In this document: piece after piece, positions 1 through 64,000 of the stretch | How the letters are laid out: every line of letters begins with the position of its first letter | Position numbering within the stretch: the stretch's first letter is position 1 | Source of the DNA: a bacterium | Lineage (GTDB): Bacteria; CG03 | Length of the DNA: 64,000 nt | Direction of reading: 5' to 3' | Assembly: GCA_043825615.1 (NCBI GenBank) | Contig: JBDRRS010000003.1 | Location: forward strand, 125,379 to 189,378 | Translations under genes and position numbers: made by a program | The notes under the pieces: generated by a model | The model's database searches: none | Told to the model about the DNA's origin: nothing | What the model saw: only the letters and a program-made list of their open reading frames with translations

Positions 1-71
1 TAGATTCTAATTGGTTTTTTTGGCTTTTTATTGTAGGCGCTGCATTAGGGGGTTTTGGTGTACATTTCGCC

Positions 72-254
72 TTGGATTATTTTCAATTTAATAATTTACC
101 AAAATGGATAAAATTTACATTAATTATTCTTACGGGTATATTTTCTGGCTATCTCTTGGCAAAGATTAGGAATATTATCCAGTTAATTTTGCTTTATGTA
201 CTAATAGTTGGGGGTTTATTTTTGATAGGTTACTTTTTATGGTCAATACTTTAG
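72..254 (+). CDS. hypothetical small membrane protein (60 aa)
   Basis: ORF in track; hydrophobic, two predicted TM segments; AT-rich; followed within 12 nt by hairpin element copy A. Confidence 0.3.
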   Translation: MDYFQFNNLPKWIKFTLIILTGIFSGYLLAKIRNIIQLILLYVLIVGGLFLIGYFLWSIL

Positions 255-265
255 CTAAAAGAACA

Positions 266-323
266 GGGACGGTTCTGATACTTTTTAGTATGGAAATAAA
301 AACCAGAACCGTCTCGGTTTTTT
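266..323 (+). repeat. intergenic hairpin element copy A (terminator-like: 10-bp stem GACGGTTCTG/CAGAACCGTC, conserved loop, U-tract)
   Basis: Perfect 10-bp inverted repeat read directly; loop GATACTTTTTAG...GAAA..AAAACC shared with copies D, E, G; followed by TCGGTTTTTT. Confidence 0.6.
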
Positions 324-354
324 GAAAAGGTTATTTTAAATAGGAGGATAAATT

Positions 355-1134
355 ATGATTGTTCCTTTAAAAGATTTTGGCAAGTCAGTAAAAGAGCTAT
401 CACGAAATCCGCTTGGTATTATAGCGCTATTTATTGTGCTAGTTTATGGTTTTACATGCTTGCTATTTGGATTTTCAGCTAAATCTTTGACACCGAGCGA
501 AAGAGTTCCGCTTATATGGTTTACTACTCTTTTTCCTTGTTTAGTATTAGTTGTATTCTTTAGGTTAGTTACTAGACATAATCGGAAATTGTATGCTCCA
601 AAAGATTTTCGCGATGATGAATCATTCTTTGGAGCTATAAGAAAAAATCAAACGAATCCATCGGAAGCAAAGGAAAGTGATGCTGATATAAAGGATTTGA
701 TGGAATACGGCGAGGGCTTTCAAATAATCAAAAAACTGGAAGAAAAAATAAAAGAAGATTTACGAGTAAGAAAAGTTAGCAATTCTGATAAAAAGGCCGA
801 AGTTTTGATTCATCAGTTGGCGGCAGCGCAAGTATTAACTTGGTTTGAAAAAACATATTATATGCTGTTTGGCAGTCAAATTGCTTTATTAAAATCACTT
901 AATGAAACTCCTTCAGGACTTACAAAACACTTTATCTCTTATAGATTTTTTGAGACAGTTAGAAATCAATACCCAAAAGCATTTTTATCTTGGAGTGTAG
1001 ATAATTATTTAAATTTTCTTATAACGTCCAACTTGATTTTACCAGAAAATGATAAATTGGTTATAACTGTAGTGGGTAGAGAATTCCTAACATGGCTAAC
1101 AAAATCGGGATATTCTGAATTTAAAGAGTATTAA
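355..1134 (+). CDS. hypothetical membrane protein (N-terminal TM helices, C-terminal soluble domain)
   Basis: 259-aa ORF with RBS-like AGGAGG 8 nt upstream; hydrophobic stretches at residues ~20-70; no recognisable catalytic motif. Confidence 0.5.
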   Translation: MIVPLKDFGKSVKELSRNPLGIIALFIVLVYGFTCLLFGFSAKSLTPSERVPLIWFTTLFPCLVLVVFFRLVTRHNRKLYAPKDFRDDESFFGAIRKNQTNPSEAKESDADIKDLMEYGEGFQIIKKLEEKIKEDLRVRKVSNSDKKAEVLIHQLAAAQVLTWFEKTYYMLFGSQIALLKSLNETPSGLTKHFISYRFFETVRNQYPKAFLSWSVDNYLNFLITSNLILPENDKLVITVVGREFLTWLTKSGYSEFKEY

Positions 1135-1185
1135 TCCTAATAGCAATGAGAAAAAGGAAAAAAAAGGTAACGTCTTTGATATTGA

Positions 1186-1228
1186 GAGGGCGAAAATGAA
1201 GATGGAAACCAGAACCGCCCTGGATTTT
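1186..1228 (+). repeat. intergenic hairpin element copy B (GAGGGCG...CGCCCTGGATTTT)
   Basis: Stem GGGCG/CGCCC flanking loop containing GAAAACCAGAACC shared with copies A and C. Confidence 0.45.
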
Positions 1229-1312
1229 AGAAGCCTATCCAAGTGACTGATTTAGGATGTTACGTGATTAAAGAATTAATCTAATATCAAAATAGGGGGT
1301 AAGGTCATAAGA

Positions 1313-1915
1313 ATGCCAAAGAAATTAAGAGGTTATAAAATTTATATTGCACCGCAGATTTCAGGATATTTAGATACTAATGGACAACCTGTAGTATATG
1401 ATGAAAAAACAAAAAAGAGTCTTGACCCTAATAATATTAATGATAAAATTACAATTTATGAGAGACAAGTAAAAGAATGGTTTCTCAACAGGGCATCGAG
1501 ATTACTGAGTGGTAAGAAAAATGGATTTATAATTCTAATGTTGTCAATTTCTTATATTGAAGGTGTTGAGCGATATAGACAAGGGAATAATAGTAGAAAT
1601 AGTAGTACAAACTATTTTAAAACAGGGCTTCAAAGAATATTTGCGGCACTGCATGTAAGCAATCATGACTTAAATGATTTTTATAGCCAAGTAAGATGTG
1701 GATTATTTCATGTGGGGATGACACGAAAGCAAGTAATCATTAGTCAACTTTACCCTCATCCGATAGATTTTTCAGAATCAAACACTATAAAAATTAATCC
1801 AAAAAAATTTCTAAGGGATATAAAGCTAGATTTTAATAGGTATTTAAAAGAACTAAGAGACCCAACCAAGATTGACCTAAGAAATAACTTCGACAGTATG
1901 TATAGGAATATGTAA
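1313..1915 (+). CDS. hypothetical protein (200 aa)
   Basis: ORF in track, AT-rich island, co-directional with neighbours; no motif recognised. Confidence 0.5.
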   Translation: MPKKLRGYKIYIAPQISGYLDTNGQPVVYDEKTKKSLDPNNINDKITIYERQVKEWFLNRASRLLSGKKNGFIILMLSISYIEGVERYRQGNNSRNSSTNYFKTGLQRIFAALHVSNHDLNDFYSQVRCGLFHVGMTRKQVIISQLYPHPIDFSESNTIKINPKKFLRDIKLDFNRYLKELRDPTKIDLRNNFDSMYRNM

Positions 1916-2005
1916 GAAAATAGAAAAAAAGTTATAGCGTTAGAAATTTAATCCCCAAGAAGAAAAGTAAAAGAAAATGGTGAAGAAAGAGAAGGCGTAG
2001 AAGAA

Positions 2006-2028
2006 GATGAAAACCAGAACCATCCCGG
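2006..2028 (+). repeat. intergenic hairpin element partial copy C (GATGAAAACCAGAACCATCCCGG)
   Basis: 3' half of the element only; its GAACCATCCC is the exact complement of copy D 5' arm GGGATGGTTC. Confidence 0.4.
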
Positions 2029-2042
2029 ATAGAGATATATAG

Positions 2043-2678
2043 ATGAAAGAATATAAAACAATAAAAGATTGTGCAGTTGATATTATCTGTGAAAAAGGTG
2101 ATAAATTAAGCAATAAACAGATAGCTGAACAGGTACGGGATATTATGAAGTCAAATACTACTTGGAAATCTATTGCCTGGTATAAAAATAAAATAAACAG
2201 AGGGATTATAAAAGTTGACAGGCAGCAATATAAATGGATTAGAAAAGGAAAAGTGGTACTAAGAGAAATTACAGTTGAGAATTTAGATGAAATAAATTAT
2301 GAGAATGAAGCAGAAAGAATTGTAGCTGAATATGAGAAGAAACGAACCGGCAAATATCCAAAGAGTTTCAAAAAGGGACCGAATAGCCCCGGATATGATT
2401 TAGAGAGCACAGACCGACATATAGAGGTAAAGGGCAAAAAAAACAAAGGCACAAGATGGTTGCCCCTAACAGCCAATGAAACAGAGAAACTAATCAAAGA
2501 TCCAAAATACTGGTTGTATTTAGTGGAAGGGGATATAGAAAAAAAGCCGGACAATGTTGATATATATGCGATTTCAAAAAATGATTTACTAAGTATGACA
2601 CAACTTAAAATACATGCAAGATTAACGCAATTATCAAATAAAGAAAAGAGGAAGAATTGGAAGGTCAGGAAAGTGTGA
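2043..2678 (+). CDS. DUF3883-like (restriction-endonuclease-fold) domain protein with N-terminal helical/HTH-like region
   Basis: C-terminal segment GYDLESTDRHIEVKGKKNKGTRWLPLTANETEKLIKDPKYWLYLVEG resembles the DUF3883 signature as recalled (GYDi...IEVK...lT.nE...YwLY.V); sits directly upstream of Type III mod. Confidence 0.5.
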   Translation: MKEYKTIKDCAVDIICEKGDKLSNKQIAEQVRDIMKSNTTWKSIAWYKNKINRGIIKVDRQQYKWIRKGKVVLREITVENLDEINYENEAERIVAEYEKKRTGKYPKSFKKGPNSPGYDLESTDRHIEVKGKKNKGTRWLPLTANETEKLIKDPKYWLYLVEGDIEKKPDNVDIYAISKNDLLSMTQLKIHARLTQLSNKEKRKNWKVRKV

Positions 2679-2753
2679 GAGGAATTTGTTCTGAAACTGA
2701 ATTTCTTTGAGAGTTTAAAATTTGGTAGAATAGTGAAATGAGGAATTATTTAT

Positions 2754-4751
2754 ATGAAAAACATTTTTAAAAACAAATTGTATGCATTACTTAAAAAAGA
2801 CGTTCGCCTTTGGGACAAAGAAAAGAAAGAACTCAATGAAACTCTTCTGAAAGACTTGATTGATAAGCTAGACGAAAAACTGCTCGGATTGCTGCTCGAC
2901 GACAAAGAAGCAAAAGAAAAGTTTTTTATCAAAGTTAAAGACGTTTTTGTATTAAAGCAAAATGAGTTAAAATTTTTTATTGATGAAAACAAGCTTGATA
3001 ACTCCTATACACAATATCAAAACAAAATAGGATTGCGTGTCGGGAATAAACTTTTAAGCGAACGAGATGAAGTAGTTTTGGATTGGCCTTTCAAGGATTG
3101 TGTGCTTGAAGGCGGGATGACTAAAGAAGACCAAAAAAGAAATGAGATATTTTTTAATGTAGTGTTAGCAAAAGATGAAATTGACCGGTTGGAAGATCCG
3201 AAGGCATTGGTTAATTGGAAAAGATACACTGCTAATGGTGCGGAAAAGGTAAAAGAACTTGAAAGAGATAAAGACGGCACAATCCGGGAAAATTTAATTA
3301 TCAAAGGTAACAATTTGCTTGCTTTACATAGTCTTAAAGAGCAATTTGCCGGAATGGTGAAATTGATTTACATTGATCCGCCTTACAATAGAGACGCTGA
3401 CACTTTTTATAATGATAACTTTAAGCATTCAACATGGTTAACTTTCATGAAAAACAGACTGGAAGTTGCAAAAGATTTATTAAGAGATGATGGAGTGATT
3501 TTTGTGCAGTGTGATGATAATGAACAAGCATATTTGAAAGTTTTGATGGATAAAATTTTTGGAAAGGATTTGTTGCTTTCAATTCATCATATACAAGTTA
3601 GATATGGAAGTAAATCTTTAAATGAAAGAAAAGATTTTCAAGAATTATTAGAATACGTATTAATATACAAAAATAAAAATATTAATATTAATTTCAACAA
3701 ACCAACGCAAAAGTATCCATTAAATAAATTTAATTTAAAAATACAGCATTCAGATAAACCTTCAAAACAAGTTATTGAAAATGGAAGGAAAGTAGATATT
3801 TGGGATTCTGATAATTTTACTATTAAAGAACAGAAAACTGGAGGTATTGATTTTTTTAAAGAGACTTGGATTTCAGGTAGTATATTATCAGGTACTGGTC
3901 ACGGGAAAATGTATATAAAGATTATAGATAAAAGAAGAAGAGAAGATGGAAATGGATGTTTATATAGGATACATGGGATAGGTGAAGATGGACTGGGTTA
4001 TAGATATTATACTAACCCTCAAAATTCTGGTGCAGAAAGAGGAAAAATGTATACGAAAGTACCATTAAAGATTCTTGAACAAGTGAAAAAAGGGACTGCA
4101 AAAAAAGAAAGTCCAATAATTAATTATTATGATTTTAGTCCAGATATTGGGAATATTAGTCATGAAGGAGGTTTTTCTTTTAATTCAGGGAAAAAACCAA
4201 TTAAGATGTTGAAACAATTTATTAATTATTTTAAGGAAAAAAATTGTTTAGTTCTTGATTTTTTTGCTGGATCTGCTTCAACCGCTCACGCAGTTTTACA
4301 ACTTAACAAAGAAGATGGTGGAAACAGAAAATTTCTTTTAGTTGAACAAATGGATTATATAAACACCATTACTTGTCCCAGAGTGCAAAAAATAATAGAA
4401 AAAGAAAATATCGATGATTCTTTCATTTATCTCGAACTTGCTAAATGGAACGAAGAGGCAAAAGAAAAAATATTGAAAGCGAAAAGTTTGAGCGTCTTGG
4501 AAAAACTTTTTGACGAACTTTATGAGCGATATTTCCTTAACTACAATGTAAAAACAAAAGAGTTCAAAGAAAAAACGATTAAGGAAGAAGAATTTAAAAA
4601 GCTTGGTATAGCCAAACAGAAAAAACTTTTTGTTGAAATGTTGGATATGAACCAGATGTATGTGAATTTTAGCGAAAGAGCGGATAAGAAATACAATCTC
4701 TCAAAAGAAGACATTGCATTGAGTGAAGAATTTTATAAATCTAAAAAGTAA
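2754..4751 (+). CDS. mod: Type III restriction-modification system methyltransferase (Mod), N6-adenine beta-class
   Basis: Motif IV LIYIDPPYN (DPPY) at residue ~207 precedes motif I DFFAGSAST (FxGxG-like) at ~503, the beta-class order typical of Type III Mod; stop overlaps start region of res. Confidence 0.85.
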   Translation: MKNIFKNKLYALLKKDVRLWDKEKKELNETLLKDLIDKLDEKLLGLLLDDKEAKEKFFIKVKDVFVLKQNELKFFIDENKLDNSYTQYQNKIGLRVGNKLLSERDEVVLDWPFKDCVLEGGMTKEDQKRNEIFFNVVLAKDEIDRLEDPKALVNWKRYTANGAEKVKELERDKDGTIRENLIIKGNNLLALHSLKEQFAGMVKLIYIDPPYNRDADTFYNDNFKHSTWLTFMKNRLEVAKDLLRDDGVIFVQCDDNEQAYLKVLMDKIFGKDLLLSIHHIQVRYGSKSLNERKDFQELLEYVLIYKNKNININFNKPTQKYPLNKFNLKIQHSDKPSKQVIENGRKVDIWDSDNFTIKEQKTGGIDFFKETWISGSILSGTGHGKMYIKIIDKRRREDGNGCLYRIHGIGEDGLGYRYYTNPQNSGAERGKMYTKVPLKILEQVKKGTAKKESPIINYYDFSPDIGNISHEGGFSFNSGKKPIKMLKQFINYFKEKNCLVLDFFAGSASTAHAVLQLNKEDGGNRKFLLVEQMDYINTITCPRVQKIIEKENIDDSFIYLELAKWNEEAKEKILKAKSLSVLEKLFDELYERYFLNYNVKTKEFKEKTIKEEEFKKLGIAKQKKLFVEMLDMNQMYVNFSERADKKYNLSKEDIALSEEFYKSKK

Positions 4752-4753
4752 AT

Positions 4754-7528
4754 ATGGACGAGCAAAATCTTCAACAACTTGTTGAATCAGAAATAGGCCG
4801 CAAAACCATTTCTAAGATAGAAATACCGGAGTTTATATCCAGTAATTTAAAGCATGATTTTTGGTATTGGCAAAAAGAAGCTTTGCAGTATTTTGTTGCC
4901 TTTGATGCTCTGGAATATGAATATGAAAAGCCGCTAAACGAGCCAACGCATTTGATGTTTAATATGGCCACTGGTACCGGCAAAACTCTGCTTATGGCCG
5001 CTTTAATTATATATTACTACAAAAAAGGCTATAGATATTTCATTTTCTTTGTTAATCAAAACAATATCGTTGATAAAACTGAAAATAATTTTATCAATAA
5101 AAATCATACCAAGTATCTTTTTCACCAAAATATAGTTATTGACGATAAAACTATCAATATCCGTAAAGTAGAAACTTTTGACAATGCTAATGATATTCAA
5201 ATCAAGTTCACATCTATTCACAAGCTTCACAATGTTGTTTATTTGGCAAAAGAAAATGCGGTCACGCTGGAAGATTTACAAAAAAGAGATTTAGTAATGA
5301 TTGGCGATGAAGCTCATCACTTCAATGCTTCAACTATGAGAAATGGACAAACGGAAATGGATTTGCCAACCGAGCTAAAAGGAAATGCCAGCGAAAAAGA
5401 TGTTGAGAAAAGTTGGGAAAATACAGTGTTGAATAAAATTTTAAGAAAAGGCAAAAATAAACAAGATGTTGAAAATAGAAATGTTTTATTGGAATTTACT
5501 GCAACGATACCGAGAAATGCGGATGTTATAGAAAAATATCGCACTAAGACCATTTATAAATTTGAACTTGTAGATTTTTTAAACGCGGGATATACCAAAG
5601 AAATAAATCTCGTTTCTACTTCGCTCAAAAAGAAAGAAAAAATTTTACTTGCTTTGCTTTTTAACTGGTATAGGCATCAAATTGCTCTTAAAAATAATAT
5701 TGCCAATTTTAAGCCTGTTATTCTTTTTAGAAGTAAGTTTATTAAAGAATCAAAGAAAGATTATGAAGAATTTTTGTCGGTTGTTGATAATTTAAAACCT
5801 GCCGATTTTTATTTTTTAAAAAATATTGAAAATTCCATAAAACAAGAGCAATCCAGTGCGTTCAAGGTATATGAACAAGGCAAAAGTCGAGTGCGACAAA
5901 TGCTCCAATTTATCAAGTATAAAAAAATCAACAGTCGAGAAATTGTGAACTATATCAAAGACGAATTTACCGAAAGAAACTGTATTATAACTAACTCGAA
6001 AGACAACAAGGCAACTACTAAAGAGAAAACAACAGAATACCAAGAACAATTACTTAATAGTTTGGAGGATAGAAATAATCATATACGGGCTATTTTTACT
6101 GTTAAACGCCTAACGGAAGGGTGGGATGTTTTAAATCTTTTTGATATTGTTCGCCTTTATAACGGTAGGGATGAAGGCTACGAAAAAAGTACTGGGAAAA
6201 GAAAAGCTGGAGAGGCAACCGTTCAGGAAATACAGCTCATCGGGCGAGGTGTACGCTACTTTCCTTTTTTTTACAATGAACACGAGAAAAACAAGAGAAA
6301 ATTTGATAATGAATTAGAAAATCCACTTCGGGTGTTAGAGGAATTTTATTACCACAGCGACGACGATGTCCGCTATCTTGATGAGTTAAAGCGAGAACTT
6401 AAAAATAAAGGATTTATTCAAGATAATCGCGAGATAAAGAAATTTGCTCTGAAAGATGAATTTAAGCAAAACTATTTCTTTAAAGAAATAAAAGTTTGGA
6501 AAAATGAAAGAATAGATAATCCAGAAAAAAGAAAAAGAACTTTGGCGGAATTGGAAAAAGAATTTGTTTTTGAATATGAAACAAAAGAATTTGCATTGAA
6601 AGAACAGCAAATTGTTTTAGATAAAGAAAAAGATGAAATTTTAGCGGAAAGTTTACAAAAATATAAAAAAACTATCAGCGCAAAAGTTTCGGATTTTGAG
6701 AAGCATATTGTTTGGAAAGCAATTAATAAAAAAGCTACAAAGGATTTATCGCTTTTACGTTTTGATAACTTGCAAAAGGAGTTGAATCTAAATAGTGTTG
6801 ATGAAATTTTATCAGATCGTTTTATCGGCAATTTTAGGGTCAATATTATTGTAGCAAAAGAAAAACAGGGGCTTGATGATATAAGCAATGACGAAAAACT
6901 GGAGTTATTTTTAAAGTTTTTTGATGAATTTACAAGAAAACTCAAAGAAATAGCCAATCCGTATAAGGGAACTGAAAAATTTGAGCCATTTTCTTTTGAA
7001 GATTTATTTGGCGAGGAAAAGCCAAAGAGCGTGCTTATTGATCCTGAAAGTAAAAATCTTGAGGCTGAATTATTAAAAAATAGCTGGTATGTTCTAAATG
7101 GATTTAATGGAACAAGCGAAGAAAGAGAATTATTAGAATTTATGAAAAATAAAATCGGAAATCTACAAGAAAAATATAATGAAGTTTATTTACTACGGAA
7201 TGAAGAAGTATATAAAATTTACGATTTCGAACAAGGACGTGGATTTGAGCCGGATTTTTTGCTTTTTCTAAAAGGCAATAAAGGAAATTTATATTATCAA
7301 ATCTTTATTGAGCCAAAAGGAAGCCAATTTAAGGACAAGGATGGTATGTTTAAATATAGCAAAGAAGGCTGGAAAGAAGAATTTTTACAGAAAATTACTG
7401 ATAAATATGGCAATGGTAATTTATTGAAAGCTGAAAGTAAAGAATATAAATTGCTTGGATTGCCTTTATTTAATGAAAGAGAAAAACATACTTTCGAAGA
7501 AACATTCAACGAACAATTGTTTAACTAA
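4754..7528 (+). CDS. res: Type III restriction endonuclease Res subunit (SF2 helicase + PD-ExK nuclease)
   Basis: Walker A MATGTGKT, DEAH box (MIGDEAHHF), 924 aa; C-terminal PD...ExK-like motif (EPDF...QIFIEPKG); immediately downstream of mod. Confidence 0.85.
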   Translation: MDEQNLQQLVESEIGRKTISKIEIPEFISSNLKHDFWYWQKEALQYFVAFDALEYEYEKPLNEPTHLMFNMATGTGKTLLMAALIIYYYKKGYRYFIFFVNQNNIVDKTENNFINKNHTKYLFHQNIVIDDKTINIRKVETFDNANDIQIKFTSIHKLHNVVYLAKENAVTLEDLQKRDLVMIGDEAHHFNASTMRNGQTEMDLPTELKGNASEKDVEKSWENTVLNKILRKGKNKQDVENRNVLLEFTATIPRNADVIEKYRTKTIYKFELVDFLNAGYTKEINLVSTSLKKKEKILLALLFNWYRHQIALKNNIANFKPVILFRSKFIKESKKDYEEFLSVVDNLKPADFYFLKNIENSIKQEQSSAFKVYEQGKSRVRQMLQFIKYKKINSREIVNYIKDEFTERNCIITNSKDNKATTKEKTTEYQEQLLNSLEDRNNHIRAIFTVKRLTEGWDVLNLFDIVRLYNGRDEGYEKSTGKRKAGEATVQEIQLIGRGVRYFPFFYNEHEKNKRKFDNELENPLRVLEEFYYHSDDDVRYLDELKRELKNKGFIQDNREIKKFALKDEFKQNYFFKEIKVWKNERIDNPEKRKRTLAELEKEFVFEYETKEFALKEQQIVLDKEKDEILAESLQKYKKTISAKVSDFEKHIVWKAINKKATKDLSLLRFDNLQKELNLNSVDEILSDRFIGNFRVNIIVAKEKQGLDDISNDEKLELFLKFFDEFTRKLKEIANPYKGTEKFEPFSFEDLFGEEKPKSVLIDPESKNLEAELLKNSWYVLNGFNGTSEERELLEFMKNKIGNLQEKYNEVYLLRNEEVYKIYDFEQGRGFEPDFLLFLKGNKGNLYYQIFIEPKGSQFKDKDGMFKYSKEGWKEEFLQKITDKYGNGNLLKAESKEYKLLGLPLFNEREKHTFEETFNEQLFN

Positions 7529-7541
7529 AATGGAAAAGTAT

Positions 7542-7599
7542 GGGGATGGTTCTGATACTTTTTAGGATGGGAATGAAAACCGGAAGCGTCCCGGATTTT
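7542..7599 (+). repeat. intergenic hairpin element copy D
   Basis: GGGGATGGTTCTGATACTTTTTAGGATGGGAATGAAAACCGGAAGCGTCCCGGATTTT; outer stem GGGATG/CGTCCC compensates relative to copy A. Confidence 0.55.
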
Positions 7600-7619
7600 A
7601 CAAACAAAAGGAGGTCATT

Positions 7620-7724
7620 ATGAGTGCAAAAAAGAAAGCAAAGAAGAAAGCAAAGAAGAAAGTAGCTAAAAGGAAAGGCACAAAAAAGAGTACAGGTCCT
7701 GGAGGAGGCCGATCTGGTCGATAG
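7620..7724 (+). CDS. lysine-rich micro-ORF (34 aa, MSAKKKAKKKAKKKVAKRKGTKKSTGPGGGRSGR)
   Basis: ATG preceded by AAAGGAGG RBS at -8; not in ORF track (below 60 aa); low-complexity basic peptide. Confidence 0.3.
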   Translation: MSAKKKAKKKAKKKVAKRKGTKKSTGPGGGRSGR

Positions 7725-7743
7725 AGAAGTACTAAATTATAAT

Positions 7744-8196
7744 ATGGGTGGAAGTGGGCAAAATAGATTCAAGAATGCAGAGGAAGCCTTAAAGAAACTC
7801 GGTCAGGATTTTAATGATTGGTGTTCTATTTTAACGACTCACAGTATGCAAGCTGCATATGCAATTATCGCAGCAAACTGGGCCGTGCATGGTAATGCTC
7901 AAAAAATACTCAATAATTGTTGCTCAAAATGGTCACTTGTCGTTGTTTTCCTATTTCTTGGGGTAAACTTGCTCGCAACCAAATGGATGATCCACAAGCA
8001 CTACAAACAATTTCTATATGCAGAGGAGAACTCGGAAAGATGGGAAAAAGAATTCAGAGAAAATAAGGGCAAACGAACTTTCTGGCCGTATACTAAGTGT
8101 ATTGAATATCTTGGTATTGCTCTCCGTTGGCTGAAAGTGGGGGCACCAGTGATAGCTGCTCTGCTATTCATTCTGAGTCTGTTCTTTGGATCGTAA
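7744..8196 (+). CDS. hypothetical membrane protein (150 aa)
   Basis: ORF in track; hydrophobic segments (WSLVVVFLFLGVNLLA, APVIAALLFILSLFF). Confidence 0.45.
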   Translation: MGGSGQNRFKNAEEALKKLGQDFNDWCSILTTHSMQAAYAIIAANWAVHGNAQKILNNCCSKWSLVVVFLFLGVNLLATKWMIHKHYKQFLYAEENSERWEKEFRENKGKRTFWPYTKCIEYLGIALRWLKVGAPVIAALLFILSLFFGS

Positions 8197-8211
8197 TGGT
8201 ACAACGAAGAA

Positions 8212-8275
8212 CGGGAACAGTTTTGATACTTTTTAGGATGAGAATTAAAAGCGGAAGAGCACCTGTGCTCTTTGC
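8212..8275 (+). repeat. intergenic hairpin element copy E (diverged 3' arm GAGCACCTGTGCTC)
   Basis: Shares GTTTTGATACTTTTTAGGATGAGAATTAAAAGCGGAAG with copies A and D. Confidence 0.45.
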
Positions 8276-8554
8276 TTGGAGAGAACGTGAGTAAACAAAA
8301 CCTTAGAAGCTATCCAGTAATAGCGCACGGAGCAGAATATCTTGTAATCGGCTATCTGATGCGTAGGAATATCCTTGCTTACAAGGCATAGCCAGAGAGC
8401 GTTACAAGAATGAAAAGGGGTTTGATATTATCGCAAAGAAATTGGGTATATCTTACCCGGGGATGGAAGATGTCTTACCTGCCTGACGGCAGGCAGGTTG
8501 TAAAGTGCTGTCCCCGCGGATGCTTTGTGTATAATGACGGTAGGAGAAAAAAAT

Positions 8555-8968
8555 ATGAAACCAAACAATTTAAACTCAAGTTTATTTAATTTTGATTATG
8601 TAATCGTAAAAAAACAATGGCTTCGAAATTTTAAGGAAATCATTAAAGATTTAAAAAAGTTAAAAACGAGATCAAAAACTAATATTAAAAAAATAGCAGA
8701 AAAAGATTTAAGAAAAACTATAGAAAATCATATAAAAGATAATGCAGAAGAATTTACTAGAATTATAGAACTCATTGAATTGCAAGTAAGAGTGCTAGTA
8801 AAATTGGAGGAATTTAGTGTTGAAACTCTAAACAAACATCTTTTTTTAACACTTACTCTTTTTAGAATGTTCCATAAGAAAGATATTTCAAAAAGTTTAG
8901 AAAGAAAATTAAGTTGTATTTGTAACCGTCTTAAATGTAGATTTACAAAATTTAAAAAGAAATTCTAA
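8555..8968 (+). CDS. hypothetical protein (start moved to internal Met MKPNNL)
   Basis: ORF 8525-8968 in track; GGAGA RBS-like precedes the ATG at 8555; no motif recognised. Confidence 0.4.
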   Translation: MKPNNLNSSLFNFDYVIVKKQWLRNFKEIIKDLKKLKTRSKTNIKKIAEKDLRKTIENHIKDNAEEFTRIIELIELQVRVLVKLEEFSVETLNKHLFLTLTLFRMFHKKDISKSLERKLSCICNRLKCRFTKFKKKF

Positions 8969-9011
8969 TAAATCTCTCAGCAGACTTTTGAATTAAGATG
9001 AAAAGAGAAAA

Positions 9012-9056
9012 AGGGTACCGGGGCTTTTAAAATGGGAATGGTAACCGGAAGCGGAT
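9012..9056 (+). repeat. intergenic hairpin element copy F (partial)
   Basis: AATGGGAATGGTAACCGGAAGCGG matches the 3' half of copy D. Confidence 0.4.
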
Positions 9057-9138
9057 AATAGAAAAAGTAGGATGTTCCCCTTTCCTCCATAATGTGGAAC
9101 TTTTTTTAAAATAAAATAGATAGAAGGAGAATATTTGT

Positions 9139-10302
9139 ATGGGAGTTTTTAAGTTTAAAACAAATATAGGGATAATGAGTATAGATTATAGACAAACAAA
9201 GAATTTCCCAACGGAAGTTAGAATAGTATCAAAGGATGATTTCGATAGACATATTGAATTTGATTTAGCCACTCACATTAAAATAGAAATCAATCAGTTC
9301 GTAAGTATTCATGATGATGATGGAACTTATTTGATATATGGTGGTTTAAAAATAAGCAAAATAGAACAAAATCTTGAGAGAATCCGATATTATTGTGATT
9401 TAGATAAAATGATATTTGAAAAAAAAGATGTGTTATACAAGGTTGACCATTGGGAAATTGAATTATTTGGAGTTGATTTTTATTCAGAAGAGATCCTGAG
9501 CGGTGAAATGAGATTCCCTTTTTCTCATAAAATTGATAAACCTTTTAGTTTATTTGAAGTCAAACAGCAATCTTGGGAAATACCATATAAAGGATATGAT
9601 TTTTTTGAAAGCCAAGATTTAATATTTGACCTTGTTAGAATACTTTCAATACTCTCCATGAGAGAAGTATGTTTTGGTGACATAAAAGCGTATAATGAAA
9701 ATAATGAATGTATAAAAGCTCAATTAAATAAACCAAAATATATATTTGAACCGAAACTAGATTATAAAATAGGGAATCTAAAGCTAAAAAAATCCTTAAA
9801 TTTTATTTCTGAATTACCTAATCTTAGTTCAAAAAAATATTCTACGCTGGTTTTTTACTATTTAAATGTATTTCATCAAACCTATGCAGAATTTAGTTTA
9901 GCATTTATGTATCAAGTTTTCGAGTGTATATTTAATTCAAAATGGAAACAAGAAAAAGAATTTCTGAAAATTAAAGAGAAGGGGGAGAAAACAAATGAAT
10001 TAAAGAATGAATACATAGAGAAAAAAATAATAGAAGCTTATCGTGTGCTAAACAAAGATGTACAAAATATATTGGATATTACACCGGGGGAATTCTTTAA
10101 ATTGATTAAAAAAATAAGACAGGTATATTTTCATGCAGGGGATTTAAGTAAAGCACTAAATGAAATGAGAAATAAACTACCAGGCGTTAGAAACGAAGAT
10201 AGAAATTATATTATAGCATTAGGGCAAGTAGTATTATCGGTATTATTACTTTCGGCGGTATATGATTATTCTTTAGAGGATATAGAAGTAACAACTAAAT
10301 AA
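9139..10302 (+). CDS. hypothetical protein (387 aa)
   Basis: ORF in track; last gene of AT-rich island; no motif recognised. Confidence 0.5.
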   Translation: MGVFKFKTNIGIMSIDYRQTKNFPTEVRIVSKDDFDRHIEFDLATHIKIEINQFVSIHDDDGTYLIYGGLKISKIEQNLERIRYYCDLDKMIFEKKDVLYKVDHWEIELFGVDFYSEEILSGEMRFPFSHKIDKPFSLFEVKQQSWEIPYKGYDFFESQDLIFDLVRILSILSMREVCFGDIKAYNENNECIKAQLNKPKYIFEPKLDYKIGNLKLKKSLNFISELPNLSSKKYSTLVFYYLNVFHQTYAEFSLAFMYQVFECIFNSKWKQEKEFLKIKEKGEKTNELKNEYIEKKIIEAYRVLNKDVQNILDITPGEFFKLIKKIRQVYFHAGDLSKALNEMRNKLPGVRNEDRNYIIALGQVVLSVLLLSAVYDYSLEDIEVTTK

Positions 10303-10313
10303 AAAGAAAAACG

Positions 10314-10347
10314 AGATTAGTTCTAATACTTTTCTATCTATTGAAAC
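10314..10347 (+). repeat. intergenic hairpin element weak copy H (GTTCTAATACTTTT)
   Basis: Shares GTTCTAATACTTTT with copy G; 12 nt after stop of the 9139-10302 ORF. Confidence 0.3.
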
Positions 10348-10566
10348 CTGCAGAAAGAAATTACATCCTGACAAAACTATCATTCTCGTGGTCTGAAGAA
10401 CTTCGGGTTTTGTAAAGTACGGGATACGGGTAACGGGGGAAGAACAAATCCCCCTCAATCCCCCTTTACTAAAGGGGGAAAGATTGCCACGGGCTTCGCC
10501 CTCGCAATGGCAGGCCAGGGGGAGGAAAGAACTTTGAGTTAAGAAAGCATTTGGTATAATTGCGCT

Positions 10567-11346
10567 ATGATTGGCGCGATAGCGGGTGATATTATCGGTT
10601 CTGTCTTTGAATGGAATAATATTAAGACGACGGAGTTCCCTTTATTTTGTGACGAATCAATGTTTACGGACGATACAGTATTAACCATAGCGGTTGCCGA
10701 TTGTATATTAAACAGTAAAGATTATGCCGGGACTCTTAAATCATGGGGCAGAAAATATCCGGATGCCGGATACGGGGGAAATTTCGGGGCATGGCTGTAT
10801 AATGAGAGAAGCGAACCGTATAACAGTTGGGGGAACGGGTCGGCTATGAGAGTCAGTCCGGTTGGTTTTGCTTTCGGAACCCTTGAGGAAGTATTGGAAG
10901 AAGCAAAGAAAAGCGCTGAAGTAACCCACAACCATCCTGAAGGAATAAAAGGCGCCCAGGCGGCCGCCGGAGCAATATTTTTAGCGAGGCAGGGTAAAAG
11001 TAAAATTGAAATTAAGGAGTATGTGGAAGAGCAATTTGATTATAACCTGAGCAGAACTCTTGATGAAATCAGACCGTCATATTCCTTTGATGTGAGTTGT
11101 CAGGGCTCTGTGCCCGAAGCTATAACCGCATTTTTAGAGTCAAACAGTTTTGAGGATGCAGTTAGAAAAGCGGTTTCAATAGGAGGGGACAGCGATACGA
11201 TTGCCTGTATAGCGGGCGGAATTGCCCAGGCGTTTTATAAGGAAATTCCTGCGGAAATTATATTGAATGTAAAAAAAAGATTGCCGCCGGATATGCTGGG
11301 GGTTGTTGAAGAATGGAGAAAGAGAATAGTAAATGGTAAATGGTGA
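10567..11346 (+). CDS. ADP-ribosylglycohydrolase family protein (DraG/ARH-like)
   Basis: Family-typical N-terminal GAIAGDIIGS and C-terminal GGDSDTIACIAGGIAQA motifs. Confidence 0.8.
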   Translation: MIGAIAGDIIGSVFEWNNIKTTEFPLFCDESMFTDDTVLTIAVADCILNSKDYAGTLKSWGRKYPDAGYGGNFGAWLYNERSEPYNSWGNGSAMRVSPVGFAFGTLEEVLEEAKKSAEVTHNHPEGIKGAQAAAGAIFLARQGKSKIEIKEYVEEQFDYNLSRTLDEIRPSYSFDVSCQGSVPEAITAFLESNSFEDAVRKAVSIGGDSDTIACIAGGIAQAFYKEIPAEIILNVKKRLPPDMLGVVEEWRKRIVNGKW

Positions 11347-11386
11347 TTAGGGAAGAAGGACGAGAGGTATTTAGTATAATTGTGGT

Positions 11387-12235
11387 ATGAGACTTCATAT
11401 CGTCGTATTATTTTCAATTATTGTCTTATCTCTAACAGCGCCGGTCTATGCGGATAATAAAAATGAGATTAATCTTAATTTAGAATGCTCAAGTTATGCG
11501 GGAACGAGCAGAAATATTAATTATTCTTACCGGTCCGGTAAACTTCCATTAAAATACCAGATAGAGAGTTTTACTTTTCCAAATAAAAGGGTAATCAGGA
11601 GTGTTCTTTCGGGAAGAATTTCATTGGATATGAAATACTTCGAACTTGGCTATGGCTATAATTGTGATAAATTCAGTACTGGCCGCAATGGAATATTACG
11701 TATAGGTTCAAAAAATGCATGGGCGCTTGTACTTAAAGGATTCTACAATGTAGAAGAACAGTTTCTGATTGGTGAAAAGAGAAGATACAATACATCAGCT
11801 TACATGGATATGTTGATAGTGTTTGGTAATTTAATATATTTGAACTTTGATTTGAACATGGTGGGGATGCATGTAACTGATGAAGTTATAGATGAAGATG
11901 GAGCATGTAGGGACACTATTAAAGAAGAATCAGATTTTATTTCAGATGCTGAATTTAGTTTAAAAATAAAACTGTTTCCCAGAAGGAAAATATCATATTT
12001 CGTTGGAATAGGTGGGATAAGCAATGAAAATATACATTATGGCGAGAACACTGAAGATTATTGTTTTGTTGGCTATTTTGAGATACTTAATCAGATAAAT
12101 AAGAATATTCATTGGAATATTTCTTTCAAGTGCGGAAATGGTGAAAAGAGTTATCGTACAGGAGAGTTCGAACCCTCGACGAATTCAAGCCAAAAGATGA
12201 TTGGATTGTTTACAAGCGTTTCTTATAAATTGTAA
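11387..12235 (+). CDS. hypothetical secreted protein
   Basis: N-terminal signal peptide-like MRLHIVVLFSIIVLSLTAPVYA; no motif recognised. Confidence 0.45.
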   Translation: MRLHIVVLFSIIVLSLTAPVYADNKNEINLNLECSSYAGTSRNINYSYRSGKLPLKYQIESFTFPNKRVIRSVLSGRISLDMKYFELGYGYNCDKFSTGRNGILRIGSKNAWALVLKGFYNVEEQFLIGEKRRYNTSAYMDMLIVFGNLIYLNFDLNMVGMHVTDEVIDEDGACRDTIKEESDFISDAEFSLKIKLFPRRKISYFVGIGGISNENIHYGENTEDYCFVGYFEILNQINKNIHWNISFKCGNGEKSYRTGEFEPSTNSSQKMIGLFTSVSYKL

Positions 12236-12249
12236 TTAGAGGGTTTTTT

Positions 12250-13167
12250 TTATTCGGGATATTCTTCTTCGTCGTCTTTCTCCGGAGAGATAAAGGATAT
12301 TTTGTAGGTTTTCCCGTTCGTCACTATTCTGATTGTTCCGTCCGTGTCGGTTCTGCATACGAGTGAGCCGTAATTTCTTAATCTGTTTATTACGCCGCTC
12401 TGCGGGTGTCCCCATGTGTTCGGACCGACGCAGATGATGGATACCAGCGGCTGCGCCCAGTCCAGAAACCAGTTTTGTGTAAGAGAGTTTTCAGAGCCGT
12501 GATGCGGGACCTTTAAAACAGTGCAGAGAAGATCGTCCTTGAAGGAGCGGACTATTTTCCGGCCCGCCGCTGCTTCCGCGTCACCGGTGAAGAGAAAAGA
12601 AACATCTTTGTAGGTCAGTTTGAAGACAACAGAGTTATCGTTCGCCGGTGACCCTCCGCGCCTTAGGTATTTTTTAGGGGGGTGCAGGATTTTGATTTGG
12701 CAGTCTTTGTCCCAATCCAGCTCATCGCCTGCGTGCACCTCTATCAGGGATATGTCTTTTTTTTCGGCAATCTTCAGTATCAGTTCGTAATCTTCTTCAT
12801 CCGGGGGGAAACCCGAATCCACGATGGTGCCCACATCAAATTCTTGGACAACGGGCCTGATGCCTCCGATGTGATCGCTGTGCGGATGGCTCATGATGAT
12901 ATAATCAATGTATTTTATACCCATTTTCTTGAGGAAAGGAACAACGATTGTTGAGCCGGCGTCAAACGGGTTCCATCCGACACCGCCGCTTCCGCCGTCC
13001 GAAAGCACTGTTTTGCCGCCCGGAAGTTGTATGAGAGCGCAATCTCCCTGTCCGACGTCAATAAAGGTTATCCTGAGAAGTTTTTCAGGCGGGTTTTGGG
13101 GCGCTGCGGTTATACCGGATACGAGAAAAATGAGCGCAGCCGCGCATATTTTTATTGGGATTTTCAT
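12250..13167 (-). CDS. MBL-fold metallo-hydrolase, ComEC/Rec2 C-terminal-domain-like, secreted
   Basis: HPHSDH motif, DVGQGD, HHGS; signal peptide. Confidence 0.75.
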   Translation of the reverse strand: MKIPIKICAAALIFLVSGITAAPQNPPEKLLRITFIDVGQGDCALIQLPGGKTVLSDGGSGGVGWNPFDAGSTIVVPFLKKMGIKYIDYIIMSHPHSDHIGGIRPVVQEFDVGTIVDSGFPPDEEDYELILKIAEKKDISLIEVHAGDELDWDKDCQIKILHPPKKYLRRGGSPANDNSVVFKLTYKDVSFLFTGDAEAAAGRKIVRSFKDDLLCTVLKVPHHGSENSLTQNWFLDWAQPLVSIICVGPNTWGHPQSGVINRLRNYGSLVCRTDTDGTIRIVTNGKTYKISFISPEKDDEEEYPE

Positions 13168-13272
13168 TACGATATTGTAATAATTAAAAGCCGGAACGCA
13201 AAAAGTTCAAGGGAAGAGGCGGGTAACGGGGAGCGGGCCGGGGCTTTGCAATAAAAGAAAGGGTAAAAGAAA

Positions 13273-13359
13273 GGGGACGGTTCTAATACTTTTTGGGCGG
13301 GGCAAAATAAGAAACACCGTTGGTTTCGGGGAAATGTCATATTGTAAAGCACCGTCCCC
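13273..13359 (+). repeat. intergenic hairpin element copy G (outside the AT-rich island)
   Basis: GGGGACGGTTCTAATACTTTTTGGG...; distal complement CACCGTCCCC at 13350-13359; upstream of ankyrin gene. Confidence 0.45.
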
Positions 13360-13382
13360 ATTGCTAAAATATAAAAAGCGAA

Positions 13383-14426
13383 ATGAAGAGAATCTTTAGG
13401 TTTGGAACCGTTGTTATTCTGCCGTTCATTTACTCCGTCGTTTATTGTTACGCATCAAGCGAGGAGTTATTAACGGCGATAAGGGACGGTGATATAGAAC
13501 AGGTCAATGCATTAATTCAGGCCGGTACCGATATCAACGCCAATGACGAAACCGGCTGGATAACGCCGCTGATGCAGGCGGCTTTTACCGATTCTTTTTA
13601 TATAACGAAGTTACTGATAGAAAACGGAGTGGATGTCAACGCTAGAAATAATTCCGGCTTTACGGCGCTGATATTTGCGGTCGCCGAAAAATCCCTTGTT
13701 GTTGCAAGGCTTCTTATAGAAGCCGGCGCGAATGTTAATGTTAAAGGCGATAACGGTCTGACGCCGCTGATGGTAGGCGCTTTGAACCAGTCATACGCTC
13801 TGGTAAATTTACTGCTTGAAAAAGGAGCTGATATCAATCTCAAAAACAGCGAAGGAAAGACGGTAATAAAGCTGGCCGGAGAAAAAGGCTATGATAAAAT
13901 AGTCGCCCTGCTTGAGAGTTACAGAGAGTTAAAAACTGTTAAGGAGGTTCCTGTAACAGCCCCGAAAGAGCCCAGCCCCGCGCCCTTCAATCCGCTGGCG
14001 GAGTGGGCCACCGGCAGGGGATGGATTGGAAAGGATATCAAACTGATAAATGCCGCCCGGGGGAATTCTCTGGAAGCGGTAAAATCGCTGATAAAGGAAG
14101 AGGTTGATATCAATGCCGTGACCAGAACCGGGACGACGGCGCTGATGTGGGCGGCTTTTCACAATTCTCCGGATATTGCGGGGCTGCTGCTTGAAAAGGG
14201 CGCCGACGTCAATCTTAAAAATAATAACGGAATGACGGCGCTGATATTCGCTGCGGGCGCGAATTCTCTGGCCATGGCAAAATTACTGCTTGAAAAAGGG
14301 GCGGATATGGAAGCGGTGAGCGTTCACGGCGTAACGTCTTTGATAGCGGCGGACACTAACGGTTATGAAGAAATGAGAATTTTTCTGACGAAGTATAAGG
14401 GGAAACGTAATGAATTTTCTTATTAG
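13383..14426 (+). CDS. ankyrin repeat protein with signal peptide
   Basis: Repeated TPLM.AA...LLLE.GADVN ankyrin units. Confidence 0.8.
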   Translation: MKRIFRFGTVVILPFIYSVVYCYASSEELLTAIRDGDIEQVNALIQAGTDINANDETGWITPLMQAAFTDSFYITKLLIENGVDVNARNNSGFTALIFAVAEKSLVVARLLIEAGANVNVKGDNGLTPLMVGALNQSYALVNLLLEKGADINLKNSEGKTVIKLAGEKGYDKIVALLESYRELKTVKEVPVTAPKEPSPAPFNPLAEWATGRGWIGKDIKLINAARGNSLEAVKSLIKEEVDINAVTRTGTTALMWAAFHNSPDIAGLLLEKGADVNLKNNNGMTALIFAAGANSLAMAKLLLEKGADMEAVSVHGVTSLIAADTNGYEEMRIFLTKYKGKRNEFSY

Positions 14427-16503
14427 GCCGTCCCGTCCGTCGTCGGCGGGAGCCCTTCTCGGGGTTTCGCTCTTATTTTTAATCGTCCCTGAAGTTAAGG
14501 CGGAGGTCTGGACAACTTATACAAACGCCACGACCGTCGGCGGGCTCGTTAATAACAATGTTCATGTAATAGTAATAGACGGAAACAATAAATGGTTCGG
14601 AACAAACACCGGCGTGAGCAAATTCGACGGGGAAGTCTGGAAGTCCTATACAACCGGAGACGGCCTTGCCAAAAGCAATGTCCGGGCGATAGCAATAAGC
14701 GGAAACGGAAGTAAATGGTTCGGATTCGGAAGTTCAGGGGGCGGCGTAAGCATGTTAGATGTGACTGAACAAGTTTGGGAAACCTATACGACTGCGGATG
14801 GGCTTGTTAGTAATGTTGTTTATGCAATAGCGATAGACGGAAACGATAAATGGTTCGGCACGAGCGGAGGTGCGTGTAAGTATGGCGAATCGGGATGGAG
14901 CACCTATACGGCTACGAATAGCGGTCTTGTCTATAACAGTGTCACGGCAATAGCGATAGACGGCAGCGGTAATAAATGGTTCGGCACGGGCCAGGGCGTA
15001 AGCGTGTTAGACGCGGCTGAACAATCATGGAATTCCTATACGACTGCAAACAGTGGAATTGTTAATAATTATATCCAGGCGATGGCGATAGACGGAAACG
15101 ATAAATGGTTCGGCGCTTATAATGCCGGCGTGAGCAGTTTTGACGGAGAGAACTGGACGACTTATACAAAACCCCCGGCCGGCGGCGGTCTTGTTGATAA
15201 TAATATTCTGGCAATAGCAATAGACGGCAGCGGTAATAAATGGTTCGGCACGAGCGGCGGAGTGAGCAAGTTTAACGGGAATGAATGGATAACCTATAAA
15301 ACTGCCGATGGCCTTGCCGATGATTATGTCCAGGCAATAGCGATAGACGGGGACGGTAATAAATGGTTCGGAACAAGCAGCGGAGTGAGCAGGTTTGATG
15401 ATATCGGCATCAGCGGCGGTATTACGGACACTGAAGATGCGGGCATGAACGGGGTAACGGTAAATCTTACGGGAGCGGAAACAAGGACGGCGACAACAAC
15501 TGCCGACGGAAATTATCAGTTCAGCGACCTCACGCCGGGCAATTACATAATAACTCCGGTTAAAAGCGGTTATACATTCCTGCCGGTTTCCATCAGCACG
15601 GGTTCTCTCGCCGGCGACCTCGTGGAGCAGAATTTTACCGGGGACAGACCGCCGAACGTTCCCGCCGTCGTAACGCCGCTGGACGGAGCAGTTGATGTTT
15701 CAACCGGAACGGCGCTTACCTGGACGGGCGGGGACCCCGACACGGGCGATACGGTGACTTATGACGTTTATTTTTCCTCTTTTTCGCCGCCTTCCTTCAA
15801 AATAAATCAATCAGGCGCGACATATAACCCCGGCGGATTGGACAATAATACGACGTATTACTGGAAAATCGTCGCAAAGGATTCTTACGACGTGGAAACG
15901 GCCGGGCCGGCATGGTCTTTTGTAACGGGGGATATCCCGTTTCCCGTTTATTACATCAAAGGTTACATAAAAGATTCCGGTGAGGAAGGAGTAAGCGGGG
16001 TGACGGTAGAACTTACTGGAGCCGCTGAAGGTTCTGCGGCTACGGATTCATCCGGGTATTATGAATTTACAAATCTGGCGTCGGGAAATTATGCGGTGAC
16101 TCCTTCAAGCGCGGGATGTTTGTTTGCGCCGCCGAACTGGATATATTCCCCGCTGGCCTCCAATCAGGGCGGGCAGGATTTCCACATTGCCGGAATACTT
16201 ACGGGCGAAGGGAACGTTGAGGTCAGGGGAGGGCCAAAGGGTTATATAAAACTGAGCAAGGGCGAAAAGGCCGAGATAATCATGAGGCCGGTGACATCCG
16301 GGCTGGTCACAATCAAAATTTATACTCTGCGGAAAAAACTCGTCTGGAAAAAAGAAATTTATGTAACGGGAGGAACGCAGCCGCTGCCAGTGGTATGGGA
16401 ATGTAAAAATACAGGGTCGGAGCAGGTCGCTTCGGGAACTTATATAGCGCATATAAAAGGAGCGGGATACAACGAAAAGAAATATATTGTTGTCGTCAGG
16501 TAA
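14410..16503 (+). CDS. secreted two-component-regulator-propeller (Reg_prop) repeat protein with carboxypeptidase-regulatory-like domains and T9SS-type C-terminal domain
   Basis: About nine repeats of V.AIAIDGNNKWFGT..GVS; GNY..TP.KSGYTF (CarboxypepD_reg-like); C-terminal SGTYIAHIKGAGYNEKKYIVVVR resembles T9SS/FlgD-Ig sorting domain. Confidence 0.65.
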   Translation: MNFLIRPSRPSSAGALLGVSLLFLIVPEVKAEVWTTYTNATTVGGLVNNNVHVIVIDGNNKWFGTNTGVSKFDGEVWKSYTTGDGLAKSNVRAIAISGNGSKWFGFGSSGGGVSMLDVTEQVWETYTTADGLVSNVVYAIAIDGNDKWFGTSGGACKYGESGWSTYTATNSGLVYNSVTAIAIDGSGNKWFGTGQGVSVLDAAEQSWNSYTTANSGIVNNYIQAMAIDGNDKWFGAYNAGVSSFDGENWTTYTKPPAGGGLVDNNILAIAIDGSGNKWFGTSGGVSKFNGNEWITYKTADGLADDYVQAIAIDGDGNKWFGTSSGVSRFDDIGISGGITDTEDAGMNGVTVNLTGAETRTATTTADGNYQFSDLTPGNYIITPVKSGYTFLPVSISTGSLAGDLVEQNFTGDRPPNVPAVVTPLDGAVDVSTGTALTWTGGDPDTGDTVTYDVYFSSFSPPSFKINQSGATYNPGGLDNNTTYYWKIVAKDSYDVETAGPAWSFVTGDIPFPVYYIKGYIKDSGEEGVSGVTVELTGAAEGSAATDSSGYYEFTNLASGNYAVTPSSAGCLFAPPNWIYSPLASNQGGQDFHIAGILTGEGNVEVRGGPKGYIKLSKGEKAEIIMRPVTSGLVTIKIYTLRKKLVWKKEIYVTGGTQPLPVVWECKNTGSEQVASGTYIAHIKGAGYNEKKYIVVVR

Positions 16504-16511
16504 TTTGTCTA

Positions 16512-17786
16512 ATGTGTAATACAGGGAAGATTTTCTCTATTTGTGTTTTCATAATAATTCAAAGCGCCGTTTATGCGGGAGAAGGGACGGGAGCGGCAAT
16601 ATTCGCCCAGCCCGCCGGCGTAAGAGCGTCCGGAATGGGGGAAGCATATACGTCGGTGGGGGACGACGTGTGCTCTCTTTATTATAATCCGGCCTGCCTT
16701 GCGCGGTTAAGCCGGAAAGAGGCGTCTTTACTTTATCAGTCGGGGGTTATCGGGGACACGTTCGGGTCCTTTAATTTAGGCCTGCCGTTTGAACCGTTCG
16801 TTGCGGCCGTGAGTTATTTCAATTATACCACCGGTAATCTTGATTTGATTGATAGCGGCGGCGGTATCAGGAGCATAAAAGCGGAAGAGGACTATGCGGT
16901 AACATTGTCGGCCGGTTGCAGCCCGTGGGACGGAGCGGACATAGGCCTTAATTTAAAAATGCTCAACTCAACCATTGCCGGGGAATTTACGGCTGCCGCG
17001 CACGCTTTTGATATAGGCGGCGTATATCATGTGATAGAAGACAGTTTATTTTTCGGGTTATCCGTGCAGAACATCGGAGGGGAATTAACGTATGATGCGG
17101 AAACCGAACCGCTTCCGGCAATTATAAGAAGCGGAATTTCTTATAACCAGGAATATTCGCTTATTTCTTTTGATATTGTGAAACCGGGAGACGGCAGTAT
17201 GGAGAAATGCCTGGGCGTCGAGTATTCTTTGCTGGATGGTCTTGCCCTGCGCTGCGGGTACAGGGATATGGGGGATACGGATGAAATAAGCGCCGGTTTC
17301 GGGGTGACGTTATCGGACATGAAAATTGATTACGCCTGGTCGCCGGATTCGGACCTGGGCGACTGCCATAGGTTTTCATTAACTAAGAGGTGGAAATCAA
17401 AAGTCACAAAGGGAAGGGATGACCCCGACTTATCGGGACCGTGGCGGGTTTTTACAAAGGCGAGAGAACTTTTCCGTCTCGGACGGTACAAAGCCGCTCA
17501 AAAGAAATTTAGAGAGGTCCTGAAATCGGTTCCTTCCCATGAAGAATCAAAAAAATGCATTATTCTCTGCCAGAGGAACTTTTATGAGAGTTTGGCGCCG
17601 GAAGCGCAGCAGCGGTATATTGACAGGTGTTTTATGAAAGGCGTAGATATGATTAAGAAGAAGAAATATGATAAAGCAGTTGAGTGCTTTGAAGAGGTTT
17701 ACAACATCAATCCGAAATATCCGCAGGTGAAGGACTATTTACAGTGGACAAGAGATAAATTGAAGGAATATCCGTTCACGAAATGA
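16512..17786 (+). CDS. outer-membrane beta-barrel protein, PorQ/PorV-like N-terminus, C-terminal helical (TPR-like) domain
   Basis: N-terminal GVRASGMGEAYTSVGDDVCSLYYNPACLA resembles the FadL/PorV/PorQ family signature; call is by motif resemblance only. Confidence 0.45.
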   Translation: MCNTGKIFSICVFIIIQSAVYAGEGTGAAIFAQPAGVRASGMGEAYTSVGDDVCSLYYNPACLARLSRKEASLLYQSGVIGDTFGSFNLGLPFEPFVAAVSYFNYTTGNLDLIDSGGGIRSIKAEEDYAVTLSAGCSPWDGADIGLNLKMLNSTIAGEFTAAAHAFDIGGVYHVIEDSLFFGLSVQNIGGELTYDAETEPLPAIIRSGISYNQEYSLISFDIVKPGDGSMEKCLGVEYSLLDGLALRCGYRDMGDTDEISAGFGVTLSDMKIDYAWSPDSDLGDCHRFSLTKRWKSKVTKGRDDPDLSGPWRVFTKARELFRLGRYKAAQKKFREVLKSVPSHEESKKCIILCQRNFYESLAPEAQQRYIDRCFMKGVDMIKKKKYDKAVECFEEVYNINPKYPQVKDYLQWTRDKLKEYPFTK

Positions 17787-17789
17787 TCG

Positions 17790-18680
17790 GCGGGGGAAGG
17801 GGTATAATGCCAGGGAAGAAAACCAACCGGCGCACGGCTTTTGCTGTCTGCGCAGAGAACGGTTATCGGGTGACGGGAGAGCGCCCCTGCCCGTGCGGAA
17901 TTCAATTCGTAAAGACCCCGTTTTGCTCGAAAAAGCGCTTTTTCAGCCGGCTTAATGGTTTTGTATGGCTGAAAGCCGGAAAATGACACATTTCCCCTAA
18001 GTCGGCTTTCAGCACGCCACGGCGCATCTACGACCGCAATCAAATTGCTCGCAAAATCTTCTCCGCCCCGAGAAATCCAAAGGATTTCCGGGACTCAGTC
18101 CTCGGAATTTCTTTGAAATTCCAGAGGGTAATCTGCGTAGAAGTCGCAACGTAAGATACATCGCTGCTGAGGACTGACCGGCCTTGTTCCGCTTGTCGGC
18201 CCGGTGGCGCCAGGCACCTTGCGCGGAAAACGGCAGCAAGTCCGGATAAATCCGGCCGCTGCAGGAAAAGATGGCGATTACCGGCGCGGCGGGCGAAACA
18301 ATAAAAACTGAGTTTCATTTTTTTTCAGGGTTATCAGCCGAAAATTGGTTTTACTTGTTTTCATTGTAAAATTGGTATAGTTTCTTCATAGAACATATTA
18401 AGTATTGAATTGAAATTCTTTAATCATAAGAAAATACAAGATATTTCTGTTAAAAAGCATTAAATATTTTTCAGGGAGAAATCCCTCTAAAAGTTTACAG
18501 AATAGATATTATCATAACTTGTAAAGGGGTTCCCGACGGGGGAAAAATCCTGCAGGTTTTCATGAAATCGAGCTGCCTTCCCTTTTTTCTCAGGTATTTA
18601 CCGTCGGGGAAAGTTATATAATCTTTGTATTTGTCAATTTTCAGGGTCTGTTAATGGTTTTGTACCCTGAAATCGCTTTT
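17790..18680. other. ~0.9-kb region without coherent ORF between convergent genes; GC-rich core 17990-18320 with multiple hairpins (possible ncRNA or gene remnant)
   Basis: Only short overlapping low-complexity ORFs on both strands; local palindromes GGACTCAGTCC, CCGGATAAATCCGG, GGAATTTCTTTGAAATTCC. Confidence 0.3.
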
Positions 18681-18684
18681 TTGA

Positions 18685-19848
18685 TTAAAATTGGGTTTTA
18701 CGCACAATTCTCGTAAAAGGAGAATCAATAAGTTCCTGGTCTGCCATCCGGAGCCGTTCTATAAGCGCCGAAATAAAAGCCCTGTAAAATTTTACGGCGA
18801 TGTCCTGGCGGCTGTTGAAAAGATTATCCAGAGAGTCCCTGTCAATTTTGAAAAGAACCGAATCTGCCGCCGCCTGAGCGCTGCCGCTGCGCGGTATGTT
18901 TATAAGAAGAGCCATTTCCCCGAAAAATTCGCCGGGATGGATAAATGCAAGGAATTTCTCCTTCTTTGCGCCCTCCTGCCCTATCGTCTTGAATATTTTT
19001 ATCTTTCCTTCGAAAACAACGTAGAAATTGTTGCCGGCGGCGCCTTCGGAAAAAATAACGGACCCGGCCGGCGCTTTAAATTTTTTTCCGGTTCTTTGAA
19101 CATAGATGAGTTCTTCGGCGTTAAATTCGGAAAATACGCTGAGATTTTTGAGGACGAGCAGATTTCCGGTGTATTCCTCGATGTCATCGCTCTCGGCGGA
19201 GGTTATGCCGGCAAACCTGAAAGCCGTGTGCCAGTGCTCTCCCATATCGGCATCCCGTATCTTTACGCCGCGGAGGTTGAATTGTTTTCCCTCTTCGAGA
19301 GAAAACGTTATCCGGTAAGATTCGGAATCAGGAATACGCTTTTCCGTTTTGACGGAAATGCCTCCGGCGGACAGGTTTCTCAAAGTGCCTTCCGTCTTCG
19401 TGCCGGCCTCGGATATTGCCACCGGCGTTTTCACGGATATTCGCAGGTGTTTTCTTTTGTCGTCCTTGATTTTCCCTATTTTAACTGAGCCGAAGTCCGT
19501 CTGCTTACGCGGCAGCACGCTTTCAGCCCATGTTTTTTTCAGCGCCTCGGCCAGTTTTTCTTTGAAAAACATTGTCGTTTTATACGAAACGATGTCTTTG
19601 GAAAAAATGAAAACCGGAAGTTTGCCCGTCTCTGTCTTTCTGAATTTATTAAAGTCAGGGTCTTTGAACAGGTGCTTGGTATCGGAGGAAAGAATTATCA
19701 GAGACGGCGGGTTATCAGTTATGTTTTTTTTGAGATTAATCCATTCCGCCACTTCGCGAAAGTTGAGTTCAAATTCCTTCAGGCATTCTTTGATAAAAGA
19801 AAAAAGTTCTCTGTTCTTTCCTAAAAAAACGATGTTATAATTCTTCAC
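18685..19848 (-). CDS. PilZ domain / cyclic-nucleotide-binding domain protein
   Basis: RKHLR...NLSAGG (PilZ RxxxR / D/NxSxxG); C-terminal FGEMALL...RSGSAQAAADS (cNMP-binding). Confidence 0.7.
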   Translation of the reverse strand: MKNYNIVFLGKNRELFSFIKECLKEFELNFREVAEWINLKKNITDNPPSLIILSSDTKHLFKDPDFNKFRKTETGKLPVFIFSKDIVSYKTTMFFKEKLAEALKKTWAESVLPRKQTDFGSVKIGKIKDDKRKHLRISVKTPVAISEAGTKTEGTLRNLSAGGISVKTEKRIPDSESYRITFSLEEGKQFNLRGVKIRDADMGEHWHTAFRFAGITSAESDDIEEYTGNLLVLKNLSVFSEFNAEELIYVQRTGKKFKAPAGSVIFSEGAAGNNFYVVFEGKIKIFKTIGQEGAKKEKFLAFIHPGEFFGEMALLINIPRSGSAQAAADSVLFKIDRDSLDNLFNSRQDIAVKFYRAFISALIERLRMADQELIDSPFTRIVRKTQF

Positions 19849-19890
19849 AATTCTATTATATCAATATATCAATTTCCTGCAAGCACGGGT

Positions 19891-19941
19891 CCAAGCATGG
19901 GGTCATCCAAGCATGGGGTCCATGCATCCAAGCATGGGGTC
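19891..19941 (+). repeat. tandem repeat, three copies of CCAAGCATGGGGTC
   Basis: Read directly: copies at 19891, 19907, 19928. Confidence 0.7.
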
Positions 19942-19956
19942 AGGTCTTGCAATGCA
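19936..19956 (+). repeat. REP-like element GGGGTCAGGTCTTGCAATGCA (forward)
   Basis: Same 18-mer at 35744 and inverted at 20006 and 36612. Confidence 0.7.
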
Positions 19957-20005
19957 ACAGTTATTGAAGGAAATTGAGGAGTTTATGAAGGAAATTAATG
20001 TGTTA

Positions 20006-20023
20006 ATGCAAGACCTGACCCCC
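20006..20023 (-). repeat. REP-like element (inverted copy), with 19936-19956 forms a REP doublet
   Basis: ATGCAAGACCTGACCCCC is the reverse complement of the REP core; ~50 bp from the partner. Confidence 0.7.
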
Positions 20024-20024
20024 A

Positions 20025-20828
20025 CTATGACCCCACTATTTTGAGCATTTGTTTGTGGAGAAGCATGTTGCTGCAGAGAATTGTTTTGTCTTTATTTTCA
20101 TACTTTCCGTCAATTGATATTTCTTTTCCCGAATAGTCCGTGACTTTTCCTCCCGCTTCCTCTATCAGGATTTTCCCGGCGCCGGTGTCCCACGGGAACA
20201 AACCTTCCTCCCAGAAACCGTCAAACCTTCCGCAGGCGACATACGCCATATCAAGGGTGGCCGAACCCGGTCTTCTGATGCCCTGGGCGTTTACGACAAA
20301 TTTTTTGAATAACTCGACCGTTCTCAGGGGGTTTTTCCATACGTAATAAGGGAACCCCGTGGAAATAAGGGCTCTTTTCATTTTCTTTATGCCGGAGACC
20401 TTTATTTTCTTCCCGTTGAGAAAAGAGCCCTTCCCCGCCGCAGCAAAAAAGATTTCCCCGTTCGCCGGATTGTAAGTTACGCCGATAACAGGCGTTCCGT
20501 TCCTGACGAGGGAGACGCTCACCGCCCACATTCTGCCGCCGTGCGAGTAGTTGACGGTCCCGTCTATAGGGTCAATGACCCACATCGTTTCCTTTATTTT
20601 CTGAAAGGTTCTCTCCTCGCACAGGAAACCGGCGCTGCAGAGTTTGGAGAGTTCTTTGACGAGGAATTTTTCGCATCTTTTATCAGCGTCGGTTACGGGA
20701 TTGATTCGCCCCTTGTATTCGATACGGATTTTTTTTTGTCCGGCCTGCGCAAGGCGGCCGGCTTTTACGAGGACGGGCAGAACCTGTTTGAGTATTTTGC
20801 CGTAATTGATAATTCTATTTTTTGACAA
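20025..20828 (-). CDS. inositol monophosphatase family protein
   Basis: WVIDPIDGT and FPWDTGAG motifs. Confidence 0.85.
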   Translation of the reverse strand: MSKNRIINYGKILKQVLPVLVKAGRLAQAGQKKIRIEYKGRINPVTDADKRCEKFLVKELSKLCSAGFLCEERTFQKIKETMWVIDPIDGTVNYSHGGRMWAVSVSLVRNGTPVIGVTYNPANGEIFFAAAGKGSFLNGKKIKVSGIKKMKRALISTGFPYYVWKNPLRTVELFKKFVVNAQGIRRPGSATLDMAYVACGRFDGFWEEGLFPWDTGAGKILIEEAGGKVTDYSGKEISIDGKYENKDKTILCSNMLLHKQMLKIVGS

Positions 20829-22023
20829 CCTTGAAATTCTTCAACCTTCCGGCCTGCGGCAGTTCCCCGGCAATCGGTCCGGCGTAGTCGATGAATGCCT
20901 GCGTGACGTTGTTGCCCGCGGAATTTATGAATTTTGCGGGCATCTCCCTCGTTTCTTTCGCGACGCTTTCAAGCGGAACTCTTTCAAAATAGACGCTGTA
21001 TTTTTTCGACGGTTTCCGGCGGATGGCTATCGAGCCGTCCGTGTCCGCCGCTGCAGCTTTCTTTACGGCAATTTCACCGGCGAGCCGGGCTTCTTTCGCG
21101 TCGGTTTCGGAGACGATGCCCGGAAACGACCGCTGGAGGTAGCCGAATGTGTCCGCCCTGACACGCGTTATGTTGGTTCTTGTCTTGATTTCCGCCGCCA
21201 GCAGGTCCCCGAGCGCGCCGCTGCCGCTCAACTGGACATTGCCGTGGGCGTCCTTTTCCCTGATGAATTTAGCGGCGATTGCGGCGCCTTTTCCGTCGGA
21301 TATGCCTTCCGACACAGCCGCGAGGCATCGTCCGAGTTTTTTGTAAACGCCTGAAACGTCCCTGATAAATTTATCCATGCCGAAAGGCCTTTCGGGAAGA
21401 TATATCAGATGAGGCCCGTCGCCGGGTCTGGACCGTCCGAGCGCGGATGCGGCCGTAAGGAAACCCGCGTGGCGTCCCATGACGATGTCAATTTTAACGC
21501 CGGGCAGAGCGAGGTTGTCCAGATTGTCTCCCATAAAAGCGGACGCTACGAACTTTGCCGCCGAGCCGTATCCGGGGGTGTGGTCGTTCTCCCTGAGGTC
21601 GTTGTCGATCGTCTTCGGAATGTGAAAACACCGGAGTTCCCATTTCACTTTTTTTGCTTCCTGGTTGATAATGTACGCGGTTTCGGCCGAGTCGTTGCCG
21701 CCTATGTAAAAAAAATACCTCACGCCGAACTTGTGAAGAGTCCTGAAGATAACCCCGCAATCTTCGGGTGTGGGTTTTTTCCGGACGGTGCCGAGCGCGG
21801 AAGAAGGCGTGCGGGCGACTTTTTCAAGATTGTCCGCCGTTTCTCTTCCGAGGTCTATAAAGTCCTTTTCAAGGATTCCCTTGATGCCGTGACGGGCGCC
21901 GTAAATTTTTTTTATTTGGAAATGCTTCTTCGCCTCGATAACCGCGCCGGCAAGACTCTGATTTATGACCGCCGTCGGACCCCCGCTCTGCGCGATAAGC
22001 ATATTGCCGGTAATGTTTTTCAT
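20815..22023 (-). CDS. pfp: 6-phosphofructokinase, PPi-dependent type
   Basis: GGPTAVIN, YIGGNDS, PKTIDNDL motifs typical of PFK A family. Confidence 0.8.
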   Translation of the reverse strand: MKNITGNMLIAQSGGPTAVINQSLAGAVIEAKKHFQIKKIYGARHGIKGILEKDFIDLGRETADNLEKVARTPSSALGTVRKKPTPEDCGVIFRTLHKFGVRYFFYIGGNDSAETAYIINQEAKKVKWELRCFHIPKTIDNDLRENDHTPGYGSAAKFVASAFMGDNLDNLALPGVKIDIVMGRHAGFLTAASALGRSRPGDGPHLIYLPERPFGMDKFIRDVSGVYKKLGRCLAAVSEGISDGKGAAIAAKFIREKDAHGNVQLSGSGALGDLLAAEIKTRTNITRVRADTFGYLQRSFPGIVSETDAKEARLAGEIAVKKAAAADTDGSIAIRRKPSKKYSVYFERVPLESVAKETREMPAKFINSAGNNVTQAFIDYAGPIAGELPQAGRLKNFKVVKK

Positions 22024-22130
22024 CCTACGCCCCCTCCTTACCCCGTTAGAGAGCGCCGCTCCCGCGAGCCTCGTCCGCCTCAGGCGGCCGGGCAGGGGCT
22101 CCCGTCGGCGGTATGTTACTCTAATGGGGT

Positions 22131-23078
22131 TTACGCTTTTTTAATTACTCCCATTTTCCTGAATTTTCTGTATCTTGTCATGGAATACGGTTTTTTTTCT
22201 TTAACGATTTCAATTGCCTGCAGTAATCTTTTCTTCAGGAGTTTCGCCTGTTTTTCGGGCTCAAGGTGCGCGCCGCCGAGCGGCTCGGGGACAATTTCGT
22301 CAACCACGCCGAAATCGAGAAGGTCCTGCGCCGTGAGTTTCAGGATATTTGCCGCCTTCTCCGTACTCGCCGCGTCTCTGAAAAGAATTGAAGCGCAGCC
22401 CTCTGGCGATATCACGGAATAAACCGCATTTGAAAGCATTAGAATATAATTACTTACACCGAGCGCGAGCGCTCCGCCGGACCCCCCTTCCCCTATAACG
22501 ACGCTGACAATCGGGACTTTAAGGCCCATCATCTCCTGAAGGTTCTGCGCAATCGCGCGCGACTGGCCTCTTTCCTCCGCTCCGATTCCCGGATACGCCC
22601 CGGGGGTGTCTATAAAAGTTATCACGGGAATGCCGAATTTCTCGGCGAGTTTCATAACTCTCAGCGCTTTCCTGTAGCCCTCCGGCTGGGACATCCCGAA
22701 ATTCCTTCTCATTTTTTCGGCGGTCGTTTTCCCTTTTTCCTGTCCGACGACTGCGCATTTCAGCCCGTCGATATCCGCCAGGCCGGCTATGATTGCGGGG
22801 TCATCCGAAAAATACCTGTCGCCGTGCAGTTCAAGGAAGTTCGTAAAAATATTCGCGGCATAATCGGAAAACAGCGGCCTTAAAGGGTGCCGGGCAATCT
22901 GCACTTTCTGAAACGGGGTGAGTTTTGAGAAAATTTTTTTTCTCAGTTTAAGGACTTTCATTTTCAGACCGGCGATTTGTTTTGAGTTCTTTTCGGGTTC
23001 AAGTTCAAGCTGTTTTATTTTCTTCTCGATTTTTAACAGCGGTTTTTCGAATTCGGGAGATAAGTCAGACATGAGCAA
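22131..23078 (-). CDS. accA: acetyl-CoA carboxylase carboxyltransferase subunit alpha
   Basis: ARHPLRP, FIDTPGAYPG, GEGGSGGALA motifs. Confidence 0.9.
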   Translation of the reverse strand: MLMSDLSPEFEKPLLKIEKKIKQLELEPEKNSKQIAGLKMKVLKLRKKIFSKLTPFQKVQIARHPLRPLFSDYAANIFTNFLELHGDRYFSDDPAIIAGLADIDGLKCAVVGQEKGKTTAEKMRRNFGMSQPEGYRKALRVMKLAEKFGIPVITFIDTPGAYPGIGAEERGQSRAIAQNLQEMMGLKVPIVSVVIGEGGSGGALALGVSNYILMLSNAVYSVISPEGCASILFRDAASTEKAANILKLTAQDLLDFGVVDEIVPEPLGGAHLEPEKQAKLLKKRLLQAIEIVKEKKPYSMTRYRKFRKMGVIKKA

Positions 23079-23121
23079 CCGGACATTTCAACACTGAACA
23101 TTTTGACATTACTTTTATTTT

Positions 23122-23895
23122 TTAGAATGCCGCCCGGTAGATGATAGAAAGAGCTCTTTCTATTTTTGCGTCTTCCAAGGCTTTACCGTTTTCCTCTATT
23201 TCTGTCCTGGTAATGTTTTCGAAGTTCAGCATAAATTCCAGCCCTTCCGTAAATTGCAGAATGGCGCCCGCATTAAACCTGCATAAACCGTTCCCGCGTC
23301 CGAGGTTAATCCCTTCGGCGCAGAAACCGAATTTTGAGGGCTTGAAACTAAAGCCCGCAAAGGAACTGATTTTATCTCTGAAACTGTCGGGGTTTTCAGC
23401 AAGTACCTTGTTGTAATTCGCTCCGCCGGTCACAAAAAAATTCGGGAAGAAAAGTTCTTTGGTCATTACAAGAAAAAACCCTATAGGTTCTATCCGGTAT
23501 TTCTGCGTACTTGTACCGGTGCTGTCTATCCATTCATAACCCTGCCTGTCATATCCGAGCGATACTTTCGGAAAAGCGTAGTTGCCCCTGAAAATGTCCA
23601 TCTTCAAATAAAGATTCGGGTCCCTTCCCTTTGGCGTTTGCGAACCGATCAGCGAATCCACGTTCCATGAAAAACCCACATTAAAACCCTGCAGTACGCC
23701 GAAGACCGCCCTTGTGAGCATTCCGCCGCCCTTGTACATTCTGAAATTAACGTTATATTCGCCGTAGTTCATTCCCCCCGCCGTCGGGGTAAATATCAAT
23801 CTTTCCATGTTGTCCGCTTTCGCGGTTTCTTCCGCCGGCAGGGTTCCTGCCGTCAACACGCACGCCAGTATAAACAACAAAAGACCTTTTTTCAT
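23122..23895 (-). CDS. hypothetical outer-membrane beta-barrel protein (start moved to MKKGLLL)
   Basis: Signal peptide; C-terminal aromatic F; GGAGGTG RBS upstream of the internal ATG at 23895. Confidence 0.5.
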   Translation of the reverse strand: MKKGLLLFILACVLTAGTLPAEETAKADNMERLIFTPTAGGMNYGEYNVNFRMYKGGGMLTRAVFGVLQGFNVGFSWNVDSLIGSQTPKGRDPNLYLKMDIFRGNYAFPKVSLGYDRQGYEWIDSTGTSTQKYRIEPIGFFLVMTKELFFPNFFVTGGANYNKVLAENPDSFRDKISSFAGFSFKPSKFGFCAEGINLGRGNGLCRFNAGAILQFTEGLEFMLNFENITRTEIEENGKALEDAKIERALSIIYRAAF

Positions 23896-24013
23896 AAACA
23901 CCTCCTGAATTACCCTAATTTTATTAAAATATCCGGTCAAGGTCAAATTTTTTAAAAGATGGTTTTCTGCGGGATGTTAAAATACGGAAAAATTCGGCTC
24001 AAAAGGTGTTTCC

Positions 24014-25663
24014 CTATTTTTTTCTTTTTAATTTTTTAAGGATGCGCTCAATATCCGATTTCAATTTAGGAGAAATATTCGGGTTGCTGTGCACTTTTTC
24101 CAAAAAAGGAATTCCCTGCGTTATTTTAAATTTCTTTATGTAATATAGATAAAACCGCAAACGATAAGCTCTTTTTTTATCAAATAAATCTTTTTCATAC
24201 AATTTCGATTTTTCCTCCAGGAAAGCGTAATCTATTTGCTCGTAATGTTCTTTTGTTAACTTTAGTACCATTGCTTGTATTTTCCTTCCTATGTTTTTCT
24301 GCAAATTCGGGTATTCTAAAAAAGCAAATAGTTCGGGGAGCAATAACAACTTTTTTGAAGATATAAAATCCAGCACTATTTTCTGCGAGTTTTTATAACC
24401 GCGTTTGAACGGGATATTCATTACGGAAACTGTGTTTGAATCACTTTTGTCATATTTCAAATTTAACAGAAATTTGATTCGTTTTTCAAGATAATCATCA
24501 GCGTATTTGCTTATTTTTGAATCGCACAGATACATAAGGTATTCCATTGTTTTCATAACGGTTAAGTCGTTCAATATAGCAACTATTTTTTTACGGATAA
24601 TTACGGCATCGTAAGGGACAACCTGCAGGTTTCCAAGTACGTCCAGCAACACTGTTATGTGCCTGGTGCGTTCTGAAAACTCTAAATTATTTTTATCTAT
24701 TTTATCAACGATTTCAAATGCCTTAAGAGCCACGTCGAAATTTTTTGATTTTAGTAAATGATACAACCCCGGCAGACATTTCCTGCTTTTTATAATGTCA
24801 AAAACTTCAAGCAGGGTCTGTTCAATTTCAGGGGATTTATAATTATTTGCGTATTGGTTCAAATAACCGGCGTACTTCTCCCCGCCTAAAAATGCAACCA
24901 CCTTAATTATTTTCTGAATCACTTCTTCGTCCGAACTTGTTTTATACGCGTTCGCCGCCATATCCAAATAGTTGGTTTTATTGTTGTTCAGTATAAAATC
25001 CAGCGTCTTGAGTTTTTCTTCTTTGCTGCCGTATTTCAAGTTATACACCGTTTCTTTGTCGGAACCGCTCATTAGGGAGTTTCCATCGCTTTTAGAGTTG
25101 TAAGTATCTTCTATTACAACGGTTTCACCGCCTTCGAATGTGGTCCTAACAAGGGAAGAAACTAATTTATCCGTCAGATAATGAATCCTCGATTCAGAGG
25201 AAGTCGTCGCATGATTGCTGTATAAGATTTTACCTGTTTCCACATCTACCATGTTTACGGATACAACGAATTTATTCAGCAGTTTTCCGAATTTTCCGGT
25301 TACAATATACCGTATGTTTAATATTTTCCCGATTTTAACAGCGCATTCTACTTCCGTGCAAGCGGTTTGCTGGAAACCCTGCTCCGCCAGCACCTTATCA
25401 AGGTTGTTCCTGTCAACAACGTTAAAGCGCTTGCTTTTGACGATACCTTCTCTGAAAAATTCCGCTACGAATATGGAGTCGCTGGCAGATACGCCCTGAG
25501 AGCCGAAGTCCAGAACCGCTATATTATGGATTTTGTTCTTTATTGCAACCGCGCCGACGGTAAGAAACGCGAGCAATACTACTGCGGTGAAAACATTGTG
25601 TAACTTTCTCTTTATTTTTCCGGATTCTGCGCTAAATAAAAAAGACATTGCGAATATTCTCAT
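24014..25663 (-). CDS. CsgG/LpoB-like N-terminal domain protein with C-terminal alpha-helical repeats
   Basis: IAVLDFGSQGVS...VVDRNNLDKVLAEQGFQQ...VTGKFGKL pattern; AT-rich gene. Confidence 0.5.
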   Translation of the reverse strand: MRIFAMSFLFSAESGKIKRKLHNVFTAVVLLAFLTVGAVAIKNKIHNIAVLDFGSQGVSASDSIFVAEFFREGIVKSKRFNVVDRNNLDKVLAEQGFQQTACTEVECAVKIGKILNIRYIVTGKFGKLLNKFVVSVNMVDVETGKILYSNHATTSSESRIHYLTDKLVSSLVRTTFEGGETVVIEDTYNSKSDGNSLMSGSDKETVYNLKYGSKEEKLKTLDFILNNNKTNYLDMAANAYKTSSDEEVIQKIIKVVAFLGGEKYAGYLNQYANNYKSPEIEQTLLEVFDIIKSRKCLPGLYHLLKSKNFDVALKAFEIVDKIDKNNLEFSERTRHITVLLDVLGNLQVVPYDAVIIRKKIVAILNDLTVMKTMEYLMYLCDSKISKYADDYLEKRIKFLLNLKYDKSDSNTVSVMNIPFKRGYKNSQKIVLDFISSKKLLLLPELFAFLEYPNLQKNIGRKIQAMVLKLTKEHYEQIDYAFLEEKSKLYEKDLFDKKRAYRLRFYLYYIKKFKITQGIPFLEKVHSNPNISPKLKSDIERILKKLKRKK

Positions 25664-25977
25664 TTCTTCTATAATAAATTACCTCTTTATTGTGTTGAAG
25701 TCAATATTTGGTTGTTGTTACACAATTACGGTTTACCCTGCACCACGGCTTGACAACCGCGGCTTTTGGGGTGATACCCTTCGGGATTTCATATTCATTC
25801 ATCCGCAGGTTTACACTCTCTGCTTTCTGGCTGTGCGGGATAAACCTGTTTGGAAGTGGGAAATAAAGACGGAAGAACAATTAGCGGGTATCTCCTGTTT
25901 TTCGTCAGCCTTTTTTGCTTTATGTTTTGTTTTTTTTTGAAAACTTGCTAAAATGTAAAAGTTCAGTGAACGGCGTG

Positions 25978-26063
25978 TCATTGCGAGGGAATGACTGCCT
26001 GCCGAAGGCAGGCGAGACCGAAGCCCGCCTGAGGCGGGCCACGCCCTTCGGGCTCGCAATGAC
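25978..26063. repeat. 86-bp GC-rich palindromic element, 11-bp terminal inverted repeats GTCATTGCGAG / CTCGCAATGAC
   Basis: Read directly; internal sub-hairpins GCCTGCCgaaGGCAGGC and GCCCGCCtgaGGCGGGC; partial relative at 10491-10510. Confidence 0.55.
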
Positions 26064-26103
26064 AAATACGGTTTTCGCTGAATATTTATGCTAAAATAAA
26101 GCA

Positions 26104-26577
26104 ATGAAAGTCAAAGACGTGATGCTGAAAGATGTTGTGACCGTGAGAAGGTCCACTAACCTCGGGCAGCTTCTGGAGATTTTCGGGAAATTTCACATAT
26201 CGCCGGTGCTTCCCGTTATTGACAACGCGGGGAACCTTATCGGCACGATTACGCTTGAGAACGTTATAGAGCAGTTCAGCAATATCCCCGCGCACTTTTC
26301 AAGAGCTGCGAAGTACGCTTCTCATGATGATATGACAATCAGCGAGCTGCTGACCGCGGACATACCGAAAGATGCGGCGACGCTCTTTCTCGTCGACGAT
26401 CTCCTGTCGGAAATACCCATAACAATTTCACAGGACGCCGGCGTCATGGAAGCGGAGAGAATGATGAAACTCAACCGCGTTGAAATAATTCCCGTCGTGG
26501 ACGGGAAAAAATTCGCCGGCGTCGTCACGAAGTTCGACATTGTCCTCGGAATTCTGAAAGAAAAAGGAATTGTCTGA
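26104..26577 (+). CDS. CBS-pair domain protein
   Basis: Two CBS-like units (VVTV...IGTIT; IIPVVD...AGVVT). Confidence 0.75.
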   Translation: MKVKDVMLKDVVTVRRSTNLGQLLEIFGKFHISPVLPVIDNAGNLIGTITLENVIEQFSNIPAHFSRAAKYASHDDMTISELLTADIPKDAATLFLVDDLLSEIPITISQDAGVMEAERMMKLNRVEIIPVVDGKKFAGVVTKFDIVLGILKEKGIV

Positions 26578-26586
26578 TACCTGGAT

Positions 26587-27756
26587 ATGCACATACTTTT
26601 CAGTTTCGGCATAATTCTTTTCGGAGCATGGTCTGCGGGAAAAATCATAAAATATATCGGACTCCCCCTCGTTACGGCTTATATAATTTTCGGTATTGTG
26701 ATGGGGCCTGACATTCTGAATCTCGTTCACGGAAATTTTATCACCGCCTCGCCGCTTATTTCCAGCATCGGGCTCGGTTTTATCGCTTTCAACATCGGGC
26801 AGAATTTTGTCTGGGAAAACATAAAGCGGCTCGGTAAAATGGTCATCTGGATATCCTGCCTTGAGGCGTTTATGGCGTGGATTTTCGTAACTCTGGGAGT
26901 CCATTTTCTGGCCGGTATGAACTGGGCGACTTCAATCTGCCTCGGGGCTCTCGCTTCCGCTACGGCGCCGGCGGCGACGATGATGGTTATAAGGGAATAC
27001 AAAGCGTCGGGCCTTTTTACGAACACTCTCCTCGGGGTTGTGGCGCTGGACGACGCGTGGTGTCTGGTAATAATATCAATAGCGATCGCCGTTACCAAAG
27101 CCGTCTCGCTTCATGGCGCGGGAAATACCGTAATACTCAATGCGTTCTTTCACTCGATAGGCAGTATTACGGGGGCGTGTCTGGTCGGCGCGCTTCTCAC
27201 GGTGATGATAAAAAAAATATCCATTTTTGTCGTAACGCGGGATAATCTCCTGATTTTTATGCTGAGTTTCCTTTTCATAGGGATCGGCGCTTCCGAAATG
27301 TTTCATTTTCCCCTTCTCCTGACCTGCATGATAATGGGCGCCGTACTCGCCAATATTACGCGGGAGACGAAGTTTTTTGACGTCCTGCACGAGGTGGACG
27401 CACCGGTTTATCTGCTCTTCTTTGTGCTCGCCGGCGCGAATTTGAAAATAGCGCAGCTCGGAACAATCGGAATCGTCGGCATCGTTTATTTCTTTGTAAG
27501 AGTGGCGGGGAAATTTTCGGGGTCTTATCTGGGAAGCGTTATCTCGGATGCGCCCGTCAGAATCAGAAAATATATCTGGCTGGGGCTTGTCCCGCAGGCG
27601 GGCGTCGCTCTGGGAGCGGCTCTTATGGTGCGCGACCGGTTTCCTCTTGTCGGCGAAACAATTTTTACGACGGTTGTCGCAACAACGGTTCTTTACGAAC
27701 TGGTGGGACCTCTCTGCACGAAATTATCTCTCCGGAAAGCCGGCGAAATCCTGTAA
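26587..27756 (+). CDS. cation:proton antiporter (Na+/H+ exchanger family)
   Basis: Polytopic membrane protein; N-terminal GLPLVTAYIIFGIVMGPDILNLV typical of CPA/KefB-type exchangers. Confidence 0.75.
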   Translation: MHILFSFGIILFGAWSAGKIIKYIGLPLVTAYIIFGIVMGPDILNLVHGNFITASPLISSIGLGFIAFNIGQNFVWENIKRLGKMVIWISCLEAFMAWIFVTLGVHFLAGMNWATSICLGALASATAPAATMMVIREYKASGLFTNTLLGVVALDDAWCLVIISIAIAVTKAVSLHGAGNTVILNAFFHSIGSITGACLVGALLTVMIKKISIFVVTRDNLLIFMLSFLFIGIGASEMFHFPLLLTCMIMGAVLANITRETKFFDVLHEVDAPVYLLFFVLAGANLKIAQLGTIGIVGIVYFFVRVAGKFSGSYLGSVISDAPVRIRKYIWLGLVPQAGVALGAALMVRDRFPLVGETIFTTVVATTVLYELVGPLCTKLSLRKAGEIL

Positions 27757-27862
27757 ACATCTGTCTCTCCGTTAAATGCGTACTATAATCCTGGCGCCGT
27801 GACTGAACAGTAAGCAGTACGGAATCAATAAATCCCAAATAAACTTAAAATTCTACTCCCAA

Positions 27863-29149
27863 TTACTTGGAAAAATGTTTCTGACTTGCAGCCAGCCCGT
27901 CTTCAAGCGACTCTTCCATCGTTGAGTACTTCCAGCCGCCGAACCTTCCGGTTGATATTATTTTGTGTTTTTTGAGGAACCCGAAAATTTTGGGCAGGAC
28001 CTTTTCCCTTTCATTATCGTAAATGACATAAGCGAACGGGATGTTCAGGTCTTTTTGGACGAGGATGCTTTTCTCCGTGAGGCGCAGAAATTCAAGAATT
28101 TTTTTTACCGTCATTTCCGCCTTCCCGTCCCGGAATGATTCCTCTACGTAAATGTTCGAGAACCGCTCCGGCACGCTGCCGAAATTGGACAGGAAACCGA
28201 TTCTGTAAAACGGGAATTTCTTTTCGGGAAAATAAATCCAGTGCCCCATTTCCGAAAAATTCTTTTTTAAAACGAGGTTCGTGTTTTTCACGCCCGCCCA
28301 CTTTAATTTCTTTGAAAGTTTCCGCATTTCCGGACAGCCGTTCAGACGGTTCAGGAGAACGGGCAGAGGGATTGTGGATATGATTTCGTCATAGGATATT
28401 TTGCCGTTTCCTGTAAATATTATTTTTTTATTCAGGTCGATTGATTTTACTCCCGCTCCGAAAATTATGTTTTTCCCTTTTGCCAGCGGCTTTATGATTT
28501 CGCTGATTCCTCCTCTTTCCGGGTAATAAAACGAGGCGTTGTAACCTCCCGTCTGCTCCGGGTTGCGCCGCGCGGCTCCTTTGAGTATCAGACCTTTCGA
28601 AGGCGGCGGCACGAATCTCCCCATCCACAGGGTGCTCATTTTTCTCAAGTCGTATTTCCAGAGTTTCCTGTTATACGGCTCAAAAAAGAGGCGGAACATT
28701 CTTTCACCGAAGGAATTCTTAGCCCAGTCGTAAAAACTGCCGCGGGCCGGCTCTCCCCTGCCGGCAAGGAAGTCCTTTACGCATTTGGTTTTTTCCTTTT
28801 GCGGCAGGTAGGCGAGATGATACTGGAAGGGATAGGGGACAGACCCGTCCAGCAGATGTATTGACGCGGAGCGCGAATGTTTTTTCAGAGGGACTTTCAG
28901 TTCCGACGTTATAAAACGCTTCCAATCCTTATCCTTCGCAGGGTGGCGTGATGTCGTCTGCTTTTTATTTTTGAAATGCAGGAGGTGTCCGGTGTAATCA
29001 AAGAAAAAACCGTTTTTCTTCTCGGTTCGGCAGAGCCCACCAGCTTCGCTTTCTTTTTCAAGGACGAGCGGTTTTATTTTTCTTTTTACAAGGAAATGCG
29101 CTGCGGAAAGGCCGGTGAGCCCCGCCCCGAGAATCACGATTTTTTTCAC
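27863..29149 (-). CDS. NAD(P)/FAD-dependent oxidoreductase (UDP-galactopyranose mutase / amine-oxidase-like)
   Basis: N-terminal Rossmann VILGAGLTGLSAA...E...GG. Confidence 0.65.
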   Translation of the reverse strand: MKKIVILGAGLTGLSAAHFLVKRKIKPLVLEKESEAGGLCRTEKKNGFFFDYTGHLLHFKNKKQTTSRHPAKDKDWKRFITSELKVPLKKHSRSASIHLLDGSVPYPFQYHLAYLPQKEKTKCVKDFLAGRGEPARGSFYDWAKNSFGERMFRLFFEPYNRKLWKYDLRKMSTLWMGRFVPPPSKGLILKGAARRNPEQTGGYNASFYYPERGGISEIIKPLAKGKNIIFGAGVKSIDLNKKIIFTGNGKISYDEIISTIPLPVLLNRLNGCPEMRKLSKKLKWAGVKNTNLVLKKNFSEMGHWIYFPEKKFPFYRIGFLSNFGSVPERFSNIYVEESFRDGKAEMTVKKILEFLRLTEKSILVQKDLNIPFAYVIYDNEREKVLPKIFGFLKKHKIISTGRFGGWKYSTMEESLEDGLAASQKHFSK

Positions 29150-32025
29150 CAGTTCACTCCCAGCCGGAAATACGATTCATATTCCTTATCCCGCAGAGTC
29201 CTTGCCCTGTCAAAAGAAATAAAGAGAGGATAACTCTGAAAAAGGAGCGCGTTCAGCCGGAAACCGAACCCGAAGGAGTGCCTGAGATTTTCTTTCCCCC
29301 ACTCGCTGCTTTTTGAGAAAACCTCTCCCGCATCGTAAAAAATAACCCCTTTCAAACTCTTGAAATACATCGGAGGTATCAGCCACCAGACATTATAGTC
29401 AATATCAGGAAAAACGTAAAACCTGTATTCGGCGGAGCCGAGAGCGAGCCGGCTCTCGTCGGGCACGCCGCTTAAGCCACGGACCATGTTCCACCGCGTG
29501 ATGTCGAAAAGTTCCGGCGTTTCGCCCCACGAGAAAAGACCGAGAAGCCGCAGGGCAAAAATGTGGTTCGGGAAAACAATAGGGGCAAAAAACTGTTCTT
29601 CAAAATAAACCGATTTGTACTGGAAATCGCCGCCGAGACGTTTCCCCGACTGCGCAAAACTCAGGTTGGCTCTCCTCCCTTTTACGATGTCCATAAACCT
29701 GTAAATGCTGAAATCCCTGACGAGAGAGAGGACGTAAGCGTTTTCAAACGTTTCGTAATAGTCGTTTTCCTCCCAGTCAAGCAGGTCTTTGTTTCTTTCC
29801 CGCGCGAGCATCAGTTCCAGCCGGTTGTTTTTGTCGAGGGGTCTTGTGAAAAAAAGGCCGAAAGCGTCTTTTCTGCTGTCCTCTTTCATCACCTCGGCCG
29901 CGTCTTCGTCATCTCCGGGGATGCTCCATCTTGTTTCTCTCGAGCCGCCCGTAAAAAAACCGGCGTTCGTTTTCCATTTCTTGCACAGGTAGGAAAAAGA
30001 ATAATTCATGTCTCTCGTCGCCGACAGCCACTGGAGATAGAGAGAGGCATTGTGGTTGCCGGTGATATCGGACGCCTGCATGTAATTCAAAACATAGAAT
30101 TCCACGTCTCCCTCGGAAAAAGCGAACATCGCGAGAGGGTAAACCAGGTCAAAAGACCACCGTGTTTTGTATTTTCTGAAGTCATAGGGCAGGACTTCAG
30201 ACGGTTCCGGCGGTTTCTCTTTTTCCTTTTTCATTTCGATTCCCGCAGTAAAATTTTCATCCTGCGTTTCAGGGGCATGTCTCCGCAAAGCAGGTTTTAT
30301 ATCCTCGATGTCAATTCCTCTTTTGAGAAAGGCATCGTCAATGACTGACGATGAACCGGCGTGCGCTGAATCCGCCGTTGCCGGAGGTGAATCAAAAACA
30401 TAAATCTGCCGGGAACCTTCCCACTGGATTACGGCGGCAATTTCATTGTTTTTTGAAACCGCGAAATCCGTAACGCCTGTTTTAATGAACGTCATATTTT
30501 CCGCCTCGTCGAAATTTGAGGAGGAATATCTTATTCTGAAAATATCGCTGAAAGAATTTCTGTCGCTTATGAAATACAGGTGTTTCCCGAGAAGATGCGG
30601 AGTTTTTTCGTCAAAGGACGTGTCTGTAAGCCATGTTTTTTTGAAAGATGAAAGCGATATTTCTCTCAGGTCAAGTTCCTGCCTGCGTTCGCAGGAATAG
30701 ATGATTTTCTGTTCGCCGGGAATTACCGTAAAGGAGTGTTCAAAGTCGTCGTCGTCCGTAATGTTTGAGATTTTTCCTTCGTTCCAGAGGAATATGTCGC
30801 TCCTGCAAGACAGGTCCCCAGCCATCAGGAGAGAACCGTCGTTAAGGGCTTCAATCTGTCTTACCTCGGTGAAAGGGATGGGGATTTCGAGAAACTTTTT
30901 ATTTTCATAAAAGACCAGATGGTGTTTTCCGTCCTTCCACGCGGTAAAAATGAGCCGGTTCCCGTAATAAGCGAAAGAGTCCCCTACATTGTCAAAATAA
31001 TTCTTTTTTCTTTTTAAAAGACGTTTCTGCTTTCCGCTTTTCACGTCCTTTATCACAATTTCGTCGTAGCCGTATCCGTCGGAAACGAACGCAATTTTAC
31101 CGTCAAAGAAAAAAGGGCTTCTCGCCCGGTAGAACCGGAAATCCGGGGAAATCATCCGCCCGAGTTTTTCCGGAGCGTTTCTTTCATCGGTCGCTTTTTT
31201 ATACTGTCCGTCCAGATATTCTTCGAACAAAGCGTCGAATCTGCGCGAACCGGTATCAAACGTTTTTCTCATCGCGATGTTCTGTTCCCATATCTGCGGG
31301 AATTGTTTTACGAGTTCGAGAACTTTATTTTTGCCGTATTTCCGCGCGATAAAAATCATCATTTTCTGCGACTGCTTATAAGCAAGGTAGACGCGGTAGC
31401 CCTCAAGGTGAGAGAAGGAAAGCAGGTCCTCCGAAGGGACGAGCAAGCCGTGCAGGTAGATATCCCGGAGAGCTGCGGCGTCTTCCCCGTCCCAGATGTC
31501 GGATGAAAATTCGGCAAGGCCCTCCTGTATCCAGAGAGGAATGGGATATATCATAAGGCGCACGAGTGAAATCGACCGCCAGAAACCGCCGTAGAAAATT
31601 TCAAAACTCGCGACGTGCGTGTATTCGTGCTGGAGGATGTGCCTCATTTCCCGGGGCGAAGTATAGTAAGGCAGCACAAACCTGTTCTTAAACGCCTCCG
31701 CAAAACCGCCTGTCCCCCACGACACGGGGGCTATCCTGTTCGAATGAAAGTCAGGGTGGTCTTCAAAGAAAAAAAAGAACGGTTTTTTCCGCGGGCTTAC
31801 GTTGAGAAATTCAAACGTTTCGTCGTGGGTTTTTTCAAGCATTTGCGATATCAAAGCCGTCTTATGAGAAATCTGCGGGTAGTGGAAAATCGTAAAATGT
31901 TCCGTTTCGCAGGTGCTCCATTCGAAGTTCTGCGTATATGTCTGATTTTTTCCGAATTCGAGACCGGAAACCGCCGACGATATTAAAAGTGCAAAAATGC
32001 CGTAAAGTGAAACTTTACATTTCAC
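29146..32025 (-). CDS. large secreted protein: N-terminal HExxH metallopeptidase-like region, TolB-like beta-propeller, C-terminal Omp85/BamA-like beta-barrel
   Basis: Signal peptide; HEYTHV zinc-binding motif; C-terminal FYDAGEVF...FGFGFRLN; 4-nt overlap with upstream oxidoreductase gene. Confidence 0.5.
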   Translation of the reverse strand: MKCKVSLYGIFALLISSAVSGLEFGKNQTYTQNFEWSTCETEHFTIFHYPQISHKTALISQMLEKTHDETFEFLNVSPRKKPFFFFFEDHPDFHSNRIAPVSWGTGGFAEAFKNRFVLPYYTSPREMRHILQHEYTHVASFEIFYGGFWRSISLVRLMIYPIPLWIQEGLAEFSSDIWDGEDAAALRDIYLHGLLVPSEDLLSFSHLEGYRVYLAYKQSQKMMIFIARKYGKNKVLELVKQFPQIWEQNIAMRKTFDTGSRRFDALFEEYLDGQYKKATDERNAPEKLGRMISPDFRFYRARSPFFFDGKIAFVSDGYGYDEIVIKDVKSGKQKRLLKRKKNYFDNVGDSFAYYGNRLIFTAWKDGKHHLVFYENKKFLEIPIPFTEVRQIEALNDGSLLMAGDLSCRSDIFLWNEGKISNITDDDDFEHSFTVIPGEQKIIYSCERRQELDLREISLSSFKKTWLTDTSFDEKTPHLLGKHLYFISDRNSFSDIFRIRYSSSNFDEAENMTFIKTGVTDFAVSKNNEIAAVIQWEGSRQIYVFDSPPATADSAHAGSSSVIDDAFLKRGIDIEDIKPALRRHAPETQDENFTAGIEMKKEKEKPPEPSEVLPYDFRKYKTRWSFDLVYPLAMFAFSEGDVEFYVLNYMQASDITGNHNASLYLQWLSATRDMNYSFSYLCKKWKTNAGFFTGGSRETRWSIPGDDEDAAEVMKEDSRKDAFGLFFTRPLDKNNRLELMLARERNKDLLDWEENDYYETFENAYVLSLVRDFSIYRFMDIVKGRRANLSFAQSGKRLGGDFQYKSVYFEEQFFAPIVFPNHIFALRLLGLFSWGETPELFDITRWNMVRGLSGVPDESRLALGSAEYRFYVFPDIDYNVWWLIPPMYFKSLKGVIFYDAGEVFSKSSEWGKENLRHSFGFGFRLNALLFQSYPLFISFDRARTLRDKEYESYFRLGVNW

Positions 32026-32027
32026 AA

Positions 32028-33659
32028 TTATTCTTTCTTGAGAATGTCTCCGATGCTGAAACCCGCGGATTCCGAAGAATAATATTGCTGCATCGTTTCG
32101 TTTTCTTTCTGTTTTTCCAGTTCCTTTATGCTGAGTTCTACCATCCTTAAGTTTTCGTTTACCTTTACGACAACCGCTTCAATTTTCTGACCTTCGGAAA
32201 AGGCGGAAAGGTTTTCGGTTTTTCCCGCCTCAATCTGCGAAATGTGGATAAAACCCGTTATTCCGTCCGGAAGGTCCATTATAAGTTTATCCGTATCAAC
32301 TTTGGCGACCGTGCCGGTTACGTTCCGCCCTGAAACGTAATTTTTAAAAGGGCTGTCTTCTATCTGTTTCAGGCCCAGATAAATTTTTTGTTCCTCAACG
32401 CTGATGCTCAGAATTTTTGCGGAGACCTGCTGGTCGACACACAAGATGTCCGCGGGATGGGAAATTCTTTCTTTCCATGAAAAATCCTTCAGCAGAATAA
32501 AACCCTCTGCGGCATCCGGAAGTTCCACAACGGCGCCGTTCTTCGTAAGATGGGTAACCCTGCCTTCAATTGTTTCCCCGACGGAATGTTTCGCGGTAAA
32601 GCTCTGCCATGGATTTTCCTGCGTGTTCTTCAGGCTCAGGGATATTCTTTTGTTTTCATGGTCGCTCTTTAACACCATTACTTCTATTGTCTGGCCTTCT
32701 TTCAGGACCTCGGCTGTCTTGAGATTTCTTTTCCAGGACAGTTCGCTTATGTGCAGGAGCCCCTCAAGACCCGGCTCAAGTTCAACAAAAGCTCCGTACT
32801 CTACAACGCCTCTTACAACGCCGTTGTGTATGCTGCCGACAGGGTATTTCTTTTCGACTTTTTCCCATGGGTGAGATTTTGTTTCTCTTAAACTCAGGGA
32901 AACCCTGTTTTCCGTTTTGTTCAGTTTTGTAATCTTGACTTCTATTTCCTGCCCGATTTTCAATTCGTCGGAAACCCTTTCCGTCCTGCCCCACGAGATG
33001 TCCTTTATGTGAAGAAGGCCTTCAAATCCTCCTATGTCCACAAATGCGCCGAATTTGGTAATGCCTTTTACGACGCCTTTTTTTATTTCGCCCTCGCGCA
33101 CCTCGGACCAGAATTTTTCCTGAAGCTTTTTATATTCCGGTTCGACCACGTCCCTCCACGAGACGACAATATCGTTTTTAATTCTGTTGAATTTCTTTAT
33201 TTTCACGGGGACGTCCTGCCCTATGGTTTCTTTTATTTTTCTGACGGGAGGATAACCTATCTGCGAGTTCGGCATAAATGCCTCAATCCCGTTGATTTTG
33301 GCTTTTACGCCGCCTTTAATCTGCTCAACAATTCTGGCGGTGACGGTTTCCCCTTTTTCAAACGCCTGCTCAATGTCGTATATCGCCTTGTTCTTCTGCG
33401 CTCGACGGCACGACAGCGTCGGGGAACCGCCGGTTCCGGACATATCAATTATGTATACGTCTATGTCCTGCCCGACGGAAATATCGCTCACCTCAGATAT
33501 TTCCGAAAGGGGAATTACGCCTTCGGCTTTTCCCCCGATATCCACCAAAACGCCGTCCGGACTGGAAACGTCAAGCACTTTTCCCTTGACGATTTTCCCC
33601 GCCGCAAGTTTTGGAATGGCATTCACAACTTCATCCATCAGATTCTTTGACTCACTCAT
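32028..33659 (-). CDS. rpsA: 30S ribosomal protein S1
   Basis: Multiple S1 domains (G..V.G.V......G..V..G....G..H.SE). Confidence 0.9.
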   Translation of the reverse strand: MSESKNLMDEVVNAIPKLAAGKIVKGKVLDVSSPDGVLVDIGGKAEGVIPLSEISEVSDISVGQDIDVYIIDMSGTGGSPTLSCRRAQKNKAIYDIEQAFEKGETVTARIVEQIKGGVKAKINGIEAFMPNSQIGYPPVRKIKETIGQDVPVKIKKFNRIKNDIVVSWRDVVEPEYKKLQEKFWSEVREGEIKKGVVKGITKFGAFVDIGGFEGLLHIKDISWGRTERVSDELKIGQEIEVKITKLNKTENRVSLSLRETKSHPWEKVEKKYPVGSIHNGVVRGVVEYGAFVELEPGLEGLLHISELSWKRNLKTAEVLKEGQTIEVMVLKSDHENKRISLSLKNTQENPWQSFTAKHSVGETIEGRVTHLTKNGAVVELPDAAEGFILLKDFSWKERISHPADILCVDQQVSAKILSISVEEQKIYLGLKQIEDSPFKNYVSGRNVTGTVAKVDTDKLIMDLPDGITGFIHISQIEAGKTENLSAFSEGQKIEAVVVKVNENLRMVELSIKELEKQKENETMQQYYSSESAGFSIGDILKKE

Positions 33660-34543
33660 CTTACCACCTTTTTATAAACGCATTTCTCAATTTCTAAAAC
33701 CAGCTCTCTCGGAGAGGAAGCTCCCGATGTAATTCCGATCGGGCGGCTTATTTTTTTTCCTCTCAAGTCGTTTACCCCTGCAATTATTTCAGCTGGGCAG
33801 ATACGCCTGACAATTTTTGCGAGGTTCACCGTATTGCTGCTTTTTTTATCACCGACTATTATAACCGATTTAGAAATTTTTGCAAGTTCTTTCGCCTCAA
33901 CCCGCCGCTCCTTTGCTTCTCTGCATATTGTGTTTATTATGCGCGCTCCGGGAATTTTGCCGCGAAGGACGCCCGAAATTTCAAGAAACCTGCTGTCGGT
34001 TATTGTTGACTGGCAGATCACGGCGGTTTTTTTCTTTTTGGTGCGCCGGGCGGGTTGTGCTTTGAAATTTTCGGCAGCCGCTTTATTTTCGACAATCACG
34101 GAGCCGCGCCCCGCATGCGAGATGAGCGCCTTAACCTCCGCGTGCAGAGGGTTGCCTATGATAACGATTGAGTAATCCGACTTTTTCAGTTTTTCAAGAG
34201 TCAGATGTATTTTTTTGAGAATAGGGCAGGTGAAATCGAAAATTCTGCAGTTTTTTTTCTTTAAGGTGTTTATCGTTTTCAGAGGAAGTCCGTGAGCCCG
34301 TATAATTACGTCTGACTTTGCAGGAATGGCCGTTGGTTTCTTTACGATGATGAGACCTTTTTTTGCGAGGTCTATCATAACGAAAGAGTTGTGCACGAGG
34401 TCGCCTATGCAGTAGACTTTTTTATGCAGCAGGAGTTTTTTTGTTTTTTTTACCGCTATCGTTACGCCGCTGCAGAAACCGGCAAATCCCGCAACTTTTA
34501 TAGCGGGCGTCCACGTATCAGCGGGCGTTTTTTTCAATGCCAT
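33656..34543 (-). CDS. ispH: 4-hydroxy-3-methylbut-2-enyl diphosphate reductase
   Basis: LytB-type motifs incl. GDLVHNS and IVGDKKSSNT. Confidence 0.85.
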   Translation of the reverse strand: MALKKTPADTWTPAIKVAGFAGFCSGVTIAVKKTKKLLLHKKVYCIGDLVHNSFVMIDLAKKGLIIVKKPTAIPAKSDVIIRAHGLPLKTINTLKKKNCRIFDFTCPILKKIHLTLEKLKKSDYSIVIIGNPLHAEVKALISHAGRGSVIVENKAAAENFKAQPARRTKKKKTAVICQSTITDSRFLEISGVLRGKIPGARIINTICREAKERRVEAKELAKISKSVIIVGDKKSSNTVNLAKIVRRICPAEIIAGVNDLRGKKISRPIGITSGASSPRELVLEIEKCVYKKVVR

Positions 34544-35096
34544 CTTTTATCCTCTCACAAATTTTTTCGGAAACTTCACGCGTGTAAGGCATTTTTCTCT
34601 CCGGGAAATCAACAGGGTTGCCGAATTTAACGGAAAACCTTTTAAGGTTTTTCCATTCGTTTGTCCCTTTTATGAAGACGGGAATAACCGGTTTTTCCGT
34701 GCGGTAAATAATATAAGACACGGCTCGCCGTATCTTTTTGACTTTGCCGTCGCCCGTTTTATTCCTTGTACCCTCGGGAAACACGAGTAAATTTTTACCG
34801 GAATTCACTATTTCCACGGCTTTTCTGAATGCGCTCCTGTCAAAAAGATTTCTGTCCACGGGAAAAGCGCCGAGTTTTTTCAGAAAAAATGCGATTACAG
34901 GGTTATAAAAAAGTTCTTTCTTCGCCATAAAATGAAGTCTCCGGAACGTTGAAGCCGCTATTACGGGAGGGTCACAGTTGGAAAGGTGGTTTGAGCAGAG
35001 AATTACGCCTCCTCCGGGGATGATGCCTGAAACTTTCAGCCGGAAAAAAATTCCTCCGGCAAACAGGGACAAAACCCATGCAATCAAATAAATCAT
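34518..35096 (-). CDS. plsC: 1-acyl-sn-glycerol-3-phosphate acyltransferase
   Basis: NHLSNCD (NHxxxxD) and FPEGTR motifs. Confidence 0.8.
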   Translation of the reverse strand: MIYLIAWVLSLFAGGIFFRLKVSGIIPGGGVILCSNHLSNCDPPVIAASTFRRLHFMAKKELFYNPVIAFFLKKLGAFPVDRNLFDRSAFRKAVEIVNSGKNLLVFPEGTRNKTGDGKVKKIRRAVSYIIYRTEKPVIPVFIKGTNEWKNLKRFSVKFGNPVDFPERKMPYTREVSEKICERIKDGIEKNAR

Positions 35097-35764
35097 TTTT
35101 TCCCGCTTTTTTCTGCAACCTCTTTTATAATGATGTCCGCAACTTCTTCAATGCTTTTGTTCGTTGAATCTATCACCGTCGCCCCCGCCGGAATTTTCAG
35201 CGGGCAGAGCCCCCTTGTTTTGTCAATGTTGTCTCTTTTGTTTATGTCGGCTATGATGCGCTCTAAAATCTGCGGGTTTCCTTTTTCCTTTAATTCCAGA
35301 AATCTTCTTTTCGCTCGTTCGCTAATGCTGGCGTCGAGATAAAACTTAAATCGGGCGCGAGGGAACACGACCGTTCCGATGTCGCGGCCTTCCATGACCA
35401 CGCCCGATTTTTCCGCAAATTGCCGCTGCATGTCGCGGAGAATCCGGCGGACTTCCCCGCTTGCCGCCGTTATGGAAGTGCGGTTCGTAACGGTTCTCGA
35501 CCTGATTTTGCGGGAGACGTCCTCCCCGTCCAGTAATATTTTCTGTTTATCGAACCGTATTCTGGAACCTGCGGCGATTCCGCACATTTTTTTCGGATCC
35601 GTCATGTCGATTTTATTTTTCAGCGCCTTGTATGTTACCGCCCTGTACATTGCGCCTGTGTCTATATAGGTTAAGCCGAGTTTCTCTGCCACGATGCGGG
35701 CTATCGTGCTCTTCCCCGCCCCCGCCGGCCCGTCTATTGTAATGGGGTCAGGTCTTGCAATCAT
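35093..35764 (-). CDS. cmk: cytidylate kinase (annotated start lies inside REP-like repeat; true start uncertain)
   Basis: ITIDGPAGAGKST P-loop typical of Cmk; first codons ATGATTGCAAGACCTGACCCC coincide with REP core. Confidence 0.85.
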   Translation of the reverse strand: MIARPDPITIDGPAGAGKSTIARIVAEKLGLTYIDTGAMYRAVTYKALKNKIDMTDPKKMCGIAAGSRIRFDKQKILLDGEDVSRKIRSRTVTNRTSITAASGEVRRILRDMQRQFAEKSGVVMEGRDIGTVVFPRARFKFYLDASISERAKRRFLELKEKGNPQILERIIADINKRDNIDKTRGLCPLKIPAGATVIDSTNKSIEEVADIIIKEVAEKSGKK

Positions 35765-36629
35765 ACATTTTCTCTATGCGCCGTAATCTGCGGCTCACTG
35801 TAGCATAATGCACGCCAAGATATTCCGCTATTTCTTTCATACAGTACCTGTATTTTTCATAGGCTTCCACTATGGCATTATCACTGTTCTTTCTCAATAT
35901 CACCCTCAGCGGTTTACGCTTTGGTTCCTGCTGAATCCTCGGTATTTCTTTAATCCTTTCTTTTTTCGATATTTTTTTGATAAATTTATCATCACCGTAA
36001 TATATCTGCCCTTTTAATTTTTCCCATACCGTTTTACCCACTCCCTCTTTAACAAACTTATAATATTTTTCTACCCCTTTTTTTTGATTATTGTCGAACT
36101 GCTTTAATATCCAATCTGTCGTCAGCCAATCCGGGCACTCTTCCAATCCCAGCATTGCCCGATACGCGCTCCATTTCCAATCTTCAACCCTTTTTACTAT
36201 CCCTGCTCGCACTGAATTCAACACTATATATCTGCTTAGTTCCAGTAAATGCTCATTTTTCTGCACAACTATTGCTTTATATCTGCCCTGAAACAAATGC
36301 CCAACACGGCTATGCATCTTGTTAAACCGCTGTGTATACACTCCATTTAACTGCCGCATTCCTCCTGATAAATTACCTTCAGGCGTCTCTACCAATAAAT
36401 GATAATGATTGGTCATCAAATTATATGAATGGCATAACCATTTATAACGCTTTATCGTTTTTTCAAGTATCCGCAGGAACTCTTTACGGTCACTGTCATT
36501 GTAATATATACTCCGCTTTGCGTTACCTCGTGCTGTAATATGGTATATTGCCCCGGGATATTCTATTCTTAGCGGCCTAGCCATATTTCAACTTACCTTT
36601 TATTTTGTTGCATTGCAAGACCTGACCCC
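35744..36629 (-). mobile_element. REP-flanked RAYT unit inserted between aroA and cmk
   Basis: GGGGTCAGGTCTTGCAAT at 35744-35761 and its reverse complement at 36612-36629 bracket the RAYT gene. Confidence 0.7.
35748..36584 (-). CDS. REP-associated tyrosine transposase (IS200-like Y1 HUH transposase family) with C-terminal HTH
   Basis: GAIYHITARGN, HuH motif NHYHLLV, GHLFQGRYK, ELSRYIVLNSVRAG; C-terminal HTH-like IAEYLGVHYATVSRRL. Confidence 0.85.
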   Translation of the reverse strand: MARPLRIEYPGAIYHITARGNAKRSIYYNDSDRKEFLRILEKTIKRYKWLCHSYNLMTNHYHLLVETPEGNLSGGMRQLNGVYTQRFNKMHSRVGHLFQGRYKAIVVQKNEHLLELSRYIVLNSVRAGIVKRVEDWKWSAYRAMLGLEECPDWLTTDWILKQFDNNQKKGVEKYYKFVKEGVGKTVWEKLKGQIYYGDDKFIKKISKKERIKEIPRIQQEPKRKPLRVILRKNSDNAIVEAYEKYRYCMKEIAEYLGVHYATVSRRLRRIEKMYDCKT

Positions 36630-37883
36630 TTCCAGGGTTTTCAGAAAACCGGGGAAAGAAACGGAGATGCTGTCTGCGTCATCTATCAGCGTGCTTCCGC
36701 GGGCTATCAGACCGGCGAGGGAAAGCATCATTGTTATCCTGTGGTCGCCGAAACTTCGTACGCCGGCGCCGGAAAGTTTTACCGGCCCGGAAATTTCAAA
36801 ACCGTCCTCTAATTTTTTTATTTTTGCGCCCATTTTTTTTAATTGGGAATAAGTCGCTTCAAGCCGGTCGCACTCTTTCACTTTCAATTCTCCGGCGCCT
36901 GTTATAACCGTTTTACCCTCCGCCTGTGTTGCGCACAGGGCAAGAAGCGGGATTTCATCAATCATCGCAGGAACGTCTTTTTCGGTAAATTCCGCCGCAC
37001 GGAGGGAGCTTTCCGCAACGATTATGTCCGCCACGGGCTCCAGACCGAAGAACTTCCTGTTAGTTATTTTATACCTCAGCCCCATTTTCCGGATGGCTTT
37101 TAAGAACCCCGTCCTCGTCGGGTTTATTCCGACTTCTTTTATTTTTAAGTTGCTTTTAAGGATTGCCGCCGCTGTTATGAAAAAAGACGCGGATGAAATA
37201 TCGCCGGGGATTTTTACTTCTGCGCTCTTCGGTTTCTGCCCGCCTTTTAATTCCACCCTGCCGGATTTTTTTGTTACTTTTACGCCGAAAAGCGGAAGCA
37301 TTCTTTCGGTGTGGTCGCGTGATTTTATTTTTTCGAAAATCTTCGTCGTGCCCGCGGCGTTGAGACCCGCCAGAAGAATGGACGTTTTTACCTGAGCGGA
37401 GGCGATGGGCATTCTGTAGGATATTGCCTTGAGTGTTTTTCCTTTTATAACAAGCGGCGGGAAACCGCTCCTGCTGATAATTTTTGCGCCCATCTTTTCC
37501 AGCGGCGCGGTGATTCTTTTCATAGGCCGGCGAGAGAGAGACCTGTCGCCCGTGAGGGTTGCCGAAACGGGCAGACCTGCAATCAGACCTGCGAGGAGAC
37601 GCATCGTCGTTCCGGAGTTCCCGCAGTATATTTCCTTTCCGGGCGTTTTGTAAGGGTGCCCTGTTATCAGAAGGTCGAAGCCCGATTTTTTTACGCCGGC
37701 TCCGAGCGAGGAAACCGCTTTCAGCGTCGAAAGAGTGTCGTCGCTTTTCAGAAAATTTTTAATTCTTGAAGTTCCTGAAGCAGTCGAGGAAATAATTACC
37801 GCTCTGTGCGAAATGGATTTATCCGGCGGGACTCTTATTTCACCTGATATTCTTTTTACGGGTCTTATTCTCAAACCCTTCAT
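36600..37883 (-). CDS. aroA: 3-phosphoshikimate 1-carboxyvinyltransferase (EPSP synthase)
   Basis: GNSGTTMRLLAGL motif; length 427 aa; last codons overlap REP-like repeat. Confidence 0.9.
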   Translation of the reverse strand: MKGLRIRPVKRISGEIRVPPDKSISHRAVIISSTASGTSRIKNFLKSDDTLSTLKAVSSLGAGVKKSGFDLLITGHPYKTPGKEIYCGNSGTTMRLLAGLIAGLPVSATLTGDRSLSRRPMKRITAPLEKMGAKIISRSGFPPLVIKGKTLKAISYRMPIASAQVKTSILLAGLNAAGTTKIFEKIKSRDHTERMLPLFGVKVTKKSGRVELKGGQKPKSAEVKIPGDISSASFFITAAAILKSNLKIKEVGINPTRTGFLKAIRKMGLRYKITNRKFFGLEPVADIIVAESSLRAAEFTEKDVPAMIDEIPLLALCATQAEGKTVITGAGELKVKECDRLEATYSQLKKMGAKIKKLEDGFEISGPVKLSGAGVRSFGDHRITMMLSLAGLIARGSTLIDDADSISVSFPGFLKTLEGVRSCNATK

Positions 37884-38712
37884 AAGCGTTCCTGATATCG
37901 TTCAGTTTTTTCAAGAGGCGGCGGTCGTTTATATCCTTTTTAAAATTATCCAGCGTTCCGGAAAACTTTTGTATATGCCTGTTTATTTCCGTCCTGTTCT
38001 GCTTAAAAATGGCGTTCCACAAAAACGGGCTGCTTTTTGAAACCCGCGTCATGTTTTTGAAACTCCCCGCAATGAATGCAGGGGATATTTTACTTCTTTT
38101 CAGATAACTTAAAAACATTTCCGTAAAGCAGAATGAGATAACGTGGGGAAGATGGCTCGTCAGAGCGGCGAATTCGTCGTGTTTATCCGGACGGACGATG
38201 GAGCAGACCGCGCCTAAACCGCTCCAGAATTTTTTCACTTTTTCCAATGCGTCCTTACCGGTGCCCTTCACCGGCGTCAGCAGGACGTTCGTCCCGCGGA
38301 AGAGGTCTCCCCTGCTGTTTATGCAGCCGCTTTTTTCCGAACCCGCCATCGGATGACAGCCGACAAATTCAATCCCGTGTTTTTTCGCGAAGGGATGGAT
38401 TTCCCTGCAGATTTTTTCTTTTACGCTTCCAGCGTCAATGAGGATTGAACCCTTTTTCATAAAAGGGATTATGCGCTTTGAAATTTTTACGATTACGTCG
38501 ACGGGCGTGCAGACGGCCACGATGCCGCAGCCTCCCGCTTTTGAAAAGTCGGCCGAAAAGACATCGCAGACCCCTTCCCTTTTCGCAATCCGGAGCCGGT
38601 CTTTGTTCCTGCCGAAGCAGACAACGTCTTTTCCGCGGGATGTGTAAAATTTACCGATTGACCCGCCGATAAGCCCCGGCCCCACAATCCCGATTTTATT
38701 AAACATAGCCAT
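37840..38712 (-). CDS. tyrA: prephenate dehydrogenase
   Basis: N-terminal Rossmann IGIVGPGLIGGSIG; family-typical length. Confidence 0.75.
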   Translation of the reverse strand: MAMFNKIGIVGPGLIGGSIGKFYTSRGKDVVCFGRNKDRLRIAKREGVCDVFSADFSKAGGCGIVAVCTPVDVIVKISKRIIPFMKKGSILIDAGSVKEKICREIHPFAKKHGIEFVGCHPMAGSEKSGCINSRGDLFRGTNVLLTPVKGTGKDALEKVKKFWSGLGAVCSIVRPDKHDEFAALTSHLPHVISFCFTEMFLSYLKRSKISPAFIAGSFKNMTRVSKSSPFLWNAIFKQNRTEINRHIQKFSGTLDNFKKDINDRRLLKKLNDIRNAYEGFENKTRKKNIR

Positions 38713-38786
38713 ATACTATAAAAAATATCACGAAAGGCAAAATCCGGTACCTGTCGGAAGTTCGTCGTATTTGAAAATGCAACTTC

Positions 38787-38945
38787 CTAAAACAGAGTAT
38801 AAATGAGAGGCGCCAGCGCCGAACCTTCAGTAAAAACGATTAATGCGCTTGTTACTATCAGGAAGATAAATATCGGCACCAGCCACCATTTCTTGCGGGT
38901 TTTCAGGAATTCCAGGTACTCTAATACTGTCGCTAATTTTTTCAT
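38787..38945 (-). CDS. small membrane protein, DUF5989-like (52 aa, not in ORF track)
   Basis: Translated by hand: MKKLATVLEYLEFLKTRKKWWLVPIFIFLIVTSALIVFTEGSALAPLIYTLF; same gene-order context as carbamoyltransferase/SGNH clusters. Confidence 0.5.
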   Translation of the reverse strand: MKKLATVLEYLEFLKTRKKWWLVPIFIFLIVTSALIVFTEGSALAPLIYTLF

Positions 38946-38966
38946 AATATCCTCTTTTGGACCTCT

Positions 38967-40034
38967 TTAAACCGTCGGCTGCAATTTTAGCAAATTTTTC
39001 CTAATCAAGTAACTATATATTCTTTCTCCGACAATAGAATGTCCTGCGCTATTCCAGTGGCAATTGTAGGGCATTCCGTCAACGACAATTCCGGCGGTCT
39101 TCGCTTTTTTTATCAGTTCAGGAATATCGGGTATATAATGTATCTTGCATTTCCTGCAGATATTCGGAAAAGCGTTGCCTAACCATTCGGGCTTAAAGGC
39201 AGAAAAAGCGATTATTGGAGTGCTGCCGGCTCTTTTTTTGACCAATTTCATTATCTCCGAAGTTGTGTTTACCGATTGTTGAAATAACGGGTGTCTTTCA
39301 TGCAGTTCGTCTTCTATTGAACCAATCATTTTTTCTTTTACAATGTGTAATCTGCTTTTAAATAACCGTAAAAAATATGAAAAATGAACTAATTTATGGA
39401 TCCACGTGTAACCTCGACTCTGTTTCGGGTATAAATACTCAATTTGCCCGTCTTTGTAATAAGGTCTTCTCATCTGGTTATTGTTTCTATTACTGGCGGA
39501 TTCAAGAGAGTAATCATTATTAATAATATCATTGCTGCTGAATTGCCATAAAATAATGTCGGGCTTTATTATGTCAAAAAACTTATCCAATATCATGTAT
39601 TCCTGCAGCGAGCCGTAGCCGCCGCATCCGTAGGCGAATATTTCCGTGTCCTTATTTTTCAAAAAATCGTAGTAGGTATTGCCGTCCGAAACAGTATTTG
39701 CCTGTGTAATTGAGTCGCCTATTACAAGTATTTTGGTTTTGGAAGTATTCGTGTCGCCGAAAACGCGGAAACCCCACTTGGTCGTGGTAAATTTTATTTT
39801 CCCGTATCTTTTATATCTCTTTTCCACAGATATGTTTGGAGCAGTTTCCCATCCGAGGTATTTTGAAAAGTTGCTTTCACGGGGAATTGCTTTGCTTTTA
39901 ATTAAATAGAAACTTCTCGTTACACCCTCCAGCAGAAGGATGAATAAAACGAACGTTGTAATTAAAAATATGATTTCACGAACTCTTATTCCGGTAAATA
40001 CTCCCGTTTTTTTAAAATTGTTTTTCATATTCAT
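38967..40034 (-). CDS. SGNH/GDSL-family hydrolase, membrane-anchored
   Basis: ILVIGDSIT motif; N-terminal TM. Confidence 0.6.
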   Translation of the reverse strand: MNMKNNFKKTGVFTGIRVREIIFLITTFVLFILLLEGVTRSFYLIKSKAIPRESNFSKYLGWETAPNISVEKRYKRYGKIKFTTTKWGFRVFGDTNTSKTKILVIGDSITQANTVSDGNTYYDFLKNKDTEIFAYGCGGYGSLQEYMILDKFFDIIKPDIILWQFSSNDIINNDYSLESASNRNNNQMRRPYYKDGQIEYLYPKQSRGYTWIHKLVHFSYFLRLFKSRLHIVKEKMIGSIEDELHERHPLFQQSVNTTSEIMKLVKKRAGSTPIIAFSAFKPEWLGNAFPNICRKCKIHYIPDIPELIKKAKTAGIVVDGMPYNCHWNSAGHSIVGERIYSYLIRKNLLKLQPTV

Positions 40035-40338
40035 TCTTCCCGGAATTATCTATCTTCTTTGGAATCCAGTAACTATCCGCTTTCCTGTCAAATTTTAAAT
40101 CCAAGAATTTTTTCCCGAAGATGCTTGCCGCGAATCTGATAGGCGTAATTATGAGATAAAACAGAATAAACAGAAAAATCTTTGTCGTAAGCCATTTTAT
40201 AATGCCGGCAAAAAACATCCATATTTTATAGACGGGTTTCAGCGTGACGGGTAAAAGCAGGCCGGGTAATAAAAATACTGCGGAAAATGCAAAAAAACAG
40301 CGGTAACAACCTTTCCGCAAGAGGAACAATACGCCCAA
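40012..40338 (-). CDS. hypothetical small membrane protein (SxtJ-like context)
   Basis: 108-aa hydrophobic ORF overlapping the SGNH hydrolase start; gene context only. Confidence 0.4.
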   Translation of the reverse strand: MGVLFLLRKGCYRCFFAFSAVFLLPGLLLPVTLKPVYKIWMFFAGIIKWLTTKIFLFILFYLIITPIRFAASIFGKKFLDLKFDRKADSYWIPKKIDNSGKNEYEKQF

Positions 40339-40443
40339 TAGACCGAGGATAGTACCGATTGTTATACCGAAGTTACGCAGTTCCTTTTTCTCGCTCTTGG
40401 AATTTTCTATCTTTTCAGTAATCGTAAACCTCCTTGAAATACA

Positions 40444-41457
40444 TTATTTTTTTTTCTTTCCGAGCATCGTAAAAAAACCGCCTTCCCTGCCCCCTGTAAA
40501 AAGCAGCCGGCTTTGGATAAGAATGTGTTCAAGCCAATTCCCCCTCGGGTTCGGGTTAAACAGATTCTCGTCTTCCGAAAACGACTTTGGGTTTCTTAAT
40601 TTGGGAATGCTGTTTATAAAATCAAAACCGGTTTGATCGAACCATTTCAGCACTTCGCCGATAGTGTGCTTTGATTCGTGCGGATTTTCATACTGGTCTT
40701 TATACCACGTGAATTTTTTGTGATAACCGATGTTTCTGCTTCTCAAACGCTGGTCTAAAAACTTGAAATGCCCGCCGGAAAACTTGAAAACAGCGCGGCG
40801 GATATCGGTGGTTAACCTGCCGTAACTGTTATAAAGCCCGATAATAATATATCCTCCTTTTTTTACAAGTTTCGATATGGACCGGAAACCGGCAAAAGGG
40901 TCAGCCGTGTGGTGAAGAACGCCGTTACAAATGACAAGAGGAAAACTTTCTTCTTTGAAGATGGGTTTAAACAGGTTCATTTGATAGAATCCCACTCTTT
41001 CAAGATTATTTTCCGCCCTGAAATTGTTGGCTAACCTTAAAGAGTTAAAGCAAATATCAGTCCCGAAGGTGAACCTGTGAGCGACTCCCAGAAAATTGGT
41101 TAGTTGACCCGTGCCGCAGCCGACTTCCAGAACTCTGATATTGAAAGGAACCTGTTTGTTTAACAAACGCGCAAAAATTCCCTTCCGGGCTTTTTGAATA
41201 AGGTCGCCTATGTTTTCAAAATCTTCATAGTTCGGAAACGGCGTTTTTTCATAGAATGCTTTTATTGTATCCGTAATACCGCCTTCTTTATTGTTTTCCC
41301 CGTTTGCCCAAAAAAGAAGGGGAATGCCGTCCTTGATTTGATAACGGTTACGGCAATCCCCGCATTTTATCCCGGTATCGGATATTTTCAGATTTCCTCC
41401 GCATGAAGGGCACATAAAAATCTCCGAATGTTTTTCCATGTGTTTTAACATTATCAC
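40444..41457 (-). CDS. class I SAM-dependent methyltransferase with N-terminal zinc-ribbon
   Basis: CPSCGG...CGDC zinc ribbon; LEVGCGTGQ motif I. Confidence 0.8.
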   Translation of the reverse strand: MIMLKHMEKHSEIFMCPSCGGNLKISDTGIKCGDCRNRYQIKDGIPLLFWANGENNKEGGITDTIKAFYEKTPFPNYEDFENIGDLIQKARKGIFARLLNKQVPFNIRVLEVGCGTGQLTNFLGVAHRFTFGTDICFNSLRLANNFRAENNLERVGFYQMNLFKPIFKEESFPLVICNGVLHHTADPFAGFRSISKLVKKGGYIIIGLYNSYGRLTTDIRRAVFKFSGGHFKFLDQRLRSRNIGYHKKFTWYKDQYENPHESKHTIGEVLKWFDQTGFDFINSIPKLRNPKSFSEDENLFNPNPRGNWLEHILIQSRLLFTGGREGGFFTMLGKKKK

Positions 41458-41462
41458 AACGG

Positions 41463-43298
41463 TTATTGCCTTTCAGCCGCTCCGAACTGCCCGGACCATT
41501 CAACTTCACCTGACAGATTCTGCTCTTTTTTTTCTATCAGATAATTACCCATAATTAAGAAATCCATATTTGTTCGCATAAAGCACTTATAAGCGTCTTC
41601 CGGTTTGCATACAATGGGTTCTCCGCGGACGTTGAAAGAAGTGTTAATGATTACGGGACAGCCGTATTTCTCGTTGAATTTTTCTATCAGGCGGTAATAT
41701 AAAGGGTTATCGTTCCTGTCAACGGTTTGAAGACGAGCCGTGTAATCTACATGAGTAACCGCCGGAATACTTGAACGTACAATTTTCAATTTATCAAGAC
41801 CGAAGAGTTTCTGTTCTTCGCCTGACATCTCCCGGCAAATTTCTTTTTTTACCGGCGCCACCAAAAGCATATAGGGGCTTTCCGTTTTCGTTTCAAAATA
41901 ATCAGAGGCTTTTTCTTTCATTACGGAAGGCGCAAAAGGACGAAAACTTTCTCTGAATTTTATTTTCAAGTTTATTGTCTCCTGCATTTTGACAGAACGG
42001 GCATCTCCCAAAATTGAGCGGTTTCCCAATGCGCGCGGGCCGAATTCCATACGTCCCTGAAACCAGCCGATTACGTTTTGCCCGGCGATTAAATCGGCTA
42101 TTTTCTCCGGAATTTCTTCATCCGTTAGCAGCGTGTAAGGAATATGGCGCTCTTCAAGATAGTTTTTAATATAATCATTTTTGAACTCCGGACCGAGGTA
42201 AGAGCCCTGTTGAAAATCCTTTTTCCCGTCGGCGATTCTCTTTTTCTCCAGGTATTGATACCAGACAAACAAAGAGGCGCCCAACGCTCCGCCGGCATCT
42301 CCCGCTGCCGGCTGTATCCAGATATTTTCAAAAGGTCCTTCCCGCAGAATTTTCCCGTTAGCGACGCAATTCAAAGCCACACCCCCCGCCAGACAGAGAT
42401 TTTTGTGTCCGGTTTCTTTATGGATGTGCCGCGCCATGCGCAACATAATTTCTTCGGTTACTTCCTGCACGGAGCGGGCTAAATCCATATCTTTTTGCGT
42501 TATTTGCGATTCCGGTTTTCTCGGAGGGCCGCCGAACATTCTCTCGAATTTTTTGGTAATCATTTTTAATCCGACGGGATAATCAAAATATTTCATATTC
42601 ATCCTGAAAGAGCCGTCTTTTTTTAAGTCCAGCAACTCGGAAAGAATCAAATCCTTATATTTCGGCTCGCCGTAAGGAGCCAGACCCATCACTTTATATT
42701 CGTCCGAATTTACTTTAAATCCCGTGTAATATGTAAACGCCGAATAAAGCAATCCGAGAGAATGGGGAAAATCAATCTCGGACAGAATGCGTATCCCGTT
42801 GTCCTTGCCTGTGCCGTAACTCGTCGTCGCCCATTCGCCGACCGCATCCGTCGTGAGAAAAGCCGCTTCCTGGAAAGGCGAAGGAAAAAAGGCGGCTGCG
42901 GCATGCGACTCATGATGTTCGGGGAAAATAATTTTGCCGTCAAAGCCTGTTTCCTCTGCTATGAATTCCTTCATCCAGATTTTTTGTTTTATCCATAAAG
43001 GCATGGATTTAAGAAACGAGCGGATGCCAAGAGGCGCATAATTCAGATGGGTCTCTAATATACGCTCGAACTTGAGAAAAGGTTTTTCGTAAAATGCCAC
43101 AAAATTCAGGTCTTTGGATTTTAAACCCTTACTCTGTAAACAGAAATTTATTGCATTTTTCGGGAAGGAAAAATCGTGTTTTTTTCGGGTAAACCTTTCT
43201 TCCTGGGCGGCTGCTGCTAATTTGCCGTCCTGAACCAGACAGGCGGCGCTGTCATGATAAAATGCCGATATTCCCAGAATATTCACAGATTCTCCCAT
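41463..43298 (-). CDS. carbamoyltransferase (NodU/CmcH family)
   Basis: N-terminal ILGISAFYHDSAA and overall length typical of the family. Confidence 0.85.
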   Translation of the reverse strand: MGESVNILGISAFYHDSAACLVQDGKLAAAAQEERFTRKKHDFSFPKNAINFCLQSKGLKSKDLNFVAFYEKPFLKFERILETHLNYAPLGIRSFLKSMPLWIKQKIWMKEFIAEETGFDGKIIFPEHHESHAAAAFFPSPFQEAAFLTTDAVGEWATTSYGTGKDNGIRILSEIDFPHSLGLLYSAFTYYTGFKVNSDEYKVMGLAPYGEPKYKDLILSELLDLKKDGSFRMNMKYFDYPVGLKMITKKFERMFGGPPRKPESQITQKDMDLARSVQEVTEEIMLRMARHIHKETGHKNLCLAGGVALNCVANGKILREGPFENIWIQPAAGDAGGALGASLFVWYQYLEKKRIADGKKDFQQGSYLGPEFKNDYIKNYLEERHIPYTLLTDEEIPEKIADLIAGQNVIGWFQGRMEFGPRALGNRSILGDARSVKMQETINLKIKFRESFRPFAPSVMKEKASDYFETKTESPYMLLVAPVKKEICREMSGEEQKLFGLDKLKIVRSSIPAVTHVDYTARLQTVDRNDNPLYYRLIEKFNEKYGCPVIINTSFNVRGEPIVCKPEDAYKCFMRTNMDFLIMGNYLIEKKEQNLSGEVEWSGQFGAAERQ

Positions 43299-43417
43299 TA
43301 TAAAAAATTGCTTGGTTTCGTCATTGCCTGTTAATATTACTATAAAACTTCTTTTGCTGTCAATAAAATTGACGAATGCCGGAATTTTTAATAAAATCAG
43401 CAGATTAAGGAGGGGTC

Positions 43418-44434
43418 GTGAAAATAGCGGTTGTCGGCGCGGGCTACTGGGGAAAGAATTTAATACGGAATATGTATCAGCTGGGCGCTCTTGCCGCTGT
43501 TTGTGATGTTGACGGGACAGGTCTGGAGAAAATTAAAAGAACTTTCCCCGGAATAGAGGCGGAAACCGATTTGTCTTCGGTTCTGAACAATCCGGAAATT
43601 AAAGCGGTGGTCATTGCCACTCCCGCCTCTACGCATTATGCCGTAGCGAAACAGTGCCTTTCCGCGGGAAAACACGTTCTTGTTGAAAAGCCGTTCACTC
43701 TTTCTTTAAAAGAAGCAGACGAACTTATTTCCATTGCCCGCGGGAAAAAACTCGTTCTGATGGTCGGGATGACATTTATTTATAACGCCGCCGTCCGGAA
43801 AGTGAAGGAATTGATTCAGTCGGGCGCTCTGGGAGATATTTACTATGTTTATTTTGAGCGGGTGAACCTCGGAAAAGTCAGGACCGACGTAAACGTGTGG
43901 TGGAACCTCGCTCCCCACGACATCTCAATTGCTCTTTACTGGCTTGATTCAAAAATTGACAATTTAACGGCCCGCGGCGCCTGCTATCTGCAGAAAGACA
44001 TAGAGGACGTCGCATGGGCGAACATAAAGTTCAAAAACGGCGCCTGCGTGCTTATCCACACTTCATGGCTTCACCCCCATAAGACGAGAAAGGCGATTGT
44101 CGTCGGCTCAAAGAAAATGGCCGTCTATGACGAGATTTCATCCGATATGAAAATTCAGATTTACGATAAGGGAATAGACAAAAAGGACATATCAAAACGT
44201 CTGGGTGAATACGAGAATTTCGGACAGTTTCAGCTCATCCAGCGCGCGGGGGACATTTACATCCCGAAAATAAATTTCACCGAACCGCTTTTAGAAGAAT
44301 GTTCTCATTTTATCGACTGTATAAAAACAAACAAACGTCCGCGGACGGACGGCGCCTGGAGCCGTGAGATTGTAAAGGTTCTGGAAGCGGGCCAGAAATC
44401 AATGAAGAAAAACGGCAGACTTGTCAAGCTGTGA
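43418..44434 (+). CDS. Gfo/Idh/MocA-family oxidoreductase (WbpB-like UDP-sugar 3-dehydrogenase)
   Basis: [13 protein letters not shown] Rossmann; EKP motif. Confidence 0.8.
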
Positions 44435-45045
44435 ATTACAAAATCTGCAGAAATGTTAAAATCGGAAAAAATTCCGAGGTCGGTGATTTTTCCATAATAG
44501 GACTCCCTGAAAAATCAAAATCCGCCAAAACGGTTATCGGCGACAACGCGACAATCCGCTCTCACACGGTCATTTATGCCGGTAACCTCATCGGGAAGAA
44601 TTTTAATACCGGTCATATGGTGATGATAAGGGAATCGAACAGAATAGGCGATAACGTAAGCATCGGCACGGGCTCCTGCGTTGAACACCATGTCAAAATC
44701 GGCAACGGCGTCCGTCTGCACTCAAATGTTTTTGTGCCGGAATACACGACGCTGGAGGACGGCTGCTGGGTGGGGCCGAATGTTGTTTTTACCAATGCGC
44801 GGTATCCCAAAAGCAAAAACGTAAAAAAGCGGTTAAAAGGAGCGCTGGTAATGAAAGGGGCCAAAATCGGCGCGAACGCGACCGTTCTTCCGGAAGCGGT
44901 CATCGGCAGGAATGCCCTCGTCGGCGCGGGTTCCGTCGTAACAAAAGATGTCCCTGACAATAAGGTCGTTGCGGGCAACCCCGCGAAAGTGATAAACGAC
45001 ATAAGAAAAATTTCCGTTTATGGAAAGAAAAATTTCCCTGGTTGA
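44431..45045 (+). CDS. hexapeptide-repeat N-acetyltransferase (WbpD-like)
   Basis: Left-handed beta-helix hexapeptide repeats throughout. Confidence 0.8.
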
Positions 45046-46135
45046 TTTGGCCGCGCAGTACCGGCTGATAAAAAGCGAGATAGACGAAGCGGTCAGCCGC
45101 GTCCTGACGAATACCAATTTTATAATGGGGAAGGAAGTAACCGATTTTGAATTGAATTTCGCCGGATTCTGCGGTGTTAAGTTCGCCATCGGCGTCGGCA
45201 ACGGGACGGACGCCCTGTATATTGCGCTCCGCGCGCTTGGAATAGGGGCGGGCGACGAGGTCATCACGGCTCCGAACACGTTTATCGCCACGACGGAGGC
45301 GATATCAATGACGGGAGCCAGACCCGTTTTTGCCGACGTGGAGGAAAACAGTTTTACGATTGACGCGGATATGATTGAAAATGCAGTCACCTCCAGAACA
45401 AAGGCAATCATACCCGTTCACCTTTACGGGCGTATCTGCGATATGGAAAAAATAAAAGCGATTGCGCAAAAGCGCGGTTTGAAAATAATTGAGGATGCCG
45501 CCCAGGCGCACGGCGCGGAGCTCGGAGGAATTAAAGCGGGCTCTTTTTCGGATGCCGGTTGCTTCAGTTTTTATCCGGGAAAGAACCTCGGCGCAGCGGG
45601 CGATGCGGGCGCCGTTGTTACCAGCGACGAGAAACTTGCCGGTAAGATAAGAATGTTAAGAAATCACGGCCGGCAGAAAAAATACATTCACGAATTTGAA
45701 GGGGTAAACAGCCGGCTGGACACAATTCAGGCGGCTGTCCTGAACGTCAAACTGAAACACCTTTCTGAGTGGGTGAAAAAAAGAAACGAGAAGGCGGAAA
45801 TCTACCGGGAATTGCTTGGCGGGTGCAAAGGAATTAAACTTCCCGGGATTCCGCCCTGCGGTATCCACGCGTGGCATCTTTTTGTTATCCGGTGCGCGTT
45901 CAGGGATAAGTTAAAGAGTCAACTTGAAATCGAAAACATTTCCTGCGGAATTCACTACCCTGTTCCCCTTCACCTCCAGCCCGCGTACAGCCGGCTGGAT
46001 TATAAGGAAGGCGATTTCCCTGTCGCCGAGCGTCAGGCAAAAGAAATCCTTTCGCTTCCTATTTATCCCGAATTACAGGGTGACGACCAGAGAAGAATTT
46101 GCGAGGTGATAAAAAAAACCTGCAGGGAGAACTGA
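45020..46135 (+). CDS. DegT/DnrJ/EryC1/StrS-family sugar aminotransferase (WbpE-like)
   Basis: Family-typical motifs incl. GNGTDAL, putative PLP lysine in SFYPGKNLG. Confidence 0.85.
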
Positions 46136-47080
46136 ATGTATAAAGAAAAAAAGATTGCCCTTGTGATTCCGGCGCGCAACGAAGAGGTCTTGATAATACC
46201 GACGCTAAAAGGCGTGCCGGAACTTATTGATAAGGTCTTTGTGGTTGACGACGGCAGCTCTGACAAAACGGCGGAACTGGTCGGTGAATACGCGGGAAAA
46301 GATAAAAGGGTCGTACTGCTGCGGCACGGAAAAAATTCGGGTGTCGGGTCGGCGCTGATTACGGGATACAGGAAGTCGGCGGAAGAGGGCTACGATATCT
46401 CCGTGGTAGTCGGAGGCGATAACCAGATGCCGCTGGATAATGTCACGGATTTTCTTGACCCGCTGATTGCGGGCGCGGCGGATTATACGAAGGGTAACCG
46501 GTTTCTCGTCGAGGAAAATGTTTTTGACGATATGCCGTCTCTCCGCCTGATAGGAAATTCCGTAATTTCCTTAATCACTAAAATTGCTTCGGGTTATTAT
46601 AAGATTTTTGACTTCGTCGAGGGTTATACCGCAATTACAAAGAAAGCGATTGAGACAATTAACTGGGACAAGGCGTGGAAGGGCTACGGTTACCCGATGG
46701 ATTTTTTAATCCGGTTGAACGCATATGGTTTCAAGGTAAAGGATATTCCCCGCCGGGCAATATATCTCCCCGGAGAGAAACAGACCCAGATCAAGGGGCT
46801 GCCTTACGCAATAAGGGTAACGCCGATGCTTGTGCGGGGTTTTCTGTGGAGAATTGCGAAAAAATATGTGTTCAGGGATTTTCATCCTCTCGTATTATTT
46901 TACTTCGGAGGAATAATAATGCTGCCTGTCGGAGTGCTGTTCGGCATATATCTTTTACATCAGCAAATAGCGGGTTTCGGAGTTTCCGGACCCCGTGCGA
47001 TATTATGCGCGCTTTTAATTATGGCAGGTTTACAGTTTCTCTTTTTCGCGATGCTATTTGATATGCAGCAGAGTGATTAA
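46136..47080 (+). CDS. glycosyltransferase family 2 (polyprenyl-phosphate glycosyltransferase-like) with C-terminal TM helices
   Basis: IPARNEE, VVDDGSSD, DGD-like motifs. Confidence 0.8.
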   Translation: MYKEKKIALVIPARNEEVLIIPTLKGVPELIDKVFVVDDGSSDKTAELVGEYAGKDKRVVLLRHGKNSGVGSALITGYRKSAEEGYDISVVVGGDNQMPLDNVTDFLDPLIAGAADYTKGNRFLVEENVFDDMPSLRLIGNSVISLITKIASGYYKIFDFVEGYTAITKKAIETINWDKAWKGYGYPMDFLIRLNAYGFKVKDIPRRAIYLPGEKQTQIKGLPYAIRVTPMLVRGFLWRIAKKYVFRDFHPLVLFYFGGIIMLPVGVLFGIYLLHQQIAGFGVSGPRAILCALLIMAGLQFLFFAMLFDMQQSD

Positions 47081-48824
47081 AAATTTCAAATTTCTTTGCG
47101 TTCTTGCGGTATTGCTCACGTTTTCAGGATGCGCTGAGCGGAAAGAAGTTGCCGATATTCTGCTTATTTATAATTCAAAAAAAGAACAGACCTCCGATGT
47201 CAATTTCCGCAAAATTTCCGAATATTACGGTCTGCTCTGCGGCAAAACTGATTTATCCGAAACGGCGCTAACGGAAGATTTATTCGGGAATATCACAACC
47301 GCCGGCATAAACGGGGCGAATCTTGAAAGATTAAAACCGGATGAGTTGTCTCTTCTCAAAAGTAAAATAAGCGCCGGAGGAATGAAATTAATCGTTCTCA
47401 TGCAAGAATCGGCTGAATACAAAAATCTTAAAAAATTAACAGGTAATGAAGTTCAGGGCGTTGCGGAGGCGGCCCAAACCGGTCATTACAGCGTTTCGGC
47501 ACGCTTTCCCCTGATAACACGGGAGTTTACAGGCCATGAACTAAATTATCCGGATATGGAACGTATTCCCTGCATAAATGTAAATAAGAATGCAGTGAGC
47601 GCGTTCCCTTTAATAGCGGCCGGCGACGGTCAGGCGGTGTTTATTTACCATAAATCAGGGAAAGGAGAAATATTTTTTATTGCCGGTAAGGAATGCCCGA
47701 ACCTTGAAGAGAATCAGATGTATAAAATTTATTGCAGCACTGAAAGTTTTTACAACTTGCTCCCGGCAATGACGGCAATACGCTACTCTATGGGAAACAG
47801 ATGCTGGCGCAACGAGCGGAACTATGCAAATCTGACAATAGACGACCCTCCCCTGCGTCAGACAACCCGTCCGAAGGACTGGATGGGTCTGGATTATTTC
47901 GGCTTGCTTAAAGAATTAAAAAAACATAATTACCACATAACAATTGCTCTTATTCCCGGCTGGATGAAGTTTACCGAAAAAAGCGTGGTCGACCTCTTTC
48001 TGCAGAACCCCGACAGGTTCTCCATAGTTCAGCACGGCAACAATCATGACGGCTATGAATTCTGGCACTATGACCCTCAACCCGGCGACTCCCGCCCGCC
48101 AAAACCATACCGCGACCAGGACGAAGACCTTGCCGAAGGTATGCAGAGAATGAACGGTTTTTCAAAAGTTACAGGAATTCCCTGGGGACGACTCATAATT
48201 TTTCCCGGCGGAATCTGTCCGTTAAGAACATTTAAACTGCTGAAAAAATACAACTTTCTCTGTACTGTAAACTACCAAAGAGAACCTCTCGGGGAGAAAC
48301 CCGCAGACACCTACGACTATCAAATGTATCCCGCCGAAATGAGTTTCGGTTCTTTCCCGTCCGTGCGCAGAGAACATCCGGGACTGCACTTCCCTGTTTT
48401 GAACTTTATTCTGTTTAGTATGTTTATTGATACGCCGTTCCTGATTTATGACCACGCATGGGATTTTAAGGAAGGCGCTAAAACGTATAATTTACTGGCG
48501 GATGAAGTTAACAGAGTTACCGGCGGCGTAGAATGGCGGAGTTTGGGAGAAATCGCCGAACATCTGTATCTTGAGAGAGAACGAGCAGACGGAGTCATAG
48601 AAGTAAAGATGTTCAGCAACGGAATTGTTCTGGAAAATAAATACGAAGTTCAAAAAAAATACAGGATAACCAAAAGAGAAAACTTTGATGTGCCTGTTAA
48701 GTGTGTCAGGGTAGATAACGCAAAAGTAAAATATAAGAAAAAGGAAGATTACATTTGCGTAACTACGGTCATTGATGCTCATTCGGAAAAGAAAATCAGG
48801 ATTGAATATAAAGGACCGAAATGA
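47058..48824 (+). CDS. hypothetical lipoprotein, possibly polysaccharide-deacetylase-like
   Basis: Lipobox LTFSGC; LTIDDPP and HGNNHD weakly resemble NodB-type motifs. Confidence 0.35.
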   Translation: MICSRVIKNFKFLCVLAVLLTFSGCAERKEVADILLIYNSKKEQTSDVNFRKISEYYGLLCGKTDLSETALTEDLFGNITTAGINGANLERLKPDELSLLKSKISAGGMKLIVLMQESAEYKNLKKLTGNEVQGVAEAAQTGHYSVSARFPLITREFTGHELNYPDMERIPCINVNKNAVSAFPLIAAGDGQAVFIYHKSGKGEIFFIAGKECPNLEENQMYKIYCSTESFYNLLPAMTAIRYSMGNRCWRNERNYANLTIDDPPLRQTTRPKDWMGLDYFGLLKELKKHNYHITIALIPGWMKFTEKSVVDLFLQNPDRFSIVQHGNNHDGYEFWHYDPQPGDSRPPKPYRDQDEDLAEGMQRMNGFSKVTGIPWGRLIIFPGGICPLRTFKLLKKYNFLCTVNYQREPLGEKPADTYDYQMYPAEMSFGSFPSVRREHPGLHFPVLNFILFSMFIDTPFLIYDHAWDFKEGAKTYNLLADEVNRVTGGVEWRSLGEIAEHLYLERERADGVIEVKMFSNGIVLENKYEVQKKYRITKRENFDVPVKCVRVDNAKVKYKKKEDYICVTTVIDAHSEKKIRIEYKGPK

Positions 48825-49858
48825 GAATATTGGTGGATATTCTGCACCCGGCGCATGTTCATTTTTTCAAAAATGCAATTCGGGAATGGGAAAAAAGGGG
48901 ACATCAGGTTTTGACGACAGCACGGGATAAAGATGTAACGCTTAATTTGCTTAAAGCGTATAATATTGATTTTACGGAGATCAGCAAAATAGGAAAAGGG
49001 ATATTCGGACTCGCGGGAGAACTGGTCTTACGGAATTGCCGGCTGATTAAAATAGTAAAAAATTTCAGCCCGGATATTATGTTCGGAGTAGCGGGAGTTT
49101 CTATTGCGCCCGTCGGTAAGATTACGGGAATACCGTCTGTTGTTTTCACCAATAACGAACATGCCGCATTATCCAATAAAATCACATTTCCCTTTGCGGA
49201 TGTAGTATGTACTGCATCATGTTTTAAGAAAAATTTCGGAAAAAAGCATGTATGGTTTAATGGATATCACGAGTTGGCTTATCTTCACCCCGATTATTTT
49301 AAGCCGGACGAATCCGTTTTGAGGGAATTAAACCTTACAGTGACGGATAAATTCGTTATTTTCAGATTTGTTTCATGGGGCGCGGCTCATGACATCGGGG
49401 AAAAATGGCTTTCCCTTCAGGAGAAGCGCAAATTAATAAAAAGCGCAGAAAAATATGCCAGGGTGTTCATTACTTCGGAGTCGCGGCTGCCCCCTGATTT
49501 AATGAGATATCATATATCTATTTCTCCGGAGAAAATGCATTCTCTGTTGAGTTTTGCCCGCCTGCACATCGGAGAAAGCGCAACAATGGCTTCGGAAAGC
49601 GCGGTGTTAGGTGTGCCTGCTATCTTTGTTTATTCTTCCCCCCGGGGATATACCGACGAAATCAGGGATAAATATGAACTGTTATTTACATTTTCCAGTA
49701 AAAACCATAATTGGAGAAAAATTGAGAATAAATTGATAGAATTACTGGAGGACGAAAATATGAAGGAAAAATGGCAAATGAAAAGAAATAAAATGCTGGC
49801 AGAAAAAACTGATGTCACTAAATTTATCGTAGGGCTGGCGGAGAAATATTGTGGTTAA
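48821..49858 (+). CDS. DUF354-family protein (GT-B-like)
   Basis: N-terminal MRILVDILHPAHVHFFKNAI matches DUF354 signature as recalled. Confidence 0.65.
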   Translation: MRILVDILHPAHVHFFKNAIREWEKRGHQVLTTARDKDVTLNLLKAYNIDFTEISKIGKGIFGLAGELVLRNCRLIKIVKNFSPDIMFGVAGVSIAPVGKITGIPSVVFTNNEHAALSNKITFPFADVVCTASCFKKNFGKKHVWFNGYHELAYLHPDYFKPDESVLRELNLTVTDKFVIFRFVSWGAAHDIGEKWLSLQEKRKLIKSAEKYARVFITSESRLPPDLMRYHISISPEKMHSLLSFARLHIGESATMASESAVLGVPAIFVYSSPRGYTDEIRDKYELLFTFSSKNHNWRKIENKLIELLEDENMKEKWQMKRNKMLAEKTDVTKFIVGLAEKYCG

Positions 49859-50648
49859 ATCATCCGAAGCCCATATAAATTACGATAGGCAATGGTTTAT
49901 CGTGGTTAAAAAAATGCATGAATTACGTCCCCCTGCCGTAGAGTTGCGTGATGAGTTAATCCTAAAGTTGTTTCCTCTAAAAGGAAATAATCTTACCTGT
50001 CTTGACGTGGGATGCGGATACGGAAAATATACTTTGGAACTTTTAAAGAGAGGATTTTCCGTCCATGCTTTTGACGGTTCTGAAGATGCCGTCAAAAAGT
50101 TAAAAGAAAGTGTCCCTGAAGATTCTTCCGGCAGGCTGACCGCGCAGGCGGCAACCATTGAGAATTTTACATCAACTGCCCGGTATGATTTTATTCTGGT
50201 ATCGGAAGTGCTGGAGCACATTAAAGATGATTGCGGCGCTGTAAAAAAATTATTTTCTTTGCTGAAAGAAGACGGAAGAATGATTATCTCGGTCCCGCAT
50301 GATATGAAGTTATGGACAGTGACGGATACTTTTGTCGGGCACCTTCGCCGATATAGCAAAGAGTCGCTTATAAAAATTTTACCCTCGGGAAAAATAAAAA
50401 TTGAAAAAATGTGGTGTTACGGATTCCCCTTCCTGTGGATGGTACGTCTGTTGCGAAAAATCTTCTGTATGGGCCCTGAATACATTGTTGCAAAGACAAC
50501 AAAACCGACTTTTTATGGAACGTTGCTGAAAATTTGCACATGGATATTAGGGAGATTACTCTTTTTTGACAGGTTGTTTTTGAATGTATTCACGGGTATA
50601 GGGCTGATAACTGTGATTGTAAAGCATAATGGGATTAATAAAGATTAA
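49851..50648 (+). CDS. class I SAM-dependent methyltransferase
   Basis: LDVGCGYGKYT motif I. Confidence 0.75.
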   Translation: MVKSSEAHINYDRQWFIVVKKMHELRPPAVELRDELILKLFPLKGNNLTCLDVGCGYGKYTLELLKRGFSVHAFDGSEDAVKKLKESVPEDSSGRLTAQAATIENFTSTARYDFILVSEVLEHIKDDCGAVKKLFSLLKEDGRMIISVPHDMKLWTVTDTFVGHLRRYSKESLIKILPSGKIKIEKMWCYGFPFLWMVRLLRKIFCMGPEYIVAKTTKPTFYGTLLKICTWILGRLLFFDRLFLNVFTGIGLITVIVKHNGINKD

Positions 50649-50651
50649 GAA

Positions 50652-51869
50652 ATGAATTTTACAGGCAATATCAAAAGTCAGCTGTTTAAAGAAAGTATTT
50701 CCGGTGTGCTAAAATATTCCGAGGCCGGTAATTATGCGGGTTATTCGAAATTTGACGCTTTAAATTCACCTTTGCTGTGGAAAATTTTCGGGAGCAGTTC
50801 TATTTACCGATTTATAATTATTCAAATGGTCAACAGAATCCCGTTTCATATACGCCCGCTTTTGGGCGTTAAAAAACTGCGCAACCCCAAAGGAATAGCG
50901 AATTTTATAAAAGCGTACTGCGCTCTTTATAAGATAGAATCTTTGCCGGAATACTTGAATAAAATAAGAGAATTGTCGGATTGGCTTTTGAAAAACAACT
51001 CCAACAAAAATAACAGATATCATGGAGTTTGCTGGGGGTATAATTTTCCGTGGCAGAACCCGGGATTTTATGCGCCAAGATATTTTCCGAATTGTATTGT
51101 AACTTCGTTTGCCGGAGATGCGCTGCTTTACGCTTATGAGTTAACCGGAGATATTAAATATATGAAAACCGCGGAAAGCGCCGCAACTTTTATTTTAAAA
51201 GACCTTCCCGTTATGGAAGAAACCGGGGATGGGAAGTGCATAGGCTACGTTCCGGCAAAATTGCGCTGGAAGGTTATAAATATTAATTCGGTGGCTGCCG
51301 GTTTTTTATCCCATTTATTTGCCGTTTCAGGCGAAGAAAAATATATTGATGAAGCAAGACGTTTAACTAATTGGGTGATTTCCAAAAAAAAAGAGGGCGA
51401 TGTATGGTCTTATACATATCCGGAATCTTCTTCAGGAATAATGCCTGACAACTACCACACCGGCGGAATATTAGACGGTATTTTTGATTACATGGTTAAC
51501 AGCAAGGACCACACATATATGGAAACTTATATGAGAGGTTTGAATTTTTATAAAAGGAGATTTTTTAAATCTGACGGCGCTCCGAAACTGTTTGATAAAA
51601 AAGAGTTTCCTTACGATATTCACAGTGTTGCACAGGGAATAATTACATTTGTTAAAGCGGGTAAATTTGATTCGGATTATATGGATTTTGCAAAGAATAT
51701 AGCCGCATGGGGCATCAGGAATATGCAGGATGCAAGCGGACATTTTTACTATAGGAAATATAAATTTTATACCCTGAAATATGATTTAATGCGCTGGAAC
51801 AATTCATGGATGACCTGGGCTCTGGCGGAACTGTTGCTGCAATTATTTAAGGGGACGAATGAAAAATAA
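50652..51869 (+). CDS. hypothetical protein (405 aa)
   Basis: ORF in track within glycan locus; no motif recognised. Confidence 0.4.
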   Translation: MNFTGNIKSQLFKESISGVLKYSEAGNYAGYSKFDALNSPLLWKIFGSSSIYRFIIIQMVNRIPFHIRPLLGVKKLRNPKGIANFIKAYCALYKIESLPEYLNKIRELSDWLLKNNSNKNNRYHGVCWGYNFPWQNPGFYAPRYFPNCIVTSFAGDALLYAYELTGDIKYMKTAESAATFILKDLPVMEETGDGKCIGYVPAKLRWKVININSVAAGFLSHLFAVSGEEKYIDEARRLTNWVISKKKEGDVWSYTYPESSSGIMPDNYHTGGILDGIFDYMVNSKDHTYMETYMRGLNFYKRRFFKSDGAPKLFDKKEFPYDIHSVAQGIITFVKAGKFDSDYMDFAKNIAAWGIRNMQDASGHFYYRKYKFYTLKYDLMRWNNSWMTWALAELLLQLFKGTNEK

Positions 51870-53343
51870 AAAAATTATTCTGATTTTCTGCGGTGCAAAA
51901 GGAAAAGGCGTTCGGTTACCACTGGCTGTTCTTGTTCTGGCACGGCCTTTAATTGACGCTGGATTTGGCGTTGAACTTTTTGATCTCCGGGTGGAGAAAT
52001 TTTTTTTAAAAAATCCGAAGGATGTTTTATTGATGGGCGTAAGTGCATGGACAGGAAAACACAGCATCCCGCAGGCGATTGAAGTTTCCAGGAAAATAAA
52101 AAAAATAAATCCGGAAATACCTATTGTCTGGGGCGGCCCTCACGCTACTTCATTGCCGGAAGAAACGGCCAACAACAAATACATAGACATTGTTGTAAGA
52201 GGTGCGGGTGAAGAATGCCTGTTGGAGCTGGCGAATAAAATTTATCGGAACAAAGACATTTCAGGCGTTAAAGGGATAACCTATAAGAAAAATGGTCAGG
52301 TCATTTCCACGCAGGACAGGGACATTCCTAATATTAATAAAATCACTCACCTGCCGTACGATTTGCTGAAACTGTCCAGATATCCGGCGCTGCGGTATAA
52401 CTTTGATTATCTTTCCAGCGTGGGTTGTCCTCACAGATGCATGTTTTGTTCCGAACCGTTTTTTTCCAAAAGAAAGTGGAATGCAAAGGACAATGAGGTG
52501 ATGGCTGCCGAATTGGATTACATAGTCAAAAAATTCAATCCTGAACGCATTGTAATAAATGATTCCAATTTTTTCGTAAACAAAAACCGCGTTTTGAAAT
52601 TTTGCCGGAATAAGATTGAACGGGGGTACAAATTTAAAATACATGCTGAGTGCAGAATTGATTATTTTTCGAAATACGATTCCGAAACGCTGTTGCTTTT
52701 GCACCGAGCCGGTTTTTCTGAAATTCTGTTCGGCGGGGAATCAGGTTCGGATAGGACATTGCAATTTATCAAAAAAGATATAACGTCGGAACAAATTCTG
52801 AAAAGCGTAAAAAAAACAAAAGATTTTGATATTACGCCGGTTATCAGTTTTATGATTGGTTTTCCCGAAGAAAATCAGAAACATCGCTTAAAAACAATTG
52901 AAATTTATGACAGAATTATGAAAATTAATCCTAAAGCACGGATAAACGGAATCCGTGTTCTGACTCCTTTCCCCTGCACGGGTTTGTATGATTATGTGAA
53001 GGAAAAACATCATTTCCATCCGCCTGAAACACTTGAAGAATGGGGCAAATACACACTGTATGAAACGAATTATGCCACATGGTTGAGCAAGAAGGAATTG
53101 GACATTATTAAAAATATATCAATAGTGGCAAGATATTTTTATGTGTTTAAACTCCTTAAATCGTGGTCATTGCGGGAACTCGTCGCAAGACACCACTCGC
53201 TTTTACGGGGGGTTGCTTCCGTATTTTTCAACCATCTTTTTTATCTGCCCGCAGTTTTCAGGTGGAAATTGCGTTACTTCAATAATGCCGTGGAATTCCA
53301 TTTGTGGAACAGAATTTTGCAGGCATTTACGGGTAAAAAATAA
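51859..53343 (+). CDS. B12-binding domain radical SAM protein
   Basis: CPHRCMFC (Cx3Cx2C) cluster motif preceded by a B12-binding-like N-terminal domain. Confidence 0.8.
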   Translation: MKNKKIILIFCGAKGKGVRLPLAVLVLARPLIDAGFGVELFDLRVEKFFLKNPKDVLLMGVSAWTGKHSIPQAIEVSRKIKKINPEIPIVWGGPHATSLPEETANNKYIDIVVRGAGEECLLELANKIYRNKDISGVKGITYKKNGQVISTQDRDIPNINKITHLPYDLLKLSRYPALRYNFDYLSSVGCPHRCMFCSEPFFSKRKWNAKDNEVMAAELDYIVKKFNPERIVINDSNFFVNKNRVLKFCRNKIERGYKFKIHAECRIDYFSKYDSETLLLLHRAGFSEILFGGESGSDRTLQFIKKDITSEQILKSVKKTKDFDITPVISFMIGFPEENQKHRLKTIEIYDRIMKINPKARINGIRVLTPFPCTGLYDYVKEKHHFHPPETLEEWGKYTLYETNYATWLSKKELDIIKNISIVARYFYVFKLLKSWSLRELVARHHSLLRGVASVFFNHLFYLPAVFRWKLRYFNNAVEFHLWNRILQAFTGKK

Positions 53344-53442
53344 GATATGATGTGTTAATGATTAATATTAGGTAGAAGGATTTTTACTGGATACCCCCGG
53401 AAACCTATTTTGTATTGCTCTGTTATGAGAGGGGGTGCCGTT

Positions 53443-54642
53443 ATGCAGAAAAAAATGAATCTTTTATTCGTGGGTACTGTTAGAGGCGCTGATCCGCCTA
53501 ACCGCATCAATGCTCTTATAAAAATGGGTTATGATGTTTCTATACTCAACATAGATAGAGAATTTTTTTCATATAATACAATAAAAGAGCTTACTGGACT
53601 GAAATCTGTTACAAACTTGTTCTACGAGAAAAAACTTTATTCTGCTATGAAATCTAAAATGGCAGAAGCAGCAAAAATGCTGTTAAGTACATTTCATCTG
53701 TATGAAAATAAGGAAGTTAAAGCGAAGGTGAAAGAAGTTATACTCAAGAATAAGATAAATATGGTGTATTGCCACTGGGGAGTAACTGTTGTTCCGCTAA
53801 TAGCCTTGATTAAAAACGAGTTTCCAAATCTGCCAGTTATCCATGAGATACTGACTTATCCTTCTTCGGTAAATCCATTAGAGATTGCTTTTCAGAATTT
53901 TTTCTACGGGAGGGTGGTAAAAAAGATCGACGGCAGGATACATTGCAGCCGGCGGATGTATGATTATTTGAACTCCCGGTTTAATTTAAAACAACGGGGA
54001 AAAGATTTAATTCAGCCATTATACTTTAACAGGCGTTATTTTTATAAAAAAAGGCTGCCAGCGTTATCGGAGAAAGATAACGTTCCTCATATTATATTTA
54101 TTGGTATTGGAAGAGAGAACTTCTCTAAAAAAAGACCGTCTGATGATATTAGAAAAAAAATTCAGGAAATAACCAAATTGCAAATACATTTCTGGATTAG
54201 TTCAAAAAACAAAAATATAGAGGAAAGCGATTACGTGCATTTCTACCCATGGCTTAACTCTTTTGAAGTAGCCAACGGTTCCATGGCGACTTTTATGACT
54301 CAATTCGACGCTTGCATCTATTTACACAATTTAAAGAAAAATTATGCAATGTATGAAAACAGTTTACAGACAAGATTCCGATTTGCTCTCACGGCGGGTA
54401 TACCGATAGTCATGCCTATCGGGTATTACGGAGCTTGTCAGGATATTGTTGAAAAATACAAGATTGGATTTGCTTATAAAGATGTCGGGGAACTCAAAGC
54501 AAAATTATCCGATAGAGAACTTATGGCGGAATACCGGAAAAATGCCGTCAGGGCCTCGCCGGAGTTTACTTTTGAAAACAACTTTGAAAAATTGGACAAA
54601 TTTGTTAAAGAAATAATATATCCGGAATCGCATGCTGTCTAA
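53443..54642 (+). CDS. hypothetical protein, possibly GT-B-fold glycosyltransferase (start moved to MQKKMNLLF)
   Basis: ORF 53410-54642 in track; C-terminal region weakly GT-B-like. Confidence 0.35.
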   Translation: MQKKMNLLFVGTVRGADPPNRINALIKMGYDVSILNIDREFFSYNTIKELTGLKSVTNLFYEKKLYSAMKSKMAEAAKMLLSTFHLYENKEVKAKVKEVILKNKINMVYCHWGVTVVPLIALIKNEFPNLPVIHEILTYPSSVNPLEIAFQNFFYGRVVKKIDGRIHCSRRMYDYLNSRFNLKQRGKDLIQPLYFNRRYFYKKRLPALSEKDNVPHIIFIGIGRENFSKKRPSDDIRKKIQEITKLQIHFWISSKNKNIEESDYVHFYPWLNSFEVANGSMATFMTQFDACIYLHNLKKNYAMYENSLQTRFRFALTAGIPIVMPIGYYGACQDIVEKYKIGFAYKDVGELKAKLSDRELMAEYRKNAVRASPEFTFENNFEKLDKFVKEIIYPESHAV

Positions 54643-55291
54643 AATAAAAAAAGCAATAAAAAGCACTGTATTTTATAACCTTTTGTGGAAAATGTGGATG
54701 CTTCTTGCCCTCTGGGAGTGGTATTTGAGAGGAAAGCCCGATCCGCCGCCGCCGCCGGTAAAGCAGAATACGGTTAAAGAATACGCCGCGCGGTTCAATT
54801 TAAGCACGTTAATTGAAACGGGCACCTATCTTGGCGATATGATTAGGGCAACCGGAAATTGTTTTAACCGCATTTTTTCAATTGAGTTAAATGAAACACT
54901 CTATGAAAAAGCAAAGAAAAAGTTTTCCAAATTTTCTCACATTCAGATTATTAACGGAGACAGCGGCAGGATTTTGCCGGATTTACTGCGCTCTATTTCG
55001 CAGCCATGCCTGTTCTGGCTTGATGCGCACGAAGGAAATAAAGATACGCCGGTTACTATGGAAATAAAATCTATTTTCTCACATTCTGCTTCGGGGCACG
55101 TGATACTTATAGATGATGCAAGATTCTTTGTCGGGCGAAATAACTATCCTGCCATTGAAGAATTAAAGGAATTTGTCCGCGATCACCGCCCGGACCGGGT
55201 GATGGAAATTAAACATGACATTATTAGAATTCACCCCGCTTTACAGGATACAGGCGCAACTCCGCGTAGCGGGGTTCACGGAACCAAATAG
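54632..55291 (+). CDS. putative methyltransferase-fold protein (CmcI/TylF-like)
   Basis: IETGTYLGD and DAHE motifs; proline-rich linker. Confidence 0.45.
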   Translation: MLSKIKKAIKSTVFYNLLWKMWMLLALWEWYLRGKPDPPPPPVKQNTVKEYAARFNLSTLIETGTYLGDMIRATGNCFNRIFSIELNETLYEKAKKKFSKFSHIQIINGDSGRILPDLLRSISQPCLFWLDAHEGNKDTPVTMEIKSIFSHSASGHVILIDDARFFVGRNNYPAIEELKEFVRDHRPDRVMEIKHDIIRIHPALQDTGATPRSGVHGTK

Positions 55292-55320
55292 AATGTATCA
55301 AGCGGATAAAGTATAAAACC

Positions 55321-56637
55321 ATGGGCGCGGTAAAAGACAGTTTGAAAATTTTCAGCGGCAGGATTGCCGTTATAATTGCCGGCGCGCTCGCTAACATTCT
55401 TATAGCCCGTATCCTCGGTCCCGAAGGCCAGGGAATTTACACGTTGATTATTTTACTTCCGTTTTTGGCTGCAAAAATAGGGGATTTGGGAATAGGTCAT
55501 GCTAACGTGTATTTTTTGGGAAAGAAGGAACATGGTTTACAAAAAATTGCAAATAATTCTTTTTCACTGGCAATTATTATCGGATTACTGGTTTTGGTTA
55601 TCAGCGGATTTGCATTAAATTTTTTACAGCCCTCATTTTTTAAGAATGTACCTCTCGCTTATTTGCGCGTTGCTCTTTTAACTTTGCCTTTTTTTCTTTT
55701 CATATCTTATTTCGGCATGATACTGCTCGGAGCAAACAGAATAAACGAATATAATGTTGTCCAGAATTTTTTACGCAGCCTTCCTCTGCTTTTATTTTTA
55801 CTGTTTTTTCTGGTTATTTTGAAAAAAGGTCTTTTGGGCGCAACGCTCGCATGGGCATTAACTAATATAATAGCGGGGGCGGTTTCTATTTATTTTGTGC
55901 AGAGATTAACCGGAATAAAATGGGCAGTAGATTTTAAATTTTGCAAAGAGCTAATCAAATTCGGCGTCAAAGGATATTTAGCCACCATAATGAATTTTCT
56001 CAACTATCGCCTTGACATATTGCTGATAAATTTTTTTACGAGCGCGGTACTCGTCGGTTATTACAGTATATCCGTTCTGATTGCCGAGACCCTTTTATTT
56101 TTCCCGACTTCCATCGGTCTTGCGCTTTTTCCCCGGACGGCACAGTCAAGCCGGGAACTTCCCTACCGTTCCACCCCTCAGATATGCAGGGTCTCGCTTT
56201 TTCTAACTTTTATTAGCGCTTGTATCCTTTTTGTTTTAAGCAAGAGTATTATTCTGATTCTTTTCGGGAAACAATTTATCCCTGCTTATCAACCGCTGAA
56301 AATTCTGCTTCCCGGAATAGCGGCTTTGAGTGTCTGCAACATACTCAATTTTGACCTGATAGGCCGCGGAAAACCGATATTTGTTACTTACGCTTCAGGG
56401 GTTGCCCTTGGAATAAACATAATATTGAACCTGCTGTTTATTCCAAGGTGGGGAATCTCCGGCGCCGCTCTCTCTTCAACTTTATCTTATGTGGTAATGA
56501 CGGCTATCGTTCTGAAAAAGTTTTTAAGCATCTCGGAAAATAAATTCCTGGATACTGTATTTATCAAACGTGAGGATTTTAAAGTCATCCGGAGCAAGTT
56601 CGCGAAATTTGCAGAAAAAATCCATTATGGAAAATAA
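55321..56637 (+). CDS. oligosaccharide flippase (Wzx/MOP family)
   Basis: ~12 TM polytopic protein with family-typical N-terminus. Confidence 0.75.
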   Translation: MGAVKDSLKIFSGRIAVIIAGALANILIARILGPEGQGIYTLIILLPFLAAKIGDLGIGHANVYFLGKKEHGLQKIANNSFSLAIIIGLLVLVISGFALNFLQPSFFKNVPLAYLRVALLTLPFFLFISYFGMILLGANRINEYNVVQNFLRSLPLLLFLLFFLVILKKGLLGATLAWALTNIIAGAVSIYFVQRLTGIKWAVDFKFCKELIKFGVKGYLATIMNFLNYRLDILLINFFTSAVLVGYYSISVLIAETLLFFPTSIGLALFPRTAQSSRELPYRSTPQICRVSLFLTFISACILFVLSKSIILILFGKQFIPAYQPLKILLPGIAALSVCNILNFDLIGRGKPIFVTYASGVALGINIILNLLFIPRWGISGAALSSTLSYVVMTAIVLKKFLSISENKFLDTVFIKREDFKVIRSKFAKFAEKIHYGK

Positions 56638-59026
56638 AAGAAAAAAAATAAGGGCGGTTATCTCTGACGGAATAAAAATACCGGGATCTCTGTTTTCCGC
56701 AATTTCAATTGTGTGGCTCGGAGTGGTTACGTCCCGGTTTATGAAGTATCACCGGATTAATCCGGATATATCATATTTATTCAAATTGGAAGGTCAATTC
56801 AATCTGGCCATTTTTTTACGTTTATTAACCGAATACATATCCGCATTGTTCCTGGTCGTCGGCATTATGGCAGGCGCTTTTTTTATCGGAAGAAAAGTCA
56901 TTCAATTGCTAAAAATTAAAATGAGTTCGCCGCTCGAAGATTTAACTTTTTCGCTCGGCGCCGGCCTCGGGTCTTTGGGTTATATCGTTTTCTTTCTGGG
57001 AATTTTCGGTTTATTGTACAAGTCAATTTTTTATCCTTTGTGGCTTGTGCTTTTCGTACTGGGAATAAAAGAAATTTTACCTCTGGCGAAAACGGGCGCT
57101 TCAAAGAAATTTCAGATTTCATTACTGCACAAAATTATTATTTTTCTTTTGTTTATACCCGTCCTGTTTAATTTTTTTATAAGTTTCACGCCGGAAATGT
57201 TCTACGATTCATTAAATTACCATGTGGGCCTTTCAAATTATTACAGCGTTTATCACAGGATCCTTCCAAGCCCCTACAAGATTGTTTCACATTACCCGCA
57301 CCTGATGTCCATTGTTTATCTTATGGGAATGATGCTGAAAAGCGAAATGACGCCTAAATTAATCAATTTTTCCTGCGGTTTGATAACCATTTTAGGAATA
57401 TTTTACTTTTGCGAAAAGAACTTTAAAAGCCGGATTACAGGCATTATCGGCGTTGCGGTTTACTATTTTACTCCGACGGTCATCAGCAGGTCATGGGCGG
57501 CAACAACGGATATCGGACTGACGTTATTCACCTTCCTTAGTTTAGCCGCTTTAATTAATTCGCTGACTAAAAAAGACGATAATAAGTGGCTGCTCCTGTC
57601 TGCGGTTTTTGCCGGATTTGCCATGGGCACAAAGTATTCGGGAATTTTATTTACTTCCGGTTTGGTTGCCGTGTTATTCTTTTCGAAAGATGATTATTTT
57701 TCTGTAAAAATAAAAAAAATTTTGTTATTCGGCGCAATTTCGCTAATGATATATTCCCCGTGGCTTATTAAAAACTATGTGGAATCCGGCAATCCCGTTC
57801 ACCCGTTCCTCGGCAAATACTGGAAAGTCAAACATTCACATCAATCGCACACCGAACAAATCAAAAATTATTTTTCAGCGCCTGTGCGCAGAAAACAGAA
57901 TTTTCTAAATCTTCTGACGGTGCCGTGGAACCTCAGTATAAAAGGAGGCGGCAGCAACAAATACAGTTCGCCGGATTATTTTATGCTCGGAGCCGTTTTC
58001 CTCGCGTTTATTCCGTTGTTTTTTTTCATTAACGCCAAAAATAAAAAAACGGTTTATAAACTTTTATTGTTTTCGTTTTTTACTTACGTTTTATGGGTTC
58101 TGTGGGCGCCGGATACCAAAATTAAGTATTACACTCCGGCGATACCCGCATTAAGCGTGGCGGCGGCTTACACTATCGTAAAGATTGAAGAAATAAATAA
58201 ATACCTGGGAAAGATGCTTTTAGTGGTTTTTATACTTTTGATAACTATTAACTTTTTATTTATGGTCCCGCTCGCGCACGTTGTTTATAAACCCTTTTCC
58301 ATTCTGACGGGCAGCGTATTAAAAAGCGAATATCTTTCTGCATCCAGGCCGAGTTACCCCTGCCCCTCATACGGCGCCTACAGGTACGTAAACGAAAACC
58401 TTTCCGCGGATGCAAAAATCCTGATGTTCAGGGACTCCAAATGCTATTACATAAAAAGAAAATTCGTTACTTCCGATATCGCCGGGCACAATCCTCTGAT
58501 TGAGTTCTTAAAAAATGCGGGCGACGCGGATGAATTTTACAGTTATCTCAAACAAAAAAACTTCACGCACATCATCGTAAATATACCCGAAACAATCAGA
58601 ACCGCTGTCTATGGGACATTATACTTTGAAAAAAAGGACTTTGCGGTTCTAGACGGATTCTGGAAAAAATACATGAAAAAATTATATGATTTAAACGGCG
58701 TTTATCTGTATGAAATTCTGTCCGAAGAAGAGGCATCAAAGCCGCGCACCCCACCGGAGAACACTGTGGAAAAAACCTATGTAATTTTCAAAATGCAGGC
58801 GGCAGAAGAAAATATGAAAAGCGGGAACTGGAAAGGCGCGCTTGAAGACATAAACGATTTAATTGATAAAAATGTTGCGGACCACCGTACTTATTACTTT
58901 GCAGGGATTTGTTATTACAACCTCGGGGTCTACGTCAATGCGGAAAAAACCATGCAAATTGCGTATAAACTCAGACCCGAGGAAAGATACCGTCAACTTC
59001 TTGAGGATTTGAAAAAGAAATTTTAG
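56627..59026 (+). CDS. large polytopic membrane protein (GT39/GT83-like glycosyltransferase architecture) with C-terminal TPR-like domain (start moved to MENKRKK)
   Basis: Many TM helices over ~550 aa, then soluble C-terminal helical repeats; overlaps Wzx stop by 11 nt. Confidence 0.45.
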   Translation: MENKRKKIRAVISDGIKIPGSLFSAISIVWLGVVTSRFMKYHRINPDISYLFKLEGQFNLAIFLRLLTEYISALFLVVGIMAGAFFIGRKVIQLLKIKMSSPLEDLTFSLGAGLGSLGYIVFFLGIFGLLYKSIFYPLWLVLFVLGIKEILPLAKTGASKKFQISLLHKIIIFLLFIPVLFNFFISFTPEMFYDSLNYHVGLSNYYSVYHRILPSPYKIVSHYPHLMSIVYLMGMMLKSEMTPKLINFSCGLITILGIFYFCEKNFKSRITGIIGVAVYYFTPTVISRSWAATTDIGLTLFTFLSLAALINSLTKKDDNKWLLLSAVFAGFAMGTKYSGILFTSGLVAVLFFSKDDYFSVKIKKILLFGAISLMIYSPWLIKNYVESGNPVHPFLGKYWKVKHSHQSHTEQIKNYFSAPVRRKQNFLNLLTVPWNLSIKGGGSNKYSSPDYFMLGAVFLAFIPLFFFINAKNKKTVYKLLLFSFFTYVLWVLWAPDTKIKYYTPAIPALSVAAAYTIVKIEEINKYLGKMLLVVFILLITINFLFMVPLAHVVYKPFSILTGSVLKSEYLSASRPSYPCPSYGAYRYVNENLSADAKILMFRDSKCYYIKRKFVTSDIAGHNPLIEFLKNAGDADEFYSYLKQKNFTHIIVNIPETIRTAVYGTLYFEKKDFAVLDGFWKKYMKKLYDLNGVYLYEILSEEEASKPRTPPENTVEKTYVIFKMQAAEENMKSGNWKGALEDINDLIDKNVADHRTYYFAGICYYNLGVYVNAEKTMQIAYKLRPEERYRQLLEDLKKKF

Positions 59027-59055
59027 TTCGGTGCAAACGGAAAAGTTCCCGAAGT

Positions 59056-60390
59056 TTATTTCTGCATTGATTTGAGGAAGTCCTTGTTCGTCGCGGTCTT
59101 TTTTATTTTTTCGCGGATAAATTCCATCGCTTCAACATGGTCAACCCTTGAAAGAAGTTTTCTTAAAATCCAGATCTTGTTAAGAACTTCCTCGCTCAAA
59201 AGAAGTTCCTCCTTCCTCGTGCCGCTTTTTGATATATCTATTGTAGGGAAAACTCTTTTGTCGGTTAATTCCCGCGAGAGGTTTACCTCCATGTTTCCCG
59301 TGCCCTTGAATTCTTCGAATATGACTTCGTCCATCCGGGAGCCGGTGTCCACAAGAGCCGTAGCGATGATGGTTAAACTCCCCTGCTCCTTGGTCGCTCT
59401 TGCCGCTCCGAAAAATTTTTTCGGTTTCTGAAGAGCGCTGGACTCCAGCCCCCCCGACATAACTCTTCCTGACGACGGTGTCTGGGCGTTGTGGGCCCTC
59501 GCCAGCCGCGTGAGGGAATCAAGGAGTATCACGACATCCTCCCCCATTTCAACAAGCCGTTTCGCTTTTTCAAGCACCATATCCGCCACCTGCGTGTGTC
59601 TTTGCGGCGTTTCGTCAAAGGTTGAGGCGACCACTTCCGTGGCTACGCTGTTCCGCATATCGGTAACTTCCTCAGGCCTCTCGTCAATAAGCAGGCATAT
59701 AAGAACAACTTCGGGATGATTTTCCGTTACGGCGTTGGCAATTGCCTGAAGAAGCATGGTTTTTCCCGTTCTTGGGGCGGCCACAATCAGACCCCTCTGG
59801 CCTTTTCCTATAGGGGTAAGCAAATCCATCACCCGCGTCGAAATCTGGTCTCTCGTCGTCTCAAGGTTTATCTTTTCATGCGGATACAAAGGGGTTAATT
59901 TGTCGAAGTGCGGCCTTTTTATTGATTCTTCAGCCGTCTGGGAATTTACGGATGTAATGTCGTTCATTGCGTAGTATTTTTCGTTGTTGACGGACGGATG
60001 TTTGCAGAAGCCCTTCAGAAAGTCCCCTGTTCTGAGGCGCAGGCGCTTTATCAGCATGGGCGCCACATAAATATCGTTGTTTGAAGGGAGATAACTGTTT
60101 TCGCTGGCCCTCAGAAAACCGAATCCGTCGGGAAGTATCTCGAGAAAACCTTCTTTTTCTTCTTTCGGAGGGACGGCATTTTCCGCCGGCGTTTCGTTTT
60201 CCCTGTATTCTTTCTTAGGCAGGGATTCAACAACCGCCGCGGGCGCAGGCGTAACCCGCGATTTCATTATTTCCTCTATTAGAGCATCTCTTTTCAGTTT
60301 TGGGATGTTTTTAACATTCATTGACGATGCAATGTGCCTCAGTTCCCACCATTTCATTTTTTCCAGTTCTTCCATGTTAATTTCCGGCAT
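59056..60390 (-). CDS. rho: transcription termination factor Rho
   Basis: [15 protein letters not shown] Walker A and overall Rho-typical sequence; AGGAGG RBS 8 nt upstream. Confidence 0.9.
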
Positions 60391-60406
60391 TTTGCCTCCT
60401 GTTATA

Positions 60407-60714
60407 CTTACTCACTCGCATATAATTCTCGATTGTTCAGCTCAAGAAGGGGAAGTTTCCCCTTATTGTGCTCCGAATCGTCCTCAGGCGGACAATTCTC
60501 CGCGGTCATCCCCTCCAAAGGTAAAGGATGGTTGCTTTCACGAGCATACTTATAGACTTACTCACTCGCATATAATTCTCGATTGTTCAGCTCAATAGGG
60601 GGGATTTGCCCCCCTGCTACGCATTGTGCCCCGGGCAACCGCTTCCCAGCGCACTCGTCGCTTGTCCCCCCCCCCATAAGGTAAAGGACGGTTGTTTTCA
60701 CGATCATACTTTTA
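60407..60714. repeat. tandem duplication (2 units, ~150 and ~158 bp) immediately upstream of rho
   Basis: Unit starts CTTACTCACTCGCATATAATTCTCGATTGTTCAGCTCAA at 60407 and 60557; unit ends AAGGTAAAGGA[T/C]GGTTG[C/T]TTTCACGA[G/T]CATACTT; internal hairpins covary (AGGGGAAgTTCCCCT vs GGGGGGatttgCCCCCC). Confidence 0.8.
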
Positions 60715-60926
60715 CAATTGCCAGCCGCTGCCCCTAAGAATTGTTACAAAGGCAGCCGGTGGTTTGATAAAACTTCTGTTTAATTCCTGGTTTTTATCTC
60801 AATGTTTCAAAATCCCAAACTTTCCCGATTTAGTTTTTCTTAAATTTTCTATCCCTGTATGGATATTTTACAAATACGGCTTTTTCGTGTCAACCCCCAA
60901 TTTCCAATATTTTCCAGGTGGGGTTT

Positions 60927-61406
60927 TTAAGTTTTTTTGCCGCGGGCAAGGGCAATAATTCCCGTCCGCACCATTTCTTTTATGCCATAGGGCGAAAGAA
61001 GTTTCAGGAACGCCTCGATTTTATTTTCCCTTCCCGTTAATTCAAGAACACAGGTGTCCGTCGAAACATCAACGATATTGGCGCGGAAAACATTGGCAAT
61101 CTCAATAATTTCCCTGCGCACATTTTTTGAGGTGCTCACCTTTACAAGCATCAGGTCTCTTTCTATAAACTCCTCGTTTTTGAAGTCAATTACTTTTATT
61201 ACGTCAGGGAGTTTGTTCAGTTGTTTTACAACCTGTTCTAATATTTTGTCATCGCCTTTTACAACAATTGTCATTCTGGAAATGTCGGCGACCTCAGTTT
61301 CCCCTACCGTCAGCGAACTTATGTTAAAAGCCCGCGCGGAAAAAAGCCCCGAGATTTTCGCAAGGACCCCCGGCTTGTTTTCAACAAGAGCCGCAATCGT
61401 ATGCTT
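60927..61406 (-). CDS. ilvN: acetolactate synthase small (regulatory) subunit, ACT domain (start moved to MKHTIAAL)
   Basis: HTIAALVENKPGVLAKISGLFSARAFNISSLTV ACT-domain signature. Confidence 0.75.
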   Translation of the reverse strand, partial: KHTIAALVENKPGVLAKISGLFSARAFNISSLTVGETEVADISRMTIVVKGDDKILEQVVKQLNKLPDVIKVIDFKNEEFIERDLMLVKVSTSKNVRREIIEIANVFRANIVDVSTDTCVLELTGRENKIEAFLKLLSPYGIKEMVRTGIIALARGKKT

Positions 61407-61459
61407 CATTTTTTCCTCCTTTATCATTTTTTTTGACACTATATCTTTTGTGTTTTTTC

Positions 61460-64000
61460 TTATTTAATAACCGCCAGTTTTTTGACTTCCGTTATATCCC
61501 CTTCTCCTTCCTTCAATGCTTTTACGGAATACAAATAAACTCCGCTGGCAATATCCGAGATGTTCCATGCGTGCTCATAAGCATATTTGCCCCTGACAAT
61601 TGTAAACTCATTTCCGGAAAGTTCCTTCGTATAAACGAGTTCACCAGCGATATTATATATTTTTATTTGAACTTTGTCAGCAATCCCGCACTCAACATGA
61701 ATCGTCGGTTTCTTTCCTCTCTTCGCAGGATTCGGATACGAGTAAATCTCTCCCTTTCTGAATGTCATATCTGGCCCGGCTCTGCTTACTTTCACCGAAG
61801 AAACAACTTCCCTCACAAACGAGCCGTCGCTCACCCCTTCATTCCCCGCTAAATCCTTTCCCGTCACGTAGATTTTATCAATGTCTCCGAAGCCGGTTCT
61901 TTTTGTGTAAATTCCTTTATAAGTCGTGGTCGTTCCTGTTACCGGTTCCATTTCTATTTCAACACTCTGTTTCTTATCTTTTTTGCTGTTGCCGTTTGGC
62001 AGAACCTCGGCAATAATATCCGGCGCTGCCTGAAGTTCTTCCGAGGCGGTAACGGTTATTATCATCTCATCCGACGTTTCAGGGTCAACTGTTAAAACCA
62101 CCCCAAACTCCGGAGGTGTCGTATCAAACATTGTGCTTACAGGTGAAAGAACCGCATACAGTGACGCGACAGAACCCACCCGAACAATCACTCTGTGATT
62201 TATCCTGTCAACCGTTCCGCCTAAAGCAACCCATTCTCCCAACTCTTCATTCCAGTCGTAAATATCAAGTTCTTCCTCGCTCCCCCCTTCAGGGAGCAAA
62301 GCGGGCTCATAAAACATAATCAGAAACGCAGCCGGGGTGAATATAACGCCGTCCGGAGAGATGTCATAAAGTTCCCCCATGATTTCCAGGCCGGATAACT
62401 GAAGTGATTTTGAGGCATTATCGGGAACTGACGTTGTTGAAATTGAAACCGCACCTGCAATATTCGGATACCATATATCTACAAACCCGTCGCTGCTCAT
62501 TGTCTCATTCGGTGATTCGCTTGCAACCACAATATAACTGCTCTCAACAGGCGATGTCTTCTGGGCGGTCTTCGCCTGAATGTTAAGCAAATATATCCCG
62601 TCTGAAACTATATCGCCGTTGTAATCTCTTCCGCCCCAGTCGGCGCTCTGCGGGTTCTGACCGCTTTGTCTTAACTCATCATCAATGAGAATCCGAAAGA
62701 TATCCGGATTGTCCTTATCCTCTATTCTGATGGTAACATTTGAGTTCTTTGAAATTGAATAATGAATCGTTATTGTGTCCCTCACCCCGTCAAAGTTCGG
62801 TGAAAAAGGGTCTGGTTCCGTTGAGATATTATAAACATAAAGAGCGGTATTTGAGATTGTTACTTTATTCATTGAACTTTCACAGGAGTAACCCAGAACA
62901 TCAAACGCCGTTACCTGATAATAATAGTCGCCCGGAGAAACCAGACCTCTGTTATCGTCTTTACCGTCCCAGACAACATTCTGGAGAACATCAAGTGCCT
63001 GCGTCGTGTCGCTTAAGAGGCATCTTGTTATGCTTGTCCCTTCCTGGTCGGAATACACTTTTACGCTTACTTTCACCGGTTCCGTTGTTTTCGTGTCCGA
63101 AAACATATAAGAGAGCGTCGTTATATCATCTGTCCCGTCCCCGTCGGGACTGAATGTTGCAGGGTTAACGGGCTCAACCGAAATTGTCAGCACATCAACC
63201 TGCATGGTAATTATGTACTGCTGGGAAGGTCCGACCTCCGTCGTGTATCCGAACTGGTCGGTGCCTGTTAGCTGATAATAATACTTACCGTTTGAAACGA
63301 ATTTACCGTCTTCCCTTTTCCCGTCCCATGTGTGAGAATAAATACCGGGAACCGCTTCCTCACTGTTTGAAATTAGATCTCTTACGAGGTTTTCTCCGCC
63401 CGAATCGGAATAAATCTTTATTGAAACATAAGATGAGGTCGCTCCTTTCAAGTCGGAAAGCGAATACGTTATTGTTGATACTTCATCCACAAAATCCCCG
63501 TCCGGAGAAAAGGGGTCGGGACTATCCGCAATATCCGAAAAAACGAGAATGTCCTTGCTCTTTACTATAACCAGTCCAGGAGCGCTCTCAACGGGATTTC
63601 CGTATGTCTCGGCGATTATCTTTATGTTATACGAGGCGTTCGGAACATAAAAGCCGCTGTCTCTCTTCCCGTCCCATGTGTCCGTGCTTATCCCGACAGC
63701 CCTTGTTTCATCCGTTATTAGATTCCTTACAATCTCTCCTGTTACCTTGTCCGAAATAATTACACTTACCCCCGCTTCTTCAGAAAGCGAATAGACAATG
63801 TCTATTGTGTCGGCAAGTCCGTCGTCGTCAGGCGAAAATACGTTATTCGCTACACCGTCAACATAAAAGACAGGAACTGTAATTACAACCAGAACATTTG
63901 AGATTGTAACCTCCGCGCTTTCATCAGTTGTTATGCTTCCACCAACATTTGTTTTTATCTGATATGTGTAAATTCCGTTTGGAAGCCAGTTCCCGGAATC
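61460..64000 (-). CDS. large surface protein with repeated FlgD-Ig-like domains and T9SS C-terminal sorting domain (5' end beyond window)
   Basis: C-terminal ASGVYLYSVKA...TEVKKLAVIK; repeated FSPDGDG...WDGK..G..V..G.YYYQ units; hand translation shows the frame stays open from 63490 to 64000. Confidence 0.7.
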   Translation of the reverse strand, partial: DSGNWLPNGIYTYQIKTNVGGSITTDESAEVTISNVLVVITVPVFYVDGVANNVFSPDDDGLADTIDIVYSLSEEAGVSVIISDKVTGEIVRNLITDETRAVGISTDTWDGKRDSGFYVPNASYNIKIIAETYGNPVESAPGLVIVKSKDILVFSDIADSPDPFSPDGDFVDEVSTITYSLSDLKGATSSYVSIKIYSDSGGENLVRDLISNSEEAVPGIYSHTWDGKREDGKFVSNGKYYYQLTGTDQFGYTTEVGPSQQYIITMQVDVLTISVEPVNPATFSPDGDGTDDITTLSYMFSDTKTTEPVKVSVKVYSDQEGTSITRCLLSDTTQALDVLQNVVWDGKDDNRGLVSPGDYYYQVTAFDVLGYSCESSMNKVTISNTALYVYNISTEPDPFSPNFDGVRDTITIHYSISKNSNVTIRIEDKDNPDIFRILIDDELRQSGQNPQSADWGGRDYNGDIVSDGIYLLNIQAKTAQKTSPVESSYIVVASESPNETMSSDGFVDIWYPNIAGAVSISTTSVPDNASKSLQLSGLEIMGELYDISPDGVIFTPAAFLIMFYEPALLPEGGSEEELDIYDWNEELGEWVALGGTVDRINHRVIVRVGSVASLYAVLSPVSTMFDTTPPEFGVVLTVDPETSDEMIITVTASEELQAAPDIIAEVLPNGNSKKDKKQSVEIEMEPVTGTTTTYKGIYTKRTGFGDIDKIYVTGKDLAGNEGVSDGSFVREVVSSVKVSRAGPDMTFRKGEIYSYPNPAKRGKKPTIHVECGIADKVQIKIYNIAGELVYTKELSGNEFTIVRGKYAYEHAWNISDIASGVYLYSVKALKEGEGDITEVKKLAVIK

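Follow-up and report, generated by a model that had tools for sequence, protein, structure and literature searches.

Defence islands assembled around restriction-modification (R-M) systems are well known, and an island of this kind is not new in itself. In Type III R-M, Mod methylates host sites, and unmodified DNA is cut by Res, an ATP-dependent helicase-nuclease. In the EcoP15I/EcoP1I-type systems, mod and res are adjacent; Mod contains a TypeIII_RM_meth N terminus and the beta-class motif order (DPPY before FxGxG), and Res combines helicase motifs with a C-terminal PD-ExK nuclease. R-M systems are also accompanied by HEPN RNases, of which 16 R-M-linked clades have been described (Anantharaman et al. 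2013, PMC3710099). The HEPN domain is defined as a four-helix up-down bundle in which helix 2 carries an acidic residue, helices 2 and 3 are separated by an insert, and helix 3 ends in an Rx4-6H motif (PMC3710099). A further nuclease type is represented by DUF3883, which supplies the catalytic domain of YenY4I, a modification-dependent enzyme (PMC6765204).

The locus compared here is an AT-rich block at the beginning of a 64,000-nt stretch of DNA from an uncultured bacterium (the window). It exhibits a GC content of ~31% over positions 1-10350 versus ~45% in the remaining window, with 1-kb windows at 0.28-0.34 across 1-10000 compared with ~0.40-0.56 over most other window sequence. Every gene lies on the + strand, and the ORFs were confirmed at the coordinates given in the table. 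Per-gene GC spans 0.22-0.42, which makes the block a mosaic and not a uniform segment. These features reproduce the original prediction, which had described an AT-rich, co-directional block differing in composition from its surroundings. The predicted right edge is retained as well (~10350-10500 by GC profile; a sequence located there, listed in the table, recurs at 13220). The predicted start at position 1 had to be moved, since the overlapping Logan contig L001, examined over 622 nt before the window, places it ~460 nt further upstream. Hence, the island spans ~10.8 kb, from -460 to ~10350. Its upstream part carries two further small membrane-protein ORFs; a 75-aa TM ORF and a promoter-like AATTTGCTAAAATA are located further upstream of ABIJ15_00710. 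At island base composition, a run free of stop codons has a probability of 1e-16 over 387 codons, 7e-7 over 150, and 2e-6 over 137, which excludes chance as the origin of the larger ORFs; the reality of ORF7 and of the 34-aa ORF as genes is less certain. The block is probably a chromosomal defence island gained by horizontal transfer, in which modules acquired independently of one another form a one-directional array. This island type is ordinary, and what is worth following up are three leads: the ORF2 family, the ORF1 family, and a repeat that is specific to the island.

Table. Features of the AT-rich block, in window coordinates.
Feature	Position	Strand	Description
ABIJ15_00710, 3' part	1..254	+	104-aa multi-TM ORF; start 60 nt before the window
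Element copy 1	260..327	+	GGGACGGTTCTG...CAGAACCGTCTC hairpin, then T-run; nhmmer E = 3e-14
ORF1	355..1134	+	N-terminal 2-TM module, C-terminal winged-HTH-like domain
Element copy 2	1163..1232	+	nhmmer E = 1e-11
ORF2	1313..1915	+	N-terminal β-meander and HEPN-like helical domain; R128-x4-H133, E83
Element copy 3	1994..2035	+	3' half, 5' half partly deleted; nhmmer E = 6e-7
ORF3	2043..2678	+	Winged-helix-like N terminus, DUF3883/NOV_C PD-ExK nuclease domain
Mod	2754..4751	+	Type III R-M methyltransferase (Pfam, PADLOC, motifs)
Res	4754..7528	+	Type III R-M restriction/helicase subunit (Pfam, PADLOC, motifs)
Element copy 4	7538..7605	+	nhmmer E = 7.5e-16
34-aa ORF	7620..7724	+	Lysine-rich; 12-nt tandem repeat, strong SD; absent from NCBI annotation
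ORF6	7744..8196	+	150-aa membrane protein, 2-3 TM; GC 0.41
Element copy 5	8208..8263	+	nhmmer; 3' part remodelled into separate terminator-like hairpin
ORF7	8555..8968	+	137-147-aa basic helical ORF; GC 0.22; gene status uncertain
Element copy 6	9007..9054	+	Diverged; nhmmer E = 7e-7
ORF8	9139..10302	+	387-aa orphan; β-rich N terminus, helical C terminus, RQVYFH at 327-332
Degenerate element copy	10300..10333	+	5' half only (repeat family D4), at island right edge
Right boundary	10350..10520	.	GC climbs to host level; G/C-run hairpin inside; CGGGTAACGGGG

Together, Mod and Res make up a complete Type III R-M system, as originally described. Mod matches PADLOC MTase_III (6.7e-165) and the Pfam families N6_N4_Mtase (PF01555, 9.8e-32) and TypeIII_RM_meth (PF12564, 2.2e-14), and its motifs occur in the order DPPY208, then FAGSA504. 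Res matches PADLOC REase_III (9e-106) over residues 18-917 of 924 and Pfam ResIII (PF04851, 6e-25), and contains GTGKT74, DEAH185, and PD833...EPK. The res gene starts 3 nt past the end of mod, and a promoter-like TGGTAGAAT of Mod's own is located at 2722-2732. A simple-sequence tract for phase variation was looked for in mod and is absent. By sequence, the pair shares the gene order, motifs, and near-full-length PADLOC matches of EcoP15I/EcoP1I-type systems, from which it shows no structural difference.

ORF2 represents a family of small proteins that comprises 87 homologues of ~200 aa with 34-74% identity, spread across bacteria and archaea from Paenibacillus and Bacteroides to Woesearchaeota; none of the 87 contains a Pfam domain. 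Within the family, R128, C129, L131, F132, H133, G135, and E83 are invariant, and R128-CGLF-H133 is unchanged in 28 diverse homologues. This motif had been overlooked in the original prediction, which assigned no motif to the ORFs other than ORF3. The AlphaFold model of ORF2 (pLDDT 91.3) shows helices at residues 42-64, 71-90 (carrying E83), 98-110 (the insert), 117-133 (ending in Rx4H), and 163-182, so that motif, acidic residue, and insert placement fit the published HEPN definition (PMC3710099). PrrC (located next to PrrI), AbiV, ApeA, and HEC-08/DUF3644 display the same arrangement of Rx4H ending helix 3, acid in helix 2, and insert between helices 2 and 3. We infer that ORF2 is an HEPN-type RNase. 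No HEPN match was obtained with ORF2 in Pfam and PADLOC at E ≤ 10 or in a PDB profile search, and Foldseek with the model yielded best E values of 1.2 (PDB) and 0.24 (BFVD). ORF2 is set apart from the known HEPN RNases in that none of the HEPN families of Pfam or PADLOC matches it by sequence profile. It also lacks an ABC-ATPase or any other regulatory domain, having only a short N-terminal β-meander, and, unlike other R-M-linked HEPN RNases, it has no antitoxin partner gene that is conserved across contexts. The family is a candidate for a new, widespread HEPN-like group for which Pfam and PADLOC hold no model.

The genomic placement of the family points in the same direction. Known defence systems adjoin ORF2 relatives in 7 of 12 independent contexts, which bears out the co-occurrence with defence genes that the original prediction proposed to examine. 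These are the Type III R-M pair of this island, an operon resembling Type IIG (L005), an operon with Type I R-M and Cap4 (L017), an McrBC/Mrr/NERD island (L002), CBASS (L025), AbiC/AbiH/RnlA at the end of a Bacteroides prophage (L026/L028), and, in a Mu-like phage, Type ISP R-M (L027). Other relatives are placed among housekeeping genes, as in L007. Like the R-M-linked HEPN RNases, ORF2 is a small stand-alone protein that is found repeatedly in or beside R-M operons. It would act as a latent RNase with R128/H133 and E83 as catalytic residues, forming a stand-alone second line of defence that fires when infection proceeds or restriction is disabled. Translation would then be shut down by cleavage of tRNA, rRNA, or mRNA, comparable to PrrC beside PrrI. 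The family represents a cheap and directly testable single-gene defence candidate that recurs in R-M, CBASS, and Abi clusters.

ORF3 (211 aa) contains the DUF3883-like nuclease fold noted originally: residues 90-169 match Pfam NOV_C at E = 2.8e-10 with 40.6 bits (cut-off 22.1), and the putative catalytic motif is D119...E128-V-K130. The N-terminal 85 residues show no family match, and no PUA, DUF3427, SRA, or similar modification-sensing domain was found in Pfam and NCBIfam scans. ORF3 shares the C-terminal D...ExK nuclease of DUF3883 type with the YenY4I/McaZI group (PMC6765204) and with Mrr-type Type IV enzymes. Like the YenY4I/McaZI group, it has a small putative DNA-binding domain in front of the nuclease, and it resides in a defence island. 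It differs from this group by its length of only 211 aa and by lacking the modification-sensing PUA and DUF3427 domains. ORF3 may be a small Mrr/Type IV-like nuclease.

ORF1 has ~396 homologues, in which the N-terminal 2-TM module, including NPLGIIALFI, is invariant and the C terminus varies between wHTH, receiver, REase-like, and pYEATS domains. Two-helix membrane modules with interchangeable soluble domains are also found in SLATT, PycTM, CBASS 2-TM effectors, and RexB, and, like 2-TM abortive-infection effectors, ORF1 occurs in the accessory loci of prophages and in defence islands. No match to SLATT, PycTM, or another effector family was obtained in Pfam and PADLOC, and, unlike abortive-infection 2-TM effectors, ORF1 is not accompanied by a cyclase gene or another partner that would produce a signal. 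The architecture, in which sensor-like domains are swapped behind an invariant 2-TM module, is the one expected of a membrane-acting abortive-infection effector. We infer an effector role, in which the 2-TM module would act on the membrane, the swappable C-terminal domain (here a winged HTH) would serve as sensor, and ORF1 would constitute a single-protein abortive-infection or exclusion factor.

Among the remaining genes, ORF6 and ORF7 have no family match in Pfam or PADLOC, the 34-aa ORF is likewise unassigned, and ORF8 is a true orphan. A short ORF at 8272-8391, between element copy 5 and ORF7, resembles a gene remnant. It is unlikely that only the Type III R-M pair is defensive, with the other ORFs being hitchhiking cargo of an AT-rich variable region and ORF2 a non-nuclease helical bundle. 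Membrane proteins, orphans, and decaying genes are the cargo types under such a reading, to which ORF8 and the remnant-like ORF conform, as do the L007 relative of ORF2 amid housekeeping genes and the Foldseek result. For the seven flanking ORFs, PADLOC-DB v2 likewise gave no match at E ≤ 0.01, and relaxing the threshold to E ≤ 10 added nothing but noise. The hitchhiking reading is countered by the invariant Rx4H and E of ORF2 at the positions where the HEPN fold has its active site, by the repeated occurrence of ORF2 relatives inside R-M, CBASS, or Abi clusters of unrelated phyla, and by the placement of ORF1 relatives in prophage accessory loci and in one defence island, that of contig L018 (82% identity). 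The proposal that the unknown flanking genes are defence candidates is upheld in part, namely for ORF1 (swappable 2-TM), ORF2 (HEPN-like), and ORF3 (nuclease), the evidence being neutral for the other four.

The phage associations of these genes could also mean that the block belongs to a degraded prophage or integrative element, as its accessory (moron) end, and is not a free-standing chromosomal defence island. Relatives of ORF1 are located between int and ogr of a P2-like Yersinia prophage and in nine viral contigs; ORF1 matches PHROG 26238, and the ORF2 relatives at the Bacteroides prophage end and in the Mu-like contig add to this. Against it, neither structural or replication genes of phages nor an integrase gene were found at window positions 1-32 kb, the left flank being covered to -622. 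A tRNA gene is likewise absent, and ORF1, ORF2, and ORF3 had nothing close among the phages or plasmids of GenBank by tblastn, which renders a prophage origin quite improbable.

Within the chromosomal defence island favoured here, the modules are separated by an intergenic element of ~65 nt. Six clear copies (nhmmer E 7e-7 to 7.5e-16) are all on the + strand and intergenic, one following nearly every module, and the other 54 kb of the window contain a single half copy, at 13268. The elements delimit units, and DUF3883, Mod, and Res fall into one of them; the original view that co-acting ORFs are undecidable from sequence is thereby partly overturned. Copy 1 folds at -22.2 kcal/mol (z = -4.25) and is the only copy whose fold significantly outdoes that of shuffled sequence; copies 3 and 6 fold poorly. 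Given these folds, a terminator role fails to explain the sequence conservation of the element. The element may mainly insulate modules from one another as an intercistronic hairpin or terminator and could in addition, through its sequence similarity, provide the homology for module shuffling. The ORF1 module (334-1142) is 90.4% identical to L018 positions 7148-7956 with unrelated flanks, its edges lying 7 nt past copy 1 and 20 nt short of copy 2. This comparison shows that at least this one module has been exchanged between related islands, with breakpoints at the elements. An exact-pattern scan of JGI metagenome contigs and GTDB genomes gave no match to the element, which is known from two contigs only: this island (the window and overlapping L001) and L018. 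Like REP-type palindromes, it is an imperfect palindrome between co-directional units, but it is confined to the island, whereas REP elements are spread over genomes.

An integron-like cassette array kept by site-specific recombination, with non-canonical ~65-nt sites and a recombinase upstream of the window, would resemble the island in its co-directional, tightly packed ORFs, in a related imperfect palindrome after each unit, in units that differ in GC (0.22-0.42) and are exchangeable between related islands, and in the breakpoints of the ORF1 module. Such an array is nevertheless rather doubtful. Integron arrays have attC sites in which the cores R'' (RYYYAAC) and R' (GTTRRRY) flank an imperfect palindrome, next to an intI tyrosine recombinase gene with attI and the Pc promoter. 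In contrast to them, the attC core sites are absent from all six copies on both strands, AAC...GTT occurs at the stem base in copy 1 only, and no integrase is known for the island array, with no recombinase among 10 ORFs scanned at 12-32 kb. One unit measures 5.5 kb with three genes, the element was found in the two contigs only, and the remodelling of some copies into local terminator hairpins is more in keeping with an RNA role. That the palindromes are the joints of an undescribed integron-like cassette-exchange system without attC cores, building one-directional defence arrays in an uncultivated bacterial lineage, is very unlikely. The repeat provides sequence-based unit boundaries in either case and, if it were a recombination joint, would represent a new way of assembling defence genes. 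In L018, a promoter and a small ORF are located exactly at the centre of a split element (5' half 4978-5001, 3' half 5149-5170), which speaks for a cassette array and suggests that, in such a system, new units might enter at the element centre.

The AT-rich block at the left end of the window (locus tags ABIJ15_00705-00760 of the NCBI MAG) is a defence island of the typical kind, acquired horizontally. The most useful leads are the HEPN-like family of ORF2, the family of ORF1 with its two transmembrane helices (2-TM), and an unexplained island-specific repeat. As originally predicted, the block stands out by composition: GC is 0.28-0.34 in all 1-kb windows from 1 to 10000, compared with ~0.40-0.56 over most of the other 54 kb, and all of the ORFs listed in that prediction are present on the plus strand. 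On the right, host-level GC is reached between 10350 and 10500. The left edge was read from L001, a Logan contig that overlaps the left end of the window and reaches 622 nt beyond it. It lies ~460 nt 5′ of window position 1, directly past a G/C-run hairpin, and the head of the island consists of a promoter-like AATTTGCTAAAATA followed by two ORFs for small membrane proteins, 75 and 104 aa in length. The motif AATTTGCTAAAATA recurs and is probably a strong promoter of the lineage with an extended -10 box, one copy of which heads the island. A 25-nt segment at the left border, TCTTTTCCTGTAGCGGTCGGATTTA, has a 92% identical copy within the window at 18.25 kb, on the opposite strand. GC by gene ranges from 0.22 (ORF7) to 0.42 (34-aa ORF and ORF6, 7620-8196); the island is therefore a mosaic. 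The right-hand neighbours are ordinary chromosomal genes, encoding an ADP-ribosylglycohydrolase, an MBL-fold hydrolase, an ankyrin protein, PFK, and AccA. Among ten ORFs scanned to the right of the island, there is no integrase, and no flanking tRNA gene was found.

The core of the island is formed by the Type III R-M genes. Mod is matched by PADLOC MTase_III (6.7e-165) and by Pfam N6_N4_Mtase and TypeIII_RM_meth, and Res by REase_III (9e-106, residues 18-917) and Pfam ResIII, which bears out the original assignment of a complete pair. All motifs named in it were located: DPPY208 followed by FAGSA504 in Mod, and GTGKT74, DEAH185, and PD833...EPK in Res. The mod gene contains no simple-sequence or phase-variation repeat. 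Mod-Res is a standard Type III system that is apparently intact. All seven flanking ORFs had been proposed as defence candidates; this gains support for three of them, namely ORF1 by its architecture and its occurrence in prophages and a defence island, ORF2 by its HEPN-like features and its neighbourhoods, and ORF3 by its nuclease domain.

Features of the island, of related contigs, and of the contexts of ORF2 relatives
Feature	Sequence	Position	Strand	Remark
ORF1	window	355-1134	+	259 aa
ORF2	window	1313-1915	+	200 aa
ORF3	window	2043-2678	+	DUF3883
Mod	window	2754-4751	+	Type III methyltransferase
Res	window	4754-7528	+	Type III restriction-helicase subunit
34-aa ORF	window	7620-7724	+	lysine-rich, 12-nt tandem repeat
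ORF6	window	7744-8196	+	2-3 TM helices
ORF7	window	8555-8968	+	basic product
ORF8	window	9139-10302	+	orphan
Element copies 1-6	window	260-327, 1163-1232, 1994-2035, 7538-7605, 8208-8263, 9007-9054	+	intergenic, nhmmer
Element, degenerate 5′ half	window	10300-10333
Element, half copy	window	13268-13294		sole trace in the other 54 kb (nhmmer, pattern searches)
Short ORFs in element	window	289-324, 1194-1246, 2007-2042, 7566-7622, 8237-8293, 9032-9058
Short ORF in element	L018	5149-5208
Element 5′ half	L018	4978-5001		22/22 identical to copy 1
Element 3′ half	L018	5149-5170
Shared ORF1 unit	window; L018	334-1142; 7148-7956		90.4% nucleotide identity over 809 nt
AATTTGCTAAAATA	L001; L018; window	144-157; ~1790, ~5015; 13363-13376, 38984-38997 (-)
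ATTTGGTATAATTGnGnTATGA	window	2720-2741, 10549-10570, 11369-11390
CGGGTAACGGGG	window	10427-10438, 13220-13231		exact 12-mer
TCTTTTCCTGTAGCGGTCGGATTTA	L001; window	46-70; 18247-18271 (-)
Short ORF (...AEYLVIGYLMRRNILAYKA)	window	8272-8391		between copy 5 and ORF7
AT-rich gene	window	11387-12235		282 aa, GC 0.33
AT-rich gene	window	24014-25663	-	549 aa, GC 0.33
ORF2	this island			adjoins DUF3883 and Type III R-M
ORF2 relative	L005, Woesearchaeota	operon 1426-11239		start-overlaps Eco57I-type methyltransferase; operon PLD-helicase / HATPase_c_3 / PDDEXK_1
ORF2 relative	L017	operon 4363-7968		3′ end of operon with Type I R-M, Cap4_nuclease, MC4, 634-aa protein
ORF2 relative	L002, Paenibacillus			island with McrBC-like, Mrr_cat, NERD genes
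ORF2 relative	L025			directly 3′ of type II CBASS operon
ORF2 relative	L026/L028, Bacteroides prophage end			with Peptidase_M78, AbiC, AbiH, RnlA
ORF2 relative	L027, Mu-like viral contig			adjoins Type ISP enzyme

ORF2 shows no match in Pfam, NCBIfam, PHROG, or PADLOC, even at E <= 10. It has 87 homologues, nearly all of 198-214 aa and with 34-74% identity, from Paenibacillus, Flavobacterium, Bacteroides, Omnitrophota, Lutispora, Woesearchaeota, and Nanoarchaeota, and none of the 87 carries a Pfam domain. In an alignment of 28 homologues, R128, C129, L131, F132, H133, G135, and E83-G84 are invariant; herein, RCGLFH constitutes an Rx4H motif. The AlphaFold model is of high confidence (pLDDT 91.3, pTM 0.87) and consists of an N-terminal four-strand β-meander followed by helices 42-64, 71-90, 98-110, 117-133, and 163-182. 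By its published definition (PMC3710099), the HEPN fold comprises four bundled helices; helix 2 contributes an acidic residue, helix 3 ends in an Rx4-6H motif, and a variable insert separates these two helices. As modeled, ORF2 fits each point of this definition: E83 is located in the second helix, helix 98-110 represents the insert, and R128-H133 closes helix 117-133. Foldseek searches of the model against PDB and BFVD yielded nothing significant, and tblastn against GenBank phages gave no match.

The neighbourhoods of the family were inspected in 12 independent contexts, seven of which lie directly beside recognised defence systems. The remaining five comprise a TA-rich Synechocystis plasmid, a Flavobacterium ICE, an Agrobacterium plasmid, a contig of unknown ORFs, and one housekeeping context. 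The archaeal island on L005 also holds GmrSD, Mrr, and ThsB. The multi-gene operons that are closed by ORF2 relatives on L017 and L005 are interesting in their own right. In Paenibacillus, the gene that precedes the ORF2 relative was considered as an ORF1 homologue and rejected, as it is not homologous. At least 16 HEPN clades were tied to R-M operons in the 2013 survey by Anantharaman et al., which also proposed the PrrC-PrrI model, with a latent RNase that is released once restriction fails (PMC3710099). For HEC-08, a DUF3644 HEPN protein within a defence system, protection requires the histidine of the Rx4-6H motif (bioRxiv 10.1101/2024.01.29.577857). ORF2 follows the pattern of such R-M-linked HEPN RNases, as a HEPN-like family outside current models. 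The family, which neither Pfam nor PADLOC contains, is a strong single-gene candidate for defence and would be cheap to test.

ORF1 belongs to a family of ~396 homologues, of which the part conserved in the alignment is an N-terminal 2-TM module with invariant N18-PLGIIALFI-27, F56, P61, L79, P82, and D84. The C-terminal half differs by subfamily. It is a winged HTH in the subfamily of the window (Pfam HTH_45 at 0.0044 in ORF1, precomputed in seven homologues) and a receiver domain, an REase-like D..EVK domain, or pYEATS in others. Relatives reside between int and ogr in a P2-like Yersinia enterocolitica prophage and in nine IMG/VR contigs, and 28 of 5426 E. coli genomes carry a relative within a small islet of accessory genes flanked by yfgI and guaA; tblastn against GenBank phages gave no match. 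A relative with 82% identity is part of a co-directional defence island on the related contig L018, together with DUF4062-HATPase_c_4, Peptidase_M78-DUF4411, a protein kinase, and PycTM. Such a combination of an invariant membrane module with exchangeable soluble domains would be expected if the protein were an abortive-infection effector that acts on the membrane and carries a variable sensor.

The DUF3883-like domain that had been noticed originally is found in ORF3 (Pfam NOV_C/DUF3883, 40.6 bits vs a cut-off of 22.1), with the motif D119...E128-V-K130. DUF3883 is the catalytic PD-(D/E)XK domain in the modification-dependent enzyme YenY4I and in the McaZI group (PMC6765204). It is found in HmaA as well. 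ORF3 shares this domain with all of them but lacks their sensing domains, and its N terminus of 85 residues has no family match. No element copy separates ORF3 from mod-res, and mod has its own promoter-like TGGTAGAAT. No match to ORF3 was obtained by tblastn against GenBank plasmids.

Nearly every gene unit is followed by an element of ~65 nt, which the original prediction had missed. The six copies match their nhmmer profile with E values from 7e-7 to 7.5e-16. In its full form, GGGACGGTTCTGATACTTTTTAGKATGRRAATRAAAACCRGAASCGYCCCGGATTTT, the element forms an imperfect palindrome with a T-run behind it. Folding is strong in copy 1 (-22.2 kcal/mol, z = -4.25), weak in copies 2, 4, and 5 (z -1.3 to -1.9), and poor in copies 3 and 6; in copies 2 and 5, it involves another pairing partner on the 5′ side or a local hairpin that is new. 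That a hairpin with a U-run is re-created repeatedly points to a role as terminator or insulator. The sequence conservation, however, exceeds the need of such a role. All copies contain an ATG-started short ORF of 8-18 codons in a common frame, with the pattern M-x-x-K/E-T/S-R/G-T/S.... In three cases, its stop codon touches or overlaps the start codon of the gene that follows (TAGATG at 2040-2045, ATGA at 7620, and one in L018), suggestive of translational coupling. A conserved leader peptide was ruled out, as substitutions show no preference for third codon positions. A canonical integron was ruled out as well, since attC core motifs are absent from the element. The element matched no Rfam family, whether at the gathering threshold or at E <= 1. 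Across JGI metagenome contigs and GTDB genomes, a strict pattern had 0 matches, and a looser one only chance matches in coding regions.

The elements delimit the units [75 aa], [104 aa], [ORF1], [ORF2], [ORF3 + Mod + Res], [34 aa + ORF6], [ORF7], and [ORF8]. The ORF1 unit is shared with L018, where its flanks are unrelated; its edges lie 7 nt past copy 1 and 20 nt short of copy 2. L018 also contains two element halves, between which, exactly at the element centre, lie a promoter-like site and a sequence homologous to the C terminus of the 75-aa ORF. The 5′ part of copy 2 is likewise present in L018, at a different position. Therefore, related islands exchange units, at the elements or close to them. 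In this transfer, the repeats may recombine homologously with one another, or a dedicated recombinase may act.

At the base composition of the island, the expected spacing of stop codons is 11 codons, and the chance probability of an open frame is therefore 1e-16 for 387 codons, 7e-7 for 150, and 2e-6 for 137. For ORF8, word-indexed searches of 5.8 billion clusters and exhaustive HMMER searches of 1.84 billion representatives found nothing but a copy with 99% identity and a single artefact of repetitive sequence. PDB sequences gave no match, and hhalign against the ORF2 family was negative. Its single-sequence AlphaFold model is unusable (pLDDT 34.6), so the RQVYFH motif in the C-terminal region is a hint only. 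ORF6, the 34-aa ORF, and ORF7 have no family match. The short ORF upstream of ORF7, likewise without a significant family match, resembles the leftover N-terminal part of a decayed gene, perhaps one of PD-(D/E)xK type.

Just beyond the island lies a second AT-rich gene, the product of which has a signal peptide and no family match and is possibly an outer-membrane β-barrel. Through the repeated ATTTGGTATAATTGnGnTATGA, both this gene and the ADP-ribosylglycohydrolase gene have a TATAAT-like box 6-7 nt 5′ of the ATG, which suggests leaderless transcripts; a similar box is located upstream of mod. The 12-mer CGGGTAACGGGG occurs twice vs 0.19 times expected, in G/C-rich intergenic regions that bracket the ADP-ribosylglycohydrolase, 282-aa, and MBL-fold genes; the variable region may therefore extend up to ~13.3 kb. 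The AT-rich gene on the minus strand, encoding a protein with a weak CsgG-like region, may be a separate horizontal acquisition.

What the first reader, a model, noticed from the sequence alone, without database searches (positions are those of the whole stretch)
266..13359. Recurrent intergenic hairpin element (at least 8 copies) with conserved loop and covarying stem
Copies at 266, 1186, 2006, 7542, 8212, 9012, 10314 and 13273 share a core (GGGACGGTTCTGATACTTTTTAGGATGGGAATGAAAACCGGAAGCGTCCCGGATTTT consensus). Stem arms change in a compensatory way between copies (GACGGTTCTG/CAGAACCGTC in A; GGGATGG/CGTCCC in D; GGGCG/CGCCC in B) while loop sequence is retained. Several copies lie 8-14 nt after a stop codon and are followed by a U-run, suggesting intrinsic terminators. 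Loop conservation and one copy in a divergent promoter region (13273) argue for an additional role: protein-binding site, small-RNA module or recombination site delimiting gene cassettes.
Basis: seen in the sequence. Interest (0 to 1): 0.65.

Follow-up and report, generated by a model that had tools for sequence, protein, structure and literature searches.

The report
REPIN-like transposase repeats between island genes
The recurring intergenic "hairpins" are copies, many of them decayed, of a small non-coding mobile repeat whose arms match the inverted repeats flanking a tyrosine (IS200-like, RAYT-type) transposase gene in related Elusimicrobiota; this is a known kind of bacterial repeat, not a new RNA or cassette system.

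Summary
The copies are real. A covariance model built from full copies recovers seven of the eight claimed sites, all on the + strand within 1-13,359. The eighth (C) is confirmed by homology to a full copy elsewhere. Nothing credible lies in the other 50 kb.

The "conserved loop, covarying stem" description does not hold. Only A, D and H can form the long stem. B, C, E, F and G are half or decayed copies. Five full copies show no two-sided compensatory change.

The arms (GGGGACGGTTCTRATAC / its complement) match the inverted repeats flanking Y1 (IS200-like, REP-associated-type) transposase genes at five independent places on metagenomic and Elusimicrobiota MAG contigs. The elements are therefore gene-less inverted doublets of a transposase end, that is REPIN / "TIR-repeat" elements.

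The window holds a complete sister system. A Y1 gene sits between perfect 18-bp inverted repeats (35744-36629) and is absent from a close relative. A gene-less doublet of the same repeat lies at 19936-20022.

Terminator activity is plausible only for copy A. One thing remains unexplained: the subfamily with the conserved spacer sits next to restriction-modification, toxin-antitoxin and similar genes in four of the five places found, in islands whose gene modules are shuffled.

Verdict: a new member of a known kind, of modest interest.

The parts
257..327 (+). Copy A, a full doublet. Left arm GGGACGGTTCTG 266-277, spacer 278-303, right arm CAGAACCGTCTC 304-315, T-run 318-323. The left arm starts 11 nt after the stop of ORF 72-254.
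   Evidence: Read. CM 89.8 bits. RNA fold -26.9 kcal/mol, z -5.5. ssDNA fold z -4.4.
1158..1233 (+). Copy B, a chimeric or decayed doublet. Variant left arm GGTAACGTCTTTGATATTGAGAG 1166-1188, different spacer, right arm ACCAGAACCGCCC 1208-1220, then TGGATTTT.
   Evidence: CM 16.3 bits, E 0.017. No significant fold. The same variant left arm occurs in L064 at 5827 and 6958.
1981..2038 (+). Copy C. Part of the spacer plus the right arm only (ACCAGAACCATCCCGG 2013-2028), 14 nt upstream of the NOV_C/DUF3883 gene.
   Evidence: CM only 8.9 bits. It lies inside a 666-bp, 80% match to L030, where the same gene is preceded by a full copy.
7534..7604 (+). Copy D, a full doublet after the type III restriction gene. 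Left arm GGGGATGGTTCTG 7542-7554, right arm CCGGAAGCGTCCC 7580-7592, then GGATTTT.
   Evidence: CM 94.3 bits. RNA fold z -2.3 with G.U pairs and a G.G mismatch. As ssDNA it folds as two small separate hairpins.
8205..8275 (+). Copy E. Left arm (GGGAACAGTTTTGATAC 8213-8229) plus the conserved spacer. The right arm is replaced by an unrelated small hairpin, AAGAGCAC-CT-GTGCTCTT, 8255-8272.
   Evidence: CM 77.6 bits. The long stem is absent, z -1.0.
9001..9064 (+). Copy F. Spacer and right-arm remnant (TTTTAAAATGGGAATGGTAACCGGAAGCGG 9025-9054). The left arm is not recognisable.
   Evidence: CM 16.5 bits, E 0.014. Fold z -0.4.
10305..10374 (+). Copy G. Degenerate left arm only (GAGATTAGTTCTAATACTTTT 10313-10333), 10 nt after the stop of ORF 9139-10302.
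   Evidence: CM 14.8 bits, E 0.053. 16 of 21 matches to the arm consensus. No fold.
13265..13359 (+). Copy H. Perfect left arm GGGGACGGTTCTAATACTTTT 13273-13293 with a variant right arm AAGCACCGTCCCC 13347-13359 (heterodimer, 55-nt spacer). It lies between the divergent MBL-fold and ankyrin genes, at the edge of the low-GC region.
   Evidence: CM 31.8 bits, E 1.6e-7. The same doublet type occurs in L038, L034 and L019. The arm is identical over 21 nt to the repeat flanking the L008 transposase gene.
35744..36629 (-). Sister system, not the same repeat family. A Y1_Tnp(+HTH) gene at 35748-36584 lies between perfect 18-bp inverted repeats GGGGTCAGGTCTTGCAAT. It shows in this genome the autonomous form from which such doublets derive.
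   Evidence: Pfam Y1_Tnp and NCBIfam REP_Tyr_transpos 79.8 bits. Repeats found. The unit is absent between aroA and cmk in relative L068.
19936..20022 (.). Gene-less inverted doublet of the sister repeat GGGGTCAGGTCTTGCAAT, intergenic, with iterated AAGCATGGGGTC sub-repeats beside it.
   Evidence: ssDNA hairpin z -3.6.

Best explanation
The elements are non-autonomous, gene-less inverted doublets of the terminal repeat of a Y1 (HUH, IS200-like) REP-associated-type tyrosine transposase unit. In published terms they are REPINs (Bertels & Rainey 2011) or the 'TIR repeats' of TIRtrons/TIRYTs (Di Nocera et al. 2013).

The full unit is about 57 nt: (AAAAGWAT)GGGGACGGTTCTGATAC, a spacer of about 22 nt, then (A)ACCAGAACCGTCCC. 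The conserved 'loop' is conserved because the whole doublet is copied as one unit. The stem is 'conserved' because both arms are the same transposase-recognised sequence in opposite orientation.

Inferred mechanism, from what is established for IS200/IS605 TnpA and E. coli TnpA-REP, and not tested here. In single-stranded DNA the doublet folds. A cognate Y1 enzyme encoded elsewhere in the genome binds and cleaves at the arms and re-inserts the unit in intergenic DNA, typically just 3' of genes. Copies that lose one arm stop moving and decay. That would give the half copies B, C, E, F and G.

Any effect on transcription, such as termination or 3'-end protection, would be a by-product and is plausible only for the intact copy A.

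Shown: the repeat family, its arms, its link to the transposase, and the decay states. Inferred: the mobilisation mechanism and the identity and location of the acting enzyme in this genome.
For: 1. Arm identity. The arms are identical or nearly identical to the inverted repeats flanking Y1 transposase genes:
- L008: AAAAGTATGGGGACGGTTCTAATACTTTT ... TTAGAACCGTCCCCATACTTT.
- L015: the same with G at the R position.
- L060, L061, L062/L063 (proteins 65% identical to L015's, named Elusimicrobiota MAG): every gene lies between GGGGACGGTTCTGGT and ACCAGAACCGTCCCC.

2. Protein family. These proteins hit Pfam Y1_Tnp and NCBIfam 'REP-associated tyrosine transposase'. L015 scores 92 bits against a cut-off of 80. 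The IS200 equivalog scores far below its cut-off.

3. Repeat specificity. A second Y1 gene in L015 carries a different repeat, GGGGACAGGTACT. That is the one-enzyme-one-repeat pattern of RAYT systems. These repeats fit, or are one base off, the published TIR motif GGGGWSAS (PMC3733652).

4. Dispersal. A metagenome scan with the arm found 50 loci. Many hold inverted doublets with variable spacers that fold as long ssDNA hairpins, z -8 to -9. Neighbouring genes are mostly housekeeping: a tRNA synthetase, Lon, LptFG, RF, transporters. This is the behaviour of a dispersed REP-like family. Arms tend to sit 0-20 nt after a co-oriented stop codon.

5. A sister system in the window. A Y1 gene lies between perfect 18-bp repeats and is absent from a close relative, and a gene-less doublet of the same repeat lies 16 kb away.

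6. Host. The AroA encoded in the window is closest to named Elusimicrobia sequences, so host and transposase lineages agree.

7. Negative results that fit. There is no Rfam family at any threshold tried, and no covariation.
Against: - No cognate transposase gene for this particular repeat lies in the 64-kb window. The in-window Y1 protein is only 34% identical to the cognate ones and has a different repeat.
- All 8 copies are confined to the low-GC 13 kb, with none in the other 50 kb. A classical dispersed REP family would be spread more evenly.
- All 8 share the orientation of the genes.
- The 13-nt core is not itself a palindrome and lacks the GTAG tag of classical REPs, so it fits the 'TIR repeat' subclass rather than textbook REP.
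- Genome-wide copy number could not be measured.
- Mobility of these doublets was not observed directly.
Confidence: 0.8

Rival explanations
1. The elements are primarily intrinsic (Rho-independent) terminators or 3'-UTR stabilising hairpins. They are kept because each ends a transcription unit in the island.
For: All 8 copies are co-oriented with the genes. A, D, G and E start 10-16 nt after a stop codon. A has a 12-bp stem followed by 6 T, RNA z -5.5. In L064 the variant arm follows genes in the gene's own orientation on both strands. REPs are reported to lie mostly downstream of ORFs and to act on mRNA (PMC3733652).
Against: The loop is 26 nt, against 3-8 nt in typical terminators. The terminator scan calls none of them on the + strand. 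Five of 8 copies do not fold better than shuffles. Only A has a real U-run. H lies between divergent genes. The family also flanks transposase genes, where termination makes no sense. There is no structure-preserving covariation.
Confidence: 0.12
2. The elements are recombination sites that delimit mobile gene cassettes in a defence island. The system would resemble an integron but use another enzyme (for example the Y1 transposase), or simply homologous recombination between copies.
For: There is one element in nearly every intergenic gap of the island, and all have the same orientation.

The subfamily with the conserved spacer was found in five places. Four are next to defence-type genes:
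- the window (type III RM, NOV_C);
- L004 (HNH, Imm5-like, MNT/HepT);
- L030 (HsdS, NOV_C, AAA_15/21);
- L014 (type ISP RM).

Modules are shuffled between islands, with junctions inside elements. NOV_C in the window and in L030 has different neighbours on both sides, and homology starts at the arm/spacer border. The 259-aa gene and the 75-aa ORF are shared with L064 in a different arrangement.
Against: The attC layout is not met. GTT is on the left arm and AAC on the right, the reverse of R''(..AAC)...R'(GTT..). Sequence is conserved rather than structure. Ten ORFs of integrase-like size in the core part of the window were scanned and none is a recombinase. The GGGG ends face outwards in the doublet, as in the transposase unit, so the doublet and not the gene is the transposon-like unit. 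The family as a whole lies among housekeeping genes. The distance from element to gene differs between homologous modules, so no precise cassette boundary exists. Only two shuffled modules were seen.
Confidence: 0.1
3. The elements encode a structured small RNA or a riboregulator module, with the conserved 'loop' as its functional part.
For: The 22-nt spacer TTTTTAGGATGGGAATGAAAAC is nearly identical in A, D, E, L004, L030 and L022.
Against: There is no Rfam match at gathering score or at E<=1. There is no covariation. The scan found no more promoter-like sites than shuffles in the region. Spacer conservation is expected if the doublet is copied as a unit. Other doublets of the family have unrelated spacers of 12-80 nt.
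Confidence: 0.03

Closest known systems
REPIN-RAYT systems (Pseudomonas fluorescens SBW25; Bertels & Rainey 2011, PMC3116915)
   Same: Two copies of a short repeat lie in inverted orientation around a spacer and can fold as a hairpin in ssDNA or RNA. Half copies look like decayed remnants. The same repeat flanks a Y1 transposase gene in inverted orientation, with one repeat type per transposase. The location is extragenic.
   Different: The repeat here is not itself a palindrome and has no GTAG tag. No compensatory changes were seen among the full copies. Copy number in this genome is unknown. The local copies are clustered in one low-GC island rather than spread out. The host is an Elusimicrobiota-like MAG, not a proteobacterium.
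TIRtrons / TIRYT transposases and their TIR repeat families (Di Nocera, De Gregorio & Rocco 2013, PMC3733652; e.g. Stenotrophomonas maltophilia K279a, Koribacter versatilis)
   Same: A RAYT-like Y1 gene is flanked by long non-palindromic inverted repeats that begin with a GGGGWSAS-type motif. Observed repeats: GGGGACGG (one base off), GGGGACAG and GGGGTCAG (exact). The repeats also occur as moderately abundant gene-less dimers and clusters.
   Different: This repeat sequence and host phylum are not among those listed in the passages of that paper read here. The iterated AAGWATGGGGAC sub-terminal repeats and the heterodimer with a conserved spacer are particular to this family.
E. coli REP/BIME elements with TnpA-REP (structure: Messing et al. 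2012, PMC3479197)
   Same: Intergenic repeats lie just 3' of genes and are recognised as single-stranded DNA by a Y1 HUH enzyme. Secondary effects on mRNA 3' ends are reported.
   Different: E. coli REPs are GC-rich 35-nt palindromes with a GTAG tag. The sequences are unrelated.
Integron attC sites and cassette arrays
   Same: There is one imperfect-palindrome element after almost every gene in a co-oriented array of accessory, defence-type genes. Modules are shuffled between genomes.
   Different: The polarity of the GTT/AAC triplets is reversed. Sequence rather than structure is conserved. No integron integrase was seen. The element also occurs singly among housekeeping genes and flanks a transposase gene.
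Neisseria intergenic mosaic elements (dRS3 / Correia repeats)
   Same: Clusters of short repeats from different families lie in intergenic regions next to variable genes. Here a second, G/C-rich repeat family is interleaved at 10418-10500.
   Different: The sequences are unrelated, and the associated enzymes differ or are unknown. This comparison rests on recalled knowledge plus the mention in PMC3733652.

Membership tests
REP / REPIN (RAYT-associated repeats) | Short sequence repeated many times, located outside genes | tested here: met
   Eight copies in the window, all intergenic. The arm occurs in 50 metagenome loci, some of them duplicate contigs, and is expected about 0 times in shuffles of the window. 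Genome-wide copy number in the source genome is not known.
REP / REPIN (RAYT-associated repeats) | Two repeats in inverted orientation around a spacer, able to form a hairpin (the REPIN unit) | tested here: met
   A, D, H and L004, and doublets in L016, L025, L049, L051, L052 and L053. ssDNA folds give z -4 to -9. Not met by the decayed copies B, C, E, F and G.
REP / REPIN (RAYT-associated repeats) | A Y1 (RAYT) transposase gene flanked by the same repeat in inverted orientation | tested here: met
   Met at five independent places in related contigs: L008, L015, L060, L061 and L062/63. Not found for this repeat inside the window. The window's own Y1 gene carries a different repeat.
REP / REPIN (RAYT-associated repeats) | Each repeat is itself a small palindrome with a conserved GTAG (or CGTC) tag at one end (classical REP, PMC3733652) | tested here: not met
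   The core GGGGACGGTTCTG is not self-complementary. The flank is GTAT, GAAT, AACG or ATCG, not a conserved GTAG. It therefore fits the 'TIR repeat' subclass rather than textbook REP.
TIRtron / TIRYT repeat families (Di Nocera 2013) | RAYT-like gene flanked by long inverted repeats unrelated to GTAG REPs, many starting with GGGGWSAS, with gene-less copies as dimers or clusters | tested here: met
   GGGGACGG matches 7 of 8 positions. GGGGACAG (L015 second gene) and GGGGTCAG (window 35744-36629) match 8 of 8. Dimers were found.
Intrinsic terminator | G+C-rich stem, loop of 3-8 nt, followed at once by a run of at least 5 U | tested here: not met
   The loop is 26 nt. Only A has 6 U, and D and B have 4. 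The scan calls no + strand site at any copy. Five of 8 copies have no stable fold.
Integron attC | Outer arms R'' (RYYYAAC) on the left and R' (GTTRRRY) on the right; structure conserved but sequence free; adjacent IntI integrase | tested here: not met
   GTT is on the left arm and AAC on the right. The sequence of the arms is nearly invariant. Ten ORFs of integrase-like size scanned in the core part of the window hold no integrase. The region upstream of the window could not be fetched.
Structured RNA family (Rfam) | Match to a curated covariance model, or covariation supporting a fold | tested here: not met
   No match at gathering score in 64 kb. No match at any copy at E<=1 in 1-13,500. 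Zero pairs change on both sides.
MITE of a DDE-type insertion sequence | Terminal inverted repeats plus a target-site duplication, related to a DDE transposase IS | tested here: not met
   No direct repeat flanks A, D or L004. The related autonomous unit encodes a Y1 HUH enzyme, not a DDE enzyme.

The most novel reading that the evidence does not exclude
The subfamily with the conserved spacer (A/D type) would be more than a selfish repeat. In Elusimicrobiota-like genomes it would mark the junctions of single-gene or single-operon defence modules (RM, TA, NOV_C, HNH and unknowns). It would promote their exchange between islands, either as portable homology for recombination or through the Y1 transposase acting on arms that flank a gene. 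That would make it an integron-like cassette system built on a different enzyme and site.
Probability: 0.1. Interest if true: 0.6.

Novelty: new member of a known kind. Interest (0 to 1): 0.3.

Why it matters
The finding itself is ordinary. It adds an undescribed REPIN/TIR-repeat family, with its cognate Y1 transposases, in Elusimicrobiota, a phylum known almost only from MAGs. These repeats probably break assemblies there: contigs from a Logan assembly of run SRR26275509 that carry identical genes end inside or beside copies.

Two points could interest specialists.
- RAYT-type genes are usually regarded as domesticated and immobile. Here one such unit is present between aroA and cmk and absent from a relative whose flanks are about 81-86% identical in DNA, so the whole unit seems to have moved recently.
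- One subfamily of the doublets keeps turning up at the junctions of shuffled defence genes. If that association is real, it would bear on how defence islands are assembled.

Tried and rejected
- **Integron attC / cassette array.** This was my first idea, from the low-GC co-oriented array. I rejected membership: the polarity of the GTT/AAC triplets is reversed, the arms are invariant, no integrase was found among the ORFs scanned, and the doublet has the same topology as the transposase unit.
- **CRISPR-like or dif/Xer-like site.** I considered these from the sequence and dropped them. There is no regular spacing and no resemblance to dif beyond a short AT-rich centre.
- **Rfam.** Nothing at gathering score or at E<=1.
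- **Genome-contig scan with the spacer pattern.** Of five hits, I read three: one is a real relative (L004), and L003 and L006 match only the AT-rich pattern. L002 and L005 hold no arm core.
- **First metagenome scan with a 26-nt spacer pattern.** It found nothing. The arm pattern then found 50 loci.
- **Viral-contig scan.** Two hits (L057, L058) hold no match to the arm core within one mismatch. I did not examine them further.
- **Fetching DNA upstream of the window.** This failed. Only short contigs from the Logan assembly of run SRR26275509 are indexed for these proteins, so the left end of the island and any recombinase there were not seen.
- **An error corrected.** I first concluded that the window's own Y1 gene had no flanking repeats. 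Comparison with relative L068 showed perfect 18-bp inverted repeats.
- **Possible related doublets around the 259-aa gene in L065-L067.** I found these by eye. The similarity is 18 of 22 with an indel, so I treat the relationship as tentative.

Full report
**Observation**

The repeat finder groups 257-327, 7534-7604, 8205-8275 and 13265-13335 as one 71-nt family. The core and arm patterns are expected about 0 times in shuffles.

I built a covariance model from five full copies: window A, D and E, plus L004 and L030 (alignment A2, model R1). I ran it over all 64 kb with filters off.

| Copy | Bits | E-value |
|---|---|---|
| A, D, E (training) | 78-94 | 1.9e-22 to 7.2e-28 |
| H | 31.8 | 1.6e-7 |
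| F | 16.5 | 0.014 |
| B | 16.3 | 0.017 |
| G | 14.8 | 0.053 |
| C | 8.9 | 4.2 |
| best hit beyond 13.4 kb | 13.8 | 0.11 |

C is still genuine. It lies inside a 666-bp, 80% identical match to locus L030, where the same NOV_C/DUF3883 gene is preceded by a full copy. A ninth partial copy lies just left of the window (L001 476-505).

**The hairpin and the covariation claim**

Only three window copies can form the long stem.
- A has 12 perfect pairs (RNA -26.9 kcal/mol, z -5.5).
- D has one G.G mismatch and G.U pairs (z -2.3).
- H forms its outer 9 bp.

E, F, B, C and G fold no better than shuffled sequence.

On the five full copies the 12 stem pairs are 86.7% paired, but no pair changes on both sides. 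The covariation score does not exceed the shuffles. Across 16 doublets from the window and other loci, the two arms are essentially the same 16-nt sequence in opposite orientation. The only true double change is in L052, GGGGATGG / CCATCCC.

So the stem is conserved as sequence and shows no structure-driven covariation.

**Terminator idea**

The left arm starts 10-16 nt after a stop codon in A, D, G and E. The consensus scan calls none of the copies as a + strand terminator. The loop is 26 nt, and only A is followed by a real T-run. Termination is plausible for A and weak or impossible for the others.

**What the arms are**

A metagenome scan with the left arm (GGGAYGGTTCTRATACTTTT) returned 50 loci, some of them duplicate contigs. 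In many of them the arm has an inverted partner...TTAGAACCGTCCCC, 12-80 nt away. These doublets fold as long ssDNA hairpins with z -8 to -9.

In L008 and L015 the arm and its inverted copy flank a 224-232-aa ORF. That ORF hits Pfam Y1_Tnp and the NCBIfam model 'REP-associated tyrosine transposase'. L015 scores 92 bits against a cut-off of 80, and the IS200 model scores far below its cut-off.

Homologues of this protein are labelled Elusimicrobiota MAG. I fetched three of their contigs. Each gene again lies between GGGGACGGTTCTGGT and ACCAGAACCGTCCCC. That makes five independent transposase loci sharing the 13-nt core GGGGACGGTTCTG.

A second Y1 gene in L015 is flanked by a different repeat, GGGGACAGGTACT. 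This is the one-enzyme-one-repeat pattern of such systems.

The window's copy H matches the L008 repeat at 21 of 21 positions. Copy D matches the L015 repeat over nearly its whole length of about 28 nt.

**Comparison with the literature**

Bertels & Rainey (PMC3116915) define REPINs as two REPs in inverted orientation around a spacer. REPINs are predicted to fold in ssDNA or mRNA, single copies are decayed remnants, and cognate RAYT genes are flanked by the repeats.

Di Nocera et al. (PMC3733652) describe RAYT-like genes flanked by long non-palindromic inverted repeats rather than GTAG palindromes. They call these 'TIRtrons' and the enzymes 'TIRYTs'. Many of the repeats start with GGGGWSAS, and gene-less copies occur as dimers or clusters.

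The repeats here fit that motif exactly (GGGGACAG, GGGGTCAG) or with one difference (GGGGACGG). The core is not self-complementary and has no GTAG tag. The second description is therefore the more exact home.

**A sister system inside the window**

The ORF at 35748-36584 (-) is a Y1_Tnp protein with a C-terminal HTH. It is 34% identical to the L015 enzyme. I first thought it lacked flanking repeats.

Comparison with a close relative corrected this. In L068 (AroA 89% identical) aroA and cmk overlap directly and the Y1 gene is absent. The inserted segment in the window is bounded by perfect 18-bp inverted repeats, GGGGTCAGGTCTTGCAAT, at 35744-35761 and 36612-36629.

The same repeat forms a gene-less inverted doublet at 19936-20022. 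It has iterated AAGCATGGGGTC sub-repeats beside it and an ssDNA fold of z -3.6.

So this one window shows both forms of the element type: the autonomous form, and for a sister family the gene-less doublet. The finding's copies are the doublet form of another family, whose enzyme gene is not in view.

**Host and context**

The window comes from an NCBI MAG labelled only 'bacterium' (locus tags ABIJ15_007xx, contig 252,432 bp). Its AroA is closest to named Elusimicrobia sequences, at 65% identity.

Positions 1 to about 10.4 kb have 30-33% G+C, against 45-52% for most of the rest of the window. This region encodes:
- a type III RM pair,
- a NOV_C/DUF3883 protein,
- several proteins with no family match.

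**What remains unexplained**

All eight copies lie in the first 13.4 kb of the window (the low-GC island and the stretch up to the ankyrin gene), and all are co-oriented with the genes. The family at large is not defence-specific. The 78 ORFs next to arms in the metagenome loci are mostly housekeeping.

The subfamily with the conserved spacer was found in five places. Four are beside RM, TA or HNH genes: the window, L004, L030 and L014. The fifth, L022, is at an island edge.

Modules are also shuffled between islands.
- NOV_C has different neighbours on both sides in L030, and homology starts at the arm/spacer border.
- The 259-aa gene and a fragment of the 75-aa ORF recur in L064 in another arrangement, next to related arms.

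Recombination between dispersed copies would produce exactly such chimeric junctions, so this does not need a dedicated cassette mechanism.

Several features argue against a cassette system with precise boundaries.
- The topology of the doublet, with GGGG ends outwards, is that of the transposase unit.
- The element-to-gene distance varies between homologous modules.
- No integrase was found among ten ORFs of integrase-like size scanned in the core part of the window.

The co-orientation could reflect the strand bias known for Y1 transposases, since GC skew is positive across the island. It could also reflect selection against antisense hairpins. Both are inferences.

**Verdict**

The elements are REPIN / TIR-repeat doublets of a Y1 RAYT-type transposase family of Elusimicrobiota, in intact, chimeric and decayed states. 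This is a new member of a known kind. My confidence is about 0.8 and my interest score about 0.3.

Noticed in passing
window 35744-36629 (-): A complete Y1_Tnp(+HTH) transposase unit lies between perfect 18-bp inverted repeats GGGGTCAGGTCTTGCAAT, inserted exactly at the aroA/cmk junction. It is absent from a close relative (L068), where the two genes overlap. In the window the repeats now encode the last codons of aroA and the start codon and first residues of cmk. RAYT-type genes are usually regarded as immobile, so this looks like a recent move.
   Followed up: partly
window 19880-20040: A gene-less inverted doublet of the same 18-bp repeat (19936-19953 / 20005-20022) lies in the gap between the PilZ/cNMP-binding gene and ORF 20025-20828 (-). 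Iterated AAGCATGGGGTC sub-repeats lie on the left and GACCCCACTAT on the right.
   Followed up: partly
window 10418-10500; L001 1-47; L004 3700-3790 and 5150-5260: A second, G/C-rich repeat family (CCCCTCCCTTGACGGGAGGGGATGAAGGGGAGGGTGATAT..., plus CCCCCGTATCCCGTA...) is interleaved with the elements at island junctions. It occurs in either orientation. One Logan contig (L001) ends in it.
   Followed up: no
window 1-10400: A low-GC (30-33%) island of co-oriented accessory genes: a type III RM pair (2754-7528), a NOV_C/DUF3883 protein (2043-2678), a 259-aa protein with a weak winged-helix hit whose homologues recur in defence-like islands of other bacteria (L064-L067), and four ORFs with no family match in Pfam or PADLOC.
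   Followed up: partly
window 8260-8520: The non-coding stretch after copy E holds what looks like the broken start of a gene (translated ...VSKQNLRSYPVIAHGAEYLVIGYLMRRNILAYKA*). It is probably a pseudogene remnant.
   Followed up: no
window 60394-60700: Two tandem units of about 150 nt (86% identical over 69 nt) lie upstream of the minus-strand gene 59056-60390. Each has a G/C hairpin (GGGGAAGTTTCCCC / GGGGGGATTTGCCCCCC). There is no Rfam match.
   Followed up: no
window 18003-18053 and L033 344-396: A 51-nt stretch in the gap after the TPR gene is 85% identical to a stretch beside two tandem arm copies in L033. It is possibly another small repeat family.
   Followed up: no
L034 2-805 and 819-890: A XerC/D-like tyrosine recombinase gene, cut by the contig end, is followed 14 nt later by an H-type doublet. 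It is the only recombinase among 78 ORFs next to arms, so it is probably a coincidence.
   Followed up: no
L065 1261-1382 and 2347-2506 (same in L066, L067): The 63%-identical homologue of window gene 355-1134 is flanked on both sides by doublets of about 125-160 nt (ACAGACGYTTTRAAAAT ... GAATRAAAAYCAAAACGTYTC). Their right part resembles the spacer plus right arm of the finding's element at 18 of 22 positions. This is possibly a related family in another lineage, next to OLD-like and PLD genes.
   Followed up: partly
window 7621-7725: A 34-codon lysine-rich ORF (MSAKKKAKKKAKKKVAKRKGTKKSTGPGGGRSGR) with a good ribosome-binding site lies directly after copy D.
   Followed up: no

What the first reader, a model, noticed from the sequence alone, without database searches (positions are those of the whole stretch)
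355..2678. Three-gene block upstream of Type III R-M: membrane protein, 200-aa unknown, HTH/DUF3883-like protein
The 2043-2678 protein ends in a segment (GYDLESTDRHIEVKGKK...LTANETEKL...YWLYLVEG) resembling the DUF3883 restriction-endonuclease-fold domain, preceded by a lysine-rich helical region that could bind nucleic acid. It is preceded by a 2-TM protein and a 200-aa protein with no recognisable motif. A small nuclease-fold protein plus a membrane protein next to an R-M system is the architecture of several effector/sensor defence or toxin-antitoxin-like modules, but this specific combination is not one I can name.
Basis: inference. Interest (0 to 1): 0.65.

Follow-up and report, generated by a model that had tools for sequence, protein, structure and literature searches.

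The report
Three unrelated defence genes, not a module
The three genes in front of the Type III restriction-modification system are real, and the third is a DUF3883 nuclease as suspected, but they are three independently mobile single-gene units in a defence-gene array, not one three-part system.

Summary
Observation confirmed. ORF1 (355-1134) has two TM helices. ORF2 (1313-1915) hits no profile library. ORF3 (2043-2678) matches Pfam PF13020 (NOV_C/DUF3883) at 40.6 bits against a cutoff of 22.1, with an invariant E..D..ExK active site.

The module interpretation fails its own refutation test. In about 17 loci holding ORF3 homologues, and in the loci fetched for ORF1 and ORF2 homologues, none of the other window genes (including Mod and Res) co-occurs.

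The genes lie in a 10.3-kb, ~31 % GC block (backbone 45-50 %). A ~70-nt palindromic repeat follows each unit. ORF1 and ORF2 are each bounded by copies; ORF3, Mod and Res have none between them. Homology to the ORF3 locus in L017 still stops at the ORF3 stop codon.

- ORF3: a rare three-helix HTH plus a DUF3883 PD-(D/E)xK nuclease. Elsewhere the same HTH is fused to NucS-type, HNH and HD domains. Most likely a solitary, Type IV-like restriction nuclease.
- ORF2: an unrecognised HEPN-like family (invariant Rx4H; HEPN fold hits), a probable RNase.
- ORF1: a highly conserved 2-TM module plus a cytoplasmic winged helix; the module also occurs in prophages.

All functions are inferred. The nature of the repeat is unresolved. 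Interest is moderate.

The parts
253..327 (+). Repeat copy R0, an intact palindromic unit: 12-bp stem GGGACGGTTCTG/CAGAACCGTCTC plus outer pairs, with a conserved ~26-nt loop. It starts at the stop codon of the upstream small TM ORF and ends 28 nt before ORF1.
   Evidence: nhmmer E 2.2e-21. RNA fold -26.9 kcal/mol, z -5.3. Family D1 and inverted repeat I2.
355..1134 (+). ORF1, 259 aa: a conserved N-terminal 2-TM module (residues ~8-90) plus a helical linker and a C-terminal cytoplasmic winged-helix-like domain.
   Evidence: Two hydrophobic spans, with positive charges on both flanks. Invariant NPLGIIALFI.L.YG...F..FP..L..F..LV...L..P.D across relatives with ~30 % overall identity. HTH_45 at E 0.0044, below cutoff; PF14947 is precomputed on 7 homologues. 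phrog_26238 matches residues 17-95, E 8.6e-9.
1163..1230 (+). Repeat copy R1: degenerate, with a different left half and a conserved right half (GATGGAAACCAGAACCGCCCTGGATTTTAG). It lies between ORF1 and ORF2.
   Evidence: nhmmer E 7.8e-4. Motif search gave 4 hits against 0.09 expected. Family D7. The fold is no better than shuffled sequence.
1313..1915 (+). ORF2, 200 aa: a small N-terminal beta domain plus a helical HEPN-like core with an invariant Rx4H (R128...H133) at the end of helix 117-133 and an invariant E83-G84 in helix 71-90. Putative RNase.
1989..2030 (+). Repeat copy R2: right half only. It ends 13 nt before the ORF3 start codon and forms the ORF3 leader together with AGAGATATATAG.
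   Evidence: Family D7/D3. Motif hit at 2011-2028. The same junction is conserved in L017 and, in degenerate form, in L002.
2043..2678 (+). ORF3, 211 aa: a three-helix HTH (residues 7-52), a K-rich linker, and a DUF3883/NOV_C PD-(D/E)xK nuclease domain (residues ~85-195) with E89/E91, D119, E128 and K130 invariant.
2723..2731 (+). Extended -10-like element TGGTAGAAT in the 75-nt ORF3-mod spacer, a possible separate promoter for mod-res (inference).
   Evidence: Family D6 groups it with TGGTATAAT sites just upstream of the ATGs at 10567 and 11387. The spacer is not conserved in the ORF3 homologue loci.
2754..4751 (+). Type III R-M methyltransferase (Mod), 665 aa.
   Evidence: PF01555 and PF12564. 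PADLOC MTase_III 548.6 bits.
4754..7528 (+). Type III R-M restriction subunit (Res), 924 aa, starting 2 nt after mod.
   Evidence: PF04851 ResIII. PADLOC REase_III 352.9 bits over residues 18-917.
7531..7604 (+). Repeat copy R3, starting 3 nt after the res stop codon.
   Evidence: nhmmer E 1e-22. Fold z -2.1.
8201..8275 (+). Repeat copy R4, starting 5 nt after the stop of ORF 7744-8196. The left half and loop are conserved; the right arm is replaced by a different hairpin.
   Evidence: nhmmer E 8.8e-20. Alignment A3.
9025..9053 (+). Repeat copy R5, a right-half fragment between ORF 8525-8968 and ORF 9139-10302.
   Evidence: Family D2, 86 %. nhmmer E 0.079, marginal.
10306..10333 (+). Repeat copy R6, a left-half fragment directly after the stop of ORF 9139-10302. 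It marks the end of the low-GC array.
   Evidence: Family D4, 76 %. nhmmer is marginal. GC content rises from ~0.30 to 0.44-0.50 beyond this point.

Best explanation
Window 355-2678 is not a three-component system. It is the first part of a ~10.3-kb, low-GC, same-strand array of independently acquired conflict or defence units in an uncultured bacterium (NCBI MAG, locus tags ABIJ15_00715 and following). A ~70-nt palindromic repeat follows almost every unit. ORF1 and ORF2 are each bounded by repeat copies. ORF3, Mod and Res have no copy between them, but the ORF3 family moves without Mod/Res. Each gene most likely acts alone. (1) ORF3 is a stand-alone DNA endonuclease. A rare three-helix HTH positions a DUF3883 PD-(D/E)xK domain whose catalytic residues are intact. 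By analogy with the active DUF3427-DUF3883 enzymes and the wH-nuclease fusions, it most likely works as a solitary Type IV-like restriction nuclease that cuts invading DNA recognised through the HTH, needing no cognate methyltransferase. (2) ORF2 is a HEPN-type, metal-independent RNase (Rx4H) that would act as an abortive-infection or toxin-like effector. (3) ORF1 is an inner-membrane protein whose very conserved 2-TM module is the constant part and whose cytoplasmic winged helix is one of several interchangeable sensor-type C-termini. It plausibly acts as a prophage-style exclusion or abortive-infection protein. The Type III Mod/Res pair is a conventional R-M system, probably with its own promoter. 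Shown: domain content, conserved residues, folds, lack of co-occurrence, repeat positions. Inferred: all biochemical activities and any defence phenotype.
Confidence: 0.66

Rival explanations
1. One reading: ORF1 (membrane), ORF2 (unknown) and ORF3 (nuclease) form one sensor/effector defence or toxin-antitoxin-like module, possibly working with the adjacent Type III R-M system.
For: Adjacency, same strand and similar GC content. The repeats between the genes (R1, R2) are degenerate and may not terminate transcription. All three families occur in defence-type neighbourhoods.
Against: No co-occurrence of any pair in about 30 independent loci. Each family has its own phyletic spread, and ORF2 reaches archaea. 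ORF3 is absent from 185,579 GTDB species representatives, whereas ORF1 and ORF2 relatives occur in named isolates. Intergenic gaps are 178 and 127 nt and each holds a repeat copy.
Confidence: 0.05
2. ORF3 is an accessory component of the adjacent Type III R-M system, either a second nuclease or a controller-type regulator acting through its HTH. On this view ORF3-mod-res is one functional unit, because no repeat separates them.
For: No repeat copy lies between 2030 and 7531, and only 75 nt separate ORF3 from mod. ORF3 homologues are often tightly packed against other restriction-type operons: 7 nt after DUF4420, 45 nt after an SNF2 helicase, and overlapping the next gene.
Against: None of the ORF3 homologue loci contains a Mod or Res homologue. 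Homology with L017 and L002 ends at the ORF3 stop codon. The spacer carries an extended -10-like box for mod. Plasmid-borne relatives of this Res have no DUF3883 neighbour; the Peribacillus upstream gene is UvrD_C+PDDEXK_1 and unrelated to ORF3 (hhalign probability 0.07 %). The invariant catalytic residues argue against a purely regulatory role.
Confidence: 0.1
3. ORF3 is a selfish, free-standing homing-type endonuclease that inserts itself between genes of defence islands and provides no host function.
Against: Absent from 2.9 M viral contigs and from plasmids, where free-standing homing endonucleases are typical. NhoI, Hjc and DpnI score equally well, so the fold does not discriminate. The neighbours are overwhelmingly conflict or defence genes, not one conserved target gene. 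The same HTH is combined with HNH, HD and NucS domains, as in restriction-type enzymes.
Confidence: 0.1
4. On the array itself: the repeats are attC-like recombination sites, so the block is a divergent integron-type or other site-specific cassette array. The alternative is that they are lineage-specific REPIN/MITE-like palindromes or terminator hairpins that have accumulated in a defence island.
For: Same-strand genes with short spacers, and repeats that start 3-12 nt after stop codons. Seven copies lie in 10.3 kb against one partial copy in the remaining 53.7 kb. The cargo is typical of chromosomal integrons: TA pairs, restriction genes and gene fragments in the L015 array of another MAG. 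The right half of the repeat travels with ORF3 into other arrays. R1 and R2 look like hybrids, with a different left half and the same right half. Integrons are known stores of defence cassettes (bioRxiv 10.1101/2024.07.02.601719 and PMC12614218).
Against: No conserved R''/R' boxes (RYYYAAC/GTTRRRY), no unpaired central spacer and no extrahelical bases are visible. Sequence variation breaks stem pairs and does not compensate for them. No integrase lies at the upstream edge of the L015 array (pyruvate kinase, cupin, Imm5-like) or among the ten ORFs next to the array in the window that were scanned against Pfam. One copy lies outside the array between divergent genes. Most copies end in GGATTTTA, like an intrinsic terminator tail.
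Confidence: 0.15

Closest known systems
McaZI / YenY4I-type modification-dependent restriction endonucleases (DUF3427-DUF3883 and PUA-DUF3427-DUF3883; Lutz et al. 2019, PMC6765204)
   Same: The C-terminal catalytic domain is the same Pfam family (PF13020), with the PD-(D/E)xK residues intact. Both are single polypeptides that occur alone or in defence islands and have no obligatory cognate methyltransferase.
   Different: ORF3 has no PUA or DUF3427 sensor. Its N-terminus is a 50-residue three-helix HTH found in only 87 representative proteins. ORF3 is about a third of the size. Modification dependence is untested.
wH-nuclease fusion Type IV enzymes and DpnI/NhoI (Helbrecht et al. 2024, PMC11037411; PDB 4kyw, 8q5n)
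   Same: The logic is the same: a small DNA-reader domain combined with interchangeable nuclease domains. The ORF3 HTH is likewise found with NucS-type PD-(D/E)xK, HNH and HD domains. NhoI and DpnI are among the best structural matches of the nuclease core.
   Different: The domain order is reversed relative to DpnI (reader at the N-terminus). No beta-wing is predicted. There is no sequence-level relation. ORF3 sits beside an m6A MTase here and its homologue sits beside a C5 MTase in L004.
HmaA (Snf2 helicase-DUF3883) and other large ATPase-DUF3883 proteins (PMC11232893; PMC3710099; PMC3424549)
   Same: The same nuclease family appears in an R-M-like defence context. A 1525-aa SACS+NOV_C protein lies in the same island as the 87 % ORF3 homologue (L002).
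   Different: ORF3 has no ATPase or helicase domain.
HEPN-domain RNases of abortive-infection, TA and R-M-linked systems (AbiV, HepT, ApeA, LsoA; Anantharaman et al. 2013, PMC3710099)
   Same: ORF2 has an invariant Rx4H at the end of the third core helix and a conserved acidic residue in the second. It has a helical-bundle fold with HEPN structural hits. It occurs next to R-M, CBASS and other defence genes.
2-TM membrane effectors of conflict systems and prophage superinfection-exclusion proteins
   Same: ORF1 pairs a small two-pass membrane module with a cytoplasmic domain. It occurs in a P2-like prophage accessory position and next to OLD/PLD genes. The module is combined with varied C-terminal domains (wHTH, REC, a PD-(D/E)xK-like domain, pYEATS).
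   Different: No match to SLATT or any PADLOC effector. The only family match is phrog_26238, of unknown function. No partner nucleotide-signalling gene is nearby.
Sedentary chromosomal integron cassette arrays that store defence genes
   Same: Co-oriented compact units, each followed by a related imperfect palindrome. Lower GC content than the backbone. The cargo includes R-M, TA, nucleases and decayed fragments.
   Different: No canonical attC boxes or structure. No integrase was seen at the one array edge available (L015). The right half of the repeat (~45 nt) travels with the downstream gene, unlike the 6 nt expected from attC recombination.

Membership tests
Pfam PF13020 NOV_C / DUF3883 (ORF3) | HMM score at or above the curated gathering threshold | tested here: met
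   40.6 bits against a cutoff of 22.1, residues 90-169. 28 of 28 family members match.
Pfam PF13020 NOV_C / DUF3883 (ORF3) | PD-(D/E)xK catalytic constellation (acidic residue in the first helix, D in strand 2, ExK in strand 3) and the nuclease core fold | tested here: met
   [not shown]
Type IV modification-dependent restriction enzymes (McaZI/YenY4I group) | A recognised modification-sensing domain (PUA, DUF3427, SRA or DpnI-type wH) fused to the nuclease | tested here: not met
   No such Pfam domain at E <= 1. The N-terminus is an unclassified three-helix HTH. HARE-HTH appears only weakly, in 3 of 28 members (best E 0.013).
Type IV modification-dependent restriction enzymes (McaZI/YenY4I group) | Cleavage depends on modified bases in the substrate DNA | not testable with these tools
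   Needs in vitro digestion of modified and unmodified DNA, or transformation of Dam/Dcm +/- hosts.
Type IV modification-dependent restriction enzymes (McaZI/YenY4I group) | Occurs without an obligatory cognate methyltransferase | tested here: met
   Most homologue loci have no MTase next to the gene. MTases of different classes are adjacent in the window and in L004.
HEPN superfamily (ORF2) | Conserved Rx4-6H motif at the end of core helix 3, plus an upstream conserved acidic residue | tested here: met
   R128 and H133 are invariant, at the C-terminal end of helix 117-133. E83 is invariant in helix 71-90. Criteria taken from PMC3710099.
HEPN superfamily (ORF2) | Four-helix up-down bundle fold, or a significant match to a HEPN family profile | tested here: inconclusive
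   [not shown]
Multi-gene defence or TA module formed by ORF1+ORF2+ORF3 | Conserved co-occurrence of the components in other genomes | tested here: not met
   Only self-family hits in tblastn across all loci. Gene tables.
Known anti-phage systems in PADLOC-DB v2 (ORF1, ORF2, ORF3) | Match to a component HMM | tested here: not met
   No hit for ORF1 or ORF2. For ORF3 only Cas5a at E 0.032, which is noise.
Integron gene-cassette array | attC sites with R''/L''-L'/R' architecture and conserved AAC/GTT triplets | tested here: not met
   Read by eye on alignment A3 and the folds. AAC...GTT is present only in R0. There is no unpaired central spacer, and most copies end in GGATTTTA. IntegronFinder's attC model was not available.
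Integron gene-cassette array | An intI tyrosine recombinase at the upstream end of the array | not testable with these tools
   The array runs off the start of the window, and only 622 further bases were recoverable (L001). The upstream edge of the related L015 array shows pyruvate kinase, cupin and Imm5-like genes, with no integrase.
Type III restriction-modification system (2754-7528) | A Mod subunit (N6/N4 MTase plus the Type III domain) followed by a Res subunit (ResIII helicase-nuclease) | tested here: met
   PF01555, PF12564 and PF04851. PADLOC MTase_III 548.6 bits and REase_III 352.9 bits with near-full coverage.

The most novel reading that the evidence does not exclude
The ~70-nt palindromic repeats are the recombination sites of a non-canonical gene-cassette capture system in an uncultured lineage, with no classical attC signature. 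Crossover would fall inside the palindrome, so that the right half travels as the leader of the captured gene. This system would stockpile single-gene defence modules. On this reading ORF1, ORF2 and ORF3 are three previously unrecognised stand-alone anti-phage genes: a modular 2-TM sensor-effector, a new HEPN RNase, and a new-reader DUF3883 restriction nuclease.
Probability: 0.12. Interest if true: 0.75.

Novelty: new variant of a known kind. Interest (0 to 1): 0.36.

Why it matters
The result removes a false lead: there is no new three-component system here. It replaces that lead with three concrete single-gene candidates.

- **ORF3.** It pairs a nuclease domain already proven in Type IV enzymes with a very rare HTH reader that is also joined to HNH, HD and NucS-type domains.
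- **ORF2.** It would add a HEPN family that current profile libraries miss. Defence-system annotation tools therefore overlook it beside R-M and CBASS operons.
- **ORF1.** Its nearly invariant 2-TM module with swappable cytoplasmic domains is a candidate membrane effector found in prophages.
- **The array.** The repeat-punctuated array in two unclassified MAGs is a small, testable case of how defence islands may be assembled outside classical integrons.

Tried and rejected
- **Rfam.** A scan of 1-20 kb at E <= 1 found no family for the repeats. No tRNA genes occur in the window as island landmarks.
- **GTDB representative genomes.** No relative of ORF3. The second scan, used for the repeat pattern, gave one relevant MAG (L015) and two chance Flavobacteriaceae hits.
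- **PDB sequence searches.** Profile searches for the ORF2 and ORF3 families found nothing at E <= 10.
- **Other collections.** tblastn of ORF1 against phages and of ORF3 against plasmids found nothing. The repeat pattern is absent from viral contigs.
- **ORF 9139-10302.** Its IRQVYFH motif suggested a relative of ORF2, but hhalign rejected this (probability 0.5 %).
- **Peribacillus plasmid.** The PD-(D/E)XK protein upstream of a related Type III system is UvrD_C+PDDEXK_1 and unrelated to ORF3.
- **A correction of my own.** I first read the partial ORF1 hits as sharing the C-terminal domain. Alignment A4 showed that the shared part is the N-terminal 2-TM module.
- **Structured-RNA reading of the repeat.** Rejected because only 2 of 7 copies fold better than shuffled sequence, and the variation breaks pairs and is not compensatory.
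- **Upstream end of the array.** It could not be recovered. The exact-protein look-up returned only a 6.8-kb Logan contig, not the 252-kb NCBI contig.
Full report

Yes. The + strand carries ORFs at 355-1134 (259 aa), 1313-1915 (200 aa) and 2043-2678 (211 aa). They are followed by 2754-4751 and 4754-7528.

- Pfam places ORF3 residues 90-169 in PF13020 (NOV_C, the former DUF3883) at 40.6 bits against a gathering score of 22.1.
- The next two genes are a Type III Mod (PF01555, PF12564) and Res (PF04851). PADLOC confirms them at 548.6 and 352.9 bits.
- ORF1 has two hydrophobic spans (about 17-45 and 49-74), with basic residues both before the first and after the second. Both termini are therefore predicted to be cytoplasmic.
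- ORF2 hits nothing in Pfam, NCBIfam, PADLOC or PHROGs.

**2.

The motif AAACCAGAACCNYCYNGG occurs four times in the window, against 0.09 expected by chance, and always between genes.

Repeat finding and a profile search define a ~70-nt unit with copies at these positions:
- 253-327
- 1163-1230
- 1989-2030
- 7531-7604
- 8201-8275
- 9025-9053
- 10306-10333

The intact form is a 12-bp stem, GGGACGGTTCTG/CAGAACCGTC(T/C)C, around a conserved 26-nt loop. It folds at -26.9 kcal/mol (z -5.3). The two copies that flank ORF2 keep only the right half and do not fold better than shuffled sequence.

Copies start 3-50 nt after a stop codon. The whole block from 1 to 10.3 kb has about 31 % GC. From about 12 kb onward the backbone is 45-50 % GC and encodes ordinary housekeeping and surface proteins.

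ORF1 and ORF2 are each bounded by repeat copies. No copy lies between ORF3, Mod and Res. Rfam has no family for the repeat.

**3. The decisive test: do the three genes travel together?**

They do not. Each protein has its own family.

- **ORF3:** 36 relatives, all from metagenomes, about 205-220 aa, 52-87 % identical. None occurs in 185,579 GTDB species representatives.
- **ORF2:** 87 relatives, spread over Omnitrophota, Paenibacillus, Flavobacterium, Bacteroides and DPANN archaea.
- **ORF1:** 396 relatives, including Yersinia, Parashewanella and Desulfoluna.

I fetched contexts for all three families. I then ran tblastn with ORF1, ORF2, ORF3, Mod, Res and the other array proteins against every locus. 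Only self-family hits appeared.

ORF3 homologues lie:
- after a PLD protein and an SNF2 helicase (L002);
- between a Type I HsdS gene and an AAA_15/AAA_21 ATPase (L017);
- next to a HEPN_RES_NTD1+RES toxin (L019) or a REase-ARP nuclease (L023);
- or alone among unrelated genes.

ORF2 homologues lie:
- inside a PLD-helicase / Eco57I-type MTase / HATPase_c_3 / PDDEXK_1 operon, with overlapping stop and start codons (L007);
- in a Paenibacillus island with Mrr, NERD and HsdR_N genes (L009);
- 62 nt after a Type II CBASS operon (L037);
- in a Flavobacterium conjugative element (L035).

ORF1 homologues lie:
- before DUF2130, OLD-type and PLD genes (L010/L011);
- between int and ogr of a P2-like Yersinia prophage (L013);
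- next to gyrA (L039).

From the R-M side, plasmid-borne relatives of this Res have no DUF3883 neighbour. The one upstream 'PD-(D/E)XK' gene found is UvrD_C+PDDEXK_1 and is unrelated to ORF3.

**4. What unit actually moved?**

In L017, the 76 % homologue of ORF3 is preceded by a strong copy of the same repeat (E 1e-16). The junction sequence...GGAYAGAGATATATAG|ATGAAAGAATAT, is identical to the one in the window.

DNA alignment shows that homology starts in the right half of the repeat and ends within a few bases of the ORF3 stop codon. The 75-nt ORF3-mod spacer has no counterpart in L017.

The 87 % homologue in L002, from the same sequencing run, keeps a degenerate right half as its leader and again has an unrelated 3' flank.

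So the conserved unit is 'right half of the repeat + ORF3'. Mod/Res is separate, and its spacer carries an extended -10-like TGGTAGAAT resembling two other promoter-like sites in the window (inference).

**5. What the proteins are.**

*ORF3.*
- The AF2 model (pLDDT 85) shows a three-helix HTH (residues 7-52), a low-confidence K-rich linker and an alpha/beta nuclease core.
- E89, E91, D119, E128 and K130 are invariant in 28 sequences.
- DUF3883 was assigned to this superfamily by Steczkiewicz et al. (PMC3424549).
- It is the catalytic domain of YenY4I, which showed modified-cytosine-dependent cleavage, and of the McaZI-type DUF3427-DUF3883 fusions (PMC6765204). It is also the domain annotated on the HmaA defence protein (PMC11232893).
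- A profile of the HTH alone finds only 87 significant proteins among 1.84 billion representatives.
- Among those, the HTH is joined to NucS_C (43 bits), HNH, HD_4 and a PDDEXK_5-like domain in proteins of 214-265 aa. It is also joined to TM segments and to sigma-70 regions 2 and 4.
- One reader combined with many nucleases is the pattern described for Type IV enzymes (PMC11037411).
- The family is absent from 2.9 M viral contigs and from plasmids.

*ORF2.*
- The family alignment has an invariant R128-C-G-L-F-H133-x-G and an invariant E83-G84.
- The AF2 model (pLDDT 91) puts the Rx4H at the end of helix 117-133 and E83 in helix 71-90. That is the geometry the HEPN review gives for the active site (PMC3710099).
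- I call it a probable new HEPN family, with an estimated probability of about 0.6.

*ORF1.*
- The part shared with distant relatives is the N-terminal 2-TM module, with a run of invariant residues (NPLGIIALFI.L.YG...FP...P.D).
- In other proteins this module is fused to REC, to a 'DG...EIKY' PD-(D/E)xK-like domain or to pYEATS. Here it is fused to a winged-helix-like domain: HTH_45 at E 0.0044, with the same Pfam family precomputed on seven homologues.
- The module matches phrog_26238 and occurs in nine (pro)viral contigs.

**6. Most likely mechanism.**

Shown: three unrelated, individually mobile genes and a standard Type III R-M system sit in an acquired array.

Inferred:
- ORF3 binds DNA through its HTH and cleaves it with the DUF3883 domain, as a solitary restriction-type nuclease, most likely Type IV-like.
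- ORF2 cleaves RNA as an abortive-infection or toxin-like effector.
- ORF1 is a membrane exclusion or abortive-infection protein. Its 2-TM module is the constant, probably effector, part, and its wHTH is one of several sensor options.

A caution for ORF3: its relatives sit next to an m6A MTase here and next to a C5 MTase in L004. A simple 6mA- or 5mC-dependent specificity is therefore not obvious.

**7. What the repeat is remains open.**

For a cassette-recombination site:
- It is strongly enriched in the array: seven copies in 10.3 kb against one partial copy in 53.7 kb (13264-13311, between divergent genes).
- An independent MAG (L015) carries a perfect copy inside a run of HNH, RE_TdeIII-fragment, MNT/HepT and DUF2281/PemK genes.
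- R1 and R2 are apparent hybrid copies.
- The right half travels with ORF3.

Against:
- There are no canonical attC boxes.
- Variation among copies breaks stem pairs and is not compensatory.
- No integrase lies at the L015 array edge.
- Most copies have a terminator-like GGATTTTA tail.

A lineage-specific REPIN- or terminator-type palindrome is at least as likely. The upstream end of the array lies outside the window and could not be fetched.

**8. Verdict.**

What remains is a defence-island-type array with three uncharacterised single-gene candidates. The clearest is ORF3, a known nuclease domain with a new, very rare reader domain. I classify this as a new variant of a known kind, of moderate interest.

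Noticed in passing
window 7620-7724 (+): A 34-aa ORF with a good Shine-Dalgarno sequence (AAAGGAGG) directly after repeat R3. It encodes an extremely basic peptide, MSAKKKAKKKAKKKVAKRKGTKKSTGPGGGRSGR (16 K/R, no acidic residues), over a 12-nt tandem repeat (family D5). It lies 19 nt upstream of a 150-aa membrane protein (7744-8196) whose GC content (0.41) differs from the rest of the array.
   Followed up: partly
window 8280-8470 (+): A stretch between repeat R4 and ORF 8525-8968 reads as a gene remnant broken by a stop codon and a frameshift (...AHGAEYLVIGYLMRRNILAYKA* then ...YKNEKGFDIIAKKLG...). It is a decayed unit inside the array, and its GC content is higher than that of its neighbours.
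   Followed up: partly
window 9139-10302 (+): The last array gene encodes a 387-aa protein with no Pfam, PADLOC or PHROG hit, a C-terminal hydrophobic span (356-377) and an Rx4H-like IRQVYFH. It is not related to the ORF2 family (hhalign probability 0.5 %).
   Followed up: partly
window 13264-13311 (+): A copy of the left half of the repeat (GGGGACGGTTCTAATACTTTTTGGG) lies outside the low-GC block, between divergent genes (MBL-fold 12250-13167 on the minus strand, ankyrin 13383 on the plus strand). Its stem partner CACCGTCCCC lies about 70 nt downstream. The repeat is therefore not strictly confined to the array.
   Followed up: partly
window 10420-10520 and 13215-13245; L015 3680-3790: A second, GC-rich repeated motif (GTACGGGATACGGGTAACGGGGG... 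/ CCCCCTTTACTAAAGGGGG) sits at the array-backbone boundary. A related sequence is found in inverted orientation at the edge of the L015 array. L015 also has a 60-nt direct repeat (GGGACACCTTRAAACGSCGTCGTCGG...CCACGTGG) at about 3800 and about 5180.
   Followed up: no
window 10549-10570 and 11369-11390: Extended -10 boxes (TGGTATAAT and TAGTATAAT) end only about 7 nt before the ATG of the ADP-ribosylglycohydrolase gene and of the next gene. This suggests leaderless or near-leaderless transcripts in this organism.
   Followed up: no
proteins P0192, P0195, P0196, P0202, P0213, P0231, P0241, P0243 (relatives of ORF1): The nearly invariant 2-TM module of ORF1 is fused in other proteins to REC (PF00072), to a PD-(D/E)xK-like 'DG...EIKY' domain or to pYEATS (PF20305). 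This is a modular family with a constant membrane part that no profile library names, apart from phrog_26238 of unknown function.
   Followed up: partly
proteins P0256, P0258, P0262 (hits of the ORF3 HTH profile): The rare ORF3-type HTH also forms the N-terminus of sigma-70-like proteins (regions 2 and 4). It also occurs three times in tandem in P0254, which gives a weak HARE-HTH hit (E 5e-4).
   Followed up: no
L002 1-1543 and 8001-9043: In the same sequencing run as the window, the 87 % ORF3 homologue lies in an island that also encodes a 1525-aa sacsin-like SACS+NOV_C (DUF3883) protein, a PLD protein and an SNF2 helicase. A DUF6508 gene overlaps its 3' end by 22 nt.
   Followed up: partly
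[not shown]
   Followed up: no
L015 3892-6707: An independent unclassified MAG (JBDRMV010000017.1) has a similar same-strand run: HNH_2 gene, perfect repeat copy, an 87-aa C-terminal fragment of RE_TdeIII, an MNT/HepT pair, and a DUF2281/PemK pair with the toxin disrupted. This is cargo typical of cassette arrays.
   Followed up: partly
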